Positions 1-64,000 of a DNA stretch of 64,000 nucleotides are shown here, piece by piece (position 1 is the stretch's first letter; each line of letters starts with the position of its first letter). The notes below the pieces were generated by a model, which saw nothing but the letters and a program-made list of their open reading frames with translations, did no database searches and was not told where the DNA came from. Both the position numbers and the translations under genes were made by a program. Source of the stretch: an uncultured Gammaproteobacteria bacterium (lineage in GTDB: Bacteria > Patescibacteriota > Patescibacteriia > Magasanikbacterales > UBA10003); assembly GCA_964365025.1 (NCBI GenBank), contig CAYIOJ010000001.1, positions 42,475-106,474 of the forward strand. The letters are read 5' to 3'.

Positions 1-38
1 CGAGCAAGGTTCCCACGCAGTGGGCAACCAATAGCCCC

Positions 39-677
39 GTGCCGGTTGGCTGGATGTGCCAATTCCGGTATTTCCTCAAACTCTACAACATGATCAAGGG
101 TGTCCGGGGAGATTTCGTAGAGTGCGGACTCGGTGAGGGCAACACCTTCGCCATGCTCGCCTACTTCATCGGCAGCGAAGATAACCAGCTGTCGCGGACA
201 CTCTGGGGCTTCGATTCATTCGAGGGTTGGCCAGAGCCCGCCGCTTCGGACGCTTCGCCCCGCAACCCCCAAAAAGGTGAGTGGAAGGTTAATGAAGGAA
301 TGATCAGACAAAGGTTCGAGGAATCAGGGATATACAAAGGATTCCCCGACCTTGACGTCAGGATCACCAAGGGATTTTTCAACGTAACCCTGCCCTACTT
401 CCCGGCGCGCCAAATCGCGTTCCTTCACATCGACGCCGACCTCTATCCAGGATATCACGACGCTCTGATCAACCTGTTCCCAAACGTATCGGTTGGTGGA
501 ATCGTCGCTTTCGACGAATACAAGGAGTTTCCCAACAAACCCGAATACGGGAACGGCCAAATCGAAAAATGGCCCGGCTGCACCAAGGCCGTGGACGAGT
601 ACTTCGAGGGTCGTCCGGAGAAGATCCAATACGACCCCGAGACAAAGAAGTATTTTGTCATGAAGGTTGCTCCGTAA
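39..677 (+). CDS. Class I SAM-dependent O-methyltransferase, TylF/MycF (macrocin O-methyltransferase) family. GTG start at 39, but the frame is open to the window edge, so it may be 5'-truncated.
   Basis: Motifs VECGLGEGNTFAML (SAM-binding GxGxG-like) and LHIDADLYPGYHDAL...GGIVAFDEY are typical of the TylF family. The region is GC-rich, unlike its neighbours. Confidence 0.6.
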   Translation: MPVGWMCQFRYFLKLYNMIKGVRGDFVECGLGEGNTFAMLAYFIGSEDNQLSRTLWGFDSFEGWPEPAASDASPRNPQKGEWKVNEGMIRQRFEESGIYKGFPDLDVRITKGFFNVTLPYFPARQIAFLHIDADLYPGYHDALINLFPNVSVGGIVAFDEYKEFPNKPEYGNGQIEKWPGCTKAVDEYFEGRPEKIQYDPETKKYFVMKVAP

Positions 678-716
678 CCGGGCCACCCCCATCGCCCTAG
701 CCAAGTAACTTTCGCA

Positions 717-747
717 GAGGACGTTCTAACAAAACGTCCTCTTTTTT
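717..747 (+). terminator. Rho-independent terminator: 9-bp perfect stem gaggacgtt/aacgtcctc, 7-nt loop, then a T6 run.
   Basis: Inverted repeat 717-725 / 733-741 followed by tttttt 742-747, directly after the stop of the 39..677 CDS. Confidence 0.6.
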
Positions 748-2416
748 ATTCCTTATACATTCCGGCCGACCATTTTTCAAGCAAAGGTTGGTTGGGGTCA
801 AGCATTAATTCACAGACAATCGGCCCTTGATGTTTCATTACTTTTTCTAACTTATCCAATTCGCTGTCATTGTTTATCCGTTCATAAGCCAATCCCCAGG
901 CCGGAATGAGTTTGCTATAATCCGGCAAGGTTACGCCTGACGACGGATCGGCGGCGGAAACTTTCTGGAAGAATGTTTGATGAGTATTTCTGATTGAGAA
1001 ATATCCGTTGTTGTTAAAAATAAAAATTTTTAGCGGCAACTGATGATGCGCAACTGTTTGCAATTCTTGAATGTTCATCATCAGCGAGCCGTCCCCTTCC
1101 ATACATACTACCGGCGTTTTACCTCCGGCGATGCTGGCGCCAATGGCCATCGGCAAGCCAGAACCCATATGCCCAAGTCCGGCGTTGGTAAGAAATCTCT
1201 TTCCGCGCGCGATTTTTAACACTTGATGAGAAGACAAACTGGCCATACCATTGGCAGTAGCTACATCCATTTTTATCGGCCATTTATTTAATTCATCGAA
1301 AAAATTGAAAACATTAAGATATTTTTTGTCGCAAGGATATTTTTCCGCGTTAATCGGCTCGGTTTTTACTTCCCAACGGTTTAATTTAATGTCTTGTGTA
1401 TAAAGTTCTTCTAAAAATTCTTTCGCGTCGCAATGAATCGGAACATCTATTTTAAGAGTCTCTTTTCTCATTTCATTCTCATCAATATCCACCATTATTT
1501 TCACCGCCTGCGTCGCGAACTTCGCGTAATCCCAAGAAACCTGCGTCAACTGCATGCGCTCTCCCACAATTAACAACACATCACAATTATCAATAACGAT
1601 GTTTGCTGACTTGTTCCCCCACATCCCCTGTCGACCTAAATAATACGGATAATCATAGGTGATAAGATCGTCAGCGGTAAAAATTGGAGTAATTGCGTTA
1701 ATTTGCAATTTCTCCAAAACTTTCCATAAAATTTCCTCGCCTCCGGCCAAACGGATGCCATTACCGGCCATAAGCAAAGGCCTTTTGGCATTTGTGAGAA
1801 ACTGGACCACTTTTTTAATTGTCGCCAAATCTAAATTGGTTGTCTCTCCAATCTCTGACGGGTCAAACGATTTTAAACCATCTGGTTCTATCTCTGTTGC
1901 TTGGACATCCAAAGGGATTTCCACAAAAACCGGACCAGGACGACCGTGTTTAGATAAATAGACTGCTTTTTCCAAATGATAACGAATTTCTTTCTCATTT
2001 TCCACGCTGACCGTGTATTTAGTGATTGGCTTGACAATATCAATAACATTAAGTTCTTGAAAACCGATTGCTCTGACAACCGGAACGTTGTTTTGGCGCG
2101 GCGTGATACTTGCTCGTTTGACTTGCCCGGCAATAACTAACATCGGGATACTATCCAACCACGCGCCGGCAATGCCGGTTACCGCGTTTGTCCCGCCAGG
2201 GCCGGTCGTAATCAAAGCAACCCCTGGTGAATTTTTAATGCGCCCATAACCTTCTGCCGCGATGGCAACCGCCTGTTCGTGATGACAACAATAAGCTTTC
2301 AAGTCTGATTTGCCGAGCGAATCCACCAAATGCATAATGCCGCCGCCGGAAACCAAAAAAACCGAATCCGCTACGTTATTTTTTATGAATTGAAAAACGT
2401 AATCACTTAACTTCAT
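746..2416 (-). CDS. Thiamine-pyrophosphate-dependent enzyme, acetolactate-synthase large-subunit-like (ALS / YerE-like).
   Basis: 556 aa with three-domain ALS-like architecture. It has the N-terminal TPP-Pyr motif GGGIMHLVD and the C-terminal TPP-binding GDGS motif (MEGDGSLMMNIQEL). Confidence 0.6.
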   Translation of the reverse strand: MKLSDYVFQFIKNNVADSVFLVSGGGIMHLVDSLGKSDLKAYCCHHEQAVAIAAEGYGRIKNSPGVALITTGPGGTNAVTGIAGAWLDSIPMLVIAGQVKRASITPRQNNVPVVRAIGFQELNVIDIVKPITKYTVSVENEKEIRYHLEKAVYLSKHGRPGPVFVEIPLDVQATEIEPDGLKSFDPSEIGETTNLDLATIKKVVQFLTNAKRPLLMAGNGIRLAGGEEILWKVLEKLQINAITPIFTADDLITYDYPYYLGRQGMWGNKSANIVIDNCDVLLIVGERMQLTQVSWDYAKFATQAVKIMVDIDENEMRKETLKIDVPIHCDAKEFLEELYTQDIKLNRWEVKTEPINAEKYPCDKKYLNVFNFFDELNKWPIKMDVATANGMASLSSHQVLKIARGKRFLTNAGLGHMGSGLPMAIGASIAGGKTPVVCMEGDGSLMMNIQELQTVAHHQLPLKIFIFNNNGYFSIRNTHQTFFQKVSAADPSSGVTLPDYSKLIPAWGLAYERINNDSELDKLEKVMKHQGPIVCELMLDPNQPLLEKWSAGMYKE

Positions 2417-2426
2417 ATATTTTTAT

Positions 2427-3383
2427 TTAATTATCTTTATACAAGTTTGAGATCCCCATAATTACAATCCCAATAAAGATTATTATTGCCCCGCTGATTC
2501 TAAATGGACGGGTATTTTGTTTAAAGACAATTAACACAAAAAAAATGGACCACAAGGCATCAATTCTTTTTAAAGTTCCTACCACGACAGCTGTTGGTAT
2601 TAAAGTATAAGCCACGCCCTGAAACCCATTGGCTATACCAAAACACAACCCCGCAATAGCCAACAACCAAATCGTTTCTTGTTTCCAGACCAAACTTTTC
2701 TTTTCTGTTAAAACGACTTCCGGTCTAGTCGGTCTTAGCCAGCCGTAAACAGTATAAAATAATCCCCACCCCACTAAAAGGGTAATGCCCGGGGCCAACA
2801 TGCTGTTGGTGTGAAGTATATTTAATTTATCAAAAGGAACTGATATTCCCGCGCTAACACCGGCAATGATCGCGAACACCAACCAATCTTTCCACTCGCG
2901 AATTATACGCTTAATCGGGCCTGTAACGCTGGAATTATTACTTTCTTTATAAAATGCATAAACACCAAATAAAGTGACAAAAATTCCAATAACGCCCGAT
3001 ATGTTTGGCATCTCATTCAACAACAATTTTCCAACAAACAAAGTAATAATTGGACCAAAAACTTGCACTTGCGGACCTACCGCCGGATCTGTTTTTTCCA
3101 GCGCCCCGAACCAACAATAAGCAATAATTATGTTTAAGACTACGGCAATGAAGAAACTGCCAAGAATCTTAATTGAAAAAAATCCCGTCGGAATTCCATA
3201 AAAGACAAAAGACAAAGAAATTAACATTATCCCCGCCACTAAACCAGATACTGCGCGAATAACCGAAGAATTTACTCCTTTATTTAAAATAATTTTTTGA
3301 ATATTCCACCACAACCCCATTAATGCCCCGTAACCGAAAATAACGAAAACAAATCCGAGTAATATTTTGAAAGAAATTGCCAT
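2427..3383 (-). CDS. Polytopic membrane protein, DMT/EamA-like permease (about 10 TM).
   Basis: 318 aa, hydrophobic helices throughout, two-halves organisation typical of EamA transporters. Confidence 0.4.
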   Translation of the reverse strand: MAISFKILLGFVFVIFGYGALMGLWWNIQKIILNKGVNSSVIRAVSGLVAGIMLISLSFVFYGIPTGFFSIKILGSFFIAVVLNIIIAYCWFGALEKTDPAVGPQVQVFGPIITLFVGKLLLNEMPNISGVIGIFVTLFGVYAFYKESNNSSVTGPIKRIIREWKDWLVFAIIAGVSAGISVPFDKLNILHTNSMLAPGITLLVGWGLFYTVYGWLRPTRPEVVLTEKKSLVWKQETIWLLAIAGLCFGIANGFQGVAYTLIPTAVVVGTLKRIDALWSIFFVLIVFKQNTRPFRISGAIIIFIGIVIMGISNLYKDN

Positions 3384-3385
3384 TA

Positions 3386-4309
3386 CTATGAGATTAAAAA
3401 TTCAATGGCTTTATAAACTCGGTCAACGGGCGACGCCTCATTGTCCAACAAAACATACGGTGGTTTTTCCATCTCTGGTTTAATGTCGGCGAACTCGTCT
3501 GAATTGGTAAAACTGTACGGAAAGCTCAAAAGCCCGGCGTCGTTGCCAACCGGCATATCGCCAAAAGTCGCCACCTGATTTGATTCCAATCCTAAAAGTT
3601 TCAAAACAGACTTAATCGCTACCGTTTTACTGTCTTCTTCCAATTTTCTGGTGATATGAACATAAGTATCATCACCGGCGACCGCGCGATAGACCTCGCC
3701 AAGAGCTTGGTTAAGCTTGGCCACGACTGGCGCGTGTAAAGATTTATCTTTGGGTAAAACAAATGTGACTTTGGCCTGCTCGGTAAAAAATTCGCCATCA
3801 TATGGTCGGCAGACATCAATCATTTCCGCTGGAACATAACCATCCCAAGAATCTTGTAGAAATTTTTTAAAGGTCTCCAATCCTTTTTCCGCCAAGTCGG
3901 CCCGGCTGATGCTCAATTTTTTATAAACATCCTGGCCGACTTCGGCCGCTTGCTTAACTTGCGACAATTCAAAACCGTGATTGTAAATCTCCACCAGTTC
4001 ATTCTTTTTTACTTCATAAAGAGTGGTGCCGTTGCCCCCGGCGACAAAGCTGGGCACGGACACATTTTCCCGATTTAACAACTCTTGCAATGGCGGTACA
4101 AGAACTTTAACGGCCGTGGCGGCGCGGGCGGTAATAAAAGCCACGGATTTATCTTTGGCCAAAATCTTTTCCACCAAACCAAACACTTGCGGCTGTTTAT
4201 GCGTGGTGTCGCTTACTGTCCCATCATAATCCAAACCAAACAATTTAATCAACGGCTTGGCCTCTTCCAATTTGACCCGGGCCAATTCCTTGTGTGCTGT
4301 AATATCCAT
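3386..4309 (-). CDS. HAD-superfamily (subfamily IIB-like) hydrolase / sugar-phosphate phosphatase.
   Basis: N-terminal DxDGT motif (GLDYDGTVSD) and C-terminal FGDMPVGNDAGLL (motif IV GDxxND). Confidence 0.55.
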   Translation of the reverse strand: MDITAHKELARVKLEEAKPLIKLFGLDYDGTVSDTTHKQPQVFGLVEKILAKDKSVAFITARAATAVKVLVPPLQELLNRENVSVPSFVAGGNGTTLYEVKKNELVEIYNHGFELSQVKQAAEVGQDVYKKLSISRADLAEKGLETFKKFLQDSWDGYVPAEMIDVCRPYDGEFFTEQAKVTFVLPKDKSLHAPVVAKLNQALGEVYRAVAGDDTYVHITRKLEEDSKTVAIKSVLKLLGLESNQVATFGDMPVGNDAGLLSFPYSFTNSDEFADIKPEMEKPPYVLLDNEASPVDRVYKAIEFLIS

Positions 4310-4318
4310 ATATAAAAA

Positions 4319-5860
4319 TTAAACAATCCAATAAGTTAACACGGTTTTACGATTTTGATTTTTCATTATTTCCGGGTCTTCATAATAAGAGTCGCCCGGA
4401 ATGTGGGTAGTGGAAACTTCTTCAAAAATACATCCGTTTTTGGTGGTAAATGAATGATTAACACCGCGCTCCACCACTACGATATCGCCCGCTTTGCTTT
4501 CCAATAGTTTGCCATCCAAATTAAATGTGACGTCGCCGTACAAAACATTAAACGTCTCTTCTTTCACTTTGTGAAAATGCGCAGGATGTCGCTGGCCAGA
4601 TAAAACTATGATCAACTTTTTACAATATTCCCGATTGATACAGCTGGCGATGCTGGCTCCGATTTCATAAAATCTGTCCAAACCATAATGGTGCGAAAGC
4701 TCAAAATTCCATTTATTGGAAAAAGGGATATTGGCCTGGCGCAGGAGCTTATTGACTTTTTCAACCGCTTCGTAAACTTTTTCCCGAGCGTCCAGTTGGC
4801 TCACATCGGCCGCCAAAATCGGCTCGTTCTTTTTAAAATCCTTCAAGGCGTTCAAAATCATATACTTTGACATTCCATTGGCCAAAACTTGTCCTGCCTG
4901 ATTAGGAAACGCGAAAAAAGTATTTTTTACCTCCACCCGTTCCCCCGCTTTAATATCGCTGACGGCAAAAACCCCCCGTTGGAACTGACGGATATCAGCC
5001 AGCTCTTGCTGGGCAAATTCATGCCGTTGGCCAGCCACCCCGCAATAAATATAAGCCTCCCGCGCCGCTTCCAGCCACTTTCTAATTTGTTCGGGAGTGG
5101 CTGAATAAGCGTTGATTGGATACTTCTCACTTTTTATCGCCACATGCTTTTCAAAAAACCCCGCCCTCTTGGCCACAGCCAATTTAACGGCTTCAAAATT
5201 ATCCGGCGACTCGTGTGTGGAAAATCCAATCACCACCTCAGGGTATCGTTTTTTTAATAAACTTATCTGATTAAGTTGTAGCTGATCTGCCGGCGTGGGA
5301 TATTGCCCCACGCAATGCATGATGGCAAATTTTTTATTCCGGTGCTGAAAAAAACTAACCACCTTGTCAATGTCTTCAATCTTTGCGCCGCCGATAGAAG
5401 CTACAATGGGCTTATCGGTTTGAATAATTTGTTCCAGGAGCGGCCAATCAGTAAATGAACAACTGGCCACTTTAATGATGTCGTAACCGTGCTTGACAAT
5501 ATTTTCCACCGATTTCTCGTCAAACGGAGTACAAATGGTAATAAAACCGAGTTTCTGCGCTTCGTTTTTCAATTTCAACACATCTTCTTCGCTTAATTTT
5601 GTTTCAGAAAAACGTTTAACATATTTTAAATCCATTCGATTTTTGTAATCTGGGTGAATAAAGGTGTCCAAATCTCGATATTGGAATTTAAAAGCAAAAT
5701 TCCAGCCCAAAACGAAAAAATCTTTAACCACTTCGTGAATGTCTCTGATAATTTTTAGCCCGTGCTCCACATCGCCCATGTGATTATTGGCCATTTCAAA
5801 AATAAAAAGCGGGCTGGCGAATTTTTCTTGACATTGATTAAAAATTTGGTCGATTTTCAT
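4319..5860 (-). CDS. NeuB/PseI-family ulosonic (sialic-like) acid synthase fused to a C-terminal cupin domain.
   Basis: N-terminus IFEMANNHMGDVEHGLKII...FKFQ matches the NeuB TIM-barrel signature (AEIGxNHxG...KFQ). A SAF-like segment (VSDIKAGERVE) follows. The C-terminal 120 aa carry a two-His cupin motif (GQRHPAHFHKVKEETFNVLYGD). Confidence 0.6.
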   Translation of the reverse strand: MKIDQIFNQCQEKFASPLFIFEMANNHMGDVEHGLKIIRDIHEVVKDFFVLGWNFAFKFQYRDLDTFIHPDYKNRMDLKYVKRFSETKLSEEDVLKLKNEAQKLGFITICTPFDEKSVENIVKHGYDIIKVASCSFTDWPLLEQIIQTDKPIVASIGGAKIEDIDKVVSFFQHRNKKFAIMHCVGQYPTPADQLQLNQISLLKKRYPEVVIGFSTHESPDNFEAVKLAVAKRAGFFEKHVAIKSEKYPINAYSATPEQIRKWLEAAREAYIYCGVAGQRHEFAQQELADIRQFQRGVFAVSDIKAGERVEVKNTFFAFPNQAGQVLANGMSKYMILNALKDFKKNEPILAADVSQLDAREKVYEAVEKVNKLLRQANIPFSNKWNFELSHHYGLDRFYEIGASIASCINREYCKKLIIVLSGQRHPAHFHKVKEETFNVLYGDVTFNLDGKLLESKAGDIVVVERGVNHSFTTKNGCIFEEVSTTHIPGDSYYEDPEIMKNQNRKTVLTYWIV

Positions 5861-5870
5861 ATTATTGATT

Positions 5871-6812
5871 CTATTGGCTTAAAATGTATTTTGATTCCAT
5901 TTTAATTGTTTCAAAAGAACCAAATTTAGGATGATAACCCAAATTGTTAATTTTACCATACTTTGAATAATAAATGCTTTTTGCTCCTGTTGCGCTCTCA
6001 CTACTCACGGATGTGTCCATTTGAAACATTAAACCGTATTTTCGAACAAAATAATCAACCACTTCTCTTTTCTCCACTGGCCTGGCACTCATAACATCAA
6101 AAGCTCCATTAATATGGCTCGCGGCTAAACACTTCATAACCACAACAAAAAGATCGTCTGGATGAACATAATCACGAATAATATTTTGATTATCAGTGAC
6201 AAAAACTTTCTTTTTCAAGATGCAGGATAATAGTTCGGTAATAAAATACCCATCCGTCAAGTCAATAAACCGACTAAAATAAGAAAAGAGCCTAAGATCC
6301 ACAATGTTCAAATCAGCGAATGCTCTGTGTTTGGCCTCGGCATTGAGCCTGGCAATCGCATAATAGTCTTCTTTATTTATGTGATTAACACTTATACAAT
6401 TTGTCGTATTTTCTCTTGCTGGCGCCGAAAAAACTTTACCATAGACCGCTCCGCTGCTGAAACTTATATAAAGCGTCTTGGGATGGTTGCGACGCAAATA
6501 CGCTATAACCAGATTATCGTATTCTTCGGTTATTGTAAAATATGCCGCATAATCGCCTTTATGTTTGTTAATGGTGCCAATACCAACGCAGTTAATCACC
6601 ACATCGTAATCGCGGTTAGGAAAATCCGCAAATCCATTATAAATAAAACGGTCTTTTCCTTCACACTTGCCAATGGCAACTAAAAAATCGTTTACCTTAT
6701 CGGCCGAGCGCGCATACAAATGCAAACAAAATTCCTCGCTTTGTAAAAAGTTATAAATTAACCCTTTGGCGATATGAGATGTAGCGCCCAAAATGGCGAT
6801 ATTTTTTTTCAT
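5871..6812 (-). CDS. NAD(P)-dependent epimerase/dehydratase/reductase (extended SDR) family protein.
   Basis: N-terminal Rossmann motif IAILGATSHIAKGL; 313 aa. Confidence 0.45.
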   Translation of the reverse strand: MKKNIAILGATSHIAKGLIYNFLQSEEFCLHLYARSADKVNDFLVAIGKCEGKDRFIYNGFADFPNRDYDVVINCVGIGTINKHKGDYAAYFTITEEYDNLVIAYLRRNHPKTLYISFSSGAVYGKVFSAPARENTTNCISVNHINKEDYYAIARLNAEAKHRAFADLNIVDLRLFSYFSRFIDLTDGYFITELLSCILKKKVFVTDNQNIIRDYVHPDDLFVVVMKCLAASHINGAFDVMSARPVEKREVVDYFVRKYGLMFQMDTSVSSESATGAKSIYYSKYGKINNLGYHPKFGSFETIKMESKYILSQ

Positions 6813-8008
6813 CAGTAAAGCGTTATTATCTCGTTATTTAATTTTAAAACCTCTCTGATTTGATGAATAATTTCTTCTTGATAAGAATGCGAAGAAATAA
6901 AAACCGGAACGCCTTCTTTAATCGCTTCTGGCGGTTTCACTTCTAGCCCTTTTATTTTTTTGCCGGCGTATCTTTTATTTGAATCGACAAAAAATAGTAT
7001 CTTGGACAAATCCAAACCGCTGCCTATAAGTCTCTGGGTGTGGGTACCCACGCCCCAAATAATTATTTTATCTTTACCTGACAACTTCTCCTGAATAATT
7101 TGATTAAGAGTTAAATCCATTGCTAAGCATTTTGTGATGTACTCTCTTACACGCGGCTCGCTGATGTCGTCCCGAACTATTTTTAACGTCTCTTCCGCTG
7201 TCTTTTTTGACAAACTGAGAATTTCCGTATCAACAGCGTTATTCAACTTGTGCTCATCCTGTCGAACCGCAATCTCTTCAAATGAAAATCGCGACAATAA
7301 ATTTTTTATGGAATATCGTGAAAAATAATTGATATGCTCCGTGCTGAATTGTTGAAATGGCGCTGAAACGAATAAAGAAAACTTTTCCGCGTTTGGAACG
7401 GCTATAAACAACAAACCATTTTCGTTTAACAATGATCTAATTTTTTGCATTGAATAATCAAAATCAACCAAATGCTCTAAAACCGCGGATAAAATAATCA
7501 AATCAAATTTTTCTATAGAATTAAAATTATAAACTGTATCGGTCGTCACTGTAATATCATATAATTCTTTAGCTGTTTTAGAACACTCCGATGATGGGTC
7601 AATGCCAAAAATGTTTGAATACCCGTTTAATTTAAAAATTGACAGCAAGCTACCCGTTGAACAGCCTATATCTAAAATTTTGGCATTTTTATTTTGCACG
7701 CGTGGCGCTAAAAAATTAAATATTTTCGTAAAATAGTCAACATATTCCTTTGAAACCCGCCCGCCCTGATAACTAAACTCATACTTAGACATGGCGGCGT
7801 AATAACCGTCGAAGTCAGCTTGTAACGGAATCCCGTCCGCAAAAACGAACCCGCATTTATCGCATACGACCACATCGTAACCGTCCATCAAAAAAATAGT
7901 CTTGTCACTAAACTTTTGTCTAAAAAGTAGCACTTTTTCTAAACAAGAACAGATGGGGCAAGCCCGACTCTTATTGCTGAGCATAAAATTTTTTGAGTCT
8001 CTCGACAT
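6812..8008 (-). CDS. NDP-hexose C-methyltransferase-like (TylCIII architecture: Zn-ribbon + class I MTase + C-terminal domain).
   Basis: N-terminal CPICSC...CDKCGF zinc ribbon, SAM motif ILDIGCSTGSLL and a ~120-aa C-terminal extension, 398 aa total. A likely alternative start (MLSNKS, about 7984) reduces the overlap with the upstream gene. Confidence 0.55.
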   Translation of the reverse strand: MSRDSKNFMLSNKSRACPICSCLEKVLLFRQKFSDKTIFLMDGYDVVVCDKCGFVFADGIPLQADFDGYYAAMSKYEFSYQGGRVSKEYVDYFTKIFNFLAPRVQNKNAKILDIGCSTGSLLSIFKLNGYSNIFGIDPSSECSKTAKELYDITVTTDTVYNFNSIEKFDLIILSAVLEHLVDFDYSMQKIRSLLNENGLLFIAVPNAEKFSLFVSAPFQQFSTEHINYFSRYSIKNLLSRFSFEEIAVRQDEHKLNNAVDTEILSLSKKTAEETLKIVRDDISEPRVREYITKCLAMDLTLNQIIQEKLSGKDKIIIWGVGTHTQRLIGSGLDLSKILFFVDSNKRYAGKKIKGLEVKPPEAIKEGVPVFISSHSYQEEIIHQIREVLKLNNEIITLY

Positions 8009-8993
8009 CGTTTTTCAAATCATCTTCCGGAAAAAACCTGTATTTAATGATATTGCATTCCGCGCAAGTCTGACAAACATTTTTAGCGCCATCAAGCATT
8101 TTTTTTCTAAATTCTTGGAATTTCTGTCCGTTCCAAATATCGCGCACCGACTGACTGTTGCAGTCTCCCATAGTTGCCGGATATTCAAAAGAATAGCAAG
8201 GCACGACTTTCCCGTCCGGATTTATCTGCATATGAAAAAATGGCTGGGGACAAACAGGCATGTCAAAAACCGGTAATCCAAATTGTGTCACTTGTGTTTC
8301 TTTATCTTTTAAAACATTTTTATAATCTATTCCCGCGTGAATCGGGACAGTATGCTCAATCGCCATAGTGTCACAAATATCTTCAAATAATTCGTAAAAT
8401 CTTTTTTCATCCTTTTTATCATCTACAGCCGTGTCTACAATTTTAATATAAACATGGGCTTTATTTTTGTTCTGATAAAAATATTTCAAATTGCCAATAA
8501 ATTTATCAAAATCAAGATTGACGCCACAAACTTTTTTATACTTTTCTCGAGTCGTTCCCTGAACGGAAACAACCAACCTAGTGAGTCCGGCCGCCAAAAG
8601 CGCGTCAGAAATTTGTGGAGTGAGAAGAAAAGCGTTTGTTAAAATTTCAATTGTATTGGCTATATTTTTTTTAGCTGTGCACCTAACCATTTCAACTATG
8701 TCTTTGTGTAAAAGAGGCTCGCCGATCCCAACGAAACGAATAACTTTAATTTTATTGGGGAAGGTGGTCATTTCATCCACGCATTTCTTATACAAATTTA
8801 AATCCATCATTACTTTATCTGAAATAAATCCCCGTTTTGCCGTGTCTATGGAAAAAATACAATAACAACACTTAAACACGCAGGCATATACTGGAAAGAT
8901 CTGCACAACAAATGGAGTATTCAATGGAAGAGCGTCTGCGAGCTTGGTCCTCTTCCCTCCCGGGGCTTGACCGCTGATATCTTTAGCCTTCAT
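7971..8993 (-). CDS. Radical SAM enzyme with C-terminal SPASM-like Cys-rich domain.
   Basis: CxxxCxxC motif in VYACVFKCCYCIF. C-terminal cysteines CPQPFF...VVPCYSF...CNSQSVRDIW...CQTCAEC resemble a SPASM domain. Confidence 0.65.
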   Translation of the reverse strand: MKAKDISGQAPGGKRTKLADALPLNTPFVVQIFPVYACVFKCCYCIFSIDTAKRGFISDKVMMDLNLYKKCVDEMTTFPNKIKVIRFVGIGEPLLHKDIVEMVRCTAKKNIANTIEILTNAFLLTPQISDALLAAGLTRLVVSVQGTTREKYKKVCGVNLDFDKFIGNLKYFYQNKNKAHVYIKIVDTAVDDKKDEKRFYELFEDICDTMAIEHTVPIHAGIDYKNVLKDKETQVTQFGLPVFDMPVCPQPFFHMQINPDGKVVPCYSFEYPATMGDCNSQSVRDIWNGQKFQEFRKKMLDGAKNVCQTCAECNIIKYRFFPEDDLKNDVERLKKFYAQQ

Positions 8994-9008
8994 AAAAAAA
9001 TTTTATAA

Positions 9009-10670
9009 TTATTTCAACGAAACCAAAACAAATTGATTAACTAAATTTCTCCAAAATACGGATTCTTTTAAAATTTTTTCGTATTTTATTTTGTATTCAC
9101 GATATTTCTCATCTAAATTCATTGTCAAGCAACATTTGGCTGCAAAATAATAAGCAAACGCGTGGTCATTCTTTACTCTTATTGTGTTTTCAAATCCTTT
9201 CAGCGCCACAGCATAATTTCCTAACTTAAAATCATTGTTCTCTACAAAATTGAGTTCAAGATTCAAAAAATAAGCTTTTTCTTGTATATATTCTGGTGTA
9301 AAATCTTCGGTTTCCACAATTGCCCTCTTAAAATCACAATTAATATAATCACCCTTAATATAATTATTTTTTAGGCAAACATCAAGCATTTCGCTACCAA
9401 CAAGAGGAGTGGCCATACTAATTCTAAACCATGATCCATTGAGAGTTTTTAAAAATGAACGCGCGTCTTCTATATCCTGTTTTGTTTCACCGGGCAATCC
9501 TATAAGTATCGACACATCAGAAACTATTCCCAATTGACGACAATCATCAACTACGCGTTTTACAATTGAAAGATTGAGCGGTTTATGCATAATTTCTTTT
9601 AAAACTCTATTACTGCCTGACTCTACTGACAAAACAAGATTATTTACCCCAATACTTTTAAGAGCCTCGAGCATTTTCCTATCTAAAGCATATAGAGCCA
9701 GCGAATTCGGAAAAAAGGCCGTCAAACGCAAATTTTTTATTATATCAAAAATTTCATAAACTCTTTTTTTGTCAGCCATTAAATGATCATCAAAAAAAAT
9801 CAATGTCTCTGCGCCATATTTATCTTTCAACCGCTTAAAATCCTCTTTGACGCGTTTCATACTATAATAACGCATTTTTCTTCCATGTACAGTGTATGAA
9901 GAACAGAAACTGCAACGATGAGGGCACCCTCTAGAGATCATAACCGACATCCCTTTTCTTTTTCTTTCTTCTTCAAGTGGAAAAAGTGAAAGTATGGGAT
10001 TTATACCGTAATCCTTTATGTTCAGAATATCGTAATCTAAAAACGGTATCTCATCTAGGTCTTGAACAAAATCATGTTCAAAAGATTGTTTATTTTTTAT
10101 TTTCTTATTTGTGATCCAAGATAAATTATTTTCTAAAAAATAAACTTTATCTTCTGCCATCATTAATCCTAAAAACGGTTTTTCTCCCTCACCATAACAA
10201 AGAGCGTCAAAGCAATAACTCTCTTTAAAAATCTGATTAAACATGTTGGTTGGAATTCCTCCTCCAGCTACTATCAAAGCGCTGGGAAATAAGTCACGCA
10301 CAGCCTGTCCTAAATCAATCATATTGTGATACGCCGGCGCAAATAATGTCGATATACCCACTACGGTTGGTTTAAAATCGATCCACTCTTTTTTAGAAAA
10401 AAAATCGTAAAACAATTCTATAAAAGAACCGAAACTAAAATCTACCATCTTATTTAAAACGACATTAAAATCAATAAATTTTATCTCTATTGAATTTATA
10501 TTTTTTTTTAAATAGGAGCTTATGGATAAAATACCTAAAGGCATTTCGGTCACCAAACTGCCGAAACTCCCATTTTTTTTAAACACCACACGCTCATTAA
10601 AATCTGGTTTTACAAAACTTGTATAAGTTATGTACGGTGGTACTATAAACAATAAACGGTCCGTTATCAT
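9009..10670 (-). CDS. Cobalamin (B12)-binding radical SAM enzyme (class B, putative C-methyltransferase).
   Basis: N-terminal B12-binding-like Rossmann region, then MISRGCPHRCSFCSS (Cx3Cx2C); 553 aa. Confidence 0.65.
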   Translation of the reverse strand: MITDRLLFIVPPYITYTSFVKPDFNERVVFKKNGSFGSLVTEMPLGILSISSYLKKNINSIEIKFIDFNVVLNKMVDFSFGSFIELFYDFFSKKEWIDFKPTVVGISTLFAPAYHNMIDLGQAVRDLFPSALIVAGGGIPTNMFNQIFKESYCFDALCYGEGEKPFLGLMMAEDKVYFLENNLSWITNKKIKNKQSFEHDFVQDLDEIPFLDYDILNIKDYGINPILSLFPLEEERKRKGMSVMISRGCPHRCSFCSSYTVHGRKMRYYSMKRVKEDFKRLKDKYGAETLIFFDDHLMADKKRVYEIFDIIKNLRLTAFFPNSLALYALDRKMLEALKSIGVNNLVLSVESGSNRVLKEIMHKPLNLSIVKRVVDDCRQLGIVSDVSILIGLPGETKQDIEDARSFLKTLNGSWFRISMATPLVGSEMLDVCLKNNYIKGDYINCDFKRAIVETEDFTPEYIQEKAYFLNLELNFVENNDFKLGNYAVALKGFENTIRVKNDHAFAYYFAAKCCLTMNLDEKYREYKIKYEKILKESVFWRNLVNQFVLVSLK

Positions 10671-11764
10671 AAAAATAATCTCTGGTCTTTATTAAACGGC
10701 TTTTGTGTTTTATCTTCATCGGTAAAGACTTCCGAGCATGGCACAGGCAATGATTTGCCATATATTCTTCCGGCGACATACTTTTTAATAAAATCCCGAT
10801 CTTCCGCTATCGTGCAGGTGTCAACATATTCGCCGAAATATTTAATACCAAACCCTCTTTTAATTATATCCTTCAATGGCTCCTTTAAAATATTACCAAC
10901 CGATGTATGAATATATGGACAAGGGAGTACATCTCCATATTGCGTTACGGAAAACATCCCTTTGAGCGCGATGCAACCTATATTAAGTCCGTAAGCGGGA
11001 GTCAAATGAGTAAAGACCTTGTACTTTTTTTCCAATTCCTCCATGTAGGTCATGTCTTTTTTATCAACCAGACCTTCATAATTACCTTCCCACGCGCCGA
11101 CTGGTTTGGCATAGCTTACAAACACACCAATTCCTTTATTAGTAAAATATTCTAAATATTTAATAAACTCTTCCGAATACAGTCGCTCTTTCCAAACAAC
11201 AGTCTGCATAAAAATATCCAACCCGACTTTTCCGACCGCGTCAACGGCTCTCATAACCCTTTCATGCGCACCTTTGGCATGTCTAAATTTATCGTGTTCC
11301 TCGGCGTCTAAACTATCTAAACTTACCTGCACACGGTCAATACCAATGCTTTTTAAATGTTTTGCCCGATTTTCATCCAATAACCACCCATTTGAATCGC
11401 AATTTATATAAAATTTTTGCGGATCAATCGCCGCGACCAATTCGTCAAAATCTTTAAAAACCAATGGTTCGCCTCCGGTTATCGTTACGCGCGCCAACCC
11501 CAATTCGTCTGCTTGTCTGAAAAGTTCTTTTACATCAGGAATGGTCATCTGTGGAGCGTCATTTCTACCTTGAAACTTCTTGATTGAGCAGTGTTCGCAG
11601 GCAAAATTGCAGGTATAATTATACTGAAATTGAATAATGGCAATGCTTTCTCCCCTTTTAATTTTCTCGTTAAATTTCATTATTTTCTTGTAAACAAGGG
11701 GTTTTTCTTCTTTGAGTTTGTTCCTATTTTTGATTTCAGCAAATTTCAACGATTCATTTATCAT
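10667..11764 (-). CDS. Radical SAM enzyme (sugar-modifying type; twitch/SPASM-like C-terminus).
   Basis: FQYNYTCNFACEHCS (Cx3Cx2C), GGEPL glycine-rich SAM motif, C-terminal cysteines LPCPYIH...YVDTC. Confidence 0.6.
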   Translation of the reverse strand: MINESLKFAEIKNRNKLKEEKPLVYKKIMKFNEKIKRGESIAIIQFQYNYTCNFACEHCSIKKFQGRNDAPQMTIPDVKELFRQADELGLARVTITGGEPLVFKDFDELVAAIDPQKFYINCDSNGWLLDENRAKHLKSIGIDRVQVSLDSLDAEEHDKFRHAKGAHERVMRAVDAVGKVGLDIFMQTVVWKERLYSEEFIKYLEYFTNKGIGVFVSYAKPVGAWEGNYEGLVDKKDMTYMEELEKKYKVFTHLTPAYGLNIGCIALKGMFSVTQYGDVLPCPYIHTSVGNILKEPLKDIIKRGFGIKYFGEYVDTCTIAEDRDFIKKYVAGRIYGKSLPVPCSEVFTDEDKTQKPFNKDQRLFL

Positions 11765-11792
11765 AACAAGAATCCTCTAAATAAAAATTGTT

Positions 11793-12749
11793 TTAATTTT
11801 TAAAATATTCTTTATACCAAAGATATGTTTCCGCAATTCCATCTTCAAAACTTATTATCGGCACCCAATTTAATTTTTCTTTCGCCTTGGACCAGTCAAG
11901 ATACTGTGCCGGTATTTCATTTTTAGCGATATTCAGGACATTATATTTGATTGTCTGTCCCAAAATTTTTTCTATTCTGTTTATAACATCTATAACGCTA
12001 TAGATGTTCGTACTACCGAAGTTAAAAGCTTCTCCAGCCGCTATTTCTATGTTTTGAGCCAATTTTATACAACCATCAATTATGTCTTTAACATAAACAT
12101 ATTCTCTGACCATTTTTCCATCGCTTCTTACCGCCAGTTCAGCGTCTTTTATTGCCGCTTCTAATGCTCCCGGAATAATTCTGGAAAAATTAAAATCCCT
12201 GGGACCATAAACATTGCTGAATCTCGTTATAACGACTGGCAGGCCATAAGTTGAAAAAAATGCTTGGGCTATCAAATCGGCGGCCGATTTTGATACATCA
12301 TAAGGATGACTGCCTTTCAACGGAAAAAATTCTTTATAAGGCAATTCCTTCGTTCTACCGTATGCCTTATCGGAAGAAATAACAACGACAAATTTTAAAT
12401 CTCCTTTTTGTCTACATGCTTCCAATACATTTACCGTGCCCATGATATTTGTTTCCAGAGTTTCAACGGGATTTTCATAGGCCTTTTCAACAATTGGCTG
12501 CGCGGCTAGATGGAACACGCCATCTATTTTTTCTCTCTCCAAAATTTGAAAAATATTTTTGTCTCTAACATCAGCTTTGTAAAACCTAGCTTTAAGGTTT
12601 ATATTTTCTCTTTTTCCGCTGGATAAATTGTCAATCACAACAACATTGTGGCCCCTTTCTATCAGTTCATCTACTAAATGGGAGCCGATGAAGCCGCCTC
12701 CCCCTGTCACTAAAATATTTTTCGCTTTTAGTCCGTCCATATTTTCCAA
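11793..12749 (-). CDS. NAD-dependent sugar-nucleotide epimerase/dehydratase, plausibly CDP-hexose 4,6-dehydratase or epimerase.
   Basis: VTGGGGFIGSHL Rossmann motif, ISSDKAYG (resembling the SDKxY of CDP-glucose 4,6-dehydratases) and a YDVSK catalytic YxxxK. It lies next to rfbF. Confidence 0.5.
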   Translation of the reverse strand: MENMDGLKAKNILVTGGGGFIGSHLVDELIERGHNVVVIDNLSSGKRENINLKARFYKADVRDKNIFQILEREKIDGVFHLAAQPIVEKAYENPVETLETNIMGTVNVLEACRQKGDLKFVVVISSDKAYGRTKELPYKEFFPLKGSHPYDVSKSAADLIAQAFFSTYGLPVVITRFSNVYGPRDFNFSRIIPGALEAAIKDAELAVRSDGKMVREYVYVKDIIDGCIKLAQNIEIAAGEAFNFGSTNIYSVIDVINRIEKILGQTIKYNVLNIAKNEIPAQYLDWSKAKEKLNWVPIISFEDGIAETYLWYKEYFKN

Positions 12750-13519
12750 AAAGGATCATTTGTCCAATGTTCGTTCATCTCTTCCGCTTCTTTATGAGTA
12801 TCCATGCACTTCCATTTTCCTGGATGGCAATAAACGGAAAGCTGTCCTTTTTCCGCTAAAAGAGGAAACACGGCTTCAATCATGCCGCCCGGCGGTATCA
12901 GATTCAACACATCGCGATTAAAAACCATAAATCCGCCATTGATAAAATCTCTAGATAAATCATCTTTCATGCCCTGAGTTACTTTGTGCTGAAAAAAATC
13001 TTTAACTTTCTTGGCATCATGGTCAATATTTAAAAAACCAAACCGCGAGGCCGGTCGAACTCCCGTGACTGTCGCCAAAGCGTTTTGCGCCCGATGAAAA
13101 TCAACCAACTCTTTTATGTTTATATTACCCACACCATCTCCATAAGTCACCATAAAATCGTCACCGTCAATATATTTTGCTAATCGCCTGACACGTTCTC
13201 CGGTTAAAGTATCCTGGCCGGTTTCGGCAAAAGTAATCTTAAAATTGTCACACTCATCATTATGAAAAAAAATCTCATTAGATTTAGTATGGAGGGTAAA
13301 ATCGTTAATCAAGCCGCGCCAATTTAAAAAGTATTCTTTAATCATGTGACCCTTATAGCCCAAAGCCAAAACGAACTCATTGTAACCATGATGAGCATAT
13401 AATTTCATGATATGCCACAAAATCGGCTTGCTACCGACCAAAACAAGTGGTTTTGGCTTAAACTCGGTTTCCTCTTTCATTCTAGTGCCCACACCGCCGC
13501 AGAGAATGACTACTTTCAT
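12728..13519 (-). CDS. rfbF: Glucose-1-phosphate cytidylyltransferase (CDP-glucose synthase).
   Basis: MKVVILCGGVGTRMKEETEFKPKPLV...GSKPILWHIMK is the characteristic RfbF/DdhA N-terminus. The six-frame ORF runs to 13585, but MKVVILCGG at 13519 is the probable true start. Confidence 0.7.
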   Translation of the reverse strand: MKVVILCGGVGTRMKEETEFKPKPLVLVGSKPILWHIMKLYAHHGYNEFVLALGYKGHMIKEYFLNWRGLINDFTLHTKSNEIFFHNDECDNFKITFAETGQDTLTGERVRRLAKYIDGDDFMVTYGDGVGNINIKELVDFHRAQNALATVTGVRPASRFGFLNIDHDAKKVKDFFQHKVTQGMKDDLSRDFINGGFMVFNRDVLNLIPPGGMIEAVFPLLAEKGQLSVYCHPGKWKCMDTHKEAEEMNEHWTNDPFWKIWTD

Positions 13520-13556
13520 AAGCTCAAATATTAATGTCTTTTGAGATAAAATTGTA

Positions 13557-15350
13557 TCAAAAATCTTTAATTTTGTAAATATCAAAATTCATATCGGAAT
13601 AAACTCGCTTCATCCCAATTTTTTCCGGCTGCGCGCCGCTGTTTATCCGGCGATCTTTAACATAATAAGATACTTTATACTTTGTTAGGTAAGAACCAAT
13701 ATTTGGAACGATTTCCTTTGCGTACTTATCGTATAAATCCGTAAAATATTTTTCACCCTTTAGAGTAATCGGGTCTGTTTTTTCTCCACAATTTGCGCCA
13801 AACAAATTTAGACGGAAAAATTTACACAACACCACTTTGCGATTATAAATCTTAGCCGGATGAATTGCATTTCCTGAGCCCGCATATAATGCAAAATCTT
13901 TTTTAATATCATCTAAACTTAGTTGATTAAAATAGTTAGACACTAAATATCTTTCCTCTATCTCTTGCGATGGCACAAGCTGAAACAAGCCACCACCCAA
14001 GATGTAGTGTTTGGTTAACGTGGGAATATAGGCATTGGTCAACGAATCTGGTTCAGCCCAAACAACAACTGATTTGCTTTCCTCATTTTCTAGCCAACTT
14101 AAGGGTTCGTTCATTTTTTGATTATCAACAATATGTTGCCAAAGTCGCTGTCTGTTAAAAAAAGAATAAAGATAACCCTTGTAGTAAGAAACTAGGCCGA
14201 ACAAATATGTAAGACACAAAACAAAAATGATTATTTTTTTATATGAACAAAAAAGTTTAAATTGTGCCGCGCTATCTTTAATTAAAGACAAAAAAACAAT
14301 AAAAGCAAGCGGCATCCAAACTAAAATAAACCGCACAATGTGCTGGGCTAACTCTAAGTCTTTCCCGGTTATAACGTTGCTTGCGGAAACAATTATAAGC
14401 GAAAAACCGTTAATAACAAAAAAGATCATCAACAATCTATACATTTGATTCTCCCTTATTTTTTTGATCCAACAAAAAACAAAAAAACACAGCAGCATCA
14501 TAAGAACCACCCAACGGCCGGAATAAAATACCTCGGCGGTTGGCAAACGAGTTGAGACAAGACCAATTCTTTGCATGGTGTCCCAATAATATGGGTGGAT
14601 AATCTGTAAATACGTAAATATGAAAAGCGGCAACGAAAAAATAGTTGTCAAGCCCAATATTTTTATCAAACCAACAGTCATTTCTTTTTTCTTTGTTACC
14701 AGCCAAAACAAAAAAGCCAGCCCCAAAGCTGTGACAACAACCTGCCACAAATAAGTGTAAACGTAAAACGAAAGAGTTGATGACAATATCAATAGAACCG
14801 TCCTTTTTTTATTCTTATGGTCTTTTATCCAAAATAAAAATGAAAAAAGAAAAAATAAATAAAATGGAAAAATCGTTTGCATTGAAACCGTGGCCGTCAT
14901 TAAATAAAATACCTGAAAAAAAGTCAGCTCCGCGCCAAAGACACTTAGCCATTTTGACACACCGGCTTGTTGCAAAATACCATAAGCTAGAAAAACAAAT
15001 AACAAGGACCAGAGCATGTCATTGACAATCGTACCCCACTCCAAAAACAATCCCAATAACATCGGAATGGCGGCTAACCAATCGGCAAAAAAGAAAGCGG
15101 GCGGCAATTCATTGTTATATTCTATTAAAAATGGATTGCCAATAAACGGATGGCCGTCTAAAATCTCTCTTATCCGCGGCTCATAATATTTCCAGTCCCC
15201 ATGCACCGCACCGGTTATAGTAGCCGGACCAATCCATTTGAAATCCTTCGCGAAAAAAAGATTTATGACGGGCAAAGAAAGTAAAAAAATGGTTGCGGCC
15301 GCAAGCAATAATAAATGTTTATAACGAAATAAAATTTTTACCAATATCAT
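13557..15350 (-). CDS. Large polytopic membrane protein (>12 TM) with a C-terminal soluble domain; putative GT-C-type glycosyltransferase.
   Basis: 597 aa. The N-terminal 400 aa are almost entirely hydrophobic helices; the C-terminal 170 aa are soluble. It is adjacent to a DPM1-like GT2. Confidence 0.35.
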   Translation of the reverse strand: MILVKILFRYKHLLLLAAATIFLLSLPVINLFFAKDFKWIGPATITGAVHGDWKYYEPRIREILDGHPFIGNPFLIEYNNELPPAFFFADWLAAIPMLLGLFLEWGTIVNDMLWSLLFVFLAYGILQQAGVSKWLSVFGAELTFFQVFYLMTATVSMQTIFPFYLFFLFSFLFWIKDHKNKKRTVLLILSSTLSFYVYTYLWQVVVTALGLAFLFWLVTKKKEMTVGLIKILGLTTIFSLPLFIFTYLQIIHPYYWDTMQRIGLVSTRLPTAEVFYSGRWVVLMMLLCFFVFCWIKKIRENQMYRLLMIFFVINGFSLIIVSASNVITGKDLELAQHIVRFILVWMPLAFIVFLSLIKDSAAQFKLFCSYKKIIIFVLCLTYLFGLVSYYKGYLYSFFNRQRLWQHIVDNQKMNEPLSWLENEESKSVVVWAEPDSLTNAYIPTLTKHYILGGGLFQLVPSQEIEERYLVSNYFNQLSLDDIKKDFALYAGSGNAIHPAKIYNRKVVLCKFFRLNLFGANCGEKTDPITLKGEKYFTDLYDKYAKEIVPNIGSYLTKYKVSYYVKDRRINSGAQPEKIGMKRVYSDMNFDIYKIKDF

Positions 15351-16240
15351 ACTTTTTTTGCGATTATAAACATATTGTCTCTCAAATTGACAGGAAGGCT
15401 GATTCTGCCCAAAAAATTATTTTTAAAAATTTCTGTCAACCAGCGCCAAATAAAAATTTTCTGCCAATTATATAAAGTCTGGATTATATACTGTAGAGTA
15501 AATTTTTTACCAATATGGCAAACTGATAAAATCTCAAATCCGCAACTCTCTAACATTTTTGTCAAATTATTACGATTGAAAACAAATAAGTGCTCCGGCG
15601 GAGTCAATAAATGCCAGTTTTTGCCTAAAATAAGACTAAAAACACTATTAGTATCGGGCGTGTTGATAATTAACAATCCTCCGCTTTTTAATAATTGATG
15701 GGCCGCGGCCAACTCAGCTTTTGGGTCAGAAAGATGCTCAAACACATCTAAATAAGTTAACGCGTCAAAAAAACCAGATTTTGACAAAAGATCCTTGGTC
15801 GTGCCGCAAATTACGTCTAATCCACAATCTCGAGTGTGTTTGGCGGCATAATCCGATATCTCAACGCCGCTGACTTGCCACCCGCGCCGAGAAGCCAGTT
15901 GTAAAAAGCTGCCCAGGGCCGAACCCACATCCAACAATCTGCCTTTGGTGGGTAAAATTTTTTCTACTTTGTCTAAATAAACATTAAAAGTTTTCTTCAT
16001 AGCCGCCTTATCCTTTTCATAATCAACATAACCGTAACCCAGCGCGGCTCCTTTGAAATAATCTTTAGAATAAAGCCCTCCCGTGTTTTTTGGTATTGGC
16101 CAAACAAAAATTAAACCGCATTCCTGGCATCTATATATATTATAGTTATTTTTTTTGGTAAAAAAAATAACTATATCGCTCCGGCAGATAAGGCAAGCTA
16201 TTTCTCCCATATTGTATCGATTTTTTTCTTTATTTTCCAT
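15347..16240 (-). CDS. Class I SAM-dependent methyltransferase with N-terminal zinc ribbon.
   Basis: CLICRS...CQECG followed by LLDVGSALGSFL (motif I). Confidence 0.55.
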   Translation of the reverse strand: MENKEKNRYNMGEIACLICRSDIVIFFTKKNNYNIYRCQECGLIFVWPIPKNTGGLYSKDYFKGAALGYGYVDYEKDKAAMKKTFNVYLDKVEKILPTKGRLLDVGSALGSFLQLASRRGWQVSGVEISDYAAKHTRDCGLDVICGTTKDLLSKSGFFDALTYLDVFEHLSDPKAELAAAHQLLKSGGLLIINTPDTNSVFSLILGKNWHLLTPPEHLFVFNRNNLTKMLESCGFEILSVCHIGKKFTLQYIIQTLYNWQKIFIWRWLTEIFKNNFLGRISLPVNLRDNMFIIAKKV

Positions 16241-16917
16241 GGAGCTAAAATTCCTTCCTTAATAATATGATTGGAAATCTTTGATTCGCCATTCAATCTA
16301 TTTTTAAAAATTATAGGAATTTCTTTAAATTGCGCGCCGGCTTTCCACAATAAATACTTGAGCTCTATCTGAAAGGCGTAGCCAGACATATCCATGCGTG
16401 ATAAATCAATCTTTCGCAAAAAATCGGTTTTAATTAAATTAAACCCCCCGGTACAATCAAAAATCGGCATTTTAGTAATCAGGCGAGAGTACAAATTGCC
16501 GAATTTACTCAAAAAACGACGCCAAGCTTCCCAACCAACAGTGCCTCCGTTCTTCACATAACGCGACCCCACTACTACATCAAATTTTTTTGCCACCTCC
16601 AACAACTCGGGCAAATATTTTGGGTCATGCGAAAAATCCGCATCCATCATGATGACACATTCAACCAAATTGTCTTTTAAAATTAACTGAAAGGCGTCCA
16701 AATATGCCAGGCCAAGTCCTTCTTTGCGCGGTCTTTCAAAAAGAGATAAATTAGGATATTCTGATTGCAAACTTTTCACGACCTCCGAAGTTTTGTCCGG
16801 CGAGTTGTCGTCAACCACCAAAATTTTAATCCCCGGTGCCATTTTAAAAATAGCTGAAATAATACCCCCAATATTATCTCTTTCATTGTAGGTGGGAATA
16901 ATTATCAAATTCTCCAT
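16198..16917 (-). CDS. GT2 glycosyltransferase, DPM1-like polyprenyl-phosphate sugar synthase.
   Basis: IIIPTYNERDNI...VVDDNSPDKT...DADFSHDP is the typical dolichol/undecaprenyl-P mannose/glucose synthase core. Confidence 0.65.
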   Translation of the reverse strand: MENLIIIPTYNERDNIGGIISAIFKMAPGIKILVVDDNSPDKTSEVVKSLQSEYPNLSLFERPRKEGLGLAYLDAFQLILKDNLVECVIMMDADFSHDPKYLPELLEVAKKFDVVVGSRYVKNGGTVGWEAWRRFLSKFGNLYSRLITKMPIFDCTGGFNLIKTDFLRKIDLSRMDMSGYAFQIELKYLLWKAGAQFKEIPIIFKNRLNGESKISNHIIKEGILAPWKIKKKIDTIWEK

Positions 16918-16920
16918 AAT

Positions 16921-18024
16921 TTAAATAAAATTTTTATGCATTGGTTCGTGTCCGGTGGCCGGCGCCAATTTCGCGTCATTATTCTTCAAATCCCAAAGAA
17001 ATTCGTTGACTTTATGCTGTAAGCACAACGTGCCACACATGGTGCGAGCGTCAAACTTTTCTGAAGCGATTAAATTCATCACCTCCCAATATCGTTCACC
17101 TTGCCAAAGTTCTTTAAATGATGTCTCCGCGATATTGCCAATATGATATTTTTTGTATCTTTCATTGAAAAGCATGCCGCAGGGCGCCACTAACCCCGAA
17201 CCAGACATCTGCAAAATAAAAGGCGGACCAAAACATTGCGAGTATTTTCTTTTCCCGCCGCTCATTATCTTTGACCACTTCGCTTTAACCAAATAATCTT
17301 TAGTGGAATAGCTTTCTGCTTTTTTCAGCAGTTCCGTCAATTCAAAATATTTTGAATAATCAACCCCTAAACTCCCCTCCTCATCATCGCTACAATGCTT
17401 AATAACTAAATAATCAACTCCTAATTCTTGGCCTAATTTAGCCAGCGGCATGATTTGATCCTGAAACTGCGGCATCAAAACCATTTGCAATCCAATGGTC
17501 ACTGTTAAATCCTGCTGTTTTTTAATACGCACGGCATTTTTGATATTATCGCAAACTTGATAAAACGCCTGTTCTGGACAACCGTGTATTTCCGCGTATC
17601 TCTTGGGTTTGGCGGCCGAGATATTGAATCGCAAATAAGTCAAAGCCGGCAATATTTTTGCCAAATGAATTTCATTTAATAAATAACCATTGGTACCTAA
17701 AGCCATATCCAAACCATTAGCGCGACCCTGAACGATCGCGTCATATAAATATGGCGAACAAGTGCTTTCTCCGTCACTCACAAAACTAACGGCTTTCACG
17801 CCGATATCGGCGGCATCGTCCAAAAATTTAAACACTACTTCTTTGGTCATTCTTTTTATGTCATTAGCTTGAAGTTGGCCATAACAATAAACACAATGAT
17901 AATTGCAGGCGCGAGTTAGAGCGCAGTCAATAGTAATCGGGGCAATTCGCTCGCCACGCAACCATGCCTCTACGCGATCCTTGTGCCAATTCAATTTGTG
18001 ACCATCAAGAATGATTTCACTCAT
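16921..18024 (-). CDS. Radical SAM enzyme (paralog of 20762..21856).
   Basis: ALTRACNYHCVYCYG (Cx3Cx2C). C-terminal cysteines CGMLF...CGTLCLQHK and the shared C-terminal tail ...NFI match the paralog. Confidence 0.6.
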   Translation of the reverse strand: MSEIILDGHKLNWHKDRVEAWLRGERIAPITIDCALTRACNYHCVYCYGQLQANDIKRMTKEVVFKFLDDAADIGVKAVSFVSDGESTCSPYLYDAIVQGRANGLDMALGTNGYLLNEIHLAKILPALTYLRFNISAAKPKRYAEIHGCPEQAFYQVCDNIKNAVRIKKQQDLTVTIGLQMVLMPQFQDQIMPLAKLGQELGVDYLVIKHCSDDEEGSLGVDYSKYFELTELLKKAESYSTKDYLVKAKWSKIMSGGKRKYSQCFGPPFILQMSGSGLVAPCGMLFNERYKKYHIGNIAETSFKELWQGERYWEVMNLIASEKFDARTMCGTLCLQHKVNEFLWDLKNNDAKLAPATGHEPMHKNFI

Positions 18025-18725
18025 AAAATTTTATGACGAAGATAAATATCCGTGAATAAATCCAAAATTGTCAGTAAAACATAATAAACATTTTTCAATT
18101 TTAAAGCCCGTGATTGGCGTTGGGGCGGCTTAATTATCATTTCAATTTCTTTATAATGATAACCGGCTTTAATCAAACGCACCAAAATCGCCGACATATA
18201 AGCAAAATTGCTGGCAATGGGCGCCTTTTTGAGTAAATCGGTTTTAATTAAAGAGGGGCCGTTAAAATATCTCAAATTTAAGCCGAATAAAAAATTCAAA
18301 AAGTTGGTATAAATCGCGGAAATAAAACGACGAGACCAACTTCTAATTTTTTTATTAACAGTATAAGTAGTGACAATTTCGGCTGAACCTAAGGCCTTAA
18401 AAAGATTTTTAATGGTGCGCGAATCGGTTTCGTCGTCTCCGGGTAACATAACTGCATATTCCCCCCGCGCCATAGCCACGCCTTCACGAAAACAGCCGCC
18501 CAAATTTTGCGGTAGAGCATGATGGATAACTCGAATACGCGAACTAGACGACGCCAAAGCATCGGCGATTTCTCCGGTTTGGTCGGTGCTGCCGTCGTTA
18601 AAAATCAAAATTTCATAATCATTTCTTCCTGATAAGGCAGTCGAGATATTTCTCACGGCGCTGGCAATATTTTTTTCCTCATTCAAGGCCGGAACAATGA
18701 TTGATATATTAATATTCTCTTCCAT
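18021..18725 (-). CDS. GT2 family glycosyltransferase.
   Basis: ISIIVPALNEEKNI...IFNDGSTDQT...GDDETD (DxD-like). Confidence 0.6.
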   Translation of the reverse strand: MEENINISIIVPALNEEKNIASAVRNISTALSGRNDYEILIFNDGSTDQTGEIADALASSSSRIRVIHHALPQNLGGCFREGVAMARGEYAVMLPGDDETDSRTIKNLFKALGSAEIVTTYTVNKKIRSWSRRFISAIYTNFLNFLFGLNLRYFNGPSLIKTDLLKKAPIASNFAYMSAILVRLIKAGYHYKEIEMIIKPPQRQSRALKLKNVYYVLLTILDLFTDIYLRHKIL

Positions 18726-18731
18726 AAAATG

Positions 18732-19775
18732 CTAAAAAGAACCGTCAAATTTCTTAACATATTCTTCCGTTGGTTGAATCTCCTTCATCTGCGTTTGATT
18801 TTTACCAAGCACTTCCCAAACGGCCGAAACAATCTGGCCAGCTTGCGGGTAGAAAAATTCTTCCAATTTGTAGCTGGTGGGAGACGGTGATTCTGCCAAA
18901 CTTATCCGTTTAATCGGCGCTCGTAAATAAGACATGGCCTCCTCGGCCACGGTAGCGGCAATTTCGCTGGCCAGGCCGCACATTAAATGACCAGTATCAG
19001 CCACTACCAAATGACCGGTTTTTGTGACTGATGTCAAAACAGTTTGCTTATCCCACGGCTTTAAAGATCGCAAATCAATAATTTCCGCCTTTATTCCTTT
19101 TTCCGCCAAAATGGCGGCGGCTTTCATTGCTTCCAAAACCATCTGAGATATAGCGACGATAGTAACATCATCGCCTGATCTCATTATTTTGGCCGATCCC
19201 AAAGGAATGGTGTAATACTCTGTCGGAACGTCGCCAATTTCTTTATGCAACCAACGATGTTCTATAAAAATCACCGGACATTTTTCTTTAAAACTAGACA
19301 ACAGTAAGCCTTTCGCGTCATAAGGAGTAACTGGCATGACTACTTTTAATCCGGGTATATGCACAAATAATGATTGCAAACTTTGTGAATGTTGCGGCCC
19401 CTGGCCCCAGCCGCGGCCGATGATCGCCCGTAAAATAATCGGCGCGGACATCCGACCGCCATAAGTATAGCTCCATTTAGCCGCGTGATTAACGATTTGA
19501 TCCATGGCCAAAAGCATAAAATCATCACGCGCATATACCAGCATAGGGTGCATCCCCATCACGGCCGCGCCCAGAACCACGCCAGTTAAAGCATTTTCAG
19601 ACAGCGGCGTATCTTCCACTCTTTTTGAACCAAACTTCAAAAAGGCCTCGCGAGTGGTATTAAAAATACCAGCGGCGTCATCGACTCCCTCGCCTAACAC
19701 AAAAATTTCCGGCTGTCTCTCCATGGCGAGAACAATTGCTTCGCTAACGGCTTGGGCATAGGTAATCTCACGCAT
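18732..19775 (-). CDS. Alpha-ketoacid dehydrogenase / transketolase-like E1 component, beta subunit.
   Basis: N-terminal REAIxxAM-like MREITYAQAVSEAIVLAMERQPEIFVLGEGV. 347 aa with a C-terminal transketolase-C-like region. Confidence 0.65.
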   Translation of the reverse strand: MREITYAQAVSEAIVLAMERQPEIFVLGEGVDDAAGIFNTTREAFLKFGSKRVEDTPLSENALTGVVLGAAVMGMHPMLVYARDDFMLLAMDQIVNHAAKWSYTYGGRMSAPIILRAIIGRGWGQGPQHSQSLQSLFVHIPGLKVVMPVTPYDAKGLLLSSFKEKCPVIFIEHRWLHKEIGDVPTEYYTIPLGSAKIMRSGDDVTIVAISQMVLEAMKAAAILAEKGIKAEIIDLRSLKPWDKQTVLTSVTKTGHLVVADTGHLMCGLASEIAATVAEEAMSYLRAPIKRISLAESPSPTSYKLEEFFYPQAGQIVSAVWEVLGKNQTQMKEIQPTEEYVKKFDGSF

Positions 19776-19777
19776 AT

Positions 19778-20758
19778 CTAAACAGGATAAACAAATTTTA
19801 ATAAATCTTCTTGGCTGGGAAAAGGACTGTTTTTAGCAAAATTAACCGCCCCCTCAATCTCTTCTGACAAATCTTTGGTAATTTTATTCTTTTCGTCCAG
19901 AGAAAGGATTTGTTCACTCAAAAGATAATCCTCAAATGTTCTAACAGGACAATGCTTCATCCAGTCGCTAACTTCGCACGCCGGACGATGGCCATGCTCC
20001 TGGTCGCAATTAGGGCCAACATGCTCGCGCCAACGATAGGTGCGACACTCCAAAAGAGTCGGACCATTGCCAAAACGCGCCCGCGCTATCGCTTCCTGGC
20101 CTGCTTGATACACGGCCAAGACATCATTACCATCTACAGCCTGTCCGGGCATATTAAAGGCGGCGGCATGAGTAAAAATATCCATATTTTTGCGCCGCGC
20201 TTCCAGACGAGACAAAACCGCATAAAAATTATTTTCGCAAACAAAAACTATTGGTAAATTTTTTAAAGACGCGTAATTCAAGCTCTCAAAAAAAACGCCT
20301 TCGTCAGCTCCGCCATCGCCAAAAAAACTTATTGCCACTCTTTTTTCATCGCGTTTCTGGAAAGCTAACGCTGCTCCAGTTGCAATGGGAATAGTGCCGC
20401 CGACAATAGACGAAGCGGCTATAAAACCAGTCTGGGGAGCCGTCAAATGCATTGAACCGCCGATACCTCGGCTGCAACCAGTGACCTTGCCATAAAGTTC
20501 AGCCAGCATTTCTTTAATTGACCCGCCCATAGCCAAATAATGAGCATGACAGCGATGATGGCTGAAGACGGCGTCAGTCGGCCCCAAAAGTTGGCAAATC
20601 CCAGCGGCAATCGCTTCTTCGCCGATCGACAAATGAGTGGGACAACGCATCTCTTGTTCCGGATACAACTCAATAATCTTTTCGCTTACCAAACGGATCT
20701 TCAACATTCTATAATAAAGATCTTTTAAAATTTCCGGCAATACATTTTCAGCTTTCAT
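19778..20758 (-). CDS. TPP-dependent dehydrogenase E1 component, alpha subunit.
   Basis: TPP-binding GDGGADEG...NN motif (FFGDGGADEGVFFESLNYA...VCENN); 326 aa. Confidence 0.65.
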   Translation of the reverse strand: MKAENVLPEILKDLYYRMLKIRLVSEKIIELYPEQEMRCPTHLSIGEEAIAAGICQLLGPTDAVFSHHRCHAHYLAMGGSIKEMLAELYGKVTGCSRGIGGSMHLTAPQTGFIAASSIVGGTIPIATGAALAFQKRDEKRVAISFFGDGGADEGVFFESLNYASLKNLPIVFVCENNFYAVLSRLEARRKNMDIFTHAAAFNMPGQAVDGNDVLAVYQAGQEAIARARFGNGPTLLECRTYRWREHVGPNCDQEHGHRPACEVSDWMKHCPVRTFEDYLLSEQILSLDEKNKITKDLSEEIEGAVNFAKNSPFPSQEDLLKFVYPV

Positions 20759-20761
20759 ATA

Positions 20762-21856
20762 TTAAATAAAATTAACGTGTTCGGGCGGTTGATTTTTGAG
20801 CTGCCACAAAAAGCGATTGACTTCGTCCATCCGGCAATTATTACGGCATTCGGTGATATTAAAATTATCCTTCAACAAAGCCCAATTATTTTTTCTTTTT
20901 TCTCCTTCCCAAATTTCAACAAACGATTGCTGGTTGATGTTGCCGCAGTTGAATCGTTCATCGCTTAAAAAAGCGCTGCAACTGTATAAATCTCCGTTAG
21001 CCATAAGATAGGCCCAGAAAAACGGCGTGGCATGGCAGATTTGGTAAGATTTTTCTTGCGCGTCCCACTTTTTCATGGTGCGATCGCGGAAGATGGCGCT
21101 AAATTTATCATCGGATATTTTTTTTAATTCTTCCGCCAATCCTAAAAATGATTCGTATTTAATGTCTTCATAGCGCTTAGTCAAACTAAAATGATGTTGC
21201 GAGTACGGTTTGACGACAAAATAATCTAAACCAATTTCTTTCAACAGATTAGCTAAAGCTACGACCTCGTGCTTATTTTCTGGCAATAAAATCATCTGCG
21301 CTCCCAGTGTGCAATTAAGGCCTCCGGCCCTTTTGATTTCTACAGCTCTTTTCAAATTTTGAATCACGCGATGGAAATCATCCGATTGAGCGCGGTGGAT
21401 TTGTTGATATGTCTCGGGTGAGCCGGCATTTAAACTAACCTTAATCCAGGTGATTGAAGACAGAGCTTTTTGTAAAAATTTCTCTGAAAGCAGAACGCCA
21501 TTAGTTGTGTAGGAGACATCAATGCCGGAGGACTTCGCGTGATTGGTTAACTCAATAATTTGCGGATGCAACAAGGGTTCGCCTTCTCCGCCAAACATGA
21601 CGCTTTTGACTTTTTTCTCGCCCATTTGCGTCAAAGCGGATGTTAATTTTTCCGTATTTAAAAATACCGGTTTGTAGCCAATATAATCCACGGCGCAAAA
21701 AACACAACGATGATTGCAGGCGCCGGAAGGCGAAATTTCAATATAGATAGGATAAACTTTTTTGGCCTTTTCCCAGTCATCGCCGGCTTGCAGCCATTCA
21801 GCTACGCGCTCCGGATGATAAACTATTTTTTGGTTGTCTATACCGTATTTATCCAT
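20762..21856 (-). CDS. Radical SAM enzyme (paralog of 16921..18024).
   Basis: SPSGACNHRCVFCAV (Cx3Cx2C), GGEGEPLL SAM motif, C-terminal cysteines CSAFLSDERFNCG...CRNNC, ends ...VNFI. Confidence 0.6.
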   Translation of the reverse strand: MDKYGIDNQKIVYHPERVAEWLQAGDDWEKAKKVYPIYIEISPSGACNHRCVFCAVDYIGYKPVFLNTEKLTSALTQMGEKKVKSVMFGGEGEPLLHPQIIELTNHAKSSGIDVSYTTNGVLLSEKFLQKALSSITWIKVSLNAGSPETYQQIHRAQSDDFHRVIQNLKRAVEIKRAGGLNCTLGAQMILLPENKHEVVALANLLKEIGLDYFVVKPYSQHHFSLTKRYEDIKYESFLGLAEELKKISDDKFSAIFRDRTMKKWDAQEKSYQICHATPFFWAYLMANGDLYSCSAFLSDERFNCGNINQQSFVEIWEGEKRKNNWALLKDNFNITECRNNCRMDEVNRFLWQLKNQPPEHVNFI

Positions 21857-21994
21857 AATTTTAAACTTAAACTACCATCATAATTTATCAAAAAATAGTA
21901 ATTATGTCAAAATTCCGCCAAAAAAAAGTGCCCGACGGATTAGTTCTTTTTTTGAGAACATCCGCAAGGCACTGATAAGTTGTTTTATATGGCT

Positions 21995-22690
21995 CTAACT
22001 AAGGTTTTCAATCAGGGCGGGAACATTGATTTCCCGCCAGTCAAAAAAGACGCGACAGGCGCCTGCATCAACAAGAGCGCCGACAGTTGAACCGCGAATG
22101 ACGACTGGCATGCCGACGGCCTTGGAGCCGGCAGCAATAGCGGCCTGCACGCCGCGAGGTGAATCCTCAAAGACGAGCTGTTGGCGCGGATCGATTCCCA
22201 TGATCGAGGCCGTTTTCAGGAAAACATCAGGCGCCGGTTTGAGCCGCTTAACATGCTCACGAAGAATGATGCTGTCCCTTCCGAAATGGTCCAAAAGGCC
22301 AGACCCTTCCAGAAGCCGCCCCGCCTCCTGTTCTGGCGTGAGCGAGCCAATGGAGACGGAGATATTCAAGCCACGGACAGTTTTCAGGAAGCCGAAGAAT
22401 CCTGGCCTAGCAGAAATCGCCGTACCCGCAAGGTTCTCTCTGTAGTAATGCTCCGTGCGTTGACGAATATAATCTGACGATATTGACTTCTGCTGTTCAG
22501 CATTCAACAGATTCCAGATGTCCACGTGGACATCTGGCCCGCCAATGAAACGAGGAAGTCTAACCAAGGCCTCTTCATACGAAAGATCGATTCCGACCTC
22601 CTTTGCTGAAGCAAGGTGCGCGGCATGATGAGCCGCCTCAACATCAACGACAGTACCTTCTAGGTCAAAAGCGATGCCACGAATTAACAT
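21995..22690 (-). CDS. HAD-superfamily hydrolase (beta-phosphoglucomutase-like subfamily IA).
   Basis: IRGIAFDLEGTVVD (DxxGT motif I) and C-terminal FEDSPRGVQAAIAAG (motif III/IV). The region is GC-rich. Confidence 0.55.
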   Translation of the reverse strand: MLIRGIAFDLEGTVVDVEAAHHAAHLASAKEVGIDLSYEEALVRLPRFIGGPDVHVDIWNLLNAEQQKSISSDYIRQRTEHYYRENLAGTAISARPGFFGFLKTVRGLNISVSIGSLTPEQEAGRLLEGSGLLDHFGRDSIILREHVKRLKPAPDVFLKTASIMGIDPRQQLVFEDSPRGVQAAIAAGSKAVGMPVVIRGSTVGALVDAGACRVFFDWREINVPALIENLS

Positions 22691-22694
22691 GGTA

Positions 22695-23579
22695 CTACTC
22701 TCCTTTCTTGAGGGCGAGCCAAAGACTCGACCCTACGATGAGGGTTCCGCCGATCACTACTTGTGTCGTCAGTGGTTCGCGCAGGATCAAAAACGCGTAC
22801 ACGATCGCAAAGACCGGTTCACTCTTCCCAAGAATTGAAACGTGCAGTGAACGCGTCTTGCTGATTCCGTAGTTGTGGATTCCGGAAGCAACGACAGCAA
22901 AGGCCAGGCCGAAACCGATGAGTGGAATGACGTCAGAACTCTGCAACTCTCCCAGTTTCATCCAAGGCGTGACGGCAAGGAGGAGCACGGTGCTCATCGC
23001 ATACCGCCAGAAGTTTACCGCGCTGATCGTAATGCCCCTATCTGGATTGAGAATCGTGCGATAAAGCACGATGAGAAAAGCGTAAAAAAGTCCGGAAATC
23101 ACGCCGAGCGTAATTCCCACTAGATGGGATTTCTCACCACTCGTTCCGAGCTGATTGCTGTAGAGCGCCACAATGCCCGCAAGAGAAACAACGAGCGCCA
23201 CCCATTCATCTTTACGCGTACGCTCACGTAGTAGAAGCGGTGCGAGAATCAAAAGAAAAATCGAAACCGATTGATGTGCTACTGCCGCGTTCGCCACCGA
23301 TGTCATGGTGAACGCGAAAAAGTAACACAAGTCGTTCATGGTTGCTGTTACAGCAAGCGTGGCAAGAAGAATGTAATCGCGTTTCGTAAGGCGGGGCATT
23401 CCCTGGAGGCGGGCAATGATAAAAAAACTTATCATGCCGACCACCTGAAATATGCCCAGAAATGTGAGAGGAGAAATCTGCGGGCAGAGCCGCAAAAAAA
23501 GTGAGTATGACCCAAATATCGCCATAGCAACTAGTACGAGTAGGTCACCGGAAAATGTCCGCTTGGTTTCCATGGCCAA
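22695..23579 (-). CDS. DMT/EamA-family transporter.
   Basis: 294 aa, 10 predicted TM helices in a two-repeat arrangement; GC-rich codon usage. Confidence 0.45.
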   Translation of the reverse strand: MAMETKRTFSGDLLVLVAMAIFGSYSLFLRLCPQISPLTFLGIFQVVGMISFFIIARLQGMPRLTKRDYILLATLAVTATMNDLCYFFAFTMTSVANAAVAHQSVSIFLLILAPLLLRERTRKDEWVALVVSLAGIVALYSNQLGTSGEKSHLVGITLGVISGLFYAFLIVLYRTILNPDRGITISAVNFWRYAMSTVLLLAVTPWMKLGELQSSDVIPLIGFGLAFAVVASGIHNYGISKTRSLHVSILGKSEPVFAIVYAFLILREPLTTQVVIGGTLIVGSSLWLALKKGE

Positions 23580-23648
23580 CTTCCTTTCTAACTAAAATGT
23601 CAAAGAGCCATCGTTACTTTATAGCACAATCATATCTGAACGTCAAGT

Positions 23649-23678
23649 AAAAAAACCGCCTTGAGTTATTCAAAGCGG
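23649..23678 (-). terminator. Rho-independent terminator for the 23698..24459 gene (minus strand).
   Basis: On the minus-strand RNA, CCGCUUUG/CAAGGCGG forms an 8-bp stem (one G-U wobble) with a 7-nt loop, followed by a U7 run (A-run 23649-23655 on the plus strand). Confidence 0.5.
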
Positions 23679-23697
23679 CAGGGACTGTCTTTTGGTT

Positions 23698-24459
23698 TTA
23701 ATGGACCGAAACGCCAAAGTCTCCAAATCTGGCTCGGGCAACCAAGTAGAGAGACAGCGGCGTGACCGGACCATACTTGTCCCTCTCACAAAACATGACC
23801 TGGATAACATTGTTAGGAGTAAGTTGGAAGGGCAAAACCTCGCCTTCCCACTTGTCTTCGGCCTTCTCCCAACTGACCTTGAGTTCACCAATGGTTTCCT
23901 TAAGGGAAACCATGACGACCAGTGTATGGTGGTACTTGGCCGCTGGCGGGCTAACTTGGACCAACCCAAGCACCTTGAGCTGGGAGAATCCTACAGTTAC
24001 CCCAAACTCTTCCAGCATTTCTTGGACGATGTGGTGGAAAAAACGAGGATGAGGGGGCGTACAGCCCGGCACCCTAATTCCGCCTCCGACAGTGGCGGCA
24101 ATGGAGGCCACTGGCGCCTGCAAAGCCACAAAGCCATCAGAAGTGATTGGTATCATAGCCACGCCCAACCAACCCAGCACCATCCCTTGCTTGTAGTCAG
24201 ATGACACAACATCAAGAAGCAATCTTGCGCCATCATCAGAAAATTGGAAACCATCCAATCTCACGGTCGCGCCTGCAAAAGCCTTGGGATTCTTTGCGAG
24301 GACATCTTGCCAAGACGCCTCAATCCTGGCTTGCTGATTAGGGTCAATGAGAGTTGCTCCCCCTTTTTCAGTAAAGACGACATCATCTATCGAAAACGAT
24401 CTGTCAACAAGTATCTGCACCAGCGGATCACTGAACCGCAGCGTCGTTTCAGCATACAC
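23698..24459 (-). CDS. Hypothetical protein with a degenerate Nudix-like box (Nudix-fold candidate).
   Basis: 253 aa, GC-rich. The segment GGGIRVPGCTPPHPRFFHHIVQEMLEEFGV matches the second half of the Nudix box (REUxEExGU as QEMLEEFGV) but lacks the first conserved Glu. Confidence 0.25.
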   Translation of the reverse strand: MYAETTLRFSDPLVQILVDRSFSIDDVVFTEKGGATLIDPNQQARIEASWQDVLAKNPKAFAGATVRLDGFQFSDDGARLLLDVVSSDYKQGMVLGWLGVAMIPITSDGFVALQAPVASIAATVGGGIRVPGCTPPHPRFFHHIVQEMLEEFGVTVGFSQLKVLGLVQVSPPAAKYHHTLVVMVSLKETIGELKVSWEKAEDKWEGEVLPFQLTPNNVIQVMFCERDKYGPVTPLSLYLVARARFGDFGVSVH

Positions 24460-24469
24460 GGGACACCTC

Positions 24470-25093
24470 CTAATTGATCACTTGTGAAAACATGCCAAGC
24501 CCGAACTCTTTATAGCTAACGAAATCATGCCTGGCAATGTCTCTAGCCACGCCGGTCAGGAAAAAGCCGGGTTTGTCAATATTTTCGGCCCACTTTTGCA
24601 GATGTGCTTCCACTTGCTCGCATCTGGTCCAACCCTTATTCCCAGCCGTGACCACGAGATGCACTGGCGCTCTATAACGCCAGAGTTTGTCAGCGTCACG
24701 CACCAAGGCATCTTCCATAGCGTAAAAGCCCTGACGAGTGTCGTGCTGAGCGATAATGGTAAGAATGGCGCCGATACAGGCCGGGCTGTAATTGACCGAA
24801 CACAGAATCTTTAGCGCCAAATCCAGAGCATAGATTTGATGCTCCAAGCGCGCCGTATACTCCGCCTCTTTACTCGGCGGATTGTAGGCGATGAGGAGCT
24901 TGTCGGCCGGCATCATGCTCCAACCAATATCGTGGAACATAATGGCCGGAACCACAATTCGCGCCTTGGCCGAAGGGATTCGCGCCAAAAGCCGCAGGGC
25001 ATAACCAGTAGCAATGGCCGCGTGTCCCGTGTCGTTGCGCTTGTCTTGATACGGCAGAGCCAATTTCCAGATTTGTGCGAATTTTGTTTTCAC
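24470..25093 (-). CDS. HD-domain metal-dependent phosphohydrolase.
   Basis: GHAAIATGYALRL ... IMFHDIGW ... RDADKL gives the H...HD...D pattern; 207 aa. Confidence 0.55.
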   Translation of the reverse strand: MKTKFAQIWKLALPYQDKRNDTGHAAIATGYALRLLARIPSAKARIVVPAIMFHDIGWSMMPADKLLIAYNPPSKEAEYTARLEHQIYALDLALKILCSVNYSPACIGAILTIIAQHDTRQGFYAMEDALVRDADKLWRYRAPVHLVVTAGNKGWTRCEQVEAHLQKWAENIDKPGFFLTGVARDIARHDFVSYKEFGLGMFSQVIN

Positions 25094-25155
25094 TTACGCC
25101 TCCTGTGCGTTGAATTGATAAGGTGCAATGCTAAAATTAAGCCTACTAAAAATAC

Positions 25156-25181
25156 AAAAAAAGTCAAGACGCGGCTTGACT
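25156..25181 (-). terminator. Rho-independent terminator ending the minus-strand heptose / radical SAM operon.
   Basis: 7-bp stem agtcaag/cttgact with loop acgcgg. On the minus-strand RNA it is followed by U7 (plus-strand A-run 25156-25162), 34 nt downstream of the 25215 stop. Confidence 0.55.
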
Positions 25182-25214
25182 ATGCGCTATCCACCCTATG
25201 GTGAATAAAGCACT

Positions 25215-26648
25215 TTATTTATCTTCTGTGCTAGAAAAAATATTTTTGGACTTGAACAATTTAGGGAAGAAAGTCTGCAAACCGAAATAAATATCCAAAA
25301 ACAAAGTTTTATTTTTAAGAGACAACCACACTCTTCTTAAAAGATAACGCGGATTAAAATAAAAATTTTGATAATACTTTTCTAATATCTCATGTGACAA
25401 GTTGGGATGATTGTAAATATCACCGGCCTGATGAAGGTTGTAAAGACGCCAGTCGCGACTCTTAATCAACCCCTGACTCTCACATTGAGAGTACAACTCC
25501 GTGCCTGGGAAAGGAACGGTGATGGTAACTTTGGCATAATCCGGTACCAAATCCAAGGCCAGTTTAGTGGTCTTCTTCAAACTTTCTTCGGAATCAGCCG
25601 GCAAACCAAACATGAAAAAGCCAATACTTTCCAGTCCCGCCTTTCTGACCAGCTTCATAGCGGCATAACTATCTTCAACTTTAATATTTTTGCAAATGGA
25701 ATCCAGACTGGCCTGATCACCGGATTCAAATCCAATTGATACTTGATATAGCCCCGCCCGCTTGGCTAAATTGAGAAACTCCAAATCCATTGAATCAACT
25801 CGCAATCCGGCCGACAGTGTCCATGGAAATTTCAAATTTCTTTGAATTATCAGTTCACAAATTTTTTTCGCCCTCGCCATATCTGTAGTGAACATATCAT
25901 CAAGAATACGGATCTCCCTTATGCCGCAATTTAACATATATTCAATTTCATCTACCGCCAACTCAACCGAACGGGCGCGAAAACGCCGGCCAAAAATATT
26001 TTTGTTACAAAAAGTACAGCCAAAAACGCAGCCGCGACTGCTCATATAATTACACATCGGACTCAAACGATTTAAAACGCGCGGACATTTATATCTTTTT
26101 AGGTCAAACAAATCCAACGCTGGGAATGGCAGCCAATTCAAATCGTTAGTCGGAAAACGCGGCGGGGTGTTTAAAATTTGTCCTTCTTCTTTATAATAAA
26201 TACCGGCAACTTCTTTTAATGGCTTTTCTTTTAAAATATCAACCAGTGTCAGTTCACCCTCGCCATAAATTAAAATTTCAAAATGAGAATCTCGCAATGT
26301 TTCAACGGGTAGTGCGGTGGCATGTGGTCCGCCAATAATCAATTTTGTTCTATTGCCCAAGTGATCTTTAATAATTTTACTTAAAGTGACGGCTTCAAAA
26401 AAAAGCGGGGTGGTGGCGGTTAAGCCAATAAATCGCGGATTATATTCGTCCAATTTTTTGTGCAAAAGCCGATATGGATTAAGCTCAATGCCTAAATCAA
26501 TAATTTTAACCTTAAATCTTTCTTTACGCGCCGCCGCGGCGAGATAAGCAAAAGACAACAAAGGATAATTTTGCGTCGCGGCATTAATCCTGGTGCCGGA
26601 ATAGGAAGAAAAAGCCGATGGTAAGTTGATCAATAATAAATCCACCAT
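25215..26648 (-). CDS. Cobalamin-binding radical SAM enzyme (class B).
   Basis: N-terminal B12-binding-like domain, then MSSRGCVFGCTFCNK (Cx3Cx2C); 477 aa. Confidence 0.65.
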   Translation of the reverse strand: MVDLLLINLPSAFSSYSGTRINAATQNYPLLSFAYLAAAARKERFKVKIIDLGIELNPYRLLHKKLDEYNPRFIGLTATTPLFFEAVTLSKIIKDHLGNRTKLIIGGPHATALPVETLRDSHFEILIYGEGELTLVDILKEKPLKEVAGIYYKEEGQILNTPPRFPTNDLNWLPFPALDLFDLKRYKCPRVLNRLSPMCNYMSSRGCVFGCTFCNKNIFGRRFRARSVELAVDEIEYMLNCGIREIRILDDMFTTDMARAKKICELIIQRNLKFPWTLSAGLRVDSMDLEFLNLAKRAGLYQVSIGFESGDQASLDSICKNIKVEDSYAAMKLVRKAGLESIGFFMFGLPADSEESLKKTTKLALDLVPDYAKVTITVPFPGTELYSQCESQGLIKSRDWRLYNLHQAGDIYNHPNLSHEILEKYYQNFYFNPRYLLRRVWLSLKNKTLFLDIYFGLQTFFPKLFKSKNIFSSTEDK

Positions 26649-26650
26649 AT

Positions 26651-27286
26651 TTAATCAGTTCTAATTTCACCTTCTATTTTATCAACTGCGGCTGAAAAAA
26701 CATCCACAGCCGCATATTTATTATTAGTCAGTGATAAAACCTTAACCTTTTCAAATTCATTAATATATTTTTCGTCTTTTATAATAATTCCACAACCGCC
26801 GGCATTAACGCCCATTGCAGCATCATCAAAACGATTGCCAATGGCAAAAATACGATGTTGCGTGTAATCAATACCAAGCTCCTTGGCTGCTTTATCTAAC
26901 ATCCCTATGCTGGGCTTACGCAAAGACGTGGCGTCCTTGACCACCCAAGGCGTGTTTAAATCTAGGCCTTGTTTAGAGGCCCAATCAAAATCAACAAAAG
27001 GGCAAATTTGCCAATTATCAATAATAGCGCCAGCGGCGCGCAATAATTTATCAATTTCCTTGTTAATATCCAAAATCGTTTCTAAACTAAAATAGCCGCG
27101 AGCCACTCCAAACTGATTGCTCGCGACTATGACTTTGGCGAAAAGATTTAACCTTTTAATTCCCTCAACCACCCCGTCTAACAATCGCAATTGTTTGTGC
27201 CAATCCGGGTCGCGGCCAAACCAGCCGGGATCAAAATTAATCGTGCCGTCGCGATCCAAAATCACCAAAATTTTGTTCCGCAACAT
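26651..27286 (-). CDS. gmhB: HAD-IIIA hydrolase, D-glycero-D-manno-heptose 1,7-bisphosphate phosphatase-like.
   Basis: ILVILDRDGTIN (the GmhB DRDGT motif) and the GNRFDD motif IV. Confidence 0.55.
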   Translation of the reverse strand: MLRNKILVILDRDGTINFDPGWFGRDPDWHKQLRLLDGVVEGIKRLNLFAKVIVASNQFGVARGYFSLETILDINKEIDKLLRAAGAIIDNWQICPFVDFDWASKQGLDLNTPWVVKDATSLRKPSIGMLDKAAKELGIDYTQHRIFAIGNRFDDAAMGVNAGGCGIIIKDEKYINEFEKVKVLSLTNNKYAAVDVFSAAVDKIEGEIRTD

Positions 27287-27294
27287 AGATAAAT

Positions 27295-27924
27295 TTAAAC
27301 AAGATTATTAAGCGGGCCGCCGCCATTTCTTTCATTGGTGGTGATAAATTGATTTCTATAAAAAACAATCTGCTCCAAAATGCAATCGCAAATAAGCAAA
27401 TGAGTGGATTCAACTTTATTAAAATGCTTGCTCGCCACGTGAAAATTAAGATTACCGACTTTGCGCAAACGATTGGTCGGTTCAAAACCGGAAAAAGTAA
27501 TAATATGACAACCGCAACGACGCGCTTCTTCTGTTGCCAAGACAATATTTTCGGAATTTCCTGACGAACTTATGGCCACTAAAACATCACCGGCATCGGC
27601 AAACATATTGATTGGTCTAGCGAAGACATGGCTGTAACCAAAATCATTACTAACGCAAGTCAAAAGCGCGTCGTCGCTAAAACTAACGCCTCTAACTTTT
27701 CCGGTAAACCAAAAATCCAAGGCCTTGTGATTAGCCACCGCGGCGCTGCCGCCATTGCCGATAAAAATCACCTTTTTCCCTTTGGAATTGGAAGAAATTA
27801 TTAAATCGGTGGCCTCGCGAATACCCAGACGAAAATCCATGGTTTGGCTGTTCAAGTCAGTAACTTGAGTGCCTAAAAATAAATCATGAATGTTCTGTAT
27901 GTAATTATGCACTAATTCATCCAT
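27295..27924 (-). CDS. gmhA: SIS-domain sedoheptulose-7-phosphate isomerase.
   Basis: KVIFIGNGGSAAVANH is the characteristic GmhA GNGGSAA motif. 209 aa, SIS-domain length. Confidence 0.7.
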   Translation of the reverse strand: MDELVHNYIQNIHDLFLGTQVTDLNSQTMDFRLGIREATDLIISSNSKGKKVIFIGNGGSAAVANHKALDFWFTGKVRGVSFSDDALLTCVSNDFGYSHVFARPINMFADAGDVLVAISSSGNSENIVLATEEARRCGCHIITFSGFEPTNRLRKVGNLNFHVASKHFNKVESTHLLICDCILEQIVFYRNQFITTNERNGGGPLNNLV

Positions 27925-27936
27925 ACTAGATAAAAA

Positions 27937-29472
27937 TTATTTTAACAAAGCGCCGATCGATTTTAAAAATATTGAAGCGTCAATTGCCGATTTGTTGCCA
28001 ACTATCTGCACTTTAAAAGCGCCGGCCAAATTACCGATAAAACCAACTAAATCCATGGGGAACCCGGCGGCTACGCAAGGCGAAGTAACGGCTAGAAAAG
28101 CATCACCGGCGCCAATACGATCTACCACTTTATTTGATAGCACCGGCGCGTAAGAAAATCCTTCACGGGCGCAATAAGACATCGAACCGCGGTGACCCAA
28201 GGTAACAATCGCCTTTTCCGTTTGCGATTTGGCCACCACTTCTTTAATTAAATCTTCGACCGGCGAAAATTTTTGATGAGTCGCCAATCTAAGCTCCTGC
28301 ACATCAAGGCAGATATAATCGGCGCGCGGATATTTGGTAATTAAATTGAATCCATAATTAGCGCTGTTAGTTTGAGTGTTAACTGCCAAAAATTTGGCTT
28401 TTTGACATATTAAGTCAATTAAATCCTGATCAAGGAAACCGTGCGCATAATCCAATACTATCACTAAATCATATTCAGGAACAGCGTTGGACAAATAATT
28501 TTTAATCTGGTCGCGCACCGCCGGTGGCAAACTGCTATCGTCAAAATAATAAATTTCAAATAATTTATTCAAAAAGGCCGCATCCACAAATCGCCGCTTA
28601 ACAATACTGCATGTATCGTCGCGGTAAAAAAATTTAGTACCGATGTTTGGCTTCAAACTTCTGGCGATAAAATCGATTTTAGAATCCTTGCTGCCAAGAC
28701 AAGTAACCAAATGAACATCGTCGCAAAAACCGGCCAAATGATTAACTAGAGCCAAAGCGCCACCGGCGTAAGCCTCTTCATTGAGGTATTTCATCACCAC
28801 CAAATTCTCTTTGCCGGCTTTGCCCAAGGGCGAACAAAAATGATATTCATCAATCACCGCTTCGCCAACCACCAAAACTTTCATTTTTTTCAATTGCTGG
28901 AATCTTTGTTTAATTTCGTCAATGGAATACTTTTCTTTTATTTTCTGTAAAAAAACGCGCACCGGTTCCGGATATATATTAAAATGGCTGTTAAGCAAAT
29001 TGGAAGAACTGAAAGTAATTTCTTCGGTAAAATAAATTTCTCCGCCGACTGATTTTATTGCTTCATTTTCTTTGTATAAGCCCCTGGTCGGATCATTGAG
29101 ACCAACGCGATATTCGCGGTCTTTGACGTAAAAATTCGGTTTTAATTTCTTGATGGCCTCTACCGCGTTGGGCCACTGATTTATAGCGATGTAATCCACA
29201 CAGGCCAAAGAAGCAATGGTCTCGGCGCGCAAATCCGCGGTAAAAACCGGGCGTCCCGGTCCTTTATTCACATATTGATCCTGGGTGATAGTCACCACCA
29301 AAACATCAGCTGCTTTTTTAGCCGCTTCCAAATGCTTAATATGTCCCAAATGCATTAAATCAAAAACACCGTGGCAATGGGCAACGGTTTTGCCTTCGGC
29401 CTTTAAATTCTGGATAACTTCCGCCAGCTCATCCAAAGTTTTAATCTTGCTGTTGACCATAATGAGTAACAT
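27937..29472 (-). CDS. hldE: Bifunctional heptose-phosphate kinase / heptose-1-phosphate nucleotidyltransferase (HldE/RfaE-like) with inverted domain order (nucleotidyltransferase N-terminal, pfkB kinase C-terminal).
   Basis: N-terminal AHCHGVFDLMHLGHIKHL (HxGH cytidylyltransferase-like, as RfaE domain II). C-terminal pfkB signature DRIGAGDAF and ribokinase-like fold (as RfaE domain I). Confidence 0.6.
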   Translation of the reverse strand: MLLIMVNSKIKTLDELAEVIQNLKAEGKTVAHCHGVFDLMHLGHIKHLEAAKKAADVLVVTITQDQYVNKGPGRPVFTADLRAETIASLACVDYIAINQWPNAVEAIKKLKPNFYVKDREYRVGLNDPTRGLYKENEAIKSVGGEIYFTEEITFSSSNLLNSHFNIYPEPVRVFLQKIKEKYSIDEIKQRFQQLKKMKVLVVGEAVIDEYHFCSPLGKAGKENLVVMKYLNEEAYAGGALALVNHLAGFCDDVHLVTCLGSKDSKIDFIARSLKPNIGTKFFYRDDTCSIVKRRFVDAAFLNKLFEIYYFDDSSLPPAVRDQIKNYLSNAVPEYDLVIVLDYAHGFLDQDLIDLICQKAKFLAVNTQTNSANYGFNLITKYPRADYICLDVQELRLATHQKFSPVEDLIKEVVAKSQTEKAIVTLGHRGSMSYCAREGFSYAPVLSNKVVDRIGAGDAFLAVTSPCVAAGFPMDLVGFIGNLAGAFKVQIVGNKSAIDASIFLKSIGALLK

Positions 29473-29519
29473 CTACGAATAAACTGATATTAGCAAATTC
29501 ACCTCTGCCGGTCAAGAGG

Positions 29520-32072
29520 CTATTTGGAGTTAAAGAATAGTCTTATCAAAGATAAATAGCTTTGTTGCCACAAGCTGGGATAATAAAATTCAATCTCGTT
29601 TTTACCCGGAGGAACTAAAACCGCCTGATAAACATAATTAGCGGAATATAATGGCGCCGGTTGGCCATTTACCTTTGCCCGCCAAAACGGCTCTTTGGTC
29701 TCGCTAAAAACCAACCAACGATAATTCTTAGTATCTGTACCCAATTTTAGATAACCATTGGCATATTCTTTCATATCAATTTTATCTTTCTCGTAAAACT
29801 TGCTGACCGAACTTAGAGCCAAATCACTATAGCTGGAAGCCTCAATTAATGTCAACTTCTGAAAATCATCAATTTTTTTAAATTCTTCAAAAACCGCTTC
29901 GTCACCCTTGGCTTCGGTCAACTTTACTTCTTTGGCAAAATACCATCTTGGTTGAAAAAATGGATTTTCATAAACATATATGGGCACTCGATTGTCCAGC
30001 GTCCAACTGGTAAAAATTGGCTGGCCGCGTTGGGGTAATTCAAAAAGCGATGTGACATATTTAACATTTAACATGCCTAAAAATTTCCAACTGGAAGTGG
30101 TGGAAAATTCATTTAAGAATTCGGAAAAAGGCATGTCCTGAAGTTTAATATCCTTAAACTCCGGTTGGCGCCGCGCCAAAGTTCGGACTTTGGGCCAACG
30201 TCCCCAGACCAACGGCTCGCCATTAAAAACCGCGTCAAAATCATACATAATGGTACGATTATGCGAGACCAACTCTCTTCTAAACCAATGTTGATTTTGA
30301 AAATCCTGGAAATTAATATCCCGATATTTGTCTGCCAATTCGGCAAAATATTGGTCTGGCGTATAGACAAATAAACGATATGGCGTTAAATTTGATTGTC
30401 CCGAATACAGCGGCAATTTGGTGGAAGAATAATCATTTATAGAATGTAAAAATTTGGCGGTTTCCGGCAATTCGGTAAAATAACGCTTCTCCGGACCGGT
30501 CACCTTGCCGCTCCATGGCAAAACCAAACCAAGAATAATCATTATTAAAACTGCCGTTTGTAACTTCTGCTGGCGTGTTTTAAACCAGGGAAAACAACCG
30601 AGGGTTAATACCACCGCCGACACAATCCACAAAATCAACATCAATAATACTTTGTCGTTTTTAAAAGAAAGCTCATCAACAAGCGAGCCAGCCATTTGAG
30701 AAACAATAAACTTATAATAATCCGGCGACCGTGGCAAAGAATGAGTGGCGGCCGCGCTATAACGCCCGCTACCGTATTGAATCAACCGTGTCTTTACTTC
30801 TATGTTATAGACAGTCAAAAAGACAGTCACTCCCAAAAACAAAGCCAAAAAGAACCACATTGGAACAAGAAAAAAAATACTTCGCCGACTTTGCCAAAAT
30901 TTCTTTAAAGCGTCAACACCAAACCCAGCCAACAAGGCCAAAGCAAAAACAGTTATAAACGACCATTTAAATTGCCACCGAAATTTTTCCATCAGCGGCA
31001 GTTTATGAACCAGCCAATAAACCGGCGAATTTGTAATGCTCACCAAAAGTGTAAACAAACCCAAACCGCCAAAGAATTTCGCGTAAGGACTTTTTAAGCC
31101 ACCAAAAAATATAGCAACCAATATCAAAAGCAAAGACATGACGCCGACAAACAAATCATAACTAACGCCCATTTGTATTGGTAAAAGCTGGCCATAAAAA
31201 ACCTCAATATGCGGATTGAACATTTGGATCAAATGAGCCAGGCCTGTCCCATAATTATTGTCGCCCACATCTAACGAGCCGGTTCGTGTAGACAAACTGA
31301 TAAAATAAAAAACCGGCAACAGCCAAGGCAATAAGACTAAAAAAGCGGAAAAAAAAGCTAAACCAACGGTAAAAATTTTTAAAGCAACTTCTTTCCATTT
31401 GAGCCGATGCGCAAAACAAAGGAAAATAAAAAAGAAACTTAAACAAAATAAAAAATAGATTGGTAACTCCGGCGAGCCGCCAATAAAGGAATACGCTGTC
31501 AATAAAAATAAAATGAAATACCATTTTTTTTGACCATTAAAAATCTTTAAAAGAGATAAAAAAAGCAACGGTATAACCGGGTAAAGTGTGGCCCAAACGG
31601 TTAATTCCGTGTATTTTACGACAATCCCGCTAAAACAGAAAGTCAGAGCGGAAACCAAAGAAGCTGAGCGAGACATCTGTAAGTTTCTTGCTAACCAATA
31701 AATTGAGGCCCCGCCCAAAAACAACAAAATAATATTCAGCCAGTGAAAAGCTAAAAAAACCGGCAAATATTTAAAAACCAACAAAAAAATAGGATTTAAA
31801 AAACCATTCCCGGTTAAAGTGCTGGGATAGCCGGAATCAAATTGCGCCCACCAATTGGGCAATATGCCCAAATTAGCAATAAAATATTTTATACCGTAAG
31901 AAAAAAATAATTGAATATGCCCAACTCCGTCGCCTCGAAAAGATACTTGACCAATCAAAATCGGCCAGTACACAAAGGCGAGGCTAATCAACAACAAAAT
32001 CAAAGCTAAAACAGTTCTAAACCATTCCAACCTAAACGCTTTTCCTAAAAATTTGGTGACAAAAGGCAACAT
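29520..32072 (-). CDS. Very large polytopic membrane protein (850 aa), YfhO-like / GT-C-type putative glycosyltransferase.
   Basis: About 13 N-terminal TM helices, an internal TM cluster and a ~350-aa C-terminal extracytoplasmic domain. Architecture and size are typical of the YfhO family. Confidence 0.35.
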   Translation of the reverse strand: MLPFVTKFLGKAFRLEWFRTVLALILLLISLAFVYWPILIGQVSFRGDGVGHIQLFFSYGIKYFIANLGILPNWWAQFDSGYPSTLTGNGFLNPIFLLVFKYLPVFLAFHWLNIILLFLGGASIYWLARNLQMSRSASLVSALTFCFSGIVVKYTELTVWATLYPVIPLLFLSLLKIFNGQKKWYFILFLLTAYSFIGGSPELPIYFLFCLSFFFIFLCFAHRLKWKEVALKIFTVGLAFFSAFLVLLPWLLPVFYFISLSTRTGSLDVGDNNYGTGLAHLIQMFNPHIEVFYGQLLPIQMGVSYDLFVGVMSLLLILVAIFFGGLKSPYAKFFGGLGLFTLLVSITNSPVYWLVHKLPLMEKFRWQFKWSFITVFALALLAGFGVDALKKFWQSRRSIFFLVPMWFFLALFLGVTVFLTVYNIEVKTRLIQYGSGRYSAAATHSLPRSPDYYKFIVSQMAGSLVDELSFKNDKVLLMLILWIVSAVVLTLGCFPWFKTRQQKLQTAVLIMIILGLVLPWSGKVTGPEKRYFTELPETAKFLHSINDYSSTKLPLYSGQSNLTPYRLFVYTPDQYFAELADKYRDINFQDFQNQHWFRRELVSHNRTIMYDFDAVFNGEPLVWGRWPKVRTLARRQPEFKDIKLQDMPFSEFLNEFSTTSSWKFLGMLNVKYVTSLFELPQRGQPIFTSWTLDNRVPIYVYENPFFQPRWYFAKEVKLTEAKGDEAVFEEFKKIDDFQKLTLIEASSYSDLALSSVSKFYEKDKIDMKEYANGYLKLGTDTKNYRWLVFSETKEPFWRAKVNGQPAPLYSANYVYQAVLVPPGKNEIEFYYPSLWQQSYLSLIRLFFNSK

Positions 32073-32084
32073 AACAATGTTTAA

Positions 32085-33068
32085 TTAAGATAAATTTTTA
32101 AACCACTCATTAGTGGCCTCGGCAATCGTCGCCGGCGTCCAAACCGGCGCCTGTTGCCAATAATCAATATCATCCAACAAAATCTTGATTCCCTCCTCCA
32201 AACTTACCTGTGGCTTCCAGCCAAGCATTTTTATAATTTTGTTGATATCGGCGTGCGTGCAATCCGGTTCACCTGGACGTTTGGGAATATGAACGACTTC
32301 ACCGACTAGCAAATTAACAATTTCGTTAATGCTGCGAGGATGGCCGGTGCCAACATTAAATGCTTCACCGGTTATATCTGATTCCGCGGCCTTAATAAAG
32401 GCCTTGGCCACATCGGTGACAAAGGTAAAATCGCGGGCCTGACTGCCGTCGCCCACCACTGTAAAAGGATGCCCGTGTATTTTTTGTGCCAAAAAAACAC
32501 CAAAGACAGCGCCGTAAGTGCCGGAAGTTCGTGAACGCGGTCCGTAAACATTAAAAAGACGCATGGCCACTAATGGCATTTTATAAACCTTTGACCAGTG
32601 TAACGCACTCTGCTCGCCCAGCCATTTAGTCAAAGCGTAAGGATATTGCGGCCGAATTTCTGCCGTTTCCGCTGTCGGATAATAATCCGGAATGCCATAA
32701 CAAGAAGACGAAGCGGTGTAAATGAAACGTTTGACATTAGCCAAACGAGAGGCCTCCAAAACCATGGCTGTGCCATTGACATTGGAATCAAAATATTTTA
32801 TAGGCTCAGTAATTGATGGAACAATATCAGCCAAAGCGGCCAAGTGAAATACCCAATCAATGCCTTCAAAATACTGCTTAATTTTTTCTAAATTAGTTAT
32901 ATCAATTTGAACCAATCTTAAATCGTTATTGCCTCTAAGATGGGTCAAATTTTCCTGGCGGCCTGTAGAAAAATTATCCAAAACTATTACTGAATGGCCG
33001 TCAGCTAGGAGTTGGGTAACTAGATGGCTGCCAATAAAACCGGCACCACCTGTAACCAAAGTTCTCAT
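32085..33068 (-). CDS. NAD-dependent nucleotide-sugar epimerase/dehydratase (GalE/WbpP/HldD-like).
   Basis: [36 protein letters not shown]; 327 aa. Confidence 0.55.
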   Translation of the reverse strand: MRTLVTGGAGFIGSHLVTQLLADGHSVIVLDNFSTGRQENLTHLRGNNDLRLVQIDITNLEKIKQYFEGIDWVFHLAALADIVPSITEPIKYFDSNVNGTAMVLEASRLANVKRFIYTASSSCYGIPDYYPTAETAEIRPQYPYALTKWLGEQSALHWSKVYKMPLVAMRLFNVYGPRSRTSGTYGAVFGVFLAQKIHGHPFTVVGDGSQARDFTFVTDVAKAFIKAAESDITGEAFNVGTGHPRSINEIVNLLVGEVVHIPKRPGEPDCTHADINKIIKMLGWKPQVSLEEGIKILLDDIDYWQQAPVWTPATIAEATNEWFKNLS

Positions 33069-34168
33069 ATAATAAAATCTTTAATTTTTTTAACTCGGCT
33101 ATTCCAACTGTAATCAGCAGAAGCCGTCTGACTGTTTTTTGCTATTTTATCAGCTAACTCTTTATTTTTCAATACCACCTCAATGCCACGGGCTAAATCA
33201 GCCGGATCGTCCGGCCGAACCAAGACGGCATTTTGCTCATTTAAAATTTCTCTAATTGACGGTAAATCCGAGGCGACAATGGGAACGCCGGAGGCCATAT
33301 ATTCAAATAATTTCATCGGCGAAGTGTAATGACTGGAAATTTTTTCCGCGGCGCTGTTGGGCAAAACTAGAACATCAGCGGCTTTAAGCCAATAAGGAAT
33401 TTCGGCGTGAGGACGATGGCCGATGATCTGGATATTAGATATTGAATATTGGGTATCGGCTCTAAACGACTTTAAATCTTCTTTTGTTCCGCCGACAAAC
33501 ACAAATGAAATATCTTGAAAATTACGCGCTGCTTGAAGCAAGATGCGCACTCCTTTCCATTTATAAAGATGTCCGGTATAAAGAACAATATTTTTATTAA
33601 GCGGCAAACTAAACTTTTTGCGACAATATTCTTTGGTTTCTTTGATATCAAATTTTTTTACATCTACACCATCAGCCGCCACAGATATCCGATTTTCCAA
33701 CAAATTTGCCTCTTTGACTAATCTGGCTTTTAAAAATGAAGTTAGAACAATAATTTTTTGTGCTTTTCGATATATAAAACCATACAATCGGTCCGGTAAA
33801 GAATGAACCTCGACAATGGCCTTGCTAAAAAACAAAAACGCGGCAATTTCGCGAGTATATAAAATATCATAATGCCTGAACCAAAGATAAAATTTGGCCG
33901 CTAATAAAAATGTTATTGATTCAATCCAAAAACCAAAAATACCAAATTTTAAAAAAATCAAATCTAAGCATGGTAATCTTTTAATTTTAAATACTGGCGC
34001 AATGCCATAATATCCAAACGGATCGTCTTTAATATAATTCAACCGCCGCGGCACCACCAGTTCAACTTCTAGTCCGCTTTTACTAAAGGCCTGACACATT
34101 TCCATTATCTGTAAACCATGGGCCTTTTCGGTGGGCAGACGAACATTGGCAATATAAACCATTTTCAT
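33065..34168 (-). CDS. GT4 family (GT-B, retaining) glycosyltransferase.
   Basis: C-terminal EX7E-like motif SPMKLFEYMASGVPIVASD. Confidence 0.6.
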   Translation of the reverse strand: MKMVYIANVRLPTEKAHGLQIMEMCQAFSKSGLEVELVVPRRLNYIKDDPFGYYGIAPVFKIKRLPCLDLIFLKFGIFGFWIESITFLLAAKFYLWFRHYDILYTREIAAFLFFSKAIVEVHSLPDRLYGFIYRKAQKIIVLTSFLKARLVKEANLLENRISVAADGVDVKKFDIKETKEYCRKKFSLPLNKNIVLYTGHLYKWKGVRILLQAARNFQDISFVFVGGTKEDLKSFRADTQYSISNIQIIGHRPHAEIPYWLKAADVLVLPNSAAEKISSHYTSPMKLFEYMASGVPIVASDLPSIREILNEQNAVLVRPDDPADLARGIEVVLKNKELADKIAKNSQTASADYSWNSRVKKIKDFII

Positions 34169-34830
34169 AATTTAGTCGCGACAAAAAATAAACCAAGAGC
34201 AAATTTTTCTTTTAACAAAGTAGGACGGACTCTAAATAAAAAATTGTCTAAAAAATATGCCAGTGGACACAAAAACATTTTTATGACACGGGGCAACGCC
34301 AACTCTAGCTGTGAAAAGGCCGAAATAAAAGGACCTTTTCCCAAAATTCTGATTTGTGGACAATTTAATCCATTTTCTATAAAAATTTTCTTAAGTGCCT
34401 CACTAGTATATCTGAAATAATCGTGTGGATCCGGATGATAACCCACCAAAAAAGGAACAGCGCCAAAAATTTTGCCATCCTTTTTAAGCGTCCGAACAAC
34501 CTCTTGAAGCAAATGATTATAATTGTAAATATGTTCGAGCAAATTAAACATCAACGCTTGATCAATACTCTGTGATTCATAAGGCAACGAATCTTTTTCA
34601 AAATCAAACGCAACGCTACTATTGGCGTGAGAAACGGAACATAAATCTAAAAAATCAATTTTAACCGAATCGGTCTTATTAAAAAATCGGTGATAACTTG
34701 CCTTATTGCTCCCACTGCCTAAATCTAAAACACGGCCATGGAGTTGAAGTTTTCCGCAAGCCTCATTCATCATTGTTCTATAAACATCTTTTCCACACCA
34801 CGCTTCTCGCCAATAAATAAAAAAATTCAT
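34165..34830 (-). CDS. Class I SAM-dependent methyltransferase.
   Basis: VLDLGSGSNKASY motif I; 221 aa Methyltransf_11-like. Confidence 0.5.
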   Translation of the reverse strand: MNFFIYWREAWCGKDVYRTMMNEACGKLQLHGRVLDLGSGSNKASYHRFFNKTDSVKIDFLDLCSVSHANSSVAFDFEKDSLPYESQSIDQALMFNLLEHIYNYNHLLQEVVRTLKKDGKIFGAVPFLVGYHPDPHDYFRYTSEALKKIFIENGLNCPQIRILGKGPFISAFSQLELALPRVIKMFLCPLAYFLDNFLFRVRPTLLKEKFALGLFFVATKL

Positions 34831-34834
34831 AAAA

Positions 34835-36694
34835 TTACTTAATAAATTTTTTATACCACAATCGCCACATCACCACTGCCCAAATTATATTCAAATTATA
34901 TTCGCTTCCATCCAGATGGCGATCCCATATTTGTTTTAATCCAATCGAATTTAAGAATAGGTCTCTTTGGTCAATAGAAAATAAAATTTCCTCAACAGGT
35001 TTTCTTAAGCCCCCGCGCAACCATTTAGCCATGGGTGTAAACCAACCACGTTTTTTCTGATTAAGCACATGGGGTGGCAAATATGGCCTTATCGCTTCAC
35101 GCCAAATGGCTTTACCTTGAAAGTCGCCGGGTTTATTCTTTAAAATATTTATTTTCCAACTGGTAGGGATTTTGGTGGACAATTCAACCAAACGATAATC
35201 CAAAATTGGTACCCGTTCCTCAAGTCCGTAAGCCATAGTCATCTTGTCCGTTCGCAAAAGAGATTCATCTACCAGCCAACTCTGGCGGTCAAGATTCATA
35301 AATTGTTTTTCAAAATCATCCGTCGGTCGCATCCCGTTAAAATATCTTTCATTAATATGCTGTAAAGCTAAATCCGGCTTGTAAACACCTTCATTTAAAA
35401 CTCGCTTTAAAAGACCATTTTTCTGGGCGAGAAAAGCCACCACTCTTTCCGCGCCTGGAGACAAATTTAATTTTTCTATCAATCCACCCTTACTCGCCGC
35501 TCCCAGTCCACACTTAACCAGATATTGCAACGCGGCCGGCATCTTCTGAAAAATAGAGGTAATATAACTATAATAATACCGCGGATAACCGCCGAACAAC
35601 TCATCTCCCCCATCGCCGCCCAAAACCACCGCCACCTTTTCTTTAGCCACTTTAGAAAGCAAAAAAATCGCCGCCGCGGTGGGGTTAAAATTGGGTTCAT
35701 CAAGATGCCAGACAATTTTTTCTAAATTATTTTTTATGTCATCCGTACCAATTGACAACTCGTGATGCTCGGTAGAATAAAATTCAGCCGTTTCCCTAGC
35801 CAGCAGAAAATCGGCATTAAATTTTTCCGGGTCTTGGCTGTCTTTAAATCCGACTGAAAAGGTCTTCACCTTGCCCTGATGGAACTCACTTACTGCCCCC
35901 AAGACAGCCGTGGAATCAAGCCCACCACTCAAATAAACTCCCACCGGCCGATCAGAAACTAGTTGCCGTTGCACGCTGTTTCTAAATAAATCTTTGATCT
36001 GAAATTTAGTGTCATCAAACGAAGTCAAATTGGAAAAATCACTCACTTCCCAATACTTTTTAATATCTAATTCGTTATTTTTACGTAAAACAGCGTAGCT
36101 GGCGGCCGGAATTTTTTTAATTGCAACAAACGGTGTGCGTGGCTCGGGAATATAAAGCAACTGAAAATATAAATTAAAAGAGTCCTCGTCCACTTCTCGC
36201 GAAACATTATGAGCTAAAATTCCTTTTATTTCCGAAGAAAAAATGAAACGACTACCATCATAATAATAATATAACGGCTTAATACCCATCCGATCTCTGG
36301 CTAAAAACAACTCTTGGTTGCGCGTGTCCCAAATGGCAAACGCAAAAATACCATTAAACTTTTTGACACACTCTTTACCATGCTCTAAATATGAATAAAG
36401 CATAACTTCCGTATCGCTCTCTGATTGAAATTTATATTTTTTTTCTAATTCTTTTTTTAACTCCTTAAAATTATAAATTTCTCCGTTAAAAACTATGGCA
36501 ACTTGCCTCTTGATGTCCCACATTGGCTGGCTGGCTCTAGGCGACAAATCGATGATTGAAAGACGATTGTGACCCAAAGAAATATTTTCACCCAACCAAA
36601 AATCAGTCTCATCCGGACCACGATGTCGCGTCAGCTGGTTCATCTTTACAATCAATTCCTGGTTTTTAAAATTAAATCCATTAATACCGCACAT
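34835..36694 (-). CDS. asnB: Asparagine synthase (glutamine-hydrolysing)-family amidotransferase; in this context a likely sugar/uronic-acid amidotransferase.
   Basis: N-terminal MCGINGF (Ntn Cys2), SGGLDS PP-loop (YLSGGLDST); 619 aa. Confidence 0.65.
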   Translation of the reverse strand: MCGINGFNFKNQELIVKMNQLTRHRGPDETDFWLGENISLGHNRLSIIDLSPRASQPMWDIKRQVAIVFNGEIYNFKELKKELEKKYKFQSESDTEVMLYSYLEHGKECVKKFNGIFAFAIWDTRNQELFLARDRMGIKPLYYYYDGSRFIFSSEIKGILAHNVSREVDEDSFNLYFQLLYIPEPRTPFVAIKKIPAASYAVLRKNNELDIKKYWEVSDFSNLTSFDDTKFQIKDLFRNSVQRQLVSDRPVGVYLSGGLDSTAVLGAVSEFHQGKVKTFSVGFKDSQDPEKFNADFLLARETAEFYSTEHHELSIGTDDIKNNLEKIVWHLDEPNFNPTAAAIFLLSKVAKEKVAVVLGGDGGDELFGGYPRYYYSYITSIFQKMPAALQYLVKCGLGAASKGGLIEKLNLSPGAERVVAFLAQKNGLLKRVLNEGVYKPDLALQHINERYFNGMRPTDDFEKQFMNLDRQSWLVDESLLRTDKMTMAYGLEERVPILDYRLVELSTKIPTSWKINILKNKPGDFQGKAIWREAIRPYLPPHVLNQKKRGWFTPMAKWLRGGLRKPVEEILFSIDQRDLFLNSIGLKQIWDRHLDGSEYNLNIIWAVVMWRLWYKKFIK

Positions 36695-36696
36695 AA

Positions 36697-38043
36697 TTAC
36701 AAAAACAAACTTAATCGCTCTTTAATCAACGGTAAAAAATAAGCCGCATCAAACAATGAAACAACCAGTAAAACAATGGCCACTATCTGTAAATATTTTT
36801 TAACCGTTTTCCTATCATCCAAAAGTCTACTTAAAAAATATCCGCCAAAAATAGCCAAAAAAGGATATATTTGAAAACGATAGCGTGATTGTACAACGGT
36901 CAAAAGCAGAGGGAGTGGCGCCAGCAAGGCAAAAACAATAAAATAATTGAACAAGACTTTTCGCTCTCGCGAAAGAGCAAATAACCCGCTATACCCGCTT
37001 ATAAAAAATACCGCACCCCAACCGAGCGAAGAGAGGACAAACACTAATTGCTTGATTCCGCTCTGATAAAACCAAAAACCCATTGGTCTAATCAAACTAA
37101 AAAATCTTATAATTCTCAAAAAAAATAGTTTAATGAAAACCAAAGGATAATTAAGCGCAAAAAATAAAAATTCTTGCGTCGCTCTTTCCTTAATTCCATT
37201 GAAACCTTGAAGCCTGACATATTCATCAAAAGGATTGAAACCGCCTGCAATCTGTCCGCCCCGGGCAACCAAAGTATTACCAATCCATAAATTAAAAGAG
37301 CCGGTTAAGGTCGTTAGAATAAATTGATGATAAACTAAATAGTTACGGATAGACCATGGAGTGAGAATGGCGATAAACGCGAACAAAAAGACGCTACCGT
37401 TTCGTATTTCTTTTTTAAAGACATAAAAAAATAAAATCGGCAGTAAAAACAAAATAACAGTCGGACGAGTCAAAACAGCCAAACCAGCAATCGCCCCTAA
37501 GAGCGCGCTTTGGTTAACCGATCTATTTTTAGAATTATAAATTCTAACAAAAACAAAAATAACAAGAGTAATAAAAAATAAATACAATGTTTCAGTCATA
37601 AGCATGGCGGAAATTTCAATCAAATCCGGGTGCAAACCAAAAAGCATGGCCGCCAAAAGTCCCGCTTTCTCATTTTCAAAAATTTTCCGCGCGATCAAAA
37701 ACAACAGCCAGGCAGTTAAAGCGTGCAATAAGGCCTGAATTACCCACACTGCTTCGTGGTGGTAACCAAAAATCTTATAAATGCCGGCTAAAAAAAATTC
37801 ATACGCCGGGCCAGCCCGCACAATGGCTGTGTCAGATTCATAACTGTTATTCCTATTTTCCCGATAACCAAATCCATCGGCTAAATTTATCGCGATCTGA
37901 TCGTAAGCCCTCGTATCAACTACTGGCCTAATGCGGTGGATAAAAGAATAAATTAGTGGAATCAAAAACGACAGAAGTATTGTCGCCACCAACACCCAAC
38001 GCAATGAAAAAATGTTTTTATTTCTTAAATTACACCAATCCAC
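36697..38043 (-). CDS. GT-C fold membrane glycosyltransferase (ArnT/PMT, GT39/GT83-like).
   Basis: 448 aa, about 11 TM, hydrophilic loop after TM1 with acidic residues; immediately downstream of a DPM1-like GT2. Confidence 0.4.
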   Translation of the reverse strand: MDWCNLRNKNIFSLRWVLVATILLSFLIPLIYSFIHRIRPVVDTRAYDQIAINLADGFGYRENRNNSYESDTAIVRAGPAYEFFLAGIYKIFGYHHEAVWVIQALLHALTAWLLFLIARKIFENEKAGLLAAMLFGLHPDLIEISAMLMTETLYLFFITLVIFVFVRIYNSKNRSVNQSALLGAIAGLAVLTRPTVILFLLPILFFYVFKKEIRNGSVFLFAFIAILTPWSIRNYLVYHQFILTTLTGSFNLWIGNTLVARGGQIAGGFNPFDEYVRLQGFNGIKERATQEFLFFALNYPLVFIKLFFLRIIRFFSLIRPMGFWFYQSGIKQLVFVLSSLGWGAVFFISGYSGLFALSRERKVLFNYFIVFALLAPLPLLLTVVQSRYRFQIYPFLAIFGGYFLSRLLDDRKTVKKYLQIVAIVLLVVSLFDAAYFLPLIKERLSLFL

Positions 38044-38051
38044 ACTCTAAA

Positions 38052-38777
38052 TTAATCTAATAAATTAAACTTGATAATAGACCAGATGGCGCAAAAAGCG
38101 TCTCTGGCGCCTATTTTTTTACCCTCGGCGTAAGTTCGACCGTAATAAGAAATACCAACCTCATAGAGCCGCAACTTTTGTTGAGCGATGCGAGCTGTTA
38201 TCTCCGGCTCAATATTAAAACGATTGGCGCGCAGATACGGTAAAATTTTCTGCAAAGCTTCACGAGTAAATGCTTTATATCCTGTCTCCATATCCGTCAG
38301 GTTCAAATTAGTTAACATGTTAGAAAAAAAGGTCAAAAATTTATTAGCCACAGAATGCCAAAAAAACAAAACACGATGCGGACGGTCTCCCATAAATCTT
38401 GATCCATATACCACGTCAGCTTTTCCATCAAATAAGGGCTCCAACAACAGTGAATATTCTTTTGGATCATATTCTAAATCAGCGTCCTGCATGATAATAA
38501 AATCACCAGTGGCTAAAGAAAAACCTCGGCGCAAAGCCGCTCCCTTGCCAATGTTTTTATCCTGATAAACTATCTTATATTTATCACCCAGAATTTTTAA
38601 AATTTCACGGGTTCCATCTACAGAAAAATCGTCAACAATTATTATTTCTTTTTCTATTGATTCCAAATTCACCGATTCTACTTTTGAAATAATATTAAGA
38701 ATGGTGTTTTTCTCGTTGTAAACAGGGATTATGATTGATAATTTGGACATAAAATTATTCTTTCTTGGCCAAAACAT
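38052..38777 (-). CDS. GT2 glycosyltransferase, DPM1-like polyprenyl-phosphate sugar synthase.
   Basis: [14 protein letters not shown]...[11 protein letters not shown]...QDADLEYDP. Confidence 0.65.
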
Positions 38778-39534
38778 AGATCATTTCTCGTCTTCTTGAA
38801 AAAGGAATAGAGAGCGTGCTGCAAAGTTGGGCGAAAAAATTTTTCCTTTGAAAAAATCGGCCGAGACTAAAAAAAACATTCCTGGTATTTTTCTGAAGAA
38901 CCGCAAAAAAAGACCATTCCAGTATTTTTACAACTTCATCTAATGTAAATTCCCGGCGATGACCTTTGAAATTTGAACCGCTCTCAAAAAAATCCTTAAC
39001 ATCCCAATTAGGGCTTCGGCCCAAAAGAAAAAAACGAAGACATCTTAATAAATTAGCTAGATTGGGAGTAGTTACCAAAAAAAATCCATCTTTTTTTAAA
39101 ACCCGCCGAACCTCCAAAAACAAATCCTTGGGCGAATCAGGCAGGTGTTCAATCGTCGCATCCGAGACAACCACATCAAAAGTCTCGTCTGGAAACGGCA
39201 ATGGCTCATTGACAATATCGCTTTTGATGATTTTAATTTTGCCCTCTTGCCAAATTGATTCCAATTTTTTAAAATCCGAAATCGTATAAAAATTTTGTTT
39301 TTCATCCTGAAAAATAAATTTATCAACACCAACCGCGTCTGCCTCAAGAATACCCAGTGCGCCAACCAAAATGCCAATGCCGCTTCCCACATCTAAAATC
39401 TTTTTGCCTTTTATGGCGCCAAGTGAAGAGAGCAAATTTAAAGAAATCAAAAATCTCTTAAAGTCAATCTTATATTGAAATGAAAGATGGCCAAATAATC
39501 GGTAAATTTTTTCCAGAGCTATTTTGGCATCCAT
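38755..39534 (-). CDS. Class I SAM-dependent methyltransferase.
   Basis: [15 protein letters not shown] motif I; [12 protein letters not shown]. Confidence 0.5.
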
Positions 39535-39536
39535 AT

Positions 39537-40601
39537 TTATGGTGTCTTAAAATAATCTAAAATTTTGCCCACGACATTCTCTAAATTATGATTCTTCTTT
39601 ACAAATTCAATGCCTCTCTCGTTGTGGAGTATTATACCGGAATTATAAATTTTTTCAATTGTTTTAGCCAATTCTTGACAATCTCCTTCGGGAAAAGTAT
39701 AAACCAAGCCTTCTTTGGCCAAATCGACAAAAGCTTCGCTTGAAGTTATGACCATGCGACCCGAGGCCAAGGCTTCCAAAACCACCTTATCAACACTACC
39801 CGTGCGGCTAGTATGGATAAGAATATGATGGTTCAGATAAATGTTGGACATTTGTTCTGGTGGATACGAGTGAAAAGAAAATCCTGCCTCTGTTATTTCT
39901 CGTCCCATTTTAAGCAATTTGTCACGATATTGTTCGTCTCTCGGATCCGCAATATCTCCAGCAAAATGATATATTATGGTTTTAAGACCCACTATCTTTT
40001 TGCTTTGCAATTCTGCTACCGCTCGTATAACTGTTTCCCAATCCTTAGATGGAGTGACACGACCAACACTCAACAAAAATAGGGTGTCCCTGTGTTTTAA
40101 TACTTGGTGTTCATCAAGATTATTATAATTAAGTGAAGCTCTAGGAATTCCGTGTCCCGTTATTTCAACTTTCTTGCTCGACAGTCTAAAACTTTCTTTG
40201 GAGGCGGTAAAAATTTTATCCACTATTTTTTCGGCTAATTTCAACTGCCAACTGACGGCCTTATGTGTATACCAAAGGGCTATCTTTTTATGCCACAATT
40301 TCCACAATAAACCACCCAATAAAACATACTCTTTATTCATGTGCACAAAAACTCCGTCGTAATTATTTTTATATTTGAAAATATACTTATAAAAATTCCA
40401 AAGATATTTTATCCTGGACGCGTCCCTTTCTTTACCCAATGAAATAACCTTGACATTGGGCGGCAGACAATATTCGCCTTTCTGCAAACAAACAACAACA
40501 ACTGATTCGTAGTGTTTGGCAAATTCTTCAATCCAGCGATGAAAAAAACCCAAATTATTATCATTTATATCCACCTTCTGTGTTAATATTAGTAATCTCA
40601 T
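39537..40601 (-). CDS. GT4 family glycosyltransferase (start probably MRLLILTQ at 40601; the ORF extends to 40664).
   Basis: GT-B architecture; ...TSRTGSVDKVVLEALASGRMVITS matches the EX7E region. Confidence 0.5.
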   Translation of the reverse strand: MRLLILTQKVDINDNNLGFFHRWIEEFAKHYESVVVVCLQKGEYCLPPNVKVISLGKERDASRIKYLWNFYKYIFKYKNNYDGVFVHMNKEYVLLGGLLWKLWHKKIALWYTHKAVSWQLKLAEKIVDKIFTASKESFRLSSKKVEITGHGIPRASLNYNNLDEHQVLKHRDTLFLLSVGRVTPSKDWETVIRAVAELQSKKIVGLKTIIYHFAGDIADPRDEQYRDKLLKMGREITEAGFSFHSYPPEQMSNIYLNHHILIHTSRTGSVDKVVLEALASGRMVITSSEAFVDLAKEGLVYTFPEGDCQELAKTIEKIYNSGIILHNERGIEFVKKNHNLENVVGKILDYFKTP

Positions 40602-41416
40602 ACAAGGGTTGCCTCCAATCCTTTGACAAATGGAGTTGCCACAACATTCAGCAATTTTTGCCAATCATCACTTTTATAAACTTCATCGCTTAACAAAGTT
40701 TTAATTTGCCACAATGTCAGTGGGAAGAACGGCAAAAAAGAAATTACCCGAATCAAACCGGAAAAAAATACAGGAGCATTGATTTTCCAAAATTTATAAC
40801 CAAAATTCTTTAAATAGTTTAAAATTGTCTCAAAACTAATAATTTCTAGCCCAGCCATATTTATAATCTGATTTGCTGACGAATCAATGCAGGCGCTGAT
40901 TGCCATGACCAAATCTTCAATAAAAATCGGCTGTAAACGAAAATTTAAAACCGGCATTATCAGTGCAATTCTGGCCAATTTAAGCAAAAACCAGACATTT
41001 TTATTGTCGCCCGGGCCATAAACCATGCTGGGGCGCAAAATGATATAAGGCAGGCCGGAACCCAAAATATTTTTTTCCGCCGCTCTTTTAGAATCAATAT
41101 AGGGGTCATTTAGTTTTGATAAAACCCTGATACTGGACAAAAAAATTAAACGCCGAACATCCAACCGCCGTCCCATTTCAATGATATTATTGGTCCCGTC
41201 AACATTAACTCTTTCAATAAATTTTTTATTTTTATGGCCAATGATAGCCGCCAAATGGATCAGGGCGTCTATTTTTTCATCACTACAAAAACTCTGTGTA
41301 TCTTCTTTTTTAGAAACATCGCCAGTAAATAAAACAACTTCATTCCCATTCTTTTTAAGTTGTTCGACAAGATACGAACCGATAAACCCTGTCCCGCCTG
41401 TAATTAAAATGGCCAT
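40598..41416 (-). CDS. Short NAD-dependent epimerase/dehydratase family protein.
   Basis: MAILITGGTGFIGSYLVEQL; 272 aa. Confidence 0.5.
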   Translation of the reverse strand: MAILITGGTGFIGSYLVEQLKKNGNEVVLFTGDVSKKEDTQSFCSDEKIDALIHLAAIIGHKNKKFIERVNVDGTNNIIEMGRRLDVRRLIFLSSIRVLSKLNDPYIDSKRAAEKNILGSGLPYIILRPSMVYGPGDNKNVWFLLKLARIALIMPVLNFRLQPIFIEDLVMAISACIDSSANQIINMAGLEIISFETILNYLKNFGYKFWKINAPVFFSGLIRVISFLPFFPLTLWQIKTLLSDEVYKSDDWQKLLNVVATPFVKGLEATLV

Positions 41417-42759
41417 AAAAAATTTTCAAAAAAATATTTGGGCATGTGCCTTGCTAGATAGGCAGGGCGGAAATAATAAGACACAAATGCCCATTCTTTT
41501 AGTCTTAACAACTCTTCTGTTTTTAAATTTTTGTGTTTAAAAATTGGGGTATATTCATCATATTCTTCCCAATTTCGATTAAAAATCATTTTTTCTTTTT
41601 CCAACTTTTCAAAAAATCTAGTGCCGGGATAAGGCGTGACTATTGCAAATTGAGCCACTAATGTATTCAATCTCTTGGCATATCTGATTGTCTCTAAAAT
41701 TGATTCTTTTGTGTCGCCTTCCAAACCGATTAAATAAAACGCCGCCACTGTTATTCCCAGTTTATGGCAATAAGCCACCATTTCATCCTGATAAGCCTCT
41801 ACAACCGGTAAACGTTGAGACTTTTTTAAAATCTCGGGATTAGACGATTCAATTCCCACATTGATATTTCTCAATCCCGCCCGATACATCAAATTCAGTA
41901 AATCCTTATCAACTTTGTCAAGTCTGGTTTCGCACGACCAAATTATTTTTAAATTTTCCAATATCAATCTTTCAGCGAATTCTCGCGTTCTTTGCTTGCT
42001 ACAAGTAAAAAGCGGGTCCCTAAAATCAATCGCCATAACGCCATAATTATTTTTCAACTCTTTTATTTCTTTTATTATGTTGTCTATCGTTCTTAAACGC
42101 AATCTGGCGCCGGCCAGGAGCGGATAAGCGCAATAATATGAGCAGGTATGCGGACAGCCGCGAGATGCCAACATTACCGTAACCGGTTTTTTGTTTAACG
42201 CCGGCGAATAAGAATATTTTTTTAAAGAAAACGAACTCCAATCCGGAAACGGTAAATAATCCAAATTTTCAACTTGGCCCGCCTCAAAAATTCCGCTGGG
42301 CAATTCCTTTTGATTAACAATTTTTATGGCCGCCGCTTCGGCCTCACCCCTTATCACAAAATCGGCGTCATTAATAAAAAAATCCGGCAAGGCCGAGGCG
42401 AAAGTTCCATAAACTCCCACCTTGAGGCCTCTGCTTTTTATAATCCTCGCCACTTCACATTCGTGAAAACAATCAACAATAGAAGACGGGACCAGCGCCA
42501 AATCTGCAGTAATTGTTTTAATTTCCAATCCACGCCCCACCTCTACGCGTTCAACTTCCCAGCCGGCTTGTTTGAAAATAGCGACGAGATAAGCCGATGT
42601 AATTTCCGGCAAAACAACGCTCTTCTTTTTAACATATTCAAAAATTCTAGCCCGCCAAGAATTACCGATCCATGTGCCCGTGCCCATACCGCCGGCCAAA
42701 TCTTTATTAATGCACTTCTTGCTATTCCGCGCTTGAATTTCAAATAATGCAACTTTCAT
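41404..42759 (-). CDS. B12-binding radical SAM-like enzyme with a non-canonical Cx3Cx3C cluster motif.
   Basis: MLASRGCPHTCSYYCAYP; DNA checked at 42130-42165. Overall similarity to the other three B12-binding radical SAM proteins (N-terminal B12 domain, same size class). Confidence 0.5.
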   Translation of the reverse strand: MKVALFEIQARNSKKCINKDLAGGMGTGTWIGNSWRARIFEYVKKKSVVLPEITSAYLVAIFKQAGWEVERVEVGRGLEIKTITADLALVPSSIVDCFHECEVARIIKSRGLKVGVYGTFASALPDFFINDADFVIRGEAEAAAIKIVNQKELPSGIFEAGQVENLDYLPFPDWSSFSLKKYSYSPALNKKPVTVMLASRGCPHTCSYYCAYPLLAGARLRLRTIDNIIKEIKELKNNYGVMAIDFRDPLFTCSKQRTREFAERLILENLKIIWSCETRLDKVDKDLLNLMYRAGLRNINVGIESSNPEILKKSQRLPVVEAYQDEMVAYCHKLGITVAAFYLIGLEGDTKESILETIRYAKRLNTLVAQFAIVTPYPGTRFFEKLEKEKMIFNRNWEEYDEYTPIFKHKNLKTEELLRLKEWAFVSYYFRPAYLARHMPKYFFENFLWPF

Positions 42760-43736
42760 ATTTTCAACATTGCCTCAACAAACTTATCTTTATCACCCAC
42801 CGGCACAATCGTAACTTTCGAACCTGGTTTTAATTCATAATTGGCCACACCCACGTCGGTCATAATGACCGGCATGCCAACCGCGGCCGCTTCCATGGCC
42901 ACCAAACCATATCCTTCGCTCAGGCTGGGGAACAAAACACAATCAGCGGTTTTTAAATAACCATATGGATCCTCTGTCCAATTCTGTAATTTTATATTGT
43001 CATCTAAATTATTACTTATCACTTGACTCCTAATTTTTTGTTCTTCTTCACCCCGACCAACTATTAATAATAGATAATTTTTCTGTTTTATAACTTTTTT
43101 AAAAATTTCTATTAACCATGGAATATTTTTTACAGGGTCAAGCCTGCCTAAAATCAAAAATATCTTTGCATAGCCTGGATATTTACTGCGCAAATCTATT
43201 TCGAAAACAAGAGAAAGATGTCTAATCAGCTCCGGATCATTTTGTATTGATCTAACTATTATTTTACTCTCTGCAACACTCAGACTTAATAAACTTTGTT
43301 TTATTCTTTCTCCCGCCACTCTGATTTTATCCGCATGTCTCAAAATAAATTTAGCCATGCATAATTTAAACCATTGATTCTTATAATAACCGCCAAAAAA
43401 ATCACCGTGTACCTGCACTTCTAATTTAATTTTAAATTTACGCTTCAGACACCAACCAACCAAACCTGTAAAAAAGGGATCCTGTGTGGTAATTTCCTCA
43501 ATATTTTTTTCTTTAATTAACTTTTTCCCAATTTTCTTTAAACGACAAAATTGCTGTAATTTATTTCCCCCTGTTGATTGTATGTGAACAGTGGAACTTA
43601 AATCAAAGACCTCCCCTTCTCTGCTTGGAATAATAATAAATAATTCATCTTCTTTCCCATACTCAATCATGCGTCTAGTAACAATGGAATCTTTATTTAA
43701 AATATTTTCGTCCAGACTGATCATTAAAATCCTCAT
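42756..43736 (-). CDS. GT4 family glycosyltransferase.
   Basis: FPSLSEGYGLVAMEAAAVGMPVIMTDVG (EX7E motif). Confidence 0.6.
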   Translation of the reverse strand: MRILMISLDENILNKDSIVTRRMIEYGKEDELFIIIPSREGEVFDLSSTVHIQSTGGNKLQQFCRLKKIGKKLIKEKNIEEITTQDPFFTGLVGWCLKRKFKIKLEVQVHGDFFGGYYKNQWFKLCMAKFILRHADKIRVAGERIKQSLLSLSVAESKIIVRSIQNDPELIRHLSLVFEIDLRSKYPGYAKIFLILGRLDPVKNIPWLIEIFKKVIKQKNYLLLIVGRGEEEQKIRSQVISNNLDDNIKLQNWTEDPYGYLKTADCVLFPSLSEGYGLVAMEAAAVGMPVIMTDVGVANYELKPGSKVTIVPVGDKDKFVEAMLKI

Positions 43737-43739
43737 AAA

Positions 43740-45185
43740 CTACTTTGTTACAAACTTTTTTGCTAATTTAAACTCCACCGGCCACCAAAAAAATTTCAAC
43801 TTCCATCGCAATTTACAAATTAAAATAAATCCTAATTTCAAAATTCTACTGGCACTGACCGAGGAACCCAGCGCGCTCTTGACGCTATGCGCGCCAAAAC
43901 GCACATAGGCCTCCATTGATTCAACAAAATTTTTATCTTTTACCCAAGGAAAATTTTTCACCGCTAAATAGCTCAATTGATTTTGTGCCAGATGCGCCCA
44001 TTCATCTAACGTGCGCGGCGCTTGCCAACCAGCAACCAGACACTCTTCATACAAAGTGGAACCTGGATAAGGACGAAAAGCTTGCGGCCCAATAATTTGC
44101 ACTTTTTCGCTTAATTTAGCCAATTTATCAATTAAATCAAGGGTCATCATCATATCATTTTTTTCCTCTCCTGGCAAGCCAATCATAAATGAATATTGGG
44201 GAATTATATCATATCGCCAGCACATCTTAGCCGAATTGATAATTTGCTCCGGAGTGATGTGTTTTTTAATTTTTTCCAAAATTCGCAAACTGCCTGATTC
44301 TGCTCCAAAAGATAATAAATAACAACCCGACCGCCGCAACCGCTCCATTAATTCATCGTCAATCATTCCCGGCCGAATATAATCTGCCCTAACTGTTGTC
44401 TCCCACGGTATAATTAAATTTCGCTCAATCATGCCACTGACTATTTCACGCGCGCGATTAATGTCAACAAAAAAATTTTCATCCCAAAAACGCAACTTTT
44501 TATCTTTAAAATATGCCTTGCTCTTAATAATTTCCAAATCACACAAAACTTGTTCGGCCGTTCTCATTCTCCAACTATTTTTTAAAATGGCATTAATACA
44601 AAAAGTGCAAAAATGCGGACAGCCGCGCGAAGTTAACGATGGTATCAAACGCAAATTCCGCAAAATTTCAGGCGCCACCAAATCCCAATTAAACAAAGGC
44701 ATTTGGGCCGGATCATGCAATGCTCGCGGAGAATTAATAATAATTTGCCCGTCTTTTTTATAAGCAATGCCTTTGACATCTTGCCACTGCCGACCTTGAG
44801 CAATTTCCAACATGGTTATTTCCCCTTCCCCAAAACAAACCGCGTCTACCAAATCGTGCTTGGCTGTCTGATGAATAAAAAATGTTGGATGCGACCCGCC
44901 CCAAACAATTTTACAAAACGGCTTCAGCTGTCGGATTTGTTTAGCAATTTCAATTGCTTGTGGCAGCTGCATTGTCATCACGGACAATCCGGCGCACTCA
45001 CAATCAACAATTTCGCGTTGAAGCATCTCCAAATAATTTTTCTGCCTGACGCAATCAATCAATTTAACAGAAATGCCCTGACTGTCTAAAAAAGAAGCAA
45101 TACTTAGCAAGCCGACAGAAACAGAACTGTCATAATTTTCCTTGACGATATTAAATTGCGGATTGATAAGCAAAATTTTAGCCAT
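43740..45185 (-). CDS. Cobalamin-binding radical SAM enzyme (class B).
   Basis: N-terminal B12-binding-like domain; LTSRGCPHFCTFCIN (Cx3Cx2C); 481 aa. Confidence 0.65.
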   Translation of the reverse strand: MAKILLINPQFNIVKENYDSSVSVGLLSIASFLDSQGISVKLIDCVRQKNYLEMLQREIVDCECAGLSVMTMQLPQAIEIAKQIRQLKPFCKIVWGGSHPTFFIHQTAKHDLVDAVCFGEGEITMLEIAQGRQWQDVKGIAYKKDGQIIINSPRALHDPAQMPLFNWDLVAPEILRNLRLIPSLTSRGCPHFCTFCINAILKNSWRMRTAEQVLCDLEIIKSKAYFKDKKLRFWDENFFVDINRAREIVSGMIERNLIIPWETTVRADYIRPGMIDDELMERLRRSGCYLLSFGAESGSLRILEKIKKHITPEQIINSAKMCWRYDIIPQYSFMIGLPGEEKNDMMMTLDLIDKLAKLSEKVQIIGPQAFRPYPGSTLYEECLVAGWQAPRTLDEWAHLAQNQLSYLAVKNFPWVKDKNFVESMEAYVRFGAHSVKSALGSSVSASRILKLGFILICKLRWKLKFFWWPVEFKLAKKFVTK

Positions 45186-46329
45186 GCTGATTAACTTCTT
45201 TTAAGAAATTGACTGTTTGTTCAATCACATCGCTCCACACGAATTTTCTTAAACCCTGACGACAAGCGTCTTGAAAAAGAATACTCTGCCAATAAGAATC
45301 AGACAAAATATTTTTAATAGCCGCCTTAATTTGTTCACGATTATTATATTCCACCAGCAAACCATTTTTTCCGTTTTCAATCACTTCCGGATTGCCGCCG
45401 CAATTACTTGCAATAATCGGCTTGCCCAAACTTAAAACTTCCAAAATCACGTGGGACAAACCTTCATACTGCGAATTAAGAATAAAAACATCGGCTGTTT
45501 GATAGTATTCAAAAATTTTATCCAGAGGCGCGCGGCCGATAAAAAACACTTCATGTTTCAGCTTATATCCGTCTCTTATGGCCTCCAGACGCCGTCTATC
45601 CGATCCGTCGCCGATAATCAATAATTTCAAAGACGGAAATTCCTGACGCAAGCCGCTTAACACATCTATAAGTCCGTCAAAACCTTTCCAAGGCGCTAAG
45701 CGGCCGGCAGTCACAATTAATTTATCATCATTGGCTATTCCTAATTTCTCTCGCGTTGCCATTTCATCAGCAATTCGCTCCGGTAAAAAATCAACCGCGT
45801 TGTAAATCACTTGAAGTTTTGCCAAATCAACACCGATACGCACCGCTAAATCCTTCATAAAATTACTTACCGCCACAACCTTATCCGCTCCGCGCAAGAT
45901 TTTTGTTCTTAAATTTTTCAGCAGAAAAATTTTGGGACCATAACTGCCATCTTGAAAAGATAAAATATCATCTTTAGTAATACCCGCGTTGGCGGCTATT
46001 TCCCAAGCGCTGTCGCCGGCAAAACGCACTGCTAATTTTTTATTTAAAAACACTTTGCCAACGAGCCAAGACAAAAAACCGGCTGTATAAAGATCAAAAG
46101 TATAAATAATATCGGCCTGACCGGCTAGATTAAATAAATTCCACAGAAACAAAAATTTATTTGATACTTTAACGACACGATAACTTCTAATCTTTCTATC
46201 ATTCTGACCAAAAGCCAAAACAGTGATTTCAATGCCCTGCGTTTGTAAATCTGCAGCCAACTGTTCAATTATTCTCGCCGGTCCGCCGATATCCGGCGGA
46301 AAAATCCCTGAAGTAATCAATACTTTCAT
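45178..46329 (-). CDS. GT4 family glycosyltransferase (start probably MKVLITSG at 46329; the ORF extends to 46395).
   Basis: NSQYEGLSHVILEVLSLGKPIIASNCGG (EX7E). Confidence 0.6.
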   Translation of the reverse strand: MKVLITSGIFPPDIGGPARIIEQLAADLQTQGIEITVLAFGQNDRKIRSYRVVKVSNKFLFLWNLFNLAGQADIIYTFDLYTAGFLSWLVGKVFLNKKLAVRFAGDSAWEIAANAGITKDDILSFQDGSYGPKIFLLKNLRTKILRGADKVVAVSNFMKDLAVRIGVDLAKLQVIYNAVDFLPERIADEMATREKLGIANDDKLIVTAGRLAPWKGFDGLIDVLSGLRQEFPSLKLLIIGDGSDRRRLEAIRDGYKLKHEVFFIGRAPLDKIFEYYQTADVFILNSQYEGLSHVILEVLSLGKPIIASNCGGNPEVIENGKNGLLVEYNNREQIKAAIKNILSDSYWQSILFQDACRQGLRKFVWSDVIEQTVNFLKEVNQHG

Positions 46330-47252
46330 AATAAAATAATCAACACCATTACTAGCCACACTAACAAGGTGATTTGCAGAGGCCGATCGCGCCACAAATC
46401 ATCAGCTGGGCCGTCGTCGCTCGTACTTTTTTTATCAAAAATATACAAATAACGAAACAAACCATACAAAACCACTGGTACTGTCAGAATCAGCCATTGA
46501 CTCTGCCAAGTATTAAAAGTGTATAAAGTATAAGTAATTAAAATCGCGGGCAGTACCACCGTATTCATCTGATTGAGCATGCCCAAAGAGTAATCAACCA
46601 GCACGCCGCGGGCCATAGAACCGACTGAAACCAATTCGCTTTTTCTTTTGCCGATGGCTAAAAACAAAGTCAGAAAAAAAGTGCATAGAATTAACCAGGG
46701 AGAAAAAAACACTCCGATTACTATCGCGCCGGCAATAACTCGCAAAACAAAACCCAAAGCAATGCAAATGATATCAATCATAACCGCGCGCTTCAACCAA
46801 AAACTATAAATCAAATTAAGAACAACATAACCAGCTACTATCCAGAAAAAAATTAAACCCAGTTTCCAGCTTATCAATAAAGCCGCGGCTATCAATAAAA
46901 TTCCCCCAATGGCAGCGGTCAAACGAGAAATTTTTGCTGATGCAACAGGTCGATTTTTTTTTGATGGATGCTCTTGATCATTTTTAAAATCAACAACATC
47001 ATTAATCAGATAAACGCCGCTCGAAGCCAAGCAAAATAAAATAAAAGCGAACAAACTCAATCGTATGGCCGGCCAATCAGTAAATTTCTTGGCAAAAATC
47101 AACGCGGCAAAAATAAAAAAATTTTTAATCCAGTGGCGGGGGCGCAAAGAAATAAATAAGTATTTCAAAAACATAGTTATTCGTGGCGCGCAAATATCTT
47201 TTTTTTGCTGCGGACTGTCGCCGCGACTGCAAAAAAGAAATTTGCGCGCCAC
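46326..47252 (-). CDS. UbiA-family prenyltransferase, decaprenyl-phosphate phosphoribosyltransferase-like (polyprenyl-P pentose synthase).
   Basis: LINDVVDFKNDQEHPSKKNRPVAS (the NDxxDxxxD motif of UbiA) and about 8 TM. The start is uncertain (GTG 47252 or ATG 47174). Confidence 0.55.
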   Translation of the reverse strand: MARKFLFCSRGDSPQQKKDICAPRITMFLKYLFISLRPRHWIKNFFIFAALIFAKKFTDWPAIRLSLFAFILFCLASSGVYLINDVVDFKNDQEHPSKKNRPVASAKISRLTAAIGGILLIAAALLISWKLGLIFFWIVAGYVVLNLIYSFWLKRAVMIDIICIALGFVLRVIAGAIVIGVFFSPWLILCTFFLTLFLAIGKRKSELVSVGSMARGVLVDYSLGMLNQMNTVVLPAILITYTLYTFNTWQSQWLILTVPVVLYGLFRYLYIFDKKSTSDDGPADDLWRDRPLQITLLVWLVMVLIILL

Positions 47253-47257
47253 TTTAC

Positions 47258-48211
47258 TCAGCTTATTTTGTAATTTGAAGTACTAAAATAATTAATCGTT
47301 TCCGGCAAGCCATCTTCTAATTTCACTTTGGGCGACCAGTTCAATATCTTTTTAGCCAAACTGATATCCGGCTTTCTTTGGCGAGGATCATCTTCCGGCA
47401 GTTTTTCATAAACAATTTTTGATTTTGAATTAGTCAGTTTAATAATTTTTCCCGCCAACTCCTTAATTGTAAATTCATTGGGATTGCCTAAATTCACCGG
47501 GCCAATAAAATTTACCGGACTAGCCATTAATTTAATTAACCCATCAATCATATCTGACACATAACAAAAACTGCGCGTCTGGTTGCCTCGGCCATAAATT
47601 GTCAACGACCGACCGAACAACGCCTGCACAATAAAATTGCTCACCACTCGGCCGTCATCGCGCGCCATTTTCGGCCCGTAAGTGTTAAAAATACGCGCCA
47701 CTTTTATCTCCAACCCCCACTGGCGATGATAATCAAACATTAAGGTTTCGGCCACGCGTTTGCCTTCATCATAACAAGCGCGCGGGCCAATCGAGTTGAC
47801 ATTGCCGCGATAAGATTCTTTTTGCGGATGCTCCAAAGGATCGCCGTAAACTTCGGAAGTGGAGGCCTGCAAAATCCTAGCTCGATGCTTTTTAGCGCAA
47901 CCCAATACATTGATCATGCCAATGGTATTGGCTTTGATGGTGCGAATGGCATTCATTTGATAATGAATCGGCGAAGCCGGACAAGCTAAATTATAAATTT
48001 GATCAATTTTTTCTTTAATAAAAAAAGGCTCAATGATATCGTGCTGGATAAATTTGAAATTCGCATTTTTTAAAAGATGTTGGATATTTTTTTTAGAACC
48101 GGTAAATAGATTATCCAAACAAATCATTTTGTGTCCCCGCTCTAAAAGCCGCTCACAAAGATGAGAACCGATAAATCCGGCTCCGCCTGTCACTATAATC
48201 ATTTTTTGCAT
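47258..48211 (-). CDS. uxs: UDP-glucuronate decarboxylase (UDP-xylose synthase).
   Basis: [43 protein letters not shown] and [10 protein letters not shown] are typical of UXS/ArnA-decarboxylase-type SDRs. Confidence 0.65.
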
Positions 48212-48273
48212 ATTTCTTGCTTAAAAAAGCTTTTTTTAGTATACTCAATTTAGCTCAAAAAGTCAAACGCGAT

Positions 48274-49392
48274 ATGACTGAAAATAAACAAAAGATACTC
48301 TATATTGTCACTCAAGCCGAATGGGGCGGGGCGCAAAAGTATGTTTTTGATTTGGCAACGAATTTGACAGATGAATTTGATGTAACTGTAGCTGCGGGCG
48401 CGGACGGCTCTTCGCGTGAATTACTAGACAAACTTGTCGGCGCTGGAATCAAAAACTTTACTTTCAAACACCTTAAACGCGATATTAATTTGTGGCGCGA
48501 TATTTTGGCAATTTTTGAAATCGCCAAATTTTTGAGGCAAAATCATTTTGACATTATTCACTTGAATAGCACTAAGGCCGGAGTAATTGGAACAATGGCG
48601 GCGCGTCTAAACAAGCGCCGACCAAAAATTATCTACACCGCGCACGGCTGGGCATATTTGGAGCCACTCCCCTTTTACAAACGCTGGCTGTATTTGATAA
48701 TGGAAAAAATTGCCGCACGATTGCGCGATTACACAATTATTTTGTCTGAAAAAGAAAAACAAATCGCGCTCCAGAACGGCACGGCCAAGTCAAAGGCCGT
48801 TTCGGTTATCCCCAATGGCATAAATTTTAATAATTTACATTTTTTCGCCAAAGAAGAATCTAGACAAAAATTAAATCTGGACCAAAATAAAATAATCATC
48901 GGCGCGATCGCTAATCTTTATAAAACCAAAGGATTAGAGTATCTGATGAAAGCAGTGGCAGAATTAAAAGCGCAATTAATAATTATAGGCGAAGGGCCTG
49001 AAAGAAAAAGTCTTGAAGAAAAAATTAAGCAAAAAAACATAACCGACCAAGTGGTTTTAGCCGGGCACCTGCCGGAAGCGGCAAAATTTATCCCGGCCTT
49101 TGATATTTTTGTTCTGTCTTCAATCAAAGAAGGATTCCCCCACACTCTACTGGAGGCGATGGCCGCGGGCTTGCCAATTGTCGCCACCGCGGTTGGAGCA
49201 ATTCCTGAAATTTTAGAAAACCAAAAAACCGGCTTGATTGTGCCGCCGGCTAATACTCAAGCTCTGGCAGGAGCAATCACCTCCCTTATAAAAAATCCTG
49301 AATTCGCTCAACAGTTGGGCATGAATGCTAAAGAGGCAATTAAAAAGTTTGGTTTGGTAACTACGATTGAAAAAACAAAAATGATCTATTAA
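48274..49392 (+). CDS. GT4 family glycosyltransferase (start taken at MTENKQKILYIV; the ORF opens at 48217).
   Basis: WGGAQKY N-terminus, SSIKEGFPHTLLEAMAAGLPIVATAVG (EX7E). This is the only plus-strand gene in the glycan locus. Confidence 0.6.
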   Translation: MTENKQKILYIVTQAEWGGAQKYVFDLATNLTDEFDVTVAAGADGSSRELLDKLVGAGIKNFTFKHLKRDINLWRDILAIFEIAKFLRQNHFDIIHLNSTKAGVIGTMAARLNKRRPKIIYTAHGWAYLEPLPFYKRWLYLIMEKIAARLRDYTIILSEKEKQIALQNGTAKSKAVSVIPNGINFNNLHFFAKEESRQKLNLDQNKIIIGAIANLYKTKGLEYLMKAVAELKAQLIIIGEGPERKSLEEKIKQKNITDQVVLAGHLPEAAKFIPAFDIFVLSSIKEGFPHTLLEAMAAGLPIVATAVGAIPEILENQKTGLIVPPANTQALAGAITSLIKNPEFAQQLGMNAKEAIKKFGLVTTIEKTKMIY

Positions 49393-49453
49393 AAAATCAG
49401 TCCAAGGCCTCCTCCCTGAAGTTTGCCTTCGACCGATTTTTTTATTGTTCTCT

Positions 49454-49840
49454 TTACGGCCGCGCTTCCACCAATATCATGCGTCTTTTTAAATCATCAA
49501 CATCTTTATAAACCGCGCCAATATCTTCCGTCTCCGTATTAAAATTATTTTTTACTTCTTCTCTTAAATCTTTAATATCTTTTCTAACCTCACTTATTTC
49601 ACTTCTTATTTCGCTTCTAACTGAAGAAAACTCGGCGTCCATTTTATTCTCTAATTGTTTAAAATCATCTTTGGTGGCAATTTTAAATGTTTCCAAATCA
49701 TCTTTGGTGGCAAATGCTTTCAAATCCTCTTTGGTCGCCATTCTTTCTTCTATATTTTGAAAACCACTTGACACGGCAATGGCCAAATCTTCAATATTCT
49801 GCTTCAATGTTTGAAATTCTTGTTTTATTTCTTGATCCAT
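49454..49840 (-). CDS. Small coiled-coil protein with an in-frame TKDDL-type tandem repeat; hypothetical.
   Basis: 128 aa, strongly charged heptad-like sequence. DNA repeat aaatcatctttggtggcaa x3 (49661..49750). Confidence 0.4.
   Translation of the reverse strand: MDQEIKQEFQTLKQNIEDLAIAVSSGFQNIEERMATKEDLKAFATKDDLETFKIATKDDFKQLENKMDAEFSSVRSEIRSEISEVRKDIKDLREEVKNNFNTETEDIGAVYKDVDDLKRRMILVEARP
49661..49750 (-). repeat. Imperfect in-frame tandem repeat (periods 33 and 27 nt) inside the small coiled-coil gene.
   Basis: aaatcatctttggtggcaa at 49662 and 49695; a diverged copy aaatcctctttggtcgcca at 49722. Confidence 0.5.
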
Positions 49841-49911
49841 ATTTTTTTATTACAATGTTGCGTATATTTTAACACAAAGTTATCCCCAAGGCAAATTGAC
49901 CAAAAAAATCG

Positions 49912-52128
49912 TCATTTCAACCACTTCTTCGCTTTTTTCAACGCGTCAACATCATACAGGGCGGCGCGGTCAGCCATCTCCCGCGCTTTTGACTTATCAT
50001 CCAACCGAGAATAAATTTCCGACAAAACTAAAAGTATGGCGGAATTTTTTTGGTCGGCCAACAAAGCTCGCTCATATAAATCCCGCGCCATTTCCCAATC
50101 GCCGCTTTGGCTCGCCATTTGCGCGGCATAAAACAATTCCTGCTGATTAGTAAAACTTCTACCCTTAGTCAGAGCCAATTTCAAATTTTGGCTCGCGTTG
50201 ACAAAATCGTTTTGATCTCCATAAATCAAAGCCATATACCAATAAGTATCCGCAATATTAGAATTTTCGCTCACCAATTGCTCTAAAATTTTCAACGCTC
50301 CGGCATAATCGCGCTGCACGGCCTTAATACGCACCAAATAATACGCCAATTGTTGCCGTTTGGGACTTAATTCCCGCGCGCTATTAAATATATCCTCGGC
50401 CTGGCCGGAATTATTTTTAATGCCATAAAATTGTCCCAATAAAATGTATGATTGCAATTCAAAAGGATGCTCTTGAATATTTTTTTTCAATTCTTCAATG
50501 ATAAAATCCGCGCTTTGTTGATAAATATCCGATTTTAAGGCCTCCGGACTTTGCGCGTAGGAAATTATCACACGAGCAAAATCATTGCGCATATCCACTA
50601 GATGATATGGATTAATTAATAATGATTGCTTCATTTTTTCAAAACCAGCGACAAAATTGGTCTGCATAGTTTTTTGCGTTTCCAAATCCTGATTATTGGC
50701 GCGCGCCGGCTGAACATTAAAATGATAAATAGAAAATAATGTTATCGCGGCAATGATACAAGCCGGGACGAGAGGTAATTTATTAATTTTTGACGCCTTT
50801 AACAAAGCGGGGCGAGATGACGCGCCAGTGAGCGCCCTCTCTGCAAAAGATTCCTCGGCTTGAGGCCTCGGAATGACATAATCAACAAACGCCAGCATCA
50901 GAAAAAAAATCAAATACGAACTCAAATGGTCAAACACGAAAAAATTCTGCACTCCGTAAGCAATGAAAAAAATTGACACAAAAACCAAAGTATCCAAATC
51001 AATTTTCTTTTTATAAAACCCGGCACCAATCTGCCAAAACACCGCGGCAAAAATCGCCAGATATCCAGCCAGCCCGAGAATCCCGCTGGTGGAAAGATAA
51101 TCTAGAAAAATATTATGACTTCTATCAAACCATGTTTCATAATATCCATGCTCCAATGACTTTGGATTGTAATACTTGTTGAAAGCGTAATAAAAATTTT
51201 CCACGCCCCAGCCAAACACCGGCTTTTCTTTCCAAGCCGCCAAAGCGATTTTCCAGGCGATCAAACGCGTTGCCCCGGTGCCTGATTCAAAAGAAACATT
51301 GGCCACTTGCCCGACAGCTGGAATTTTTTGAACAAACGACGATTGGCGAAAAGCAAAAATCAATACGCCAAAAACAATCATTAATCCGACCAAACTCAAA
51401 CCAAGCGCGCGCCATTTTTTTGTCTTAGTAAAAAAACTATACAAAGCAATCGCGATAAATCCGCCGATTACCAACCCGATAAAAGGCCCGCGTTTACCGT
51501 TGTACATCATAATGGCCAGGCCGAGAATGCCGGCCGACGCGGCAAAAATCCGCCAAATTTTCTTTTCTTCCTTTCTAAACAAATACCAGGCGATGAAAAT
51601 ATGAAATAAAACAAAATTGGCAATATAAATTTGATTGCCCAATGTCCCGCCGCCGCCGATTTTCATAATGGAATTATCCGGTAAAAGAAAATTAAAACCG
51701 GTAACGCCGACAATAATGCTGACGAGAAGCGACCAACGAAACAGCACGCGCCATTCGAGCCACGAACGAAAAATATTGGCGACAATCACAAAATAAATTC
51801 CAAAATGAATCAAGGTGAACCAGCCGCTCATCCGTTCATAATTACCCCACATACTGCGCTGAAAATCCACGCCAAAAATTGTAGAGAGAAAAAGAATAAA
51901 GAAAAATACGCCTAAAATAATAAATAAAGGCGTTTTTTTAGGCCGATAATTTTCATCAATTAAACACAAAACTAAATACAGGCCAAACGCCAATTCCACT
52001 AGAATCCTGAAATAAATCGCTTTGGGGAAAACAAAAGGAAAAATAAACGAATCGCCCATGAAAATCAGAGGCGTGATAAAAGTAGCGTAGATTAAAAATT
52101 TAATGGCCCAAATGAGTTTGGTGGACAT
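49912..52128 (-). CDS. O-antigen ligase / Wzy_C-family polytopic membrane protein fused to C-terminal TPR repeats (PglL/WaaL-like candidate oligosaccharyltransferase).
   Basis: 738 aa: about 12 N-terminal TM helices with a large periplasmic loop (NGKRGPFIGLVIGG...), then a TM, then a ~300-aa C-terminal TPR region (ADTYWYMALIYGDQNDFVNASQNLKLAL...). Confidence 0.5.
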   Translation of the reverse strand: MSTKLIWAIKFLIYATFITPLIFMGDSFIFPFVFPKAIYFRILVELAFGLYLVLCLIDENYRPKKTPLFIILGVFFFILFLSTIFGVDFQRSMWGNYERMSGWFTLIHFGIYFVIVANIFRSWLEWRVLFRWSLLVSIIVGVTGFNFLLPDNSIMKIGGGGTLGNQIYIANFVLFHIFIAWYLFRKEEKKIWRIFAASAGILGLAIMMYNGKRGPFIGLVIGGFIAIALYSFFTKTKKWRALGLSLVGLMIVFGVLIFAFRQSSFVQKIPAVGQVANVSFESGTGATRLIAWKIALAAWKEKPVFGWGVENFYYAFNKYYNPKSLEHGYYETWFDRSHNIFLDYLSTSGILGLAGYLAIFAAVFWQIGAGFYKKKIDLDTLVFVSIFFIAYGVQNFFVFDHLSSYLIFFLMLAFVDYVIPRPQAEESFAERALTGASSRPALLKASKINKLPLVPACIIAAITLFSIYHFNVQPARANNQDLETQKTMQTNFVAGFEKMKQSLLINPYHLVDMRNDFARVIISYAQSPEALKSDIYQQSADFIIEELKKNIQEHPFELQSYILLGQFYGIKNNSGQAEDIFNSARELSPKRQQLAYYLVRIKAVQRDYAGALKILEQLVSENSNIADTYWYMALIYGDQNDFVNASQNLKLALTKGRSFTNQQELFYAAQMASQSGDWEMARDLYERALLADQKNSAILLVLSEIYSRLDDKSKAREMADRAALYDVDALKKAKKWLK

Positions 52129-52140
52129 AAAAGTTCCATT

Positions 52141-52169
52141 ATTATATCACCATTCCTGCCCATTGACAA
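52141..52169 (-). promoter_or_regulatory. Sigma70-type promoter for the 49912..52128 gene: -35 TTGTCA (52164-52169), 17-nt spacer, perfect -10 TATAAT (52141-52146), near-leaderless.
   Basis: Reverse complement reads ttgtca-N17-tataat-aatggaactttt-ATG. Confidence 0.5.
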
Positions 52170-52191
52170 ATTCGCTTATTTATGCTATTAT
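52163..52191 (+). promoter_or_regulatory. Sigma70-type promoter for the Cys-repeat lipoprotein gene: -35 TTGACA (52163-52168), 17-nt spacer, -10 TATTAT (52186-52191); about 85-nt leader with AAGGAG RBS.
   Basis: ttgacaaattcgcttatttatgctattat. The RBS aaaaggagaacggctATG lies at 52263-52280. Confidence 0.5.
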
Positions 52192-52280
52192 TTTTAGAAA
52201 GGAGGGACAACCAAGGAGGTAGTTCCTTTTCAATTCAATAATGGCAAAAAACACTGAAAACAGATAAAAGGAGAACGGCT

Positions 52281-55200
52281 ATGAAGTGCTTGCTGATACT
52301 GATGGCGCTGGTATTCGTGGTGATGACGGGGTGCTTTGACTATACCCCGCCGCCGAACAATGTGAGCGATACAACTGGCGATGTGTCGGCTAATGCTGAT
52401 TCGGATTCGCTGGATGTCAAAGGCGGCGGCTCCGGCGACGAGATGCCATTCAATCCGCCTCTGCCTGACGACACCAAGCCACTTTTGGTTGATACCGATG
52501 TGGCGTTGATTGATGGAGACGGCGACACTGTCGTGTCCGATAAAAGAGATGTCAAAAACTCGCTGGAAACAGACAGGACTGGTGAAACAACTAATCCGGT
52601 GGACACAACTGACAGCGCGGACGCGAAGGATGCTCTTGACATAGAGACAGCGGTTGTGCCACCTTGCGTGACCAATCCCTTGCTCTGCGCGGACGCACCA
52701 TCGACTCCGGACACGAAAATTGACAATGATGTCCCCACTACTACCGCCGAACCCCAAGCCGACGCCCCTGACACGCAAGACGCGCCAGATGCCGAGGCCG
52801 ACTCTGCTCTGCTCTGCCTTCCGAACTGCGCTGGCAAGCAGTGTGGTGACAACGGTTGCGGCGAGTCGTGCGGCGAGTGCCTGAATGGCTACGCGTGCAA
52901 CGCGGACTTTGTCTGCGAGTGCGTGGTGGGCTGTCAGATTCCGGCCGAGCCGACTGTTGATGCGGCAAATGCTGATGCCGACGCGACCACGACAGTCGAC
53001 GCCCATGCAGATATACTGCCCGGCGCGGATGCGACAGTGGAAACACCGTCAGGCGAAATAAAGTCGCCAATTGACGTGCCTGTAAACGCGGAACCTTCCG
53101 TAGACGCTAATGTCGCGGAGATTGCTGCGGCAGATGGCACGACTATCGCCGATGACACTAGTCCTGACGCCGGGCCAGACATCTTTGTCCAGCCCTGTGT
53201 GGCCAAGCCGAACATCTGCGACGACGGCAATGTCTGCACGGACGACTGGTGCGACATGGCCGATGGCTGTCTCCATATTAACAATACCGCGCCTTGCGAC
53301 GACGGCGACCAGTGCACCGAGAACGACGCTTGTCAAAACAGCATTTGCGCGCCGGGCCAGCCGTTGGTCTGCAATGACAGCAACGCTTGCACCGATGACT
53401 ACTGTCAGAATGGCGTTGGCTGTGTCTACGAATGGGTGTGTGAGTGCGCGTCTGATGCCGAGTGCAATGATTTGAACCCGTGTACCGACGACATCTGCGC
53501 AACGGGTTTCTGCGAGTATGCACTCAACTCTATCGTCTGCGACGACGGTAATGCCTGCACCAGCGTGGACATCTGCGTGTCCGGAGAATGCCTGGGGGTC
53601 GCATCGCTCAACTGCAATGACAACAACGAGTGCACTCTGGACGCCTGCGATCCGCAGAGCGGCTGCCACAACGAGCCGCAAACAGGAATGGCCTGCAATG
53701 ACGGCAATGCCTGCACCACCACAGACATCTGTGAAAAGGATGTTTGCGCTGGCGAGGCCACTGTCTGCGACGACCAAAATCCCTGCACAGACGACTCGTG
53801 CGATGAGCAGAGCGGTTGCGTGTTCACTCTCAACAACAGCAATCCTTGCGAAGACGGGAGCTTGTGCACAACAGACGATTTCTGCGACGCGGGCAAGTGC
53901 CAAGGCGGCCAAACGCTGAAGTGCAATGATGGCAATATCTGCACGGATGATGTCTGTCAACCGACACAAGGATGTGTCTATCTTGCCAATCAGGTGGGGT
54001 GCGACGACGGCAACGGCTGCACTATCGGTGATATCTGCGCGGATTCGGCCTGCGTCAGCGGGACGAATATCTGCGAATGCGCCACAGATGAAGATTGTGC
54101 CGTGGCTGAGGACAACAACCTCTGCAATGGCACGCTTGTCTGCGACACTAGCAAGATGCCATTCCAATGCGTCGTGAACCCTGACACCATCATCACCTGC
54201 CCCACTGCCTCTGACACCGTCTGTTTCAAAAACATTTGCCAGCCAACGAGCAGCGGCAAGTGCGAGATGGAAGCGGTGAATGAGGGAGGAGGGTGCGATG
54301 ATGGCAATGCCTGCGCCACAGGCGATGCCTGCTCCAAGGGTGTCTGCGCGGGAGCGAGCATCAAGTGCGATGACAGTAATGTCTGCACTGACGACTCCTG
54401 CGACCCGACCAGCGGATGTGTGTACACTCCCAACAACGCCGAATGCGCGGATGATGGCAATGAATGCACGACTGACATTTGTCAAAGCGGAAAATGCGCC
54501 CACCCGCCAACAACGGACGGCGCGGATTGCGATGACGGAACAGTGTGTACAATAGTTGACATCTGCCAAAGCGGCCAGTGCATAGGCATGGCTCCTCTGG
54601 ACTGCGATGACAATGACCAGTGCACGCTGGATATCTGTCACAAAGCGCTGGGATGCCAGCACAGCAAAATGGCCCTGAACGGCCAGATCTGCGACAACGG
54701 CGATGCCTGCACCACCGGCGACACTTGCCAGGACGGCGCGTGCCAAGCCGGAACGCAAACCTGCGAGTGCTACATCACGACTGACTGCGTCGGAATGGAA
54801 GACGGCAATTTCTGCAACGGAACGCTCGTCTGCAACACGGTTGTCATTCCGCACCAATGCGTCGTGAACCCCAATACCATCATCACCTGCCCAACCGCTT
54901 CAGACACCACCTGCTCTAAAAACACCTGCCAGCTAGCAAGCGGCAAGTGTGAGATGAAGGCGATGAATGAGGGGGTGGCCTGCGATGACGGGAATCCGTG
55001 TACCGAAACCGACATTTGCCAAAACGGCCAATGCAATGGCACGCCCAAACCCACCGGCACGGTCATCTTCCAAGATGACTTCAACGACGGTAACATTGAC
55101 GGATGGACAGTGAAAACATGGAACTCCTGTCCTAACTGCTCAATGTGTCCCTGCGACCTTCCCACAATCGTGGTTACCGACGAGACGCCGTTTTGGGTGA

Positions 55201-55535
55201 AAATGTCGCCTTTGGCCGGTAGCGGGCATGTGTTGTTCACAACACCCGCCACTTTACTGCCAAAAGGAGGTACAATCAACTTCCTCTTTGCCGGCGTCAA
55301 CTGTGCCGGCACTGGTAGCAACTGCGAAGTGCGCACTAGCAACGGAACCTTTCTTGGAAATGTCACCAGTTACAATTACTGCGCCACCCAACCGCCAAGC
55401 TGCCCAACAAAATTCAATATCATTGAGGATGAAAAAAACAGCCAAGTGGTGTTGGATTGTACCGGAGTATCCAACGGATCTTACAATGCTTGCGGCGCCA
55501 CTTACCTTGATGACTTTTCTATCACCTGCCCATAA
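52281..55535 (+). CDS. Secreted lipoprotein: acidic low-complexity N-terminal region, about 24 tandem cysteine-rich CxDxNxCTxDxC repeats (Dictyostelium CTDC-like), C-terminal beta-sandwich/lectin-like domain.
   Basis: MKCLLILMALVFVVMTGC (lipobox). Repeats such as CDDGNVCTDDWCD, CNDSNACTDDYCQ and CDDQNPCTDDSCD run from about aa 300-905, with two ~90-aa super-repeat copies (CVVNPDTIITCPTASDT...). C-terminus FQDDFNDGNIDGWT. Strongly GC-rich relative to its neighbours. Confidence 0.6.
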   Translation: MKCLLILMALVFVVMTGCFDYTPPPNNVSDTTGDVSANADSDSLDVKGGGSGDEMPFNPPLPDDTKPLLVDTDVALIDGDGDTVVSDKRDVKNSLETDRTGETTNPVDTTDSADAKDALDIETAVVPPCVTNPLLCADAPSTPDTKIDNDVPTTTAEPQADAPDTQDAPDAEADSALLCLPNCAGKQCGDNGCGESCGECLNGYACNADFVCECVVGCQIPAEPTVDAANADADATTTVDAHADILPGADATVETPSGEIKSPIDVPVNAEPSVDANVAEIAAADGTTIADDTSPDAGPDIFVQPCVAKPNICDDGNVCTDDWCDMADGCLHINNTAPCDDGDQCTENDACQNSICAPGQPLVCNDSNACTDDYCQNGVGCVYEWVCECASDAECNDLNPCTDDICATGFCEYALNSIVCDDGNACTSVDICVSGECLGVASLNCNDNNECTLDACDPQSGCHNEPQTGMACNDGNACTTTDICEKDVCAGEATVCDDQNPCTDDSCDEQSGCVFTLNNSNPCEDGSLCTTDDFCDAGKCQGGQTLKCNDGNICTDDVCQPTQGCVYLANQVGCDDGNGCTIGDICADSACVSGTNICECATDEDCAVAEDNNLCNGTLVCDTSKMPFQCVVNPDTIITCPTASDTVCFKNICQPTSSGKCEMEAVNEGGGCDDGNACATGDACSKGVCAGASIKCDDSNVCTDDSCDPTSGCVYTPNNAECADDGNECTTDICQSGKCAHPPTTDGADCDDGTVCTIVDICQSGQCIGMAPLDCDDNDQCTLDICHKALGCQHSKMALNGQICDNGDACTTGDTCQDGACQAGTQTCECYITTDCVGMEDGNFCNGTLVCNTVVIPHQCVVNPNTIITCPTASDTTCSKNTCQLASGKCEMKAMNEGVACDDGNPCTETDICQNGQCNGTPKPTGTVIFQDDFNDGNIDGWTVKTWNSCPNCSMCPCDLPTIVVTDETPFWVKMSPLAGSGHVLFTTPATLLPKGGTINFLFAGVNCAGTGSNCEVRTSNGTFLGNVTSYNYCATQPPSCPTKFNIIEDEKNSQVVLDCTGVSNGSYNACGATYLDDFSITCP
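53180..55020 (+). repeat. Tandem array of ~72-nt (24-aa) cysteine-rich coding repeats within the lipoprotein gene, including a diverged ~250-nt super-repeat (about 54060-54310 vs 54760-55000).
   Basis: Recurrent tgcgacgacggcaa(t/c)gcctgcacc... units; gtcgtgaaccctgacaccatcatcacctgcccc at 54170 matches gtcgtgaaccccaataccatcatcacctgccca at 54860. Confidence 0.55.
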
Positions 55536-55550
55536 TAACACAACCCAACC

Positions 55551-55590
55551 AAAAAGCACGCCTCTCAGCGTGCTTCTTTTTTTATTTTTT
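55551..55590. terminator. Bidirectional intrinsic terminator between the convergent genes 52281..55535(+) and 55582..56262(-).
   Basis: 8-bp stem aagcacgc/gcgtgctt (55554-61 / 55568-75), loop ctctca, A-run upstream and T-run (tttttttatttttt) downstream. Confidence 0.6.
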
Positions 55591-56262
55591 AATTGCTTGT
55601 TCTAATTCTTGAATAACATCTTTAAATCCCTGATTATTGGGAAAAGTCTGACTTAAGAGTTTATAGTCATCCAAGGCCAAAGCAAAATCGTTGATTCTTC
55701 TCAAATATGCCGCTCGGCCGGCAATTAAGGGAATCGGCGCCACCATTTTTTTTGTGCCATCCTCAAATACCTTCAATATCTCGTCTTTTGGTTTATTCAT
55801 TTTATAACTGTACAAATCAACTAAATATAAATAACCACTTTCATCCGCCGACGATATTTCCATGGCCTTGCGATAATAAAGTTCGGCCTTAGTAAATTCT
55901 CCAACGCGTTCAGCCAATTTACCGCCATTTAAATAAAATAGGATATTTTTCCGGCCGAATTTGGCAATGCCCATCTCGTACGCTTCCAATGATTTTTTGA
56001 AAAACAGCTCCCCGCCGCCTAATTCGCCAATACTTTTCCAATAAAATCCAAGATCAAAATACAACGAAACTTTTTCCGGCTCATTTTTTATATCCGCTTT
56101 TGTCTTTTGAACCTTTTCAAAAAGCGCGGCTAATTCCGGTTTATTTTTAATCTGATTAAATAATCTCTTATCGCCATTGCCCAATAAACCCTGTTGCCAC
56201 AATCCCGCGATTACTAAACCTGCCAAAATCACTAAACCGCCGATGAACAACTTTTTTTTCAT
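55582..56262 (-). CDS. Membrane-anchored (N-terminal TM) TPR-like repeat protein; hypothetical.
   Basis: MKKKLFIGGLVILAGLVIAGLW signal/anchor; helical repeat content (LYFDLGFYWKSIGE..., AELYYRKAMEIS). Confidence 0.4.
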   Translation of the reverse strand: MKKKLFIGGLVILAGLVIAGLWQQGLLGNGDKRLFNQIKNKPELAALFEKVQKTKADIKNEPEKVSLYFDLGFYWKSIGELGGGELFFKKSLEAYEMGIAKFGRKNILFYLNGGKLAERVGEFTKAELYYRKAMEISSADESGYLYLVDLYSYKMNKPKDEILKVFEDGTKKMVAPIPLIAGRAAYLRRINDFALALDDYKLLSQTFPNNQGFKDVIQELEQAIKK

Positions 56263-56278
56263 AATATATTTTTTAAAA

Positions 56279-58591
56279 TTAATTCTTATCTAATTTATAA
56301 TCTTTAATAAATTTATCCACTTCCGGTTTAATCTGCGGAGCCAAAGAAATAATTTGATTGGCTGTTTCCCAGGCCTGTTTTTTATCGCCATTCAAAGCAT
56401 AAGCAGTGGCTAATTTAATATACCAATTGATATTTTCTGGTTCGGAGTTGACCAACTTTTCGTATTCTTCAATCAATTTTGGATAATTCTTGGCCAAACC
56501 ATACAAATCCAAAATATATTGTTTCTGATTCTGGTTTAAATCATAACCTAATTCCTGGAATTTTTCAATCTCGACCAGCCCCTCTTGCAATTGACCGGCC
56601 GCCACATAAGTCAACCCCAAAAACCAATGACTCAAAGCAACTTCCGGCGCCAACTCCACTGCCTGTTTTTGTACTTTCACCGCTTGATCAAAATTTTTCT
56701 CTAAAAGATAAAGACGGCCCAATAAAAATAAAATCTCTTGCTTTTGAGGGGAAATAATCTGCGCCGACAACAAATTCTTTTCTGCCATTTTATAATATTT
56801 GCTGTCAATCTGCTCTCCTAAAACCATATATACTTGACCGGCCCAAGCGTGGAAAGACAGGTTTTGAGGATTTTTAACAGCTGATTTTTCTAAAACTTCG
56901 GCAATCATCAGAGCAATTTTTTCAATTTCTTTGTTGTTAGTCACGGCATTGGCCTTATTAAATTGAGTAAATTGTTCGGCTAAAAAAATAGCGTCTTCCG
57001 CGACAAAAGGATTGGCAATGGTTAAAACTTTTGTGGCATGCGTAGACCAATCCGCTAGATTGCCGCTTAATTCAGCTTGCCGCATGTGATAAGAAGACCG
57101 CAATGGCAGATAAAAAGCGCGATAAAATAAAAAAATAAAAAACAACAAAAGCCCAAATTTAAATATAATAGCGCGCGTGGATGAGCCAACGGGCGCGTCC
57201 ACTTGACTGGTAATTTTTGAGCGGCGCGCGGCGGAAATATACGCCAACAACATAATCCACAAAATTAAACTGTTTGAGGTTTCAAATAAAAACAAATCAA
57301 ATGCCAAATAAGCGGCGAGAGTCGAAATTAAAGCAATTTTCGCGCTGTTTGGTAATACAGATGAAATATTTTCCCGCCATAATAAATAATAAAAAGCAAA
57401 AAATAAAATAGCGAGGTAGCTGATGAACCCGACTGCGCCGGCGGAATCGACTATTTCCAAAAGCCAATTGTGCGGCTTGTCCCAAACCGTCTCGGTAAAA
57501 CCATATTGTAATAATTTTGGATTAAAATATTTATCAAAAATTAAATTAAAATTACCCATTCCCCAACCCAACAACGGCCTCTCTTTAAACCCAGCCCAAG
57601 CCATCTGCCAAACCAGCAACCGCGTTTCGCTGGTACCAGAGATATAACCAACTGGATTAAATAAATTGGCTAAGTGAGGAGCGCGAAATTGAATAAATCT
57701 TTGTTGGGAAATAAAAAACAGAACAAAAAATAAAATTATAAATGACAGAAATGAAGTGGCAATGATTATTTTTTGTTTTTTGGATTGCAAAATAAAAAAA
57801 GCGACTATGAGGCCGACAAAAACGCCAAAAATTAATCCAACTAAAGCGCCTCGATTACCACTTTGCCAAATAACAAATAAAAACAGCGCGGCCGAGGCCA
57901 AATAAAGCCAACGCCATTTATTTCTATAAATTAAAAACAAATAAACAGCCAAGCCCATTGCTAAAAGTAAATAGCCGGCTAAAAAAGCGCGATTGCCAAT
58001 AATACCGCCGCCGGCAATGCTCTGCCAGTTCACCGGGAGAATTTCTGGCCAAAGAGCGGACAAGGAGACGAGGGCGGCTGTCAAGATGGCGAAGAAAAAA
58101 AAAGTATGAGATTGTTTCGTCGCTCCGCCGGTGGCGGAGCTCCTCGCAATGACATTATGAGAATAAAAAAAACTAACCAGTAAAAAATAAAAAGCGCCAA
58201 AATGCAGCCAGGTAAAAACCCCATTGGCGCGCGCTTGATTACCCCAAAAGCTATTGGACGGATTAACGCCGATAAAGGAAGTGATGATGAGAGCGGCAAG
58301 AAAAATAAGAATTGACCAATCAAGTTTATTGAGCCGACATGTTTTAGATCCCTCGACTTCGCTTCGCTTCCTGCCTGCCGGCAGGCAGGGCGCTCGGGAT
58401 GACAAATAATTATACAGCCACAAAACCACCAAAAACTCCACAACAATCTGAAAAATTATCGTTTTGCCAAAATGCCAAGGAAAAAAGGTAAACGGCGTAA
58501 ATAAGAGCGGCAAAAATACAATAAAGTACAATCCGTATTTTAAAAATGTGTCAAATTTTGTAGAAAACATAATCAATAATAACCTTATCAA
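56279..58591 (-). CDS. O-antigen ligase / Wzy_C-family membrane protein fused to C-terminal TPR repeats (paralog of 49912..52128).
   Basis: 770 aa with the same architecture: about 12 TM helices, a periplasmic loop, and a C-terminal TPR region (AEVALSHWFLGLTYVAAGQLQEGL...). Confidence 0.5.
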   Translation of the reverse strand: MIRLLLIMFSTKFDTFLKYGLYFIVFLPLLFTPFTFFPWHFGKTIIFQIVVEFLVVLWLYNYLSSRAPCLPAGRKRSEVEGSKTCRLNKLDWSILIFLAALIITSFIGVNPSNSFWGNQARANGVFTWLHFGAFYFLLVSFFYSHNVIARSSATGGATKQSHTFFFFAILTAALVSLSALWPEILPVNWQSIAGGGIIGNRAFLAGYLLLAMGLAVYLFLIYRNKWRWLYLASAALFLFVIWQSGNRGALVGLIFGVFVGLIVAFFILQSKKQKIIIATSFLSFIILFFVLFFISQQRFIQFRAPHLANLFNPVGYISGTSETRLLVWQMAWAGFKERPLLGWGMGNFNLIFDKYFNPKLLQYGFTETVWDKPHNWLLEIVDSAGAVGFISYLAILFFAFYYLLWRENISSVLPNSAKIALISTLAAYLAFDLFLFETSNSLILWIMLLAYISAARRSKITSQVDAPVGSSTRAIIFKFGLLLFFIFLFYRAFYLPLRSSYHMRQAELSGNLADWSTHATKVLTIANPFVAEDAIFLAEQFTQFNKANAVTNNKEIEKIALMIAEVLEKSAVKNPQNLSFHAWAGQVYMVLGEQIDSKYYKMAEKNLLSAQIISPQKQEILFLLGRLYLLEKNFDQAVKVQKQAVELAPEVALSHWFLGLTYVAAGQLQEGLVEIEKFQELGYDLNQNQKQYILDLYGLAKNYPKLIEEYEKLVNSEPENINWYIKLATAYALNGDKKQAWETANQIISLAPQIKPEVDKFIKDYKLDKN
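58370..58389. repeat. Perfect 20-bp GC-rich palindrome cctgcctgccggcaggcagg embedded in a ~50-bp GC-rich patch inside the AT-rich coding sequence.
   Basis: Seen directly at 58370-58389. Flanked by the direct repeat cgcttcgcttc. It encodes ...LPAGRKRSEVEG... in the N-terminal loop of 56279..58591. Confidence 0.6.
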
Positions 58592-58607
58592 AAATCAGCT
58601 ATAAAAT

Positions 58608-58642
58608 CAACAACCCCTCGTTTTTAGTACGAGGGGTTGTTG
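58608..58642 (-). terminator. Strong hairpin (14-bp perfect stem caacaacccctcgt/acgaggggttgttg, 7-nt loop) downstream of the giant surface-protein gene; probable terminator.
   Basis: Inverted repeat 58608-58621 / 58629-58642, 36 nt after the stop at 58678 on the minus strand. Flanked by A/T-rich runs. Confidence 0.5.
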
Positions 58643-58677
58643 GGTGATAGTTTTACGCTACTATCAAACAGAGTTCA

Positions 58678-61600
58678 TTAATAGGTGAAGGTCTTCCAGA
58701 CGAGCGGCAGGTCTTGGCTCATAGAAGTTATGCCACCGGCTGCAGCAATGCCATCAGTCCAACCTATGTCAGCTGAACCCATACGGATAGACAAGGTCTT
58801 GGTTGAAGCTGAATCGGTAGTGTCCAGAGTGACATAGAAGGTCTTGGAAGCGCCGGAAGCTATTTCAACATCAGTCATACCGCCGTCATTAAAGGCAGTA
58901 TTACCAAAAGTTTGCTTCTGACCCTCAGTTGCCGTATTCACGAAGTTGGAAGTTCCCAAAGCAGTGGTGCTTAAACTATCCTTGTATAGATTAATAGCGC
59001 GAGGGGTAATGAGACCGGCCACCTGTGAAATTGTAGTGGACATATCAAAGTTCACATAATTCACAGTGGCAGTGTAGGCGCCGCTATTAGCCAGGTTGGT
59101 AACAACAAACTTAGCCACGGTCTGCGCTGAAGACGGAGATGATGCGCCAGACGGAGTATCAGTTGCCCAAGCAGTTGTCAGTTTGGCGCGATACAAGGTG
59201 GTCGTAGCCGCAAAGGCATTACCACCGGTAGTGGCGCCGGCAGCGGCATAAATATTAGCCGTTCCGCTTTGTGAGACTGTAGCGGTGATAGATTGTCCGG
59301 AAGATGCGCCAGTAGCGGTTATCGGGCTGTTAATGGTAGCTGGAGTGCCATAGTAATCGGCCAATATACCCACTTCAACAGTTTGACCGGTTGTAGACAA
59401 ACCAAGTGATTCATAAGTGGTCGCATCAGCTTTTACCACTAAAACTTTAGACACGCCTTTGGCAATATTCAAGCTTAAACCGGAGAAAATTGCGTGCTCA
59501 TAGGTAGTAGTGGCAGTAGTTGAATCGGAGTTGAAAGAAGCCACGGCTGAACCAATAATAGTATTGGTTTCATTATCATAGAGTCGGATATTATACCAAG
59601 TACCGGTAGTGGCGGCGGTTACCAATTTAGAACTAACCACTAACTGGGAGATATTGATGGCTTCAGTTGAGCTAGCCGCAATCTTGAATCTGGCAATGGT
59701 CTGATCCACCGAACCAAGCAAATAATTGTTAGCTACCGGAGTGTCAGAATCTGTTGTTATCATAAAAGCGCCAGCAGAAGAAACATAATTCTGTTGCAGA
59801 GCAACATCAGCTGCGCTGGCCAAGCTGGCAGAGGTGCCAGTGTCATAACCAGTGGCAGTGATTGAATCAATTTCAATTAACACATCGGCCGTGGTTAAAG
59901 CAGTTTTCAGATCAGCAAAGACATCAACCACATACTGCGCGCCGGCATTAATTTTAACAGCCGGAGAAACATTGAAGGAATAAGTGTTAAGAGTGGTACA
60001 AGTGCCGGAAGGATTGGCATAAGTTGTGCCCAATTGCACTCCAGCGCTATTCTTCAAAGTTAAATTCTGCAAGTGGTCGCCAATACAATTGGTGGTGTCA
60101 TTGTCAGCTAAAACAATCTGTGACACATTGACCGCTTCGCCAGAACCGGCGGTAATCACTAATGAAGCAACCTTCATTTGTGACGCGTTAACCGGGCCGG
60201 TTGGCGTGCCAGATGATCCATTACCAAATGAAGCATTCTTGCCGGCAGTCACCGTGCCGGTCTTTACAGCCAAGGCATTGGCATTTTGAGCCACCGTGCT
60301 GATAGAAGACAAGGAAACCGTGCCTTGAGCGTTAGAAGAACCAAGCACCAAACCGGTAGTATAGGTTTCTACGCCAGTGATTTCGCTATCTGTGGTATCA
60401 GCCACTATCTTAACTGCGGCAGTTTTGCCAGCTTTAATAATAAAGCTGCTGCCAAAAGTGCCCCATCCGGTATCAGCTACGCCAGCGGTCTCTAACAAAG
60501 CAATGGTAGTGCCGACCTGGGAGCCATCAACCAGCAAACGAACATTGACCAATTCATCACCGGCGGAAGTACAAGTACCGGTACAAGTTGAAGACACGCT
60601 CAAACTGGAAACCTTAACATCTTCGCCATTGGCTTTCCAGTTGAATTTAGCCAAAGTAACACTGGTGGCTCCATCCGGGATATTGCCGGTTGGGGAATCA
60701 GTGGCTAAGGTTTGAGTCAAAGTGCCGGTATTGATGGCATAATTGACAGCCGTACCAGAGGTATTTGGCTCAATAACCGAGAAACTTTCAGAACTGGCTG
60801 ACGAAAGTGTCTTGATAAACACATTGTAGCCCTTATCGTATTGCAAGATATCAGAATTGTTCTGAATAGTGGCGCGGAAATTGCGATTGGTGCCGCCAAC
60901 CACATCAGTCTTCAAGCTAAGAATCTTAGTCTGACCTTTAGTCACCAAATAAGGACTGGCTGACAAATCAAAAGTAATGGTTTTATCAGCAGCCATTTCA
61001 GCAACTGCGGAACCGATATTGCTAACGCCGTCAGACAAGATAAAATTCTTCAAATCGCCAACATTGAGAGAACCAACTAAAGTAAAGACAACCTTTCTCA
61101 CCTCCACATCCTGATTGGTATTGGCCGCTTGCACTCTCCAAATCTCAAAGCCATTTGTTCCAGGATCAACTGTGCCTGCGGCTGAAGGGCTTGAGCTGGT
61201 CCAAACCAATTTAGCCAGATCAGTTATTTCAGCGGTGGTGAAAGTACTGCCAACCAAGGGGAAAGTACCGGAAACTGTTCCGCTCGCCAATACTACATCA
61301 CTGGAAGCATTGACCGAGAAAGTAAGAGTTTTGCCAGAATTTACATCCACTTCTTTAAGGTCAAGTTTGACGGTTATTACCTTGGAAGTACCTTTGCTAA
61401 CAGTGAAAAGACCGGCGCTGTTGGAAAAAGTTATCACATTAGAAGCAATTGCCGGATTGCTGATCAATCTGGTTTCACCGTCAAAAAGATACATGTTGCT
61501 GATATCAGTGTCAGCCGAAACACCACCTCTTTTAACTTTAATATCAGTTACTTTCGCATCACCATCAGCAGCCGCGGTGAATGACAACTTTAACACCGGG

Positions 61601-62454
61601 ATCAAGGCCTGCGCGCCGCCGCCAGTAGAATCATCAGACACAATCGTAGTTGCTACCGGCTGATCGCTGGCCAAACTCACAGTCAAACCAGAACCGGAAG
61701 TTGTGGTGGTTGTGCCGCCAGTGCCTGTTCCTACTGCCGCTCCTGTGCCAGCCACTGTTTTCAAAGTAGCGTCAGCAGCCAGGTCAGCGCCGGCAGTGTA
61801 TCCATCCAAATTGGCAGCTAACACCGCGTATTTGGTCTGGAAACCATTGGCAGCCAACACATCAGCAGACACTTTTTGTTTGCTGTTGGCGGCATTGACA
61901 TAGAAATAATCAGAGCCGACCTTCACCAACGCGCCAACCGGATAGGAGGCGGTGTTGACAGAAGAGCCAACTTTATAGACATAAGGGAAAATGCTTGGGT
62001 CAACATCATGAACTTTTTTGGCCCAATCATTGCCAAACAATGATTTGGCAATCGCTTCTGTTTCAATCCAGCGGATGCTTCCACCGGGTTCAACAGCGTA
62101 TACTTTTGGATCGGTCTGAATCTTCACCAATTGGGTGCCGGCTTTGTAAGCCACAGTGCCGCCAATGGTGATATTGCCCATTTGGGCGTCTGGAATTTTC
62201 TTCACCACGGTCCAATCTTTGTACCAGGAAAAGAAAACTTTATCGGTTGGGAAAGTATAGCGTTTGCCATCAGCGGAATAGTAAAACACATTCTTGGTGG
62301 AAGTGCCCTGAATCACATCGCCGGCAACCAAAGCCACATCGGCCTTGACAACCAACGGCGCGACCAAAGCGGCAAAACCAATTGACCAAAGAATTGTGGT
62401 GAACACTACACTCACAGTCAACGCTTTCTTTCCGATTTTTAATACATCGGTCAT
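58678..62454 (-). CDS. Giant secreted Thr/Ser/Gly/Ala/Val-rich surface protein (1258 aa), adhesin / S-layer-like.
   Basis: N-terminal signal/anchor LTVSVVFTTILWSIGFAALVAPLVVKA. Beta-rich low-complexity composition (TGTGAAVGTGTGGTTTTTSGSGLTVS...), no catalytic motifs. Higher GC than the locus average. Confidence 0.5.
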   Translation of the reverse strand: MTDVLKIGKKALTVSVVFTTILWSIGFAALVAPLVVKADVALVAGDVIQGTSTKNVFYYSADGKRYTFPTDKVFFSWYKDWTVVKKIPDAQMGNITIGGTVAYKAGTQLVKIQTDPKVYAVEPGGSIRWIETEAIAKSLFGNDWAKKVHDVDPSIFPYVYKVGSSVNTASYPVGALVKVGSDYFYVNAANSKQKVSADVLAANGFQTKYAVLAANLDGYTAGADLAADATLKTVAGTGAAVGTGTGGTTTTTSGSGLTVSLASDQPVATTIVSDDSTGGGAQALIPVLKLSFTAAADGDAKVTDIKVKRGGVSADTDISNMYLFDGETRLISNPAIASNVITFSNSAGLFTVSKGTSKVITVKLDLKEVDVNSGKTLTFSVNASSDVVLASGTVSGTFPLVGSTFTTAEITDLAKLVWTSSSPSAAGTVDPGTNGFEIWRVQAANTNQDVEVRKVVFTLVGSLNVGDLKNFILSDGVSNIGSAVAEMAADKTITFDLSASPYLVTKGQTKILSLKTDVVGGTNRNFRATIQNNSDILQYDKGYNVFIKTLSSASSESFSVIEPNTSGTAVNYAINTGTLTQTLATDSPTGNIPDGATSVTLAKFNWKANGEDVKVSSLSVSSTCTGTCTSAGDELVNVRLLVDGSQVGTTIALLETAGVADTGWGTFGSSFIIKAGKTAAVKIVADTTDSEITGVETYTTGLVLGSSNAQGTVSLSSISTVAQNANALAVKTGTVTAGKNASFGNGSSGTPTGPVNASQMKVASLVITAGSGEAVNVSQIVLADNDTTNCIGDHLQNLTLKNSAGVQLGTTYANPSGTCTTLNTYSFNVSPAVKINAGAQYVVDVFADLKTALTTADVLIEIDSITATGYDTGTSASLASAADVALQQNYVSSAGAFMITTDSDTPVANNYLLGSVDQTIARFKIAASSTEAINISQLVVSSKLVTAATTGTWYNIRLYDNETNTIIGSAVASFNSDSTTATTTYEHAIFSGLSLNIAKGVSKVLVVKADATTYESLGLSTTGQTVEVGILADYYGTPATINSPITATGASSGQSITATVSQSGTANIYAAAGATTGGNAFAATTTLYRAKLTTAWATDTPSGASSPSSAQTVAKFVVTNLANSGAYTATVNYVNFDMSTTISQVAGLITPRAINLYKDSLSTTALGTSNFVNTATEGQKQTFGNTAFNDGGMTDVEIASGASKTFYVTLDTTDSASTKTLSIRMGSADIGWTDGIAAAGGITSMSQDLPLVWKTFTY

Positions 62455-62710
62455 AAAATAATTAATTCTTGCGAATCGTGGTGATTAAGAAGTGGATCCC
62501 GAATCAAGTTCGGGATGACACTGCCGTGTCACTTTAGACCCGCTATTTAATTTTTAAGCAGTTCCCCTCTGGTTTCCCAGAGTCGACCTTTGGTCTCCTG
62601 CCACTCGCCCCCTCCGGCAAGGATTTTTTTTAATTAAGGACAGTCCCTCCGAAAGCCCTAAAGTTGAAATTGTTCTAATGAGTAACATTAACAATTCCAG
62701 CTTTAAAGCT
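62455..62710 (-). promoter_or_regulatory. 256-bp GC-rich, highly structured intergenic leader upstream of the giant surface-protein gene (promoter plus 5' UTR; candidate cis-regulatory RNA).
   Basis: At least three stem-loops in the minus-sense RNA. AUCCCGAA/UUCGGGAU is an 8-bp stem at 62496-62516. GUGACAC/GUGUCAC lies at about 62520-62540. CUCUGG-GAAA-CCAGAG is a GNRA hairpin at about 62560-62578. There is also a GC-rich tract ccggagggggcgagtggcagg. Confidence 0.35.
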
Positions 62711-63994
62711 CTATTTGATGGAACTCGTGACGCCGCTGGTCGGCTTAACTGCCGGTACAGTCAAAATACTTTCAATATTATTACTTTCGCCAGAACTCGT
62801 CGCGCTCGCGCCAATCTTCGCGTCAACAGTTGGCAAAGTGCTGGTGACAATCTCTTGCATCGGGGCTTTCAAAATCACCGCGGCATCGGCTTTTACTTCC
62901 GCCACCTGCGTCAAGGCGGTACCTTCCCTTAATTTATCCATGGCGCCATTAAAATTATCTTTAGCCAATTCATCTTTAGCTTGATTCAAGGCTTCTTTAG
63001 CCACTCCCGCGCTTTCTTTGGCCGGCGCCATTAAAGTAGCGGCATCTTGCTGTTCTTTTTTAGTTGTCGGTACGCCTGATGGCGTTGAAGTAACAATAGT
63101 GTTGATTTGTATTTCCACTTGGTTGACTTTCACTTCCAAGGCCTTTAATTTGCTGTCTACAGCGTTTTTAACTTCTTGCGCCGGCATTGTCGCTCCATCG
63201 GCTTGATGTTTTTCCACCATCACCTCTACAGCTTTCACGCCGGTTTCCACTGTGGTGGCTGTAGCTTGCTTAACCTGCTCTTGCACAGACAAAGCGCCTG
63301 TTAAAGGAGTTGGTTCTGTTTTCACATCAACTTTCAAATCCTCTTTGGTTTGCTCCAATGATTTTTGAATTTCAGTTGTTTTTTGCTCCACGACTTTTGC
63401 CACCTCCACGGCCTGATTGGCGGAAACGCTGGACGGTTGAGGCGCGTTATTTTTCATCGCGTCCAAATTACCTTTCACTTGTTCCAGATCCTTTTTCAAA
63501 TGCGTCACCGCTTCTTCCACTTTTATTTTCTTATCTTTTTTGGACAAATTGCTTTTAACGATTTTTTTCACTTCTTCAGCTCGTCGGCCGGCAAATTCAG
63601 CGCGCAATTTTGTTTCCTGCGGTTTGGAGGCTAAAGTCGTTTGCACATTTTCAGTGGCTAATTTTACAGAATACATGGCGTCTCCGGGCAAGCTATCATA
63701 TGACGCGCTCACGGTCGTCACCCAACCACCAGTCACTAAACTAATGACCAAAATCATCACTGCCATCGGCTTAATTACATAGGATACTGCTTGGCGCGGC
63801 ATAAACACATTCATGAAATTCCAGACCTGCGCAAAATGCCAAGAGGGCGCTGCGGTTTTGGCCGGCGCTAAAGTATTTTTGATTTGCATGAGTAAAACCT
63901 CGCGATTGCCTTTCAGCCAGTCAGCGCGAGGAGACCCCACACCTTGCAAGGTATGAAGTGATTTGATTTGATTTTTGAGTTCGCTATTAAACAT
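62711..63994 (-). CDS. Membrane-anchored coiled-coil protein (N-terminal cytoplasmic segment, one TM, long extracytoplasmic coiled coil); hypothetical.
   Basis: TM AVSYVIKPMAVMILVISLVTGGWVTTV, then an Ala/Lys/Glu/Val-rich heptad sequence (KKDLEQVKGNLDAMKNNA...). Its start codon lies 6 nt from the window end. Confidence 0.4.
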   Translation of the reverse strand: MFNSELKNQIKSLHTLQGVGSPRADWLKGNREVLLMQIKNTLAPAKTAAPSWHFAQVWNFMNVFMPRQAVSYVIKPMAVMILVISLVTGGWVTTVSASYDSLPGDAMYSVKLATENVQTTLASKPQETKLRAEFAGRRAEEVKKIVKSNLSKKDKKIKVEEAVTHLKKDLEQVKGNLDAMKNNAPQPSSVSANQAVEVAKVVEQKTTEIQKSLEQTKEDLKVDVKTEPTPLTGALSVQEQVKQATATTVETGVKAVEVMVEKHQADGATMPAQEVKNAVDSKLKALEVKVNQVEIQINTIVTSTPSGVPTTKKEQQDAATLMAPAKESAGVAKEALNQAKDELAKDNFNGAMDKLREGTALTQVAEVKADAAVILKAPMQEIVTSTLPTVDAKIGASATSSGESNNIESILTVPAVKPTSGVTSSIK

Positions 63995-64000
63995 TTTGAT

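Follow-up and report, generated by a model that had tools for sequence, protein, structure and literature searches.

A GC-raised stretch in a Patescibacteria heptose-type glycan cluster as a probable accessory module of two separately inherited transcription units

Introduction

A nucleotide-sugar hydrolase can have its gene among those for glycan synthesis, as does the GDP-mannose mannosyl hydrolase Gmm/WcaH in the case of colanic acid, and the DNA analysed here appears to offer another example. Gmm/WcaH of E. coli, YffH/NudK and a Bdellovibrio NDP-sugar hydrolase are single-domain enzymes of ~150-190 aa with a recognisable PF00293 domain. The protein of 253 aa described below has the Nudix fold in common with them (TMq ~0.4), but it carries an extra N-terminal domain and fails PF00293. 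Human NUDT22, a UDP-glucose/UDP-galactose hydrolase (PDB 5LF9, 5LOR, 5LOU), converts UDP-glucose to UMP and glucose-1-phosphate, feeding pyrimidine salvage (PMC10101856). The whole 253-aa model superposes on NUDT22, both domains included, and both proteins have an atypical Nudix box; sequence identity is, however, ~18%, and the 253-aa protein is bacterial, lies in an NDP-heptose cluster and occurs together with, or fused to, an HD hydrolase. For that partner, the comparison is with YpgQ and YqeK of B. subtilis and with 2PQ7, which share its all-helical HD fold and its full H...HD...H...HD...D metal-ligand set. Here the structural similarity is moderate (TM 0.58-0.63, E at least 2.6e-3), there is no Pfam match, and the subfamily, unlike YpgQ, YqeK and 2PQ7, is specifically tied to the NUDT22-like protein. 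At the level of the locus, tRNA-linked genomic islands and islets offer a parallel in their atypical composition, accessory functions and variable presence in relatives.

The window, by which we mean the whole 64,000-nucleotide stretch of DNA that was analysed, is a single giant heptose-type (surface-)glycan gene cluster. NCBI names the organism of the matching proteins 'Patescibacteria group bacterium', and the host, as judged from sequence, appears to be a groundwater Patescibacteria (CPR) bacterium represented by a MAG. Genes for HldE, GmhA, GmhB, a B12-radical SAM protein, a radical SAM/SPASM protein and E1 alpha/beta flank the stretch examined here.

Results

Composition and assembly of the stretch

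Between positions 21995 and 25093, GC content is 0.514, compared with a mean of 0.393 (sd 0.029) in the other 3.1-kb segments (z=4.2). Two-breakpoint likelihood segmentation of 19000-28000 puts one border at 22015 and the other at 25060 (log-likelihood gain 47.6); both are sharp and lie at the coding limits of four minus-strand genes, and the tetranucleotide distance of the stretch ranks 8th among 122 chunks. The four genes have GC contents of 0.51-0.53, against 0.32-0.47 (GC3 0.28-0.49) for all other minus-strand genes in the window. Their GC1 and GC2 are elevated as well, and the adjacent flanking genes show no GC increase. These measurements bear out the jump in base composition that an earlier note had described over the four genes. 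Its wording, "clearly GC-rich", holds only in a relative sense (~51% versus ~40%, on a genome background taken from ~80 kb only), and the stretch is not unique, as further GC-raised patches occur in the window at 52281-55535 and at its left end (39-677).

The end of the window (58.7-64 kb) is also somewhat GC-richer, at 0.45-0.47. Together with the background that clusters for surface glycans are commonly AT-poorer than the genome around them, this could be taken to favour an inverted picture, in which the GC-rich genes represent the native composition and the flanking AT-rich glycan genes are foreign. However, non-glycan genes at or beyond the right end (encoding sigma-70, HTH, DUF5667 and a 574-aa protein) have GC contents of 0.37-0.46, below those of the stretch, and the genes of the stretch recur as GC-rich patches in several other AT-rich genomes. 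We consider the inverted picture highly improbable.

Sharp composition borders and low coverage (4-6x, according to the contig names) could also point to a chimeric assembly joining the DNA of two organisms, the alternative that the earlier note had raised. Against this, identical junctions are present in three separate assemblies of one population (L001, L002 and L003; 99.94-100% identity), two of them represented by contigs of replicates R1 (28 kb) and R3 and the third by a Logan assembly of a separate run, and an additional fragment comes from the 0.1-um fraction. Because three independent assemblies share the junctions, misassembly is very unlikely. Related clusters from other projects likewise hold HD and Nudix genes between the same neighbours, and the non-coding junction sequences are conserved across loci. 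These observations effectively exclude a chimera, to which we attach almost no credence.

The earlier note was also right about the kinds of genes present and in describing all four products as small-molecule hydrolases or a transporter: the HAD and EamA proteins pass Pfam cut-offs, and the HD and Nudix-like assignments are backed by homologues, motifs and structure prediction.

A NUDT22-like protein paired with an HD phosphohydrolase

The NUDT22-like two-domain Nudix-fold protein (253 aa; 23698..24459, minus strand; GC 0.516, GC3 0.547) is the constant member of the module. It has no Pfam match at E<=0.01, nor any NCBIfam or PDB-chain sequence match; distant profile matches of its family carry PF00293 at the equivalent position. 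An AF2 model (pLDDT 94.3) contains both the Nudix alpha/beta/alpha fold and the extra N-terminal domain of NUDT22. Foldseek returned human NUDT22 as the best match (E 2.9e-15, TMq 0.71, ~285 columns), followed by NDP-sugar and ADP-ribose hydrolases. Of the Nudix box GX5EX7REUXEEXGU only the second half is kept, as Q146-E147-M-L-E150-E151-F-G-V (QEMLEEFGV), and the upstream G(x5)E is absent. Among 30 Nudix homologues E147 never varies, and conservation of E150/E151 reaches at least 90%. On the strength of the model, the protein is predicted to be an NDP-sugar hydrolase. The family is rare: of 1.84 billion representative proteins, 17 are recovered at E<=1e-30 (~17 clusters when grouped at 50% identity). 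No donor genome for the family came to light, a pattern scan across GTDB species representatives yielded no member, and all contexts recovered are AT-rich heptose clusters.

Upstream lies a stand-alone HD-domain phosphohydrolase (207 aa; 24470..25093, minus strand; GC 0.521, GC3 0.596), which begins with GTG and has an AGGAGG 7 nt upstream. The protein has no Pfam, NCBIfam or PDB sequence match, and most of its 273 homologues, including most at 40-50% identity, carry PF01966. Residues H24, H54-D55, H85, H117-D118 and D133 are invariant among 30 homologues and supply the H...HD...D metal-binding motif. The AF2 model (pLDDT 93.7) is all-helical, with HD hydrolases (2pq7, 2pjq, YpgQ and YqeK) as its best, though weak, PDB fold matches (TM 0.46-0.63, best E 2.6e-3).

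The Nudix gene occurs beside heptose genes in six related loci (L004, L006, L007, L008, L009 and L077), and HD and Nudix genes share a contig in at least six cases. Amino-acid and four-fold-site identities of the Nudix gene track those of HldE and the epimerase: 0.75/0.69 against 0.85/0.62 between L004 and L006, and 0.62/0.48 against 0.72/0.41 between the window and L004. In one relative (P0273) the two proteins form a natural Nudix-HD fusion, the HD part of which is 31% identical to the HD protein of the window over its full length (E 4e-32). HD and Nudix thus appear to be a conserved, co-diverging member of the heptose cluster family, and the gene pairing and the natural fusion point to functional coupling of the HD protein with the NUDT22-like Nudix protein.

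A discrete EamA-HAD cassette

The other two genes lie in a 1.73-kb unit (21919..23648, minus strand) with its own promoter-like site and terminator. The unit aligns end to end, from promoter to terminator, with positions 5050-6770 of L048 (71.4% nucleotide identity over 1750 columns), where it occupies an unrelated AT-rich context in an unrelated CPR genome. There it lies directly 3' of a tRNA-Pro and is accompanied by a 31-nt duplicate of the tRNA 3' end. L004 and L006 lack exactly 21919..23648: their Nudix terminator is followed directly by the promoter of the radical SAM gene.

The first gene (22695..23573, minus strand; GC 0.508, GC3 0.569) encodes an EamA/DMT-superfamily transporter of 292 aa when read from ATG, the length called in L001-L003; the mechanically called ORF begins with a TTG at 23579. 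Both EamA repeats are present (PF00892, 116.8 bits over two stretches), and no named NCBIfam equivalog reaches its cut-off. With the L048 copy the protein shares 78% identity, and with a copy in L025, which sits within another GC-rich patch in a Magasanikbacteria MAG, it shares 76%.

The second gene (21995..22690, minus strand; GC 0.534, GC3 0.543) encodes a HAD-IA phosphatase of 231 aa that resembles beta-phosphoglucomutase. It scores 62.7 bits for Hydrolase and 59.3 bits for HAD_2 in Pfam (cut-offs 26.4 and 23.8) and 47.2 for TIGR01509 HAD-IA-v3 (cut-off 29.4). It stays far below all NCBIfam equivalogs, including that for beta-phosphoglucomutase (TIGR01990, 75.2 bits against a cut-off of 189.4). 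The nearest PDB entries (~1e-13) are beta-PGM and the sugar phosphatase TM_1254. Motif I reads DLEGT throughout the family, Glu standing where a second Asp is usual. The best named relatives (53-63% identity) are Patescibacteria (Uhr-, Magasanik-, Wolfe- and Liptonbacteria), followed by weaker matches in DPANN; a 61% identical HAD protein is encoded by H41-bin078, a genome of GC 0.59 from the same aquifer. In many CPR and DPANN genomes this HAD family adjoins GmhA/GmhB-like genes.

Signals at the edges

On the minus strand, the HD-Nudix unit ends in an intrinsic terminator (23655..23679; 10-bp stem, T7; -14.6 kcal/mol, z -2.95) whose sequence is conserved 3' of the Nudix gene in L004 and L006; the internal terminator that the earlier note had placed after this gene is therefore well supported by fold and conservation. 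Immediately beyond it, a promoter-like site on the same strand (23618..23646, TTGACG-17-TATAAA), read from the sequence, may drive the EamA-HAD cassette; the scanner missed it because the -10 hexamer ends in A, and its aligned counterpart in L048 is TTTACA-16-TATTAT. The cassette ends 3' of the HAD gene in an intrinsic terminator (21927..21973, minus strand; long stem, T8; -23.6 kcal/mol, z -4.69), to which a hairpin in L048 is homologous. This signal, the strongest of the three, had been overlooked in the earlier note. Both of these terminators are more stable than shuffled sequence. The scan also returned the promoter-like site for the radical SAM/SPASM operon that lies downstream (21882..21910, minus strand; TTGACA-17-TAAATT, with TG), previously proposed for the left edge; it is kept in L004 and L006 immediately after the Nudix terminator.

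At the upstream edge of the stretch, the scan located a terminator-like hairpin with T7 (25162..25181, minus strand) after the B12-radical SAM gene, and its 'CTTGAC+T-run' is kept in L004. A hairpin with a T-run is thus present where a right-edge terminator had been proposed (25156-25181), but it is weak (-8.7 kcal/mol, z -0.47), its stability relative to shuffled sequence is unconvincing, and its use as a boundary marker is unsupported.

Features of a classical integrase-mediated island are confined to the atypical composition. As the earlier note had reported for integrases and repeats, no significant direct or inverted repeats flank the stretch, and no recombinase or integrase Pfam match was found in the four genes or in the eight flanking genes scanned; the window also contains no tRNA. 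Unlike tRNA-linked islands, of which the L048 copy beside tRNA-Pro is reminiscent, the mobile piece here is a bare promoter-to-terminator two-gene unit at an operon junction.

Two histories within one stretch

The earlier note had read the stretch as a single 3.2-kb cassette lodged between two operons. One recent block transfer of all four genes from a distant, GC-rich donor in another phylum, bringing a salvage or detoxification cassette, would account for their similar GC content (0.51-0.53) and for their contiguity between terminator-like sites. The comparative loci divide the block, however: L004 and L006 hold HD and Nudix between the same flanking genes without EamA and HAD, L008 holds HAD and Nudix without HD, and the EamA-HAD unit alone is common to the window and L048. 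Moreover, divergence of the Nudix gene keeps pace with that of the flanks, and the nearest named HAD homologues are Patescibacteria. The block transfer appears already largely refuted by these loci, and we hold it to be highly improbable; the stretch comprises two units with different histories, only EamA-HAD behaving as a discrete insertion. The absence of EamA-HAD from L004 and L006 may nonetheless reflect loss in their ancestor and not insertion in the lineage of the window.

A different question is whether any transfer is needed. The GC3 of the Nudix gene stays raised (0.55-0.68) in lineages with partly or fully saturated synonymous sites (four-fold-site identity between the window and L007 is 0.27), and in six of seven related loci the Nudix, HD and transporter genes again show an elevated GC3, even where divergence is saturated. 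A single transfer long ago, with neutral amelioration since then, would fit the close lineages; for the distant ones it is not an easy explanation. Conserved Nudix-family motifs are rich in Gly, Ala, Pro and Val, and gene turnover in the slot is frequent, the transporter position being filled by a 135-aa EamA protein in L008 and by a SemiSWEET in L077. All this is compatible with native genes whose high GC is kept by codon or amino-acid selection, or by GC-biased gene conversion where the junction is prone to recombination. Several observations oppose it. In L009 the Nudix gene has a host-like GC3 of 0.43, and a high GC3 is therefore not required; the EamA-HAD cassette, ends included, is shared with an unrelated genome context; and the flanking genes lack the rise. 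HD identities are also incongruent with cluster relatedness: the HD protein of the window is 72% identical to that of L016, an untyped contig of GC 0.51-0.57 bearing EamA, HAD and HD, but 47% identical to the cluster-linked HD of L077, and the HD of L006 is of a different type with host-like GC. An origin without transfer is therefore unlikely in our view, though it deserves more weight than the other alternatives.

Discussion

We consider it probable that the stretch is a genuine accessory module of a heptose-type surface-glycan cluster, made up of two separately inherited transcription units from GC-richer Patescibacteria sources and having a putative role in NDP-sugar breakdown. The first unit, HD with the NUDT22-like Nudix gene, would occupy a slot beside the NDP-heptose genes (HldE, GmhA, GmhB) that is common to related lineages; its Nudix gene would have diverged in step with that cluster, and the HD partner would have been exchanged at least once. 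The second, the promoter-EamA-HAD-terminator cassette, would have entered between the Nudix terminator and the next operon's promoter. In nucleotide and amino-acid composition both units would resemble GC-richer genomes, and the most likely sources would be GC-richer Patescibacteria: such bacteria live in the same aquifer and have the closest named HAD homologues. Since those homologues are Patescibacteria (one of them GC-rich and from the same aquifer) and the closest HD outside the clusters lies on a GC-richer untyped contig, transfer looks to have been within the phylum and staggered in time. A foreign origin by horizontal transfer, as had been proposed, remains the best reading, but a donor from another phylum is unsupported. 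From the comparative sequences, the two units look to have been acquired from GC-richer relatives at different times, as an ordinary kind of gene-transfer patch.

With regard to function, we infer that the Nudix enzyme would cleave an NDP-sugar (NDP-heptose or a derivative) to NMP and sugar-1-phosphate, that the HD and HAD enzymes would remove phosphates from its products, and that the EamA transporter would move the free sugar or a related metabolite. The four proteins together might then serve as an overflow, proofreading or nucleotide-recovery valve of the glycan pathway. CPR/Patescibacteria generally lack nucleotide synthesis. A broader and rather doubtful proposal is that AT-rich CPR/Patescibacteria share a pool of GC-rich, integrase-less promoter-to-terminator cassettes for small phosphohydrolases (Nudix, HD, HAD, IMPase) and small transporters (EamA, SemiSWEET) at operon junctions of glycan clusters, that their GC-richness is actively maintained and not a fading scar of transfer, and that the HD/NUDT22-like pair is a dedicated valve for recovering nucleotides from NDP-sugars.

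None of these results overturns current understanding. For annotation, they describe a rare NUDT22-like Nudix family outside Pfam coverage that is tied to NDP-heptose glycan clusters of Patescibacteria; for genome evolution, they provide a small, clean case of gene flow among CPR bacteria within their phylum, in which a two-gene unit appears to have moved without a recognisable recombinase. If the nucleotide-recovery role is true, it would bear on how reduced bacteria balance the cost of nucleotide-activated sugars.

Composition and integrity of the GC-rich patch

The window, whose proteins carry the NCBI label 'MAG: Patescibacteria group bacterium', is a single long minus-strand glycan cluster. 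Four minus-strand genes in it are flanked on one side by genes for an HldE-like kinase/nucleotidyltransferase, GmhA, GmhB, a B12-radical SAM enzyme and an epimerase, and on the other by genes for a rSAM/SPASM protein, E1 alpha/beta and glycosyltransferases; Wzy_C-TPR proteins and DUF5667 are encoded farther away. Both a sliding GC profile and per-gene statistics place a sharp step in GC at these four genes: HD (24470-25093; GC 0.521, GC3 0.596), Nudix (23698-24459; GC 0.516, GC3 0.547), EamA (22695-23579; GC 0.508, GC3 0.569) and HAD (21995-22690; GC 0.534, GC3 0.543), compared with GC 0.32-0.47 and GC3 0.28-0.49 for the remaining minus-strand genes. Their GC1 and GC2 are elevated as well, so amino-acid usage is shifted too. 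The patch has an overall GC of 0.514, against 0.393±0.029 in other 3.1-kb windows (z=4.2); two-breakpoint likelihood segmentation sets its borders at 22015 and 25060, at most 35 nt from the coding limits, and few stretches of the window exceed its tetranucleotide distance. These measures bear out the jump in base composition reported in the earlier note, with 'GC-rich' a relative term (about 51% versus about 40%).

This patch is not the only one of its kind in the window. The strongest, at 52281-55535 on the plus strand (GC 0.56, GC3 0.66), is a 1084-aa ORF of repeated Dicty_CTDC Cys-rich repeats, flanked by two Wzy_C-TPR genes; the many long antisense ORFs that overlap it look like by-products of GC content. 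Another starts at 39-677 (plus strand) and runs past the left end of the window (L012, 10658-13469); it encodes a TylF-type methyltransferase (GC3 0.69), an EamA-like 247-aa protein (GC3 0.63) and two proteins with Pfam Nudix domains, of 152 aa (GC3 0.50) and 187 aa (GC3 0.68), before GC3 returns to about 0.33. Its functional theme resembles that of the patch studied here; it was considered as a holder of paralogues of the four genes, and BLASTP gave none.

Chimeric assembly had been offered as an alternative source of the composition step. The exact 253-aa Nudix protein was recovered from several separate assemblies of one groundwater well (Hainich H51), namely on a 28-kb contig (replicate R1), a 5.7-kb contig (R3) and in the Logan assembly of run ERR3858130, and the Hainich H51 contigs cross all patch junctions at 99.94-100% identity to the window. 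A metagenome scan for EamA added only one more piece of this population's DNA, which comes from the 0.1-µm fraction. Moreover, organisms of other projects related to the host show the same neighbours around the HD/Nudix slot. The patch is very unlikely to be an assembly artefact, its junctions being repeated in several separate assemblies. At window position 22282 (L001 12178), the 28-kb contig of replicate R1 has T in place of G on the coding strand, which converts HAD codon 137 (Glu) to a stop; the Logan contig terminates no more than about 100 nt from this site. The change may reflect a segregating nonsense allele or an error caused by low coverage.

Two transcription units with different histories

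A terminator-like hairpin with a T-run precedes the patch at 25181-25162 (minus strand), and a second follows the Nudix gene at 23679-23655 (minus strand). Both had been described earlier and both exist, the latter a good terminator (-14.6 kcal/mol, z -2.95) and the former weak (-8.7 kcal/mol, z -0.47). Overlooked then was a third terminator, 3' of the HAD gene (21973-21927, minus strand; -23.6 kcal/mol, z -4.69, T8), beyond which lies the promoter-like site of the rSAM/SPASM gene (TTGACA-17-TAAATT, 21910-21882, minus strand). A promoter-like TTGACG-17-TATAAA separates the middle terminator from the EamA gene. With a terminator and a promoter-like site inside it, the patch thus comprises two transcription units, one of HD and the 253-aa protein, the other of EamA and HAD. 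Scans of the whole window for tRNAs and Rfam families gave no matches, and a repeat search over 21000-26000 found only short, chance-level repeats, with no target-site duplication or terminal inverted repeats, in line with the lack of flanking repeats remarked on before.

Every contig with a homologue of the Nudix protein is a heptose cluster, and all belong to one family. In the window the slot reads GmhB, B12-rSAM, HD, Nudix, EamA, HAD, rSAM/SPASM. The related locus L004 has GmhB, B12-rSAM, HD, Nudix, rSAM/SPASM; L006 has GmhB, a different HD, Nudix, rSAM/SPASM; and L008 has GmhB, a small EamA, HAD, Nudix, rSAM/SPASM. Elsewhere, Nudix lies immediately upstream of HldE (L007), upstream of HldE as a split ORF preceded by SemiSWEET and HD (L077), or with a Dcm/Vsr module on one side and other cluster genes on the other (L009). 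The Nudix gene is therefore the constant member of the slot. Its pairwise identities, including those at 4-fold sites, track those of HldE and the epimerase, indicating that its divergence went along with that of the cluster. HD and Nudix recur on the same contigs, and a 445-aa protein, P0273, is a natural fusion of a NUDT22-like part (residues 2-248) with an HD of the window-HD subfamily (full-length alignment, 31% identity, E 4e-32), its domain order the reverse of the window gene order. The shared contigs and the fusion suggest that HD and Nudix function jointly. The HD of L006 is unrelated to that of the window and has host-like GC, and the window HD is 72% identical to the HD of a GC-richer contig in a different context (L016) versus 47% to the cluster-linked HD of L077, which points to exchange at the HD slot. 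A 228-aa protein downstream of the L016 HD was considered as a distant Nudix-like member and rejected (hhalign probability 0.2%).

The B12-binding radical SAM gene that adjoins the patch (25215-26648) occurs at this position in the window and L004 only and is missing there from L006 and L008, a pattern that indicates further gene turnover at the same junction; the window and L004 copies are 92% identical, far above the 68-75% of the neighbouring HldE, GmhA and GmhB. In L004, the rSAM/SPASM gene is broken into two ORFs and E1 alpha/beta are replaced by shorter pieces of transketolase-type domain (10902-13244), which could reflect decay or assembly frameshifts. In L009 (4046-6582), the NUDT22-like gene, of host-like GC3 (0.43), has as neighbours the genes of a Dcm methyltransferase, a Vsr endonuclease and a 282-aa protein, which make up a restriction-modification-type module within the heptose cluster. 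The transporters are not full EamA proteins in L077, where HD/Nudix adjoin an 84-aa SemiSWEET (4571-4825), or in L008, where HAD adjoins a single-domain 135-aa EamA-like protein (5335-5742).

The EamA and HAD genes behave differently from a fixed part of one block. In L004 and L006, both of which lack them, the rSAM promoter comes immediately after the Nudix terminator, and both elements are conserved. From the first base past the T-run of the Nudix terminator to the end of the T-run of the HAD terminator (23648-21920), the window aligns continuously with L048, an AT-rich CPR-type MAG, at 71.4% nucleotide identity over 1750 columns that take in the promoter-like site and the terminator hairpin; the surroundings in L048 are unrelated to those in the window. 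There, a tRNA-Pro(GGG) gene (4929-5002) is followed 11 nt on by a 31-nt near-exact duplicate of its own 3' end, an att-like scar, and the cassette starts 6 nt past this duplicate. The L048 copy of HAD is frameshifted. Another copy of EamA, 76% identical to that of the window, lies in a GC-rich patch of 4.6 kb in a Magasanikbacteria MAG (L025), together with cupin, HAD, DUF218 and IMPase genes. EamA+HAD thus behaves as a discrete cassette, and the single block proposed in the earlier note does not hold, since L004 and L006 do without this unit and L048 has only this unit in common with the patch. A second, unrelated pair of EamA and HAD (Hydrolase_3) genes, of host-like GC, lies at 2427-4309 and adjoins NeuB-cupin and TPP-enzyme genes; the pairing of transporter and phosphatase hence recurs in one cluster.

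Source of the GC-rich DNA

Almost every locus shows higher GC in its Nudix, HD, HAD and transporter genes than in their flanks, with GC3 of 0.65-0.75 in L004, 0.65 in L006, 0.63-0.68 in L008, 0.50-0.57 in L007 and 0.47-0.59 in L077; L009 (0.43) is the exception. Non-glycan genes at and beyond the right end of the window have GC of 0.37-0.46, so the patch is GC-richer than the sampled host background. The nearest named relatives of HAD belong to Patescibacteria and more distant ones to DPANN archaea; among the closest (61% identity) is that of H41-bin078, a Patescibacteria MAG of GC 0.59 from the same aquifer. When GTDB species representatives were scanned with a pattern for the Nudix family, no relative turned up, and hence no donor is named. 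A foreign origin, as suggested earlier, holds up, with transfer within the phylum from GC-richer relatives as the best reading; a donor from another phylum is not supported by the HAD relatives. Divergence at 4-fold sites among the window, L004 and L006 has gone only about halfway, and for such close lineages an incompletely ameliorated transfer fits the numbers, with a donor GC3 of about 0.8 that we estimate from 4-fold-site divergence and donor-like values. One ancient event does not explain the raised GC3 of distant lineages; recurrent exchange could be the cause, as could selection or biased gene conversion that keeps GC high.

The encoded proteins and their proposed function

HAD scores above the Pfam and HAD-IA cut-offs and reaches no named equivalog; among solved structures, beta-phosphoglucomutase and a sugar phosphatase come closest to it. 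Its motif I (residues 9-13) reads DLEGT, with Glu at the usual second Asp of HAD phosphatases, and 26 family members show no variation at D9, L10, E11 and G12. A DxE motif also occurs in enolase-phosphatase E1. EamA exceeds the Pfam cut-off with two repeats, and a PDB sequence search with it returned nothing. Neither HD nor the 253-aa protein matched Pfam or NCBIfam, and their PDB sequence matches were at chance level. Many HD homologues carry PF01966, with invariant metal-ligand residues, and the HD model (pLDDT 93.7) has a moderate likeness to small HD hydrolases. The model of the 253-aa protein (pLDDT 94.3) matches human NUDT22 from end to end, both domains included (TMq 0.71, E 2.9e-15), followed by NDP-sugar and ADP-ribose hydrolases. 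The REUXEE-like half of the Nudix box is kept in the family alignment, E147 being invariant and E150/E151 nearly so. An exhaustive profile search of 1.84 billion representatives found 17 at E<=1e-30, a very small family whose distant fringe consists of PF00293 proteins. Taken together, the homologues, motifs and models show the gene functions first assigned to be right in kind, and the modelled fold allows 'Nudix-like' to be narrowed to 'NUDT22-like'. PADLOC linked none of the four proteins to a defence system. PHROGs matched only generic HAD and transporter families and a viral contig scan for EamA was empty, leaving a phage origin unsupported.

NUDT22 converts UDP-glucose to UMP and glucose-1-phosphate, feeding pyrimidine salvage (PMC10101856). 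By analogy with the human enzyme, whose full two-domain fold its model shares, the 253-aa enzyme would hydrolyse NDP-heptose or a cluster-made derivative to NMP and sugar-1-phosphate; the HD and HAD enzymes would then remove phosphate from the products, and the transporter would move the free sugar or a related metabolite. This proposal draws support from the HD fusion, from the GmhA/GmhB-like genes that recur next to the HAD family and from the small transporters, which are interchangeable. In many Patescibacteria and DPANN (Woesearchaeota, Nanoarchaeia), members of the HAD family lie no more than a few kb from GmhA-, GmhB- or HldE-like genes (loci L026-L049), which suggests a conserved sugar-phosphate-pathway role in both small-celled groups. 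The proposal is compatible with the 'salvage or detoxification' idea voiced before, and the module would represent glycan-pathway housekeeping, not an unrelated passenger. Besides adding an unannotated NUDT22-like family and a persistent GC enrichment, the patch is a new and well-delimited case of two known phenomena, the transfer of small gene units and the presence of a putative Nudix NDP-sugar hydrolase in a glycan cluster.

Follow-up and report, generated by a model that had tools for sequence, protein, structure and literature searches.

The 64,000-nucleotide stretch of DNA analysed here (the window) carries four tightly packed open reading frames on its minus strand at 25215-29472, whose products probably turn a ketose phosphate (sedoheptulose-7-phosphate being the likeliest) into an NDP-heptose. 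These activation genes would form one half of a larger cassette that remodels the NDP-sugar for the cell surface, a reading to which we assign a probability of roughly 0.55. An initial annotation had described the block as a complete NDP-heptose pathway followed by a radical SAM gene; the block is real and all of its coordinates are exact. The homologies to gmhA, gmhB and HldE hold as the best-scoring ones, but the enzymes are not canonical in their family scores, catalytic residues, zinc loop or nucleotidyltransferase motif. Every component falls far under its NCBIfam equivalog cut-off, and hence we would like to emphasize that the heptose substrate is inferred rather than established.

Organization of the operon

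The block encodes, in order, a nucleotidyltransferase-PfkB kinase fusion (NT-kinase), a SIS protein, a HAD-IIIA protein and a B12-binding radical SAM enzyme (B12-rSAM), with gaps of only 12, 8 and 2 nt between the genes. A promoter-like site (TTGACC-17-TAATAT with TG; 29487-29515, minus strand) lies in the 47-nt gap 5' of the NT-kinase gene, and a terminator-like hairpin (AGTCAAGCCGCGTCTTGACT followed by TTTTTTT; 25162-25181, minus strand) lies 34 nt past the B12-rSAM stop codon, inside a gap of 121 nt. Both are consensus matches only, and promoter-like sites number 27 in the region against 22 expected; together they would be compatible with a discrete four-gene transcription unit. L001, L090 and L091, three contigs that are related but independent, have the identical gene order, and in L001 the SIS and HAD-IIIA proteins are fused in a single ORF of 412 aa. 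This conserved order, along with the fusion and the short gaps, argues for a functional linkage.

The activation enzymes

The NT-kinase (27937-29472, minus strand; 511 aa) combines an HldC-like nucleotidyltransferase (approximately residues 20-160) with an HldA-like PfkB kinase (approximately residues 190-495). That the nucleotidyltransferase is N-terminal and the kinase C-terminal, the opposite of E. coli HldE, had been proposed from the sequence and is borne out by the Pfam boundaries (CTP_transf_like, residues 34-144; PfkB, residues 198-493) and by BLASTP. Residues 321-435 of E. coli K-12 HldE (adenylyltransferase) align with residues 9-121 of the NT-kinase (29% identity, E 6e-14), and HldE residues 1-301 (kinase) with residues 187-494 (22% identity, E 3e-9). 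The top specific NCBIfam families are rfaE_dom_I (97 bits) and rfaE_dom_II (90.7 bits), and judging from sequence the protein appears to be a domain-permuted relative of HldE. The swapped order itself is not unusual: a survey groups the family into about 1,157 clusters (50% identity) and places it in no fewer than 565 species genomes, drawn from more than ten phyla. This family is large, old, widespread and uncharacterised.

HldA is the best PDB match of the kinase domain by sequence, and the top seven Foldseek matches of the AF2 model (pLDDT 82) are all HldA (E-values of 6e-21 to 2e-19; other PfkB kinases reach 4e-17 at best). Since sequence and predicted structure both place the kinase nearest to HldA, an NDP-heptose-type product stays the best reading. 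The catalytic HxGH and GAGD motifs of the NT-kinase are invariant among 84 orthologues. In the nucleotidyltransferase domain, the published heptose nucleotidyltransferase motif (F/L)XXGXSTT is not kept, its Gly and STT being replaced. The residue preceding 'SS[ST]' is Phe, and the Arg that marks CTP/UTP promiscuity in STTR5 is missing.

The SIS protein (27295-27924, minus strand; 209 aa, Pfam SIS_2) belongs to a distinct subfamily of GmhA-like sugar-phosphate isomerases. In the PDB it is best matched by GmhA (E 3e-21), and it shares 31% identity with E. coli K-12 GmhA (BLASTP, E 1e-23), while scoring 93.8 bits against TIGR00441 (gmhA; cut-off 209). It consists of a single domain and has no CBS domains, and is therefore not a KpsF/GutQ-type isomerase, the alternative raised in the initial annotation. 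The phosphate loop is retained, with Asp in place of the catalytic Glu and Glu in place of the catalytic Gln throughout the orthologues; in a census of 49 sequences, Glu occupies the latter position in all 48 orthologues. The roles of the catalytic residues have been described for GmhA, in which the Gln is 'fully conserved' (PMC7705670), and both positions differ from those of every characterised GmhA.

The HAD-IIIA protein (26651-27286, minus strand; 211 aa) is a GmhB-like phosphatase with an 'LDRDGTIN' motif. It matches GmhB in the PDB (4pnh, 3l8e) and in E. coli K-12 (27% identity, E 5e-14, BLASTP), scores 84.9 bits against NF006506 (GmhB; cut-off 178), and does not contain the zinc-binding loop CxH...CxC of GmhB. 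Only 4 of 46 family loci carry this phosphatase, which is a lineage-restricted addition.

Taken together, the operon would follow the logic of GmhA, HldA, GmhB and HldC. The SIS protein would isomerise the ketose phosphate, the C-terminal PfkB domain would phosphorylate C1, the HAD-IIIA enzyme would take off the distal phosphate, and the N-terminal nucleotidyltransferase domain would form the NDP-sugar. With the phosphatase present in so few loci, the genomes of most carriers do not encode all four steps there.

The larger cassette

A GalE-like extended SDR of the NDP-sugar epimerase type ('SSSCYG' and YxxxK motifs; Pfam Epimerase, 205 bits) is encoded upstream at 32085-33068 on the minus strand. 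Its best PDB matches are GalE/WbpP-type enzymes (192 bits), HldD is not found among the 60 PDB matches listed, and identity to E. coli HldD is 28%. In 57 of 74 loci the gene immediately upstream of the NT-kinase is an SDR orthologue (at least 50% identity), and in 41 of 73 a SIS gene immediately follows the NT-kinase, making the GalE-like SDR, not HldD, the most constant partner of the family. We suggest that it acts on the NDP-sugar as an epimerase or by transient oxidation. In the window, the SDR and NT-kinase genes are separated by one for a YfhO-family GT-C membrane glycosyltransferase (29520-32072, minus strand; Pfam YfhO, 57 bits), which L090 has at the same position (83% identity) and which most other loci lack there. 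Among the 31 loci with 8 kb of flanking sequence on both sides, an SDR occurs in 28, any TPP enzyme in 23, a GT2 glycosyltransferase and a SIS protein in 21 each, a SPASM radical SAM in 16 and any B12-rSAM in 14.

Downstream of the operon, a block of higher GC content (0.46-0.51; 21995-25093, minus strand) encodes unk207, unk253, an EamA transporter and a HAD-IA phosphatase, and separates the operon from a second set of genes. The compact relative L091 lacks this block. Neither unk207 nor unk253 has a Pfam match even at E<=1; homologues of both are present in L090, L091 and L001.

Beyond this block lies a putative tailoring module, also on the minus strand. Its first gene (20762-21856) encodes a radical SAM/SPASM protein by Pfam, with orthologues in 22 of 46 loci; its best PDB relatives (DesII, BlsE and viperin) all act on nucleotide-linked sugars, and it probably acts on the NDP-sugar. 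A paralogue with 29% identity to it, whose own orthologues are about 70% identical, is encoded at 16921-18024. Between the two is a PDH-E1-like TPP enzyme (18732-20758) made up of an alpha subunit (19778-20758; E1_dh, 241 bits) and a beta subunit (18732-19775; Transket_pyr/Transketolase_C). The subunits score 315 and 314 bits, respectively, against PDH E1, both under the cut-offs, and no E2 or E3 components occur among the scanned window ORFs of at least 150 aa. AviB1/AviB2 (E1-like) and YerE (ALS-like) attach C-acetyl branches to NDP-keto-sugars (PMC4753412). By analogy, the TPP enzyme is proposed to be a two-carbon carboligase that adds a branch to the keto-sugar. Across the family, three non-orthologous types hold the TPP slot (E1 alpha/beta, transketolase-like and ALS-like). 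Where it is transketolase-like, the enzyme could alternatively provide the ketose phosphate.

The remaining gene of the module encodes a small GT2 glycosyltransferase (18021-18725; 234 aa; assigned by Pfam), found in 31 of 46 loci. Its PDB relatives include DPMS, ArnC and GtrB, and it is a candidate polyprenyl-phosphate sugar transferase that would hand the product on, probably to polyprenyl phosphate. In L091 it is fused to the E1 beta subunit (ORF 14595-16337), a fusion seen only once. The module of SPASM radical SAM, E1, GT2 and B12-rSAM also occurs with other NDP-sugar genes in L087 and L089, where there is no NT-kinase within 8 kb; this suggests a role in tailoring rather than in precursor supply. 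We envisage a portable module in which one or two SPASM radical SAMs, an interchangeable TPP enzyme and often a B12-rSAM remodel the NDP-sugar.

The B12 radical SAM enzyme

The last gene of the operon (25215-26648, minus strand; 477 aa) encodes a class-B radical SAM protein with a cobalamin domain (Pfam B12-binding, 52 bits; Radical_SAM, 75 bits) and invariant CxxxCxxC cysteines (C206, C210 and C213). Its top NCBIfam families are HpnJ (191 bits) and BchE (174 bits), both far under their cut-offs, and Foldseek searches with the AF2 model (pLDDT 90) return AprD4, MgmA, TsrM, CysS and OxsB with similar E-values. The nearest characterised relatives thus mix non-methylases (AprD4, HpnJ, BchE) with methylases, and MgmA, TsrM, CysS and TokK are among the closest structural ones. 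The C-methylation of the heptose or its nucleotide that had been suggested from the gene's position is accordingly unproven and one possibility only. Nor does the enzyme accompany the heptose genes in general, given that orthologues occur in 3 of 46 NT-kinase loci and that the family also occurs in L087 and L089; it travels with the portable SPASM radical SAM/TPP/GT2 module. The B12-rSAM is a candidate accessory tailoring enzyme, which may have been recruited from that module into the activation operon in the host lineage and which would change the sugar by C-methylation or by radical rearrangement or dehydration.

Alternative readings

It is possible, though unlikely, that the operon encodes the canonical ADP-D-glycero-D-manno-heptose pathway, with the heptose or its nucleotide C-methylated by the class-B radical SAM for S-layer or protein glycans. 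The tight linkage and apparent co-transcription of the four genes fit this, as do heptose enzymes as best matches of all four presumed heptose proteins, the Phe before 'SS[ST]', the GT-C enzymes of the cluster and the methylases structurally near the B12-rSAM. Class-B radical SAMs do include sugar C-methylases, such as GenK and MoeK5. Both are discussed in PMC9204698. However, all scores are under their cut-offs with catalytic and hallmark residues altered, the B12-rSAM has orthologues in few NT-kinase loci, belongs to a family that occurs apart from the NT-kinase and has the non-methylases HpnJ, BchE and AprD4 as its top matches by family and structure, and the SDR, SPASM radical SAMs and TPP enzyme, all more constant partners, are left out.

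Less probable still is a lincosamide-like higher sugar, in which the TPP enzyme would first join a hexose-6-phosphate and a two-carbon donor into, for example, octulose-8-phosphate, and the variant SIS, kinase, phosphatase and nucleotidyltransferase would activate it to an NDP-octose or another non-heptose. In the lincomycin GDP-octose route, an isomerase, kinase, phosphatase and nucleotidyltransferase act in series on an octulose-8-phosphate. Replacement of both GmhA catalytic residues family-wide and the altered nucleotidyltransferase motif fit another substrate, and nine of the 23 TPP-carrying loci (out of 31 loci) have a transketolase-like enzyme. Against this, the E1 beta-GT2 fusion links the TPP enzyme with the end of the pathway and not with its start, the TPP/radical SAM/GT2 module is also found alongside unrelated NDP-sugar genes where SIS and kinase genes are lacking, the kinase most resembles HldA, which acts on heptose-7-phosphate, and we know of no PDH-E1-type enzyme that makes ketose phosphates.

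An N-terminal domain that works as a CDP-alcohol or CDP-polyol cytidylyltransferase (TagD, TarI or ECT type), using what the kinase makes and serving a teichoic-acid-like polymer with YfhO-type decoration, is very improbable: ethanolamine-phosphate cytidylyltransferase (ECT) is the single top PDB match of the full NT-kinase (57 bits), CCT and TagD match as well, 'FTEEITFS' aligns gap-free to the cytidylyltransferase pattern 'RTEGISTS' and YfhO is known from teichoic-acid glycosylation, but two repeats add up in the ECT score (domain by domain, HldC at 41.8 bits exceeds ECT at 31.7 bits), rfaE_dom_II far outscores glycerol-3-phosphate cytidylyltransferase (32.7 bits), which the initial annotation had named as a possible identity, the kinase is HldA-like, and the partners resembling GmhA and GmhB, which L001 has as one fused ORF, agree with the heptose scheme.

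Host and destination of the product

The host is a Magasanikbacteria-like CPR bacterium; its DUF5667 gene shows 91% identity to a protein from Magasanikbacteria. CPR bacteria are not, to our knowledge, makers of cobalamin, which makes cofactor supply an issue for the B12-rSAM. In such a host the sugar is not destined for LPS, consistent with the earlier suggestion that heptose in a CPR-like envelope would serve S-layer or protein glycans. Under the NDP-heptose remodelling reading, the GT-C enzymes of the cluster (YfhO and PMT_2) would move the product onto a surface polymer or protein, and their presence is compatible with either surface glycan or protein glycosylation.

A probable heptose-type activation operon with a permuted central enzyme

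The locus is a permuted and divergent NDP-heptose-type activation operon set in an uncharacterised tailoring cassette. It lies in a co-directional array of genes covering about 50 kb of the window on the minus strand, and its four open reading frames were found exactly where the initial annotation had placed them: a fused nucleotidyltransferase-kinase (NT-kinase; 27937-29472, 511 aa, with Pfam CTP_transf_like at residues 34-144 and then PfkB at 198-493), a GmhA-like SIS protein (27295-27924, 209 aa, a single SIS_2 domain), a GmhB-like HAD-IIIA hydrolase (26651-27286, 211 aa), and a cobalamin-type radical SAM protein (B12-rSAM; 25215-26648, 477 aa, B12-binding plus Radical_SAM). Intergenic spacing within the block is 12, 8, and 2 nt. 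Consensus matches place a promoter-like site in the 47-nt gap 5' of the block and a hairpin followed by a T-run in the 121-nt gap right past the B12-rSAM stop codon. Since these two elements occupy the only two real gaps, the sequence fits 25215-29472 being one four-gene transcription unit.

The annotation also held that the domain order of the NT-kinase is reversed, and both the Pfam boundaries and BLASTP comparisons agree with this. NT-kinase residues 9-121 align with the adenylyltransferase domain of E. coli K-12 HldE (residues 321-435; 29% identity, E 6e-14), and residues 187-494 align with its kinase domain (residues 1-301; 22% identity, E 3e-9). Because both halves align crosswise, the domain swap is real, and the HldE order of an N-terminal kinase and a C-terminal nucleotidyltransferase is absent from this protein.

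The swapped order is common, with 1,157 clusters and at least 565 loci, and the observation is therefore less surprising than as first stated. A word-indexed search with the NT-kinase returned thousands of matches, the best 120 of which all have PF01467 followed by PF00294 at about 55% identity and lengths of 505-520 aa; labelled members belong to Nitrospirota, Chloroflexota, and Elusimicrobiota. The cluster count comes from HMMER, run exhaustively over 1.84 billion cluster representatives (E<=1e-30); the best 150 of the matches are collinear over their full length down to 34% identity. The loci were confirmed by scanning a single genome for each GTDB species and occur among Omnitrophota, Elusimicrobiota, Dehalococcoidia, Anaerolineae, Nitrospirota, Rokubacteria, Brocadiales, Acidobacteria, and Verrucomicrobia. 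Some family members are already labelled 'rfaE bifunctional protein nucleotidyltransferase chain/domain' by JGI, while an exact-sequence look-up of the NT-kinase itself gave no identical record. A second subfamily with the same nucleotidyltransferase-then-kinase order is represented by a verrucomicrobial protein (locus L086, 10173-11747; 524 aa, 27% identity). Where PMC11573728 sets out the classes of heptose nucleotidyltransferases, it gives mono-domain, kinase/nucleotidyltransferase, and isomerase/kinase/nucleotidyltransferase forms only, and our literature search, which covered Tang et al. 2024 (Science) through the commentaries PMC11461863 and PMC11573728, found no description of a nucleotidyltransferase/kinase form.

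Two further observations concern the spread of the family. Some members carry additional N- or C-terminal domains (P0360 and P0374; 699 and 764 aa). In addition, a 200-kb contig with an archaeal label (L076, Nitrosotalea sp.) carries the SDR, NT-kinase, SIS, and E1 alpha genes together with a B12-rSAM, a finding explained either by gene transfer between the domains or by misbinning.

Relationship to characterised heptose enzymes

The initial annotation read these genes as a complete NDP-heptose pathway, which is supported as far as the closest families are concerned and is weakened by missed curated cut-offs and by the failure of three defining features. For each heptose-type protein, the top-scoring family is the matching heptose-pathway family, yet all fall far under the cut-off. 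The NT-kinase scores 126.3 bits against HldE (NF008454; cut-off 521), 97.1 bits against rfaE_dom_I (TIGR02198; cut-off 345), and 90.7 bits against rfaE_dom_II (TIGR02199; cut-off 181.5), the last two being its best specific models; the SIS protein scores 93.8 bits against gmhA (TIGR00441; cut-off 209.45), and the HAD protein 84.9 bits against GmhB (NF006506; cut-off 178). Pairwise identities between the operon proteins and the E. coli enzymes are 22-31%.

The NT-kinase combines a PfkB kinase domain of the HldA type with a nucleotidyltransferase domain of the HldC type, both homologous to those of E. coli HldE and of the split HldA/HldC enzymes of Burkholderia, with which it has the HxGH and GAGD motifs in common. 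H34, G35, H41, G43, and H44 (HxGH) and G454, A455, G456, and D457 (GAGD) are invariant in 84 orthologues. By sequence, the kinase half is nearest to HldA, the heptose-7-phosphate kinase; likewise, the seven top Foldseek matches to the AlphaFold model (pLDDT 82) are all HldA (E 6e-21 to 2e-19), with other PfkB kinases beginning at 4e-17. Linkage to GmhA-like and GmhB-like genes is a further point of likeness to HldE. In contrast, domain order differs, identity is only 22-29%, and the gene partners are a GalE-like SDR, radical SAM enzymes, and thiamine diphosphate (TPP) enzymes rather than LPS heptosyltransferases. The nucleotidyltransferase motif also differs. As cited in PMC11461863 and PMC11573728, Tang et al. 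2024 give (F/L)XXGXSTT as the hallmark of heptose nucleotidyltransferases and link an Arg at its fifth position to CTP/UTP promiscuity. In an alignment register set by eye, the corresponding family-wide motif is F-T-[DE]-E-I-T-F-S-S-[TS], which lacks the Gly and carries Phe in the fifth (R5) position. The alternative that the N-terminal domain is a TagD-type glycerol-3-phosphate cytidylyltransferase, against which the annotation had set its own reading, is rejected as the best match, since the domain scores 32.7 bits for that family versus 90.7 bits for rfaE_dom_II, and is retained at low probability.

The SIS protein resembles GmhA in having one SIS_2 domain (residues 33-145) and no other in a chain of GmhA-like size (~190-210 aa), together with a GNGGS motif and a conserved Ser-rich phosphate-binding loop, here 'SSSGNS'. 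The annotation had named a KpsF/GutQ-type arabinose-5-phosphate isomerase as the alternative; with no CBS domains, a length of 209 aa, and GmhA as the best match, this assignment is rejected. The Zn-ligand His (Bp H64) is kept in 49 of 49 SIS sequences. The active site nevertheless departs from that of GmhA, for which a Glu (Bp E68, Mtb E65/66) is the proposed catalytic base and a Gln (Bp Q175, Mtb Q173) is described as a 'fully conserved' catalytic or Zn-binding residue (PMC7705670): the Glu is replaced by Asp in all 49 orthologues and the Gln by Glu in all 48. The position of Bp D61 is Ile or Val in most orthologues, and the window protein has Asp at Bp H183, where most family members have His.

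The HAD protein has the HAD-IIIA fold with the DxDGT nucleophile motif, as 'LDRDGTIN', and exceeds the cut-off of the HAD-SF-IIIA family (TIGR01662; 62.8 versus 44.6 bits). In the alignment to E. coli GmhB, the Zn loop CxH...CxC is missing: the segment 'ICPFVDFDWASKQ...SLRKP' is without the His and CxC of the E. coli 'CPHHPQG...CDCRKP'. Isomerase catalytic pair, nucleotidyltransferase motif, and phosphatase Zn loop are thus the three failing hallmarks, and, judged from sequence, the operon enzymes are relatives that would work like heptose enzymes while standing outside the curated families.

The SDR encoded at 32085-33068 (minus strand) was considered as HldD and rejected. It scores 134.7 bits on TIGR02197 (cut-off 274.6) and 185 on galE, shares 28% identity with E. 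coli HldD, and has no HldD among the 60 PDB matches listed, where GalE-type enzymes reach 192 bits. A dTDP-glucose-type 4,6-dehydratase is unlikely as well, the motif being 'SSSCYG' and not the 'TDE' expected of such enzymes.

A conserved cassette around the NT-kinase

To describe the genomic context of the family, the window proteins were compared with 83 related loci by tblastn. An SDR with about 65% identity to that of the window lies directly upstream of the NT-kinase in 57 of 74 loci, and the SIS gene directly downstream in 41 of 73. Among the 46 loci with at least 8 kb downstream, partners include a small GT2 (31 loci), the SPASM-type radical SAM (SPASM-rSAM) corresponding to window 20762-21856 (22 loci), and E1 alpha (20 loci), with the HAD-IIIA phosphatase in 4 and a B12-rSAM orthologue (at least 50% identity to that of the window) in 3. 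When 8 kb is available on both sides (31 loci), the SDR is present in 28, any TPP enzyme in 23 (E1 alpha/beta 14, transketolase-like 9, ALS-like 1), the GT2 and SIS genes in 21 each, a SPASM-rSAM in 16, and any B12-rSAM in 14.

These parts are present in the window, with a gene for a YfhO GT-C protein (29520-32072, minus strand) inserted between SDR and NT-kinase in its lineage. The module at 16921-21856 comprises a SPASM-rSAM (20762-21856), E1 alpha (19778-20758), E1 beta (18732-19775), a GT2 (18021-18725), and a second SPASM-rSAM (16921-18024). It is split from the operon by a four-gene block of higher GC (21995-25093; 0.46-0.51 versus ~0.40 in the flanks) encoding two proteins designated unk207 and unk253, an EamA transporter, and a HAD-IA phosphatase. 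This block interrupts the cassette relative to locus L091, in which the order is compact: SDR … NT-kinase, SIS, HAD, B12-rSAM, SPASM-rSAM, E1 alpha, an E1 beta-GT2 fusion, and SPASM-rSAM. The proteins unk207 and unk253 are conserved in L090, L091, and L001 and have no Pfam match even at E<=1; motif inspection suggested an HD-phosphohydrolase and a Nudix protein, respectively, and these candidates were dropped for want of Pfam support at that threshold. Gene order in locus L090 matches that of the window almost completely across 22 kb. Two single instances of fusion were found: E1 beta and GT2 form one continuous ORF in L091 (14595-16337; 580 aa), and SIS and HAD-IIIA form another in L001 (9524-10762; 412 aa).

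In two Nitrospirota loci (L003, 10181-11232; L005, 11183-12198), two conserved ORFs of ~175 aa follow the SIS gene at the slot occupied by the HAD gene in the window. They have no Pfam domain and could be a non-homologous replacement of the phosphatase.

TPP enzymes, SPASM radical SAM enzymes, and the GT2

The E1 alpha/beta pair (E1_dh and Transket_pyr/Transketolase_C) lies in an NDP-sugar cluster, as is typical of AviB1/AviB2, and no lipoyl, E2, or E3 domain was found among the scanned window ORFs of at least 150 aa. The TPP enzymes AviB1/AviB2 (avilamycin), Pau11/Pau12 (paulomycin), and YerE (yersiniose) place a C-acetyl branch onto NDP-keto-sugars; the E1-like AviB1/AviB2 and the ALS-like YerE provide two precedents for two-carbon addition to a keto-sugar (PMC4753412). 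By analogy, the window pair, which is of the E1 alpha/beta type without E2/E3 inside a sugar-nucleotide cluster, appears AviB-like, and L001 has an ALS-like (YerE-type) enzyme in the same slot. Unlike the window, the precedents concern 6-deoxyhexose-derived sugars of antibiotic or O-antigen pathways; SPASM and B12 radical SAM enzymes do not accompany them, and neither does a module for heptose-type activation. The presence of three non-orthologous TPP enzymes in one slot is read as selection for a chemistry and not for one protein. The TPP enzyme might alternatively serve mainly as a precursor supply of ketose phosphate; this is less likely than a tailoring role, because E1 beta is fused to the GT2 in L091 and because the tailoring module is also found without SIS or kinase genes.

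Among solved structures, the SPASM-rSAM is closest to DesII, BlsE, and viperin, three enzymes that abstract hydrogen from a sugar linked to a nucleotide. Relatives of the GT2 include the polyprenyl-phosphate transferases DPMS, ArnC, and GtrB. With a small GT2, YfhO, and a PMT_2 GT-C protein, the window resembles three-component extracytoplasmic glycosylation of the GtrB/CsbB plus YfhO type; it differs in that the GT2 has 234 aa, no GtrA-like flippase was identified, and the donor sugar would be unusual.

The cobalamin radical SAM enzyme

The B12-rSAM has a cobalamin-type N-terminal Rossmann domain and a CxxxCxxC core, as in other class-B enzymes (B12-binding 52 bits, Radical_SAM 75 bits; C206, C210, and C213 invariant). 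The family to which it belongs is distinct, with members of 470-490 aa and 50-70% identity from Parcubacteria, Tagabacteria, Verrucomicrobia, Omnitrophota, Brocadiales, Chloroflexota, and Elusimicrobia. Four distant contexts again show the gene next to a SPASM-rSAM, a small GT2, and an E1 alpha/beta pair; two of these contexts, L087 (Brocadiales) and L089 (Elusimicrobia), have no NT-kinase within 8 kb and carry other NDP-sugar genes instead (SDR, DegT aminotransferases). The B12-rSAM therefore travels with the tailoring module, and only in the window's clade does it close the activation operon.

C-methylation of the heptose or its nucleotide, as put forward in the initial annotation, is possible; it is not indicated over rearrangement or dehydration, the relatives being mixed. 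The top family scores (HpnJ 191 bits, BchE 174 bits) are well under the cut-offs, and the nearest solved relative is AprD4, a sugar diol-dehydratase. The AF2 model (pLDDT 90) aligns over its full length with AprD4, TsrM, CysS, and OxsB in Foldseek and fits non-methylases (AprD4, OxsB) and methylases (MgmA, TsrM, CysS, TokK) about equally. Family scores, a PDB sequence search, and AF2 with Foldseek thus all fail to separate methylase from non-methylase for this protein. A review states that HpnJ, BchE, and OxsB are non-methylases and that class-B function is hard to predict (PMC9204698). Class-B enzymes acting on sugars span diol dehydration (AprD4), ring contraction of a GT2-installed glucosamine (HpnJ), and C-methylation (GenK, MoeK5). 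The window protein shares with them the cobalamin Rossmann domain, the CxxxCxxC barrel, and the sugar-pathway context, and its frequent adjacency to a small GT2 recalls the HpnI/HpnJ pair; it differs in forming a separate family with about 20% identity to any solved class-B enzyme.

The B12-rSAM of L090 (12794-14236) is 92% identical to that of the window, as compared with 68-84% for flanking genes and 72% for the NT-kinase, which reflects either mosaic recombination in the cluster or unusually strong constraint on the radical SAM protein.

Proposed pathway

While the observations of the annotation were confirmed, its interpretation is supported in part, and we propose the following extension. 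The series of isomerase, kinase, phosphatase, and nucleotidyltransferase, for which homology is established, would yield an NDP-heptose-type sugar. From its co-occurrence, the GalE-like SDR would epimerise or transiently oxidise this sugar; the SPASM-rSAMs, by comparison with their relatives, would work on the NDP-sugar; and the TPP enzyme, following the precedents of AviB1/AviB2 and YerE, would attach a two-carbon unit to the keto-sugar. The GT2 would then pass the product to GT-C enzymes, in the window YfhO and PMT_2. Taken together, the permuted HldE and variant GmhA may mark a widespread, never-characterised pathway from NDP-heptose to a new class of C-branched and/or C-methylated higher-carbon sugars, formed by two SPASM-rSAMs, a TPP carboligase, and a cobalamin radical SAM enzyme and exported by a polyprenyl-phosphate GT2 and GT-C enzymes to decorate the surfaces of mostly uncultivated bacteria. 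We would like to emphasize that this reading is tentative, with a probability of roughly 0.3. It would extend over CPR, Omnitrophota, Elusimicrobiota, Chloroflexota, Nitrospirota, Brocadiales, and other phyla.

If correct, the pathway would constitute a new branch of sugar-nucleotide biochemistry in which radical SAM and TPP enzymes act jointly on one sugar, and would add to the enzymes that can form C-C bonds on sugar nucleotides. Heptose-type activation would extend beyond LPS-bearing bacteria and beyond the three published architectures, with a fourth, permuted architecture common in uncultivated lineages, including the ultra-small CPR bacteria, which depend on host surface contacts. The cassette of SDR, SPASM-rSAMs, interchangeable TPP enzyme, B12-rSAM, and GT2 would then predict unknown surface sugars, and its approximately nine soluble proteins lend themselves to testing the idea. 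The question of which organisms make NDP-heptose-type innate-immune agonists is also touched upon, albeit remotely for an environmental CPR bacterium.

Host and remaining glycan cluster

The annotation's suggestion of a CPR-like host without LPS is supported by a DUF5667 protein at the window edge: it shares 91% identity with one from Candidatus Magasanikbacteria, and the remaining labelled DUF5667 matches are all from Magasanikbacteria or Patescibacteria. Rfam and tRNA scans of the window found nothing, so that the taxonomic placement comes from the DUF5667 gene.

Within about 45 kb, the glycan cluster (746-48211) has eight genes for radical SAM enzymes as well as two TPP systems, a striking investment for a small genome. 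The radical SAM genes, all on the minus strand, comprise three of the B12 type (9009-10670, 25215-26648, and 43740-45185), an HpnJ/AprD4-like gene with no Pfam B12 match (41404-42759), and four of the SPASM type (7971-8993, 10667-11764, 16921-18024, and 20762-21856). Mutual identity among the four B12-like proteins is only 21-29%.

Several other genes in and near the cluster deserve mention. A second, ALS/YerE-like TPP enzyme (TPP_enzyme_N/M/C) at its end, together with a fusion of NeuB (nonulosonate synthase-like) with a cupin (746-2416 and 4319-5860), suggests that the cluster holds another unusual sugar pathway. A glucose-1-phosphate cytidylyltransferase (273 bits versus a cut-off of 300) adjoining a 4,6-dehydratase-type SDR at 11793-13585, with radical SAM genes of the SPASM and B12 types on the flanks, would seem to open a CDP-hexose pathway. 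The UbiA-family prenyltransferase and AsnB-like glutamine amidotransferase inside the cluster (46326-47252 and 34835-36694) may point to a lipid-linked carrier and to an amidated uronic or acidic sugar. Two Wzy_C (O-antigen-ligase-like) proteins are fused to TPR repeats (49912-52128 and 56279-58591), and a 1,258-aa ORF at 58678-62454 has no Pfam domain. On the plus strand, a 1,084-aa ORF at 52281-55535 (GC 0.54) contains six Dicty_CTDC Cys-rich repeats (E 2e-30) and is a possible surface-protein gene; several long, probably spurious ORFs of the minus strand overlap it.

Searches of the literature on heptose in CPR, and on radical SAM enzymes with heptose glycans, returned nothing relevant. Brocadiales genomes (L087 and L015) carry the SPASM-rSAM / E1 / GT2 / B12-rSAM module. 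The S-layer O-glycan of Kuenenia stuttgartiensis contains an unidentified 174-Da residue that was read as a dimethylated deoxyhexose, with heptose not reported (PMC5088730); by our own arithmetic, 174 Da is also the residue mass of a two-carbon-branched dideoxyhexose.

Follow-up and report, generated by a model that had tools for sequence, protein, structure and literature searches.

A CX3CX3C cluster motif of the AprD4 type in a radical SAM protein from a glycan gene island of an uncultured small-genome lineage

The radical SAM gene at 41404..42759 on the minus strand of the 64-kb window (the whole stretch of DNA that was analysed) codes for a protein of 451 residues in which the cysteines of the cluster loop are spaced CX3CX3C. 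This is almost certainly a genuine and functional cluster motif of the AprD4 type. It is neither an error nor a new kind of iron-sulfur site, and it is already known from AprD4. The protein belongs to a large uncharacterised family of probably sugar-modifying radical SAM proteins, AprD4-like in kind, that is found in uncultured lineages. Taken as a whole, the reading proposed here, with a confidence that falls somewhat short of even, is that of a SAM-cleaving, AprD4-like sugar enzyme with an AprD4-type cluster, whose keto product would be reduced by the SDR encoded beside it.

The cluster motif and its counterpart in AprD4

Read on the minus strand, the motif codons are TGT (42156-42154) CCG CAT ACC TGC (42144-42142) TCA TAT TAT TGC (42132-42130), which give C202-PHT-C206-SYY-C210. 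The span 42130..42156 given in the initial annotation is exact; the 42132 quoted in its text is where the last motif codon begins. The reading frame of the 451-residue ORF is intact. The Pfam Radical_SAM match (PF04055, 53.7 bits against a cut-off of 29.5) covers residues 199-360 (41680..42165, minus strand), and the motif lies at the start of this match, the usual site of the cluster loop. Three invariant cysteines are thus found at the radical SAM cluster position, with CX3CX3C in place of the canonical CX3CX2C. In an alignment of 86 family members C202, C206, Y209 and C210 are all invariant, so that chance is not at issue, and no further cysteine is invariant in that alignment. C202, C206 and C210 are inferred to be genuine ligands that hold the radical SAM [4Fe-4S] cluster. 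Other residues invariant in the core and just beyond it are F246, R247, D248, E277, G302, E304, G345, P376, P378 and T380.

A search of all PDB sequences is headed by 6FD2, the structure of AprD4 (E=2.8e-31), whose motif, C-PYP-C-RFY-C, aligns without a gap to the CPHTCSYYC of the query. In contrast, TsrM (CAYRCS-HC) and MgmA (CPGNCT-FC) each show a one-residue gap within the motif. The single-residue insertion in the loop is therefore real: it appears as one in-motif gap against the paralogs of the window, HpnJ, BchE, TsrM and MgmA. Because 6FD2 has the same spacing, CX3CX3C is already represented by a solved and characterised SAM-dependent enzyme. That this is the motif of AprD4 had been overlooked in the initial annotation. 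The AprD4 motif is said to have been explicitly called non-canonical by Lv et al. in JACS in 2016. Full-text literature on CX3CX3C or CxxxCxxxC together with radical SAM yielded only a passage on NifB and a thuricin peptide motif, neither of which concerns AprD4.

The likeness to AprD4 extends beyond the motif. A residue-level alignment of the core to 6FD2 brings out motifs common to both proteins, namely FRDP, CETR, GIES (GxES), IGLxxDT (IGLxxET/DT) and TPYPGT, the last of which (residues 375-380) lies just past the end of the Pfam core. An AlphaFold2 model made from the family alignment has a mean pLDDT of 95.2 and a pTM of 0.92, with a pLDDT of about 93 for residues 201-210. When the PDB was searched with Foldseek, 6FD2 ranked first, with a TM-score of 0.82 in both directions and with both the N-terminal domain and the barrel covered, while cobalamin-dependent enzymes, MiaB and RimO gave 0.53-0.66; this search is biased towards AprD4, there being no solved structure of HpnJ or BchE. 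The predicted structure therefore has the fold of AprD4, an enzyme whose N-terminal Rossmann-like domain is cobalamin-free, and the match includes that domain.

Sequence identity to AprD4 is about 21% overall. Within the core it is 32.5% to AprD4, 35.7% to HpnJ and 31.7% to BchE. The NCBIfam models for HpnJ, BchE and AprD4 score 165, 139 and 129 bits, all far under their cut-offs; the AprD4 model itself, NF033070, reaches 129.4 bits against a cut-off of 500. Since the core identities are similar, the HpnJ and BchE models rank higher and the structures of these two enzymes are unsolved, the protein is best described as having an AprD4-like architecture, with no specific sister relationship proven.

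The N-terminal domain (about residues 1-160, 42280..42759, minus strand) is Rossmann-like and resembles B12-binding domains. It carries a conserved loop, NKDLAGGxGT, and D20, G23, G26 and G32 are invariant. Pfam B12-binding (PF02310) has no match at E<=0.01 in the 451-residue protein, and it does match 51 of the 86 family members, with a best E of 2.7e-9; by sequence the domain is homologous to B12-binding domains. The label B12-binding used in the initial annotation is thus not supported for the window protein. The AprD4-like branch may make no use of cobalamin, although the B12-binding signature in so many relatives keeps such use conceivable. AprD4 itself does not bind cobalamin, though it clusters with B12-dependent radical SAM enzymes, as a 2026 review describes (PMC12931638).

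Conservation and origin of the extra residue

A search of 5.8 billion clustered proteins gave 1983 relatives at E<=1e-5. The best 120 of these homolog clusters span 44-100% identity and derive from ENA, JGI, NCBI and Logan assemblies. In 94 of them CX3CX3C occupies the same position, and the tyrosine before the third cysteine is invariant. Carriers of this spacing reach down to about 45% identity; the remaining 26 clusters are of the CX3CX2C type, and every one of them lies at 44-48% identity. When 50%-identity representatives were searched exhaustively, 43,903 matched at E<=0.001, and true CX3CX3C was found in 41 of the 149 matches listed, the query's own cluster set aside. P0253 and P0264 (C...C..CC), as well as P0232, were false pattern matches for CX3CX3C and were recoded. 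Across the radical SAM superfamily CX3CX3C spacing is rare, and the initial annotation was right to that extent; within the protein's own family the term does not apply.

The extra residue can be located precisely. Each of the 109 canonical relatives has its alignment gap at residue 208, which in the window is Y208 (TAT, 42136..42138, minus strand), beside the identical TAT of the invariant Y209. Residue 208 is almost always aromatic or histidine in the 77 CX3CX3C members (Y in 32, F in 19 and H in 19, that is 70 of 77). At the 19 listed loci codon 208 is TAT, TAC, TTT, TTC or CAC and is followed by TAT or TAC, and the extra codon is seen at the DNA level, with varied codons, in 14 or 15 non-duplicate loci besides the window. 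Judged from these sequences, the residue probably arose by duplication of the tyrosine codon before the third cysteine (TAT TAT), followed by single-base drift.

Both spacings clearly coexist inside one family, and the canonical relatives share the family and the gene cassette with the CX3CX3C members. Neighbour-joining trees of a simple distance type, from which the motif region was removed, required 11 changes between CX3CX3C and CX3CX2C for 186 sequences and 7 for the 89 closest sequences, and the minimum over 100 bootstrap replicates was 7 and 5, respectively; noise inflates such counts. Variation at positions 205 and 213 and in the N-terminal loop (21-29) follows the motif state, a correlation that is confounded by phylogeny.

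Several relatives have also been observed on plasmids. A tblastn match on a Streptomyces clavuligerus plasmid is unannotated and has the canonical motif CPFKCSFC, and a match on an Acetoanaerobium plasmid is likewise unannotated. A Lawsonia plasmid relative has canonical spacing and is paired with methyltransferases rather than an SDR. Source databases often label members of the family 'BchE'.

Among the window ORFs of at least 150 residues that were scanned there are seven further radical SAM genes, each of which has CX3CX2C: four of the SPASM type and three with both B12-binding and Radical_SAM matches. The latter, all on the minus strand, lie at 9009..10670 (CPHRCSFC) and 25215..26648 (CVFGCTFC), which serve for comparison only, and at 43740..45185 (CPHFCTFC, canonical). 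They are the three class-B paralogs with CX3CX2C that the initial annotation had set beside the present gene, and its description of them is borne out.

The SDR partner and the gene cassette

The radical SAM gene is closely packed between its neighbours. Its end is overlapped by 13 nt by the start of an SDR gene (40598..41416, minus strand), whose 272-residue product belongs to the PF01370 Epimerase family and has a GTGFIG NAD(P) motif, S94/95 and Y106-xxx-K110; the catalytic motifs of this SDR (GxxGxxG, S/YxxxK) are intact. Upstream lies a GT4 glycosyltransferase gene (42756..43736, minus strand), whose stop overlaps by 4 nt with the start of the radical SAM gene. Further members of the cassette, both of which recur elsewhere, are a small GT2 resembling polyprenyl-phosphate sugar synthases (38052..38777, minus strand; 120 bits with the AglJ model, below the cut-off of 325) and a PMT_2 (GT-C) glycosyltransferase (36697..38043, minus strand).

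The pairing with an SDR is found well beyond the window. A comparison of 34 non-redundant related loci, which span Patescibacteria, Aenigmatarchaeota, Nanoarchaeota, Woesearchaeota, Omnitrophota, Chloroflexi, Acidobacteria, Planctomycetia and others, showed an SDR homolog directly adjacent to the radical SAM ortholog in 24; at the other 10 it is absent from that place. Adjacency occurs with either spacing, in 11 of 15 CX3CX3C loci and in 13 of 19 CX3CX2C loci (including L039, which has a split radical SAM gene). A GT2 of about 230 residues, with homologs counted at 150 bits or above, is present in 16 of the 34 loci and a PMT_2 GT-C in 8, and many have a second radical SAM gene, often of the CPGRCTFC type. 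On a Giovannonibacteria contig (L002) the pair is flanked by a recombinase upstream and a protease downstream, and sugar genes begin only some kb beyond these direct neighbours, an arrangement that suggests that the radical SAM and SDR genes form a two-gene module. An apparent fusion of the two at another locus (L037) proved to be a scaffold gap, visible as a run of X. The radical SAM family is common in DPANN archaea.

The 64-kb window is a glycan island with its genes on one strand, including NeuB, TPP enzymes, nucleotidyltransferases, methyltransferases, many glycosyltransferases and a UbiA-family protein. The setting thus differs from that of AprD4 (PDB 6FD2, NF033070), an enzyme of apramycin biosynthesis. 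The resemblance to AprD4 lies in the CX3CX3C spacing, the core motifs and the two-domain fold; its context is aminoglycoside biosynthesis, with a paromamine-type substrate, whereas the window gene belongs to a glycan/glycolipid island in the genome of a small-genome, uncultured lineage, and there are no 2-deoxystreptamine or aminoglycoside genes among the scanned window ORFs of at least 150 residues. The SDR of the window is of an extended, atypical PF01370 type, and its pairing is likened to that of AprD3 by analogy.

The small GT2 and the PMT_2 GT-C presumably resemble three-component lipid-carrier glycosylation systems, in which a GtrB/ArnC-type GT2 acts with a GT-C such as ArnT or PMT; the likeness is one of gene neighbourhood. 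To our knowledge no radical SAM step on a lipid-linked sugar is known from such systems.

Proposed chemistry, alternatives and significance

AprD4 is a SAM-dependent radical SAM diol dehydratase that is partnered by an NADPH-dependent reductase, AprD3 (PMC5461906). The window protein most likely cleaves SAM reductively to a 5'-deoxyadenosyl radical, which would abstract a hydrogen atom from a carbinol carbon of the sugar. By analogy with AprD4/AprD3, the hydroxyl on the neighbouring carbon would then be lost from the radical intermediate, a 1,2-diol dehydration that leaves a keto-deoxy sugar, and the translationally coupled SDR, with NAD(P)H, would reduce the ketone, so that the net result would be deoxygenation to a deoxysugar. 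The substrate is probably a polyprenyl-phosphate-linked sugar, as suggested by the recurrence of the small GT2 and the PMT_2 GT-C in the cassette, and the GT-C would later transfer the sugar outside the membrane. This specific sequence of dehydration and reduction is offered tentatively, as a possibility that may well prove wrong.

The same cluster and the same SAM cleavage could instead serve a radical ring contraction like that of HpnJ or calditol synthase, which would turn a lipid-linked hexose into a cyclitol. HpnJ (TIGR03471) is the top curated family at 165 bits and shares the class-B-like two-domain layout, and BLASTP aligns it to an annotated HpnJ in 391 columns at 28% identity (query residues 72-433). 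The frequency of the family in DPANN archaea fits this idea as well. HpnJ is encoded beside the glycosyltransferase HpnI, and its substrate is an amino sugar linked to a lipid (PMC13459092). However, the 165 bits fall well below the HpnJ cut-off of 577.6, the HpnJ motif is a canonical CRSRCTFC, and neither hopanoid genes nor hpnK were found in the window scan. In addition, the ring-contraction mechanism proposed for HpnJ requires no reductase (PMC13459092), and no SDR pairing is seen in the HpnJ locus examined, so that the conserved SDR partner would be left unexplained; ring contraction is accordingly regarded as unlikely. BchE (TIGR02026), the anaerobic Mg-protoporphyrin IX monomethyl ester cyclase, is similar to the window protein to about the same degree (139 bits). 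It differs in its canonical motif, CPFTCSFC, and in its tetrapyrrole context, which is absent at the window locus. BchE has been proposed to be cobalamin-dependent, and adenosylcobalamin may participate (PMC12931638). The HpnJ and BchE sequences used for comparison were taken from annotated plasmid records.

Another use of a conserved radical SAM and SDR pair would be epimerisation, in which the radical SAM protein oxidises a sugar hydroxyl and the SDR then reduces the resulting ketone from the opposite face. Such a pair would be the anaerobic equivalent of DprE1/DprE2, which epimerise polyprenyl-phosphoribose. The GT-C transferases within the cassette are in keeping with it, as is the UbiA-family protein encoded four genes upstream, which scores 236.6 against a cut-off of 234 for decaprenyl-phosphate phosphoribosyltransferase. 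However, UbiA is not among the recurrent cassette genes of the other loci, and the nearest characterised relative is a dehydratase and not a dehydrogenase. Radical SAM dehydrogenases typically have auxiliary cluster cysteines, and none are conserved in the 86-sequence alignment. Epimerisation is thus rather improbable.

The protein might also belong to the cobalamin-dependent class-B radical SAM methyltransferases, with a cluster loop that has simply drifted in length. The class-B methyltransferases (TsrM, TokK, CysS, MgmA and OxsB) have the same domain order, a Rossmann-type domain followed by the barrel. There are weak sequence and fold matches to many class-B methylases, three true class-B paralogs occur in the same island, and the N-terminal domain is related to B12-binding domains in the relatives noted above. 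This reading is given a low probability. A TsrM-like use of the cluster, without cleavage of SAM, had been raised in the initial annotation, and TsrM is indeed among the distant sequence and fold matches; its spacing is canonical, however, its model (TIGR04428) gives 38.4 bits where the cut-off is 500, it matches the fold much less closely than AprD4 does, and such a mechanism is very improbable. Finally, an artefact of sequencing or assembly, for which the TAT TAT tandem would be a place where a 3-nt slip could happen, or a non-functional site with some other downstream cysteine as third ligand, is excluded in practice, because the spacing is conserved across independent assemblies at 45-100% identity, the codons vary from locus to locus in an intact frame, and C210, which pairs with the third cysteine of AprD4, is invariant as no other downstream cysteine is.

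The AprD4-like dehydration and reduction can be placed in a wider, more speculative setting, which is more apt to fail than to hold. The radical SAM-SDR pair, the GT2, the second radical SAM protein and PMT_2 might together form a widespread, uncharacterised module of Patescibacteria, DPANN archaea and Omnitrophota, used for radical deoxygenation or a related redox edit of a polyprenyl-phosphate-linked sugar before its transfer to the surface; the loop would have switched repeatedly between CX3CX2C and CX3CX3C, with the extra residue neutral or tunable. If true, AprD4-type chemistry would for the first time have a role beyond the making of antibiotics, and a radical SAM enzyme would for the first time be seen to act on a sugar bound to a lipid carrier. 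Current understanding is not overturned; the value lies in how the cassette is conserved and how the loop varies in length rather than in the motif.

For annotation, class-B-like radical SAM proteins that have a CX3CX3C loop should not be marked as erroneous or as having a defective cluster site; the loop points instead to the AprD4-like branch. For enzymology, close relatives with and without the extra residue in one and the same cassette offer a natural test set for loop variation. For microbiology, the cassette of radical SAM, SDR, GT2 and GT-C genes is a testable lead to the surface-glycan chemistry of uncultured small-genome bacteria and archaea.

Cassettes with either form of the cluster loop

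Cassettes of the Patescibacteria type are found in three related loci (L028, L029 and L034), where the SDR, GT2 and PMT_2 genes are closely similar to those of the window (224-354 bits). The radical SAM genes of these loci have canonical spacing of the cluster-loop cysteines and score only about 375 bits. Both versions of the loop therefore fill the same cassette slot.

The N-terminal loop of the AprD4-like window protein, NKDLAGGxGTxT (residues 18-32; about 42664-42708, minus strand), is strongly conserved. In the family alignment D20, G23, G26 and G32 are invariant, and at residues 21-29 the members with CX3CX3C show systematic differences from those with CX3CX2C. This N-terminal loop may be in contact with the cluster loop or the substrate.

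Split and fused relatives

In locus L039, from a Saccharibacteria MAG, the ortholog (3995-5568) is in two ORFs, 3995-4774 and 4840-5568, with the SDR still downstream; either an assembly error or a frameshift/pseudogene accounts for the split. In L008, the rSAM-SDR pair is adjoined by an Aenigmarchaeota carbamoyltransferase of 904 aa (2229-4943, minus strand), whose intein/LAGLIDADG matches sit between its two Carbam_trans_C matches.

Giant fusions of several radical SAM modules also occur among the relatives of the window protein (P0163, P0179, P0181, P0192, P0210 and P0234). For example, P0163 (939 aa) joins a canonical module (CPYHCRFC) to a CX3CX3C module (CPYACRYYC), P0181 is 2633 aa long, and four CX3CX2C motifs occur within the 2096 aa of P0234.

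The glycan island and other genes of the window

Positions 746-49392 form a single glycan island of nearly 50 kb, in which all genes are on the minus strand except a GT4 gene (48217-49392, plus strand). Its eight radical SAM genes comprise three B12-type, four SPASM-type and one AprD4-like, and GT2/GT4 and methyltransferase genes are numerous. It also contains NeuB-cupin, TPP/E1/transketolase-like enzymes, SIS, a PfkB-cytidylyltransferase fusion, AsnB and YfhO. With the TTG start listed for it, the GT4 ORF at 39537-40664 (minus strand) shares 67 nt with the SDR gene; its real start is probably further downstream.

No tRNA genes were found across the 64 kb. The sole large plus-strand gene in its part of the window (52281-55535) encodes 1084 aa built from more than 20 Cys-rich repeats of the pattern CxDxNxCTxDxC (Pfam Dicty_CTDC, 104 bits). 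The long minus-strand ORFs that it overlaps, e.g., 53049-54857, have no Pfam match and are probably spurious.

The UbiA-family protein encoded at 46326-47252 (minus strand) scores 236.6 bits against NF008977 (decaprenyl-phosphate phosphoribosyltransferase; cut-off 234), a score that hints at a polyprenyl-phospho-pentose pathway in the lineage of the window.
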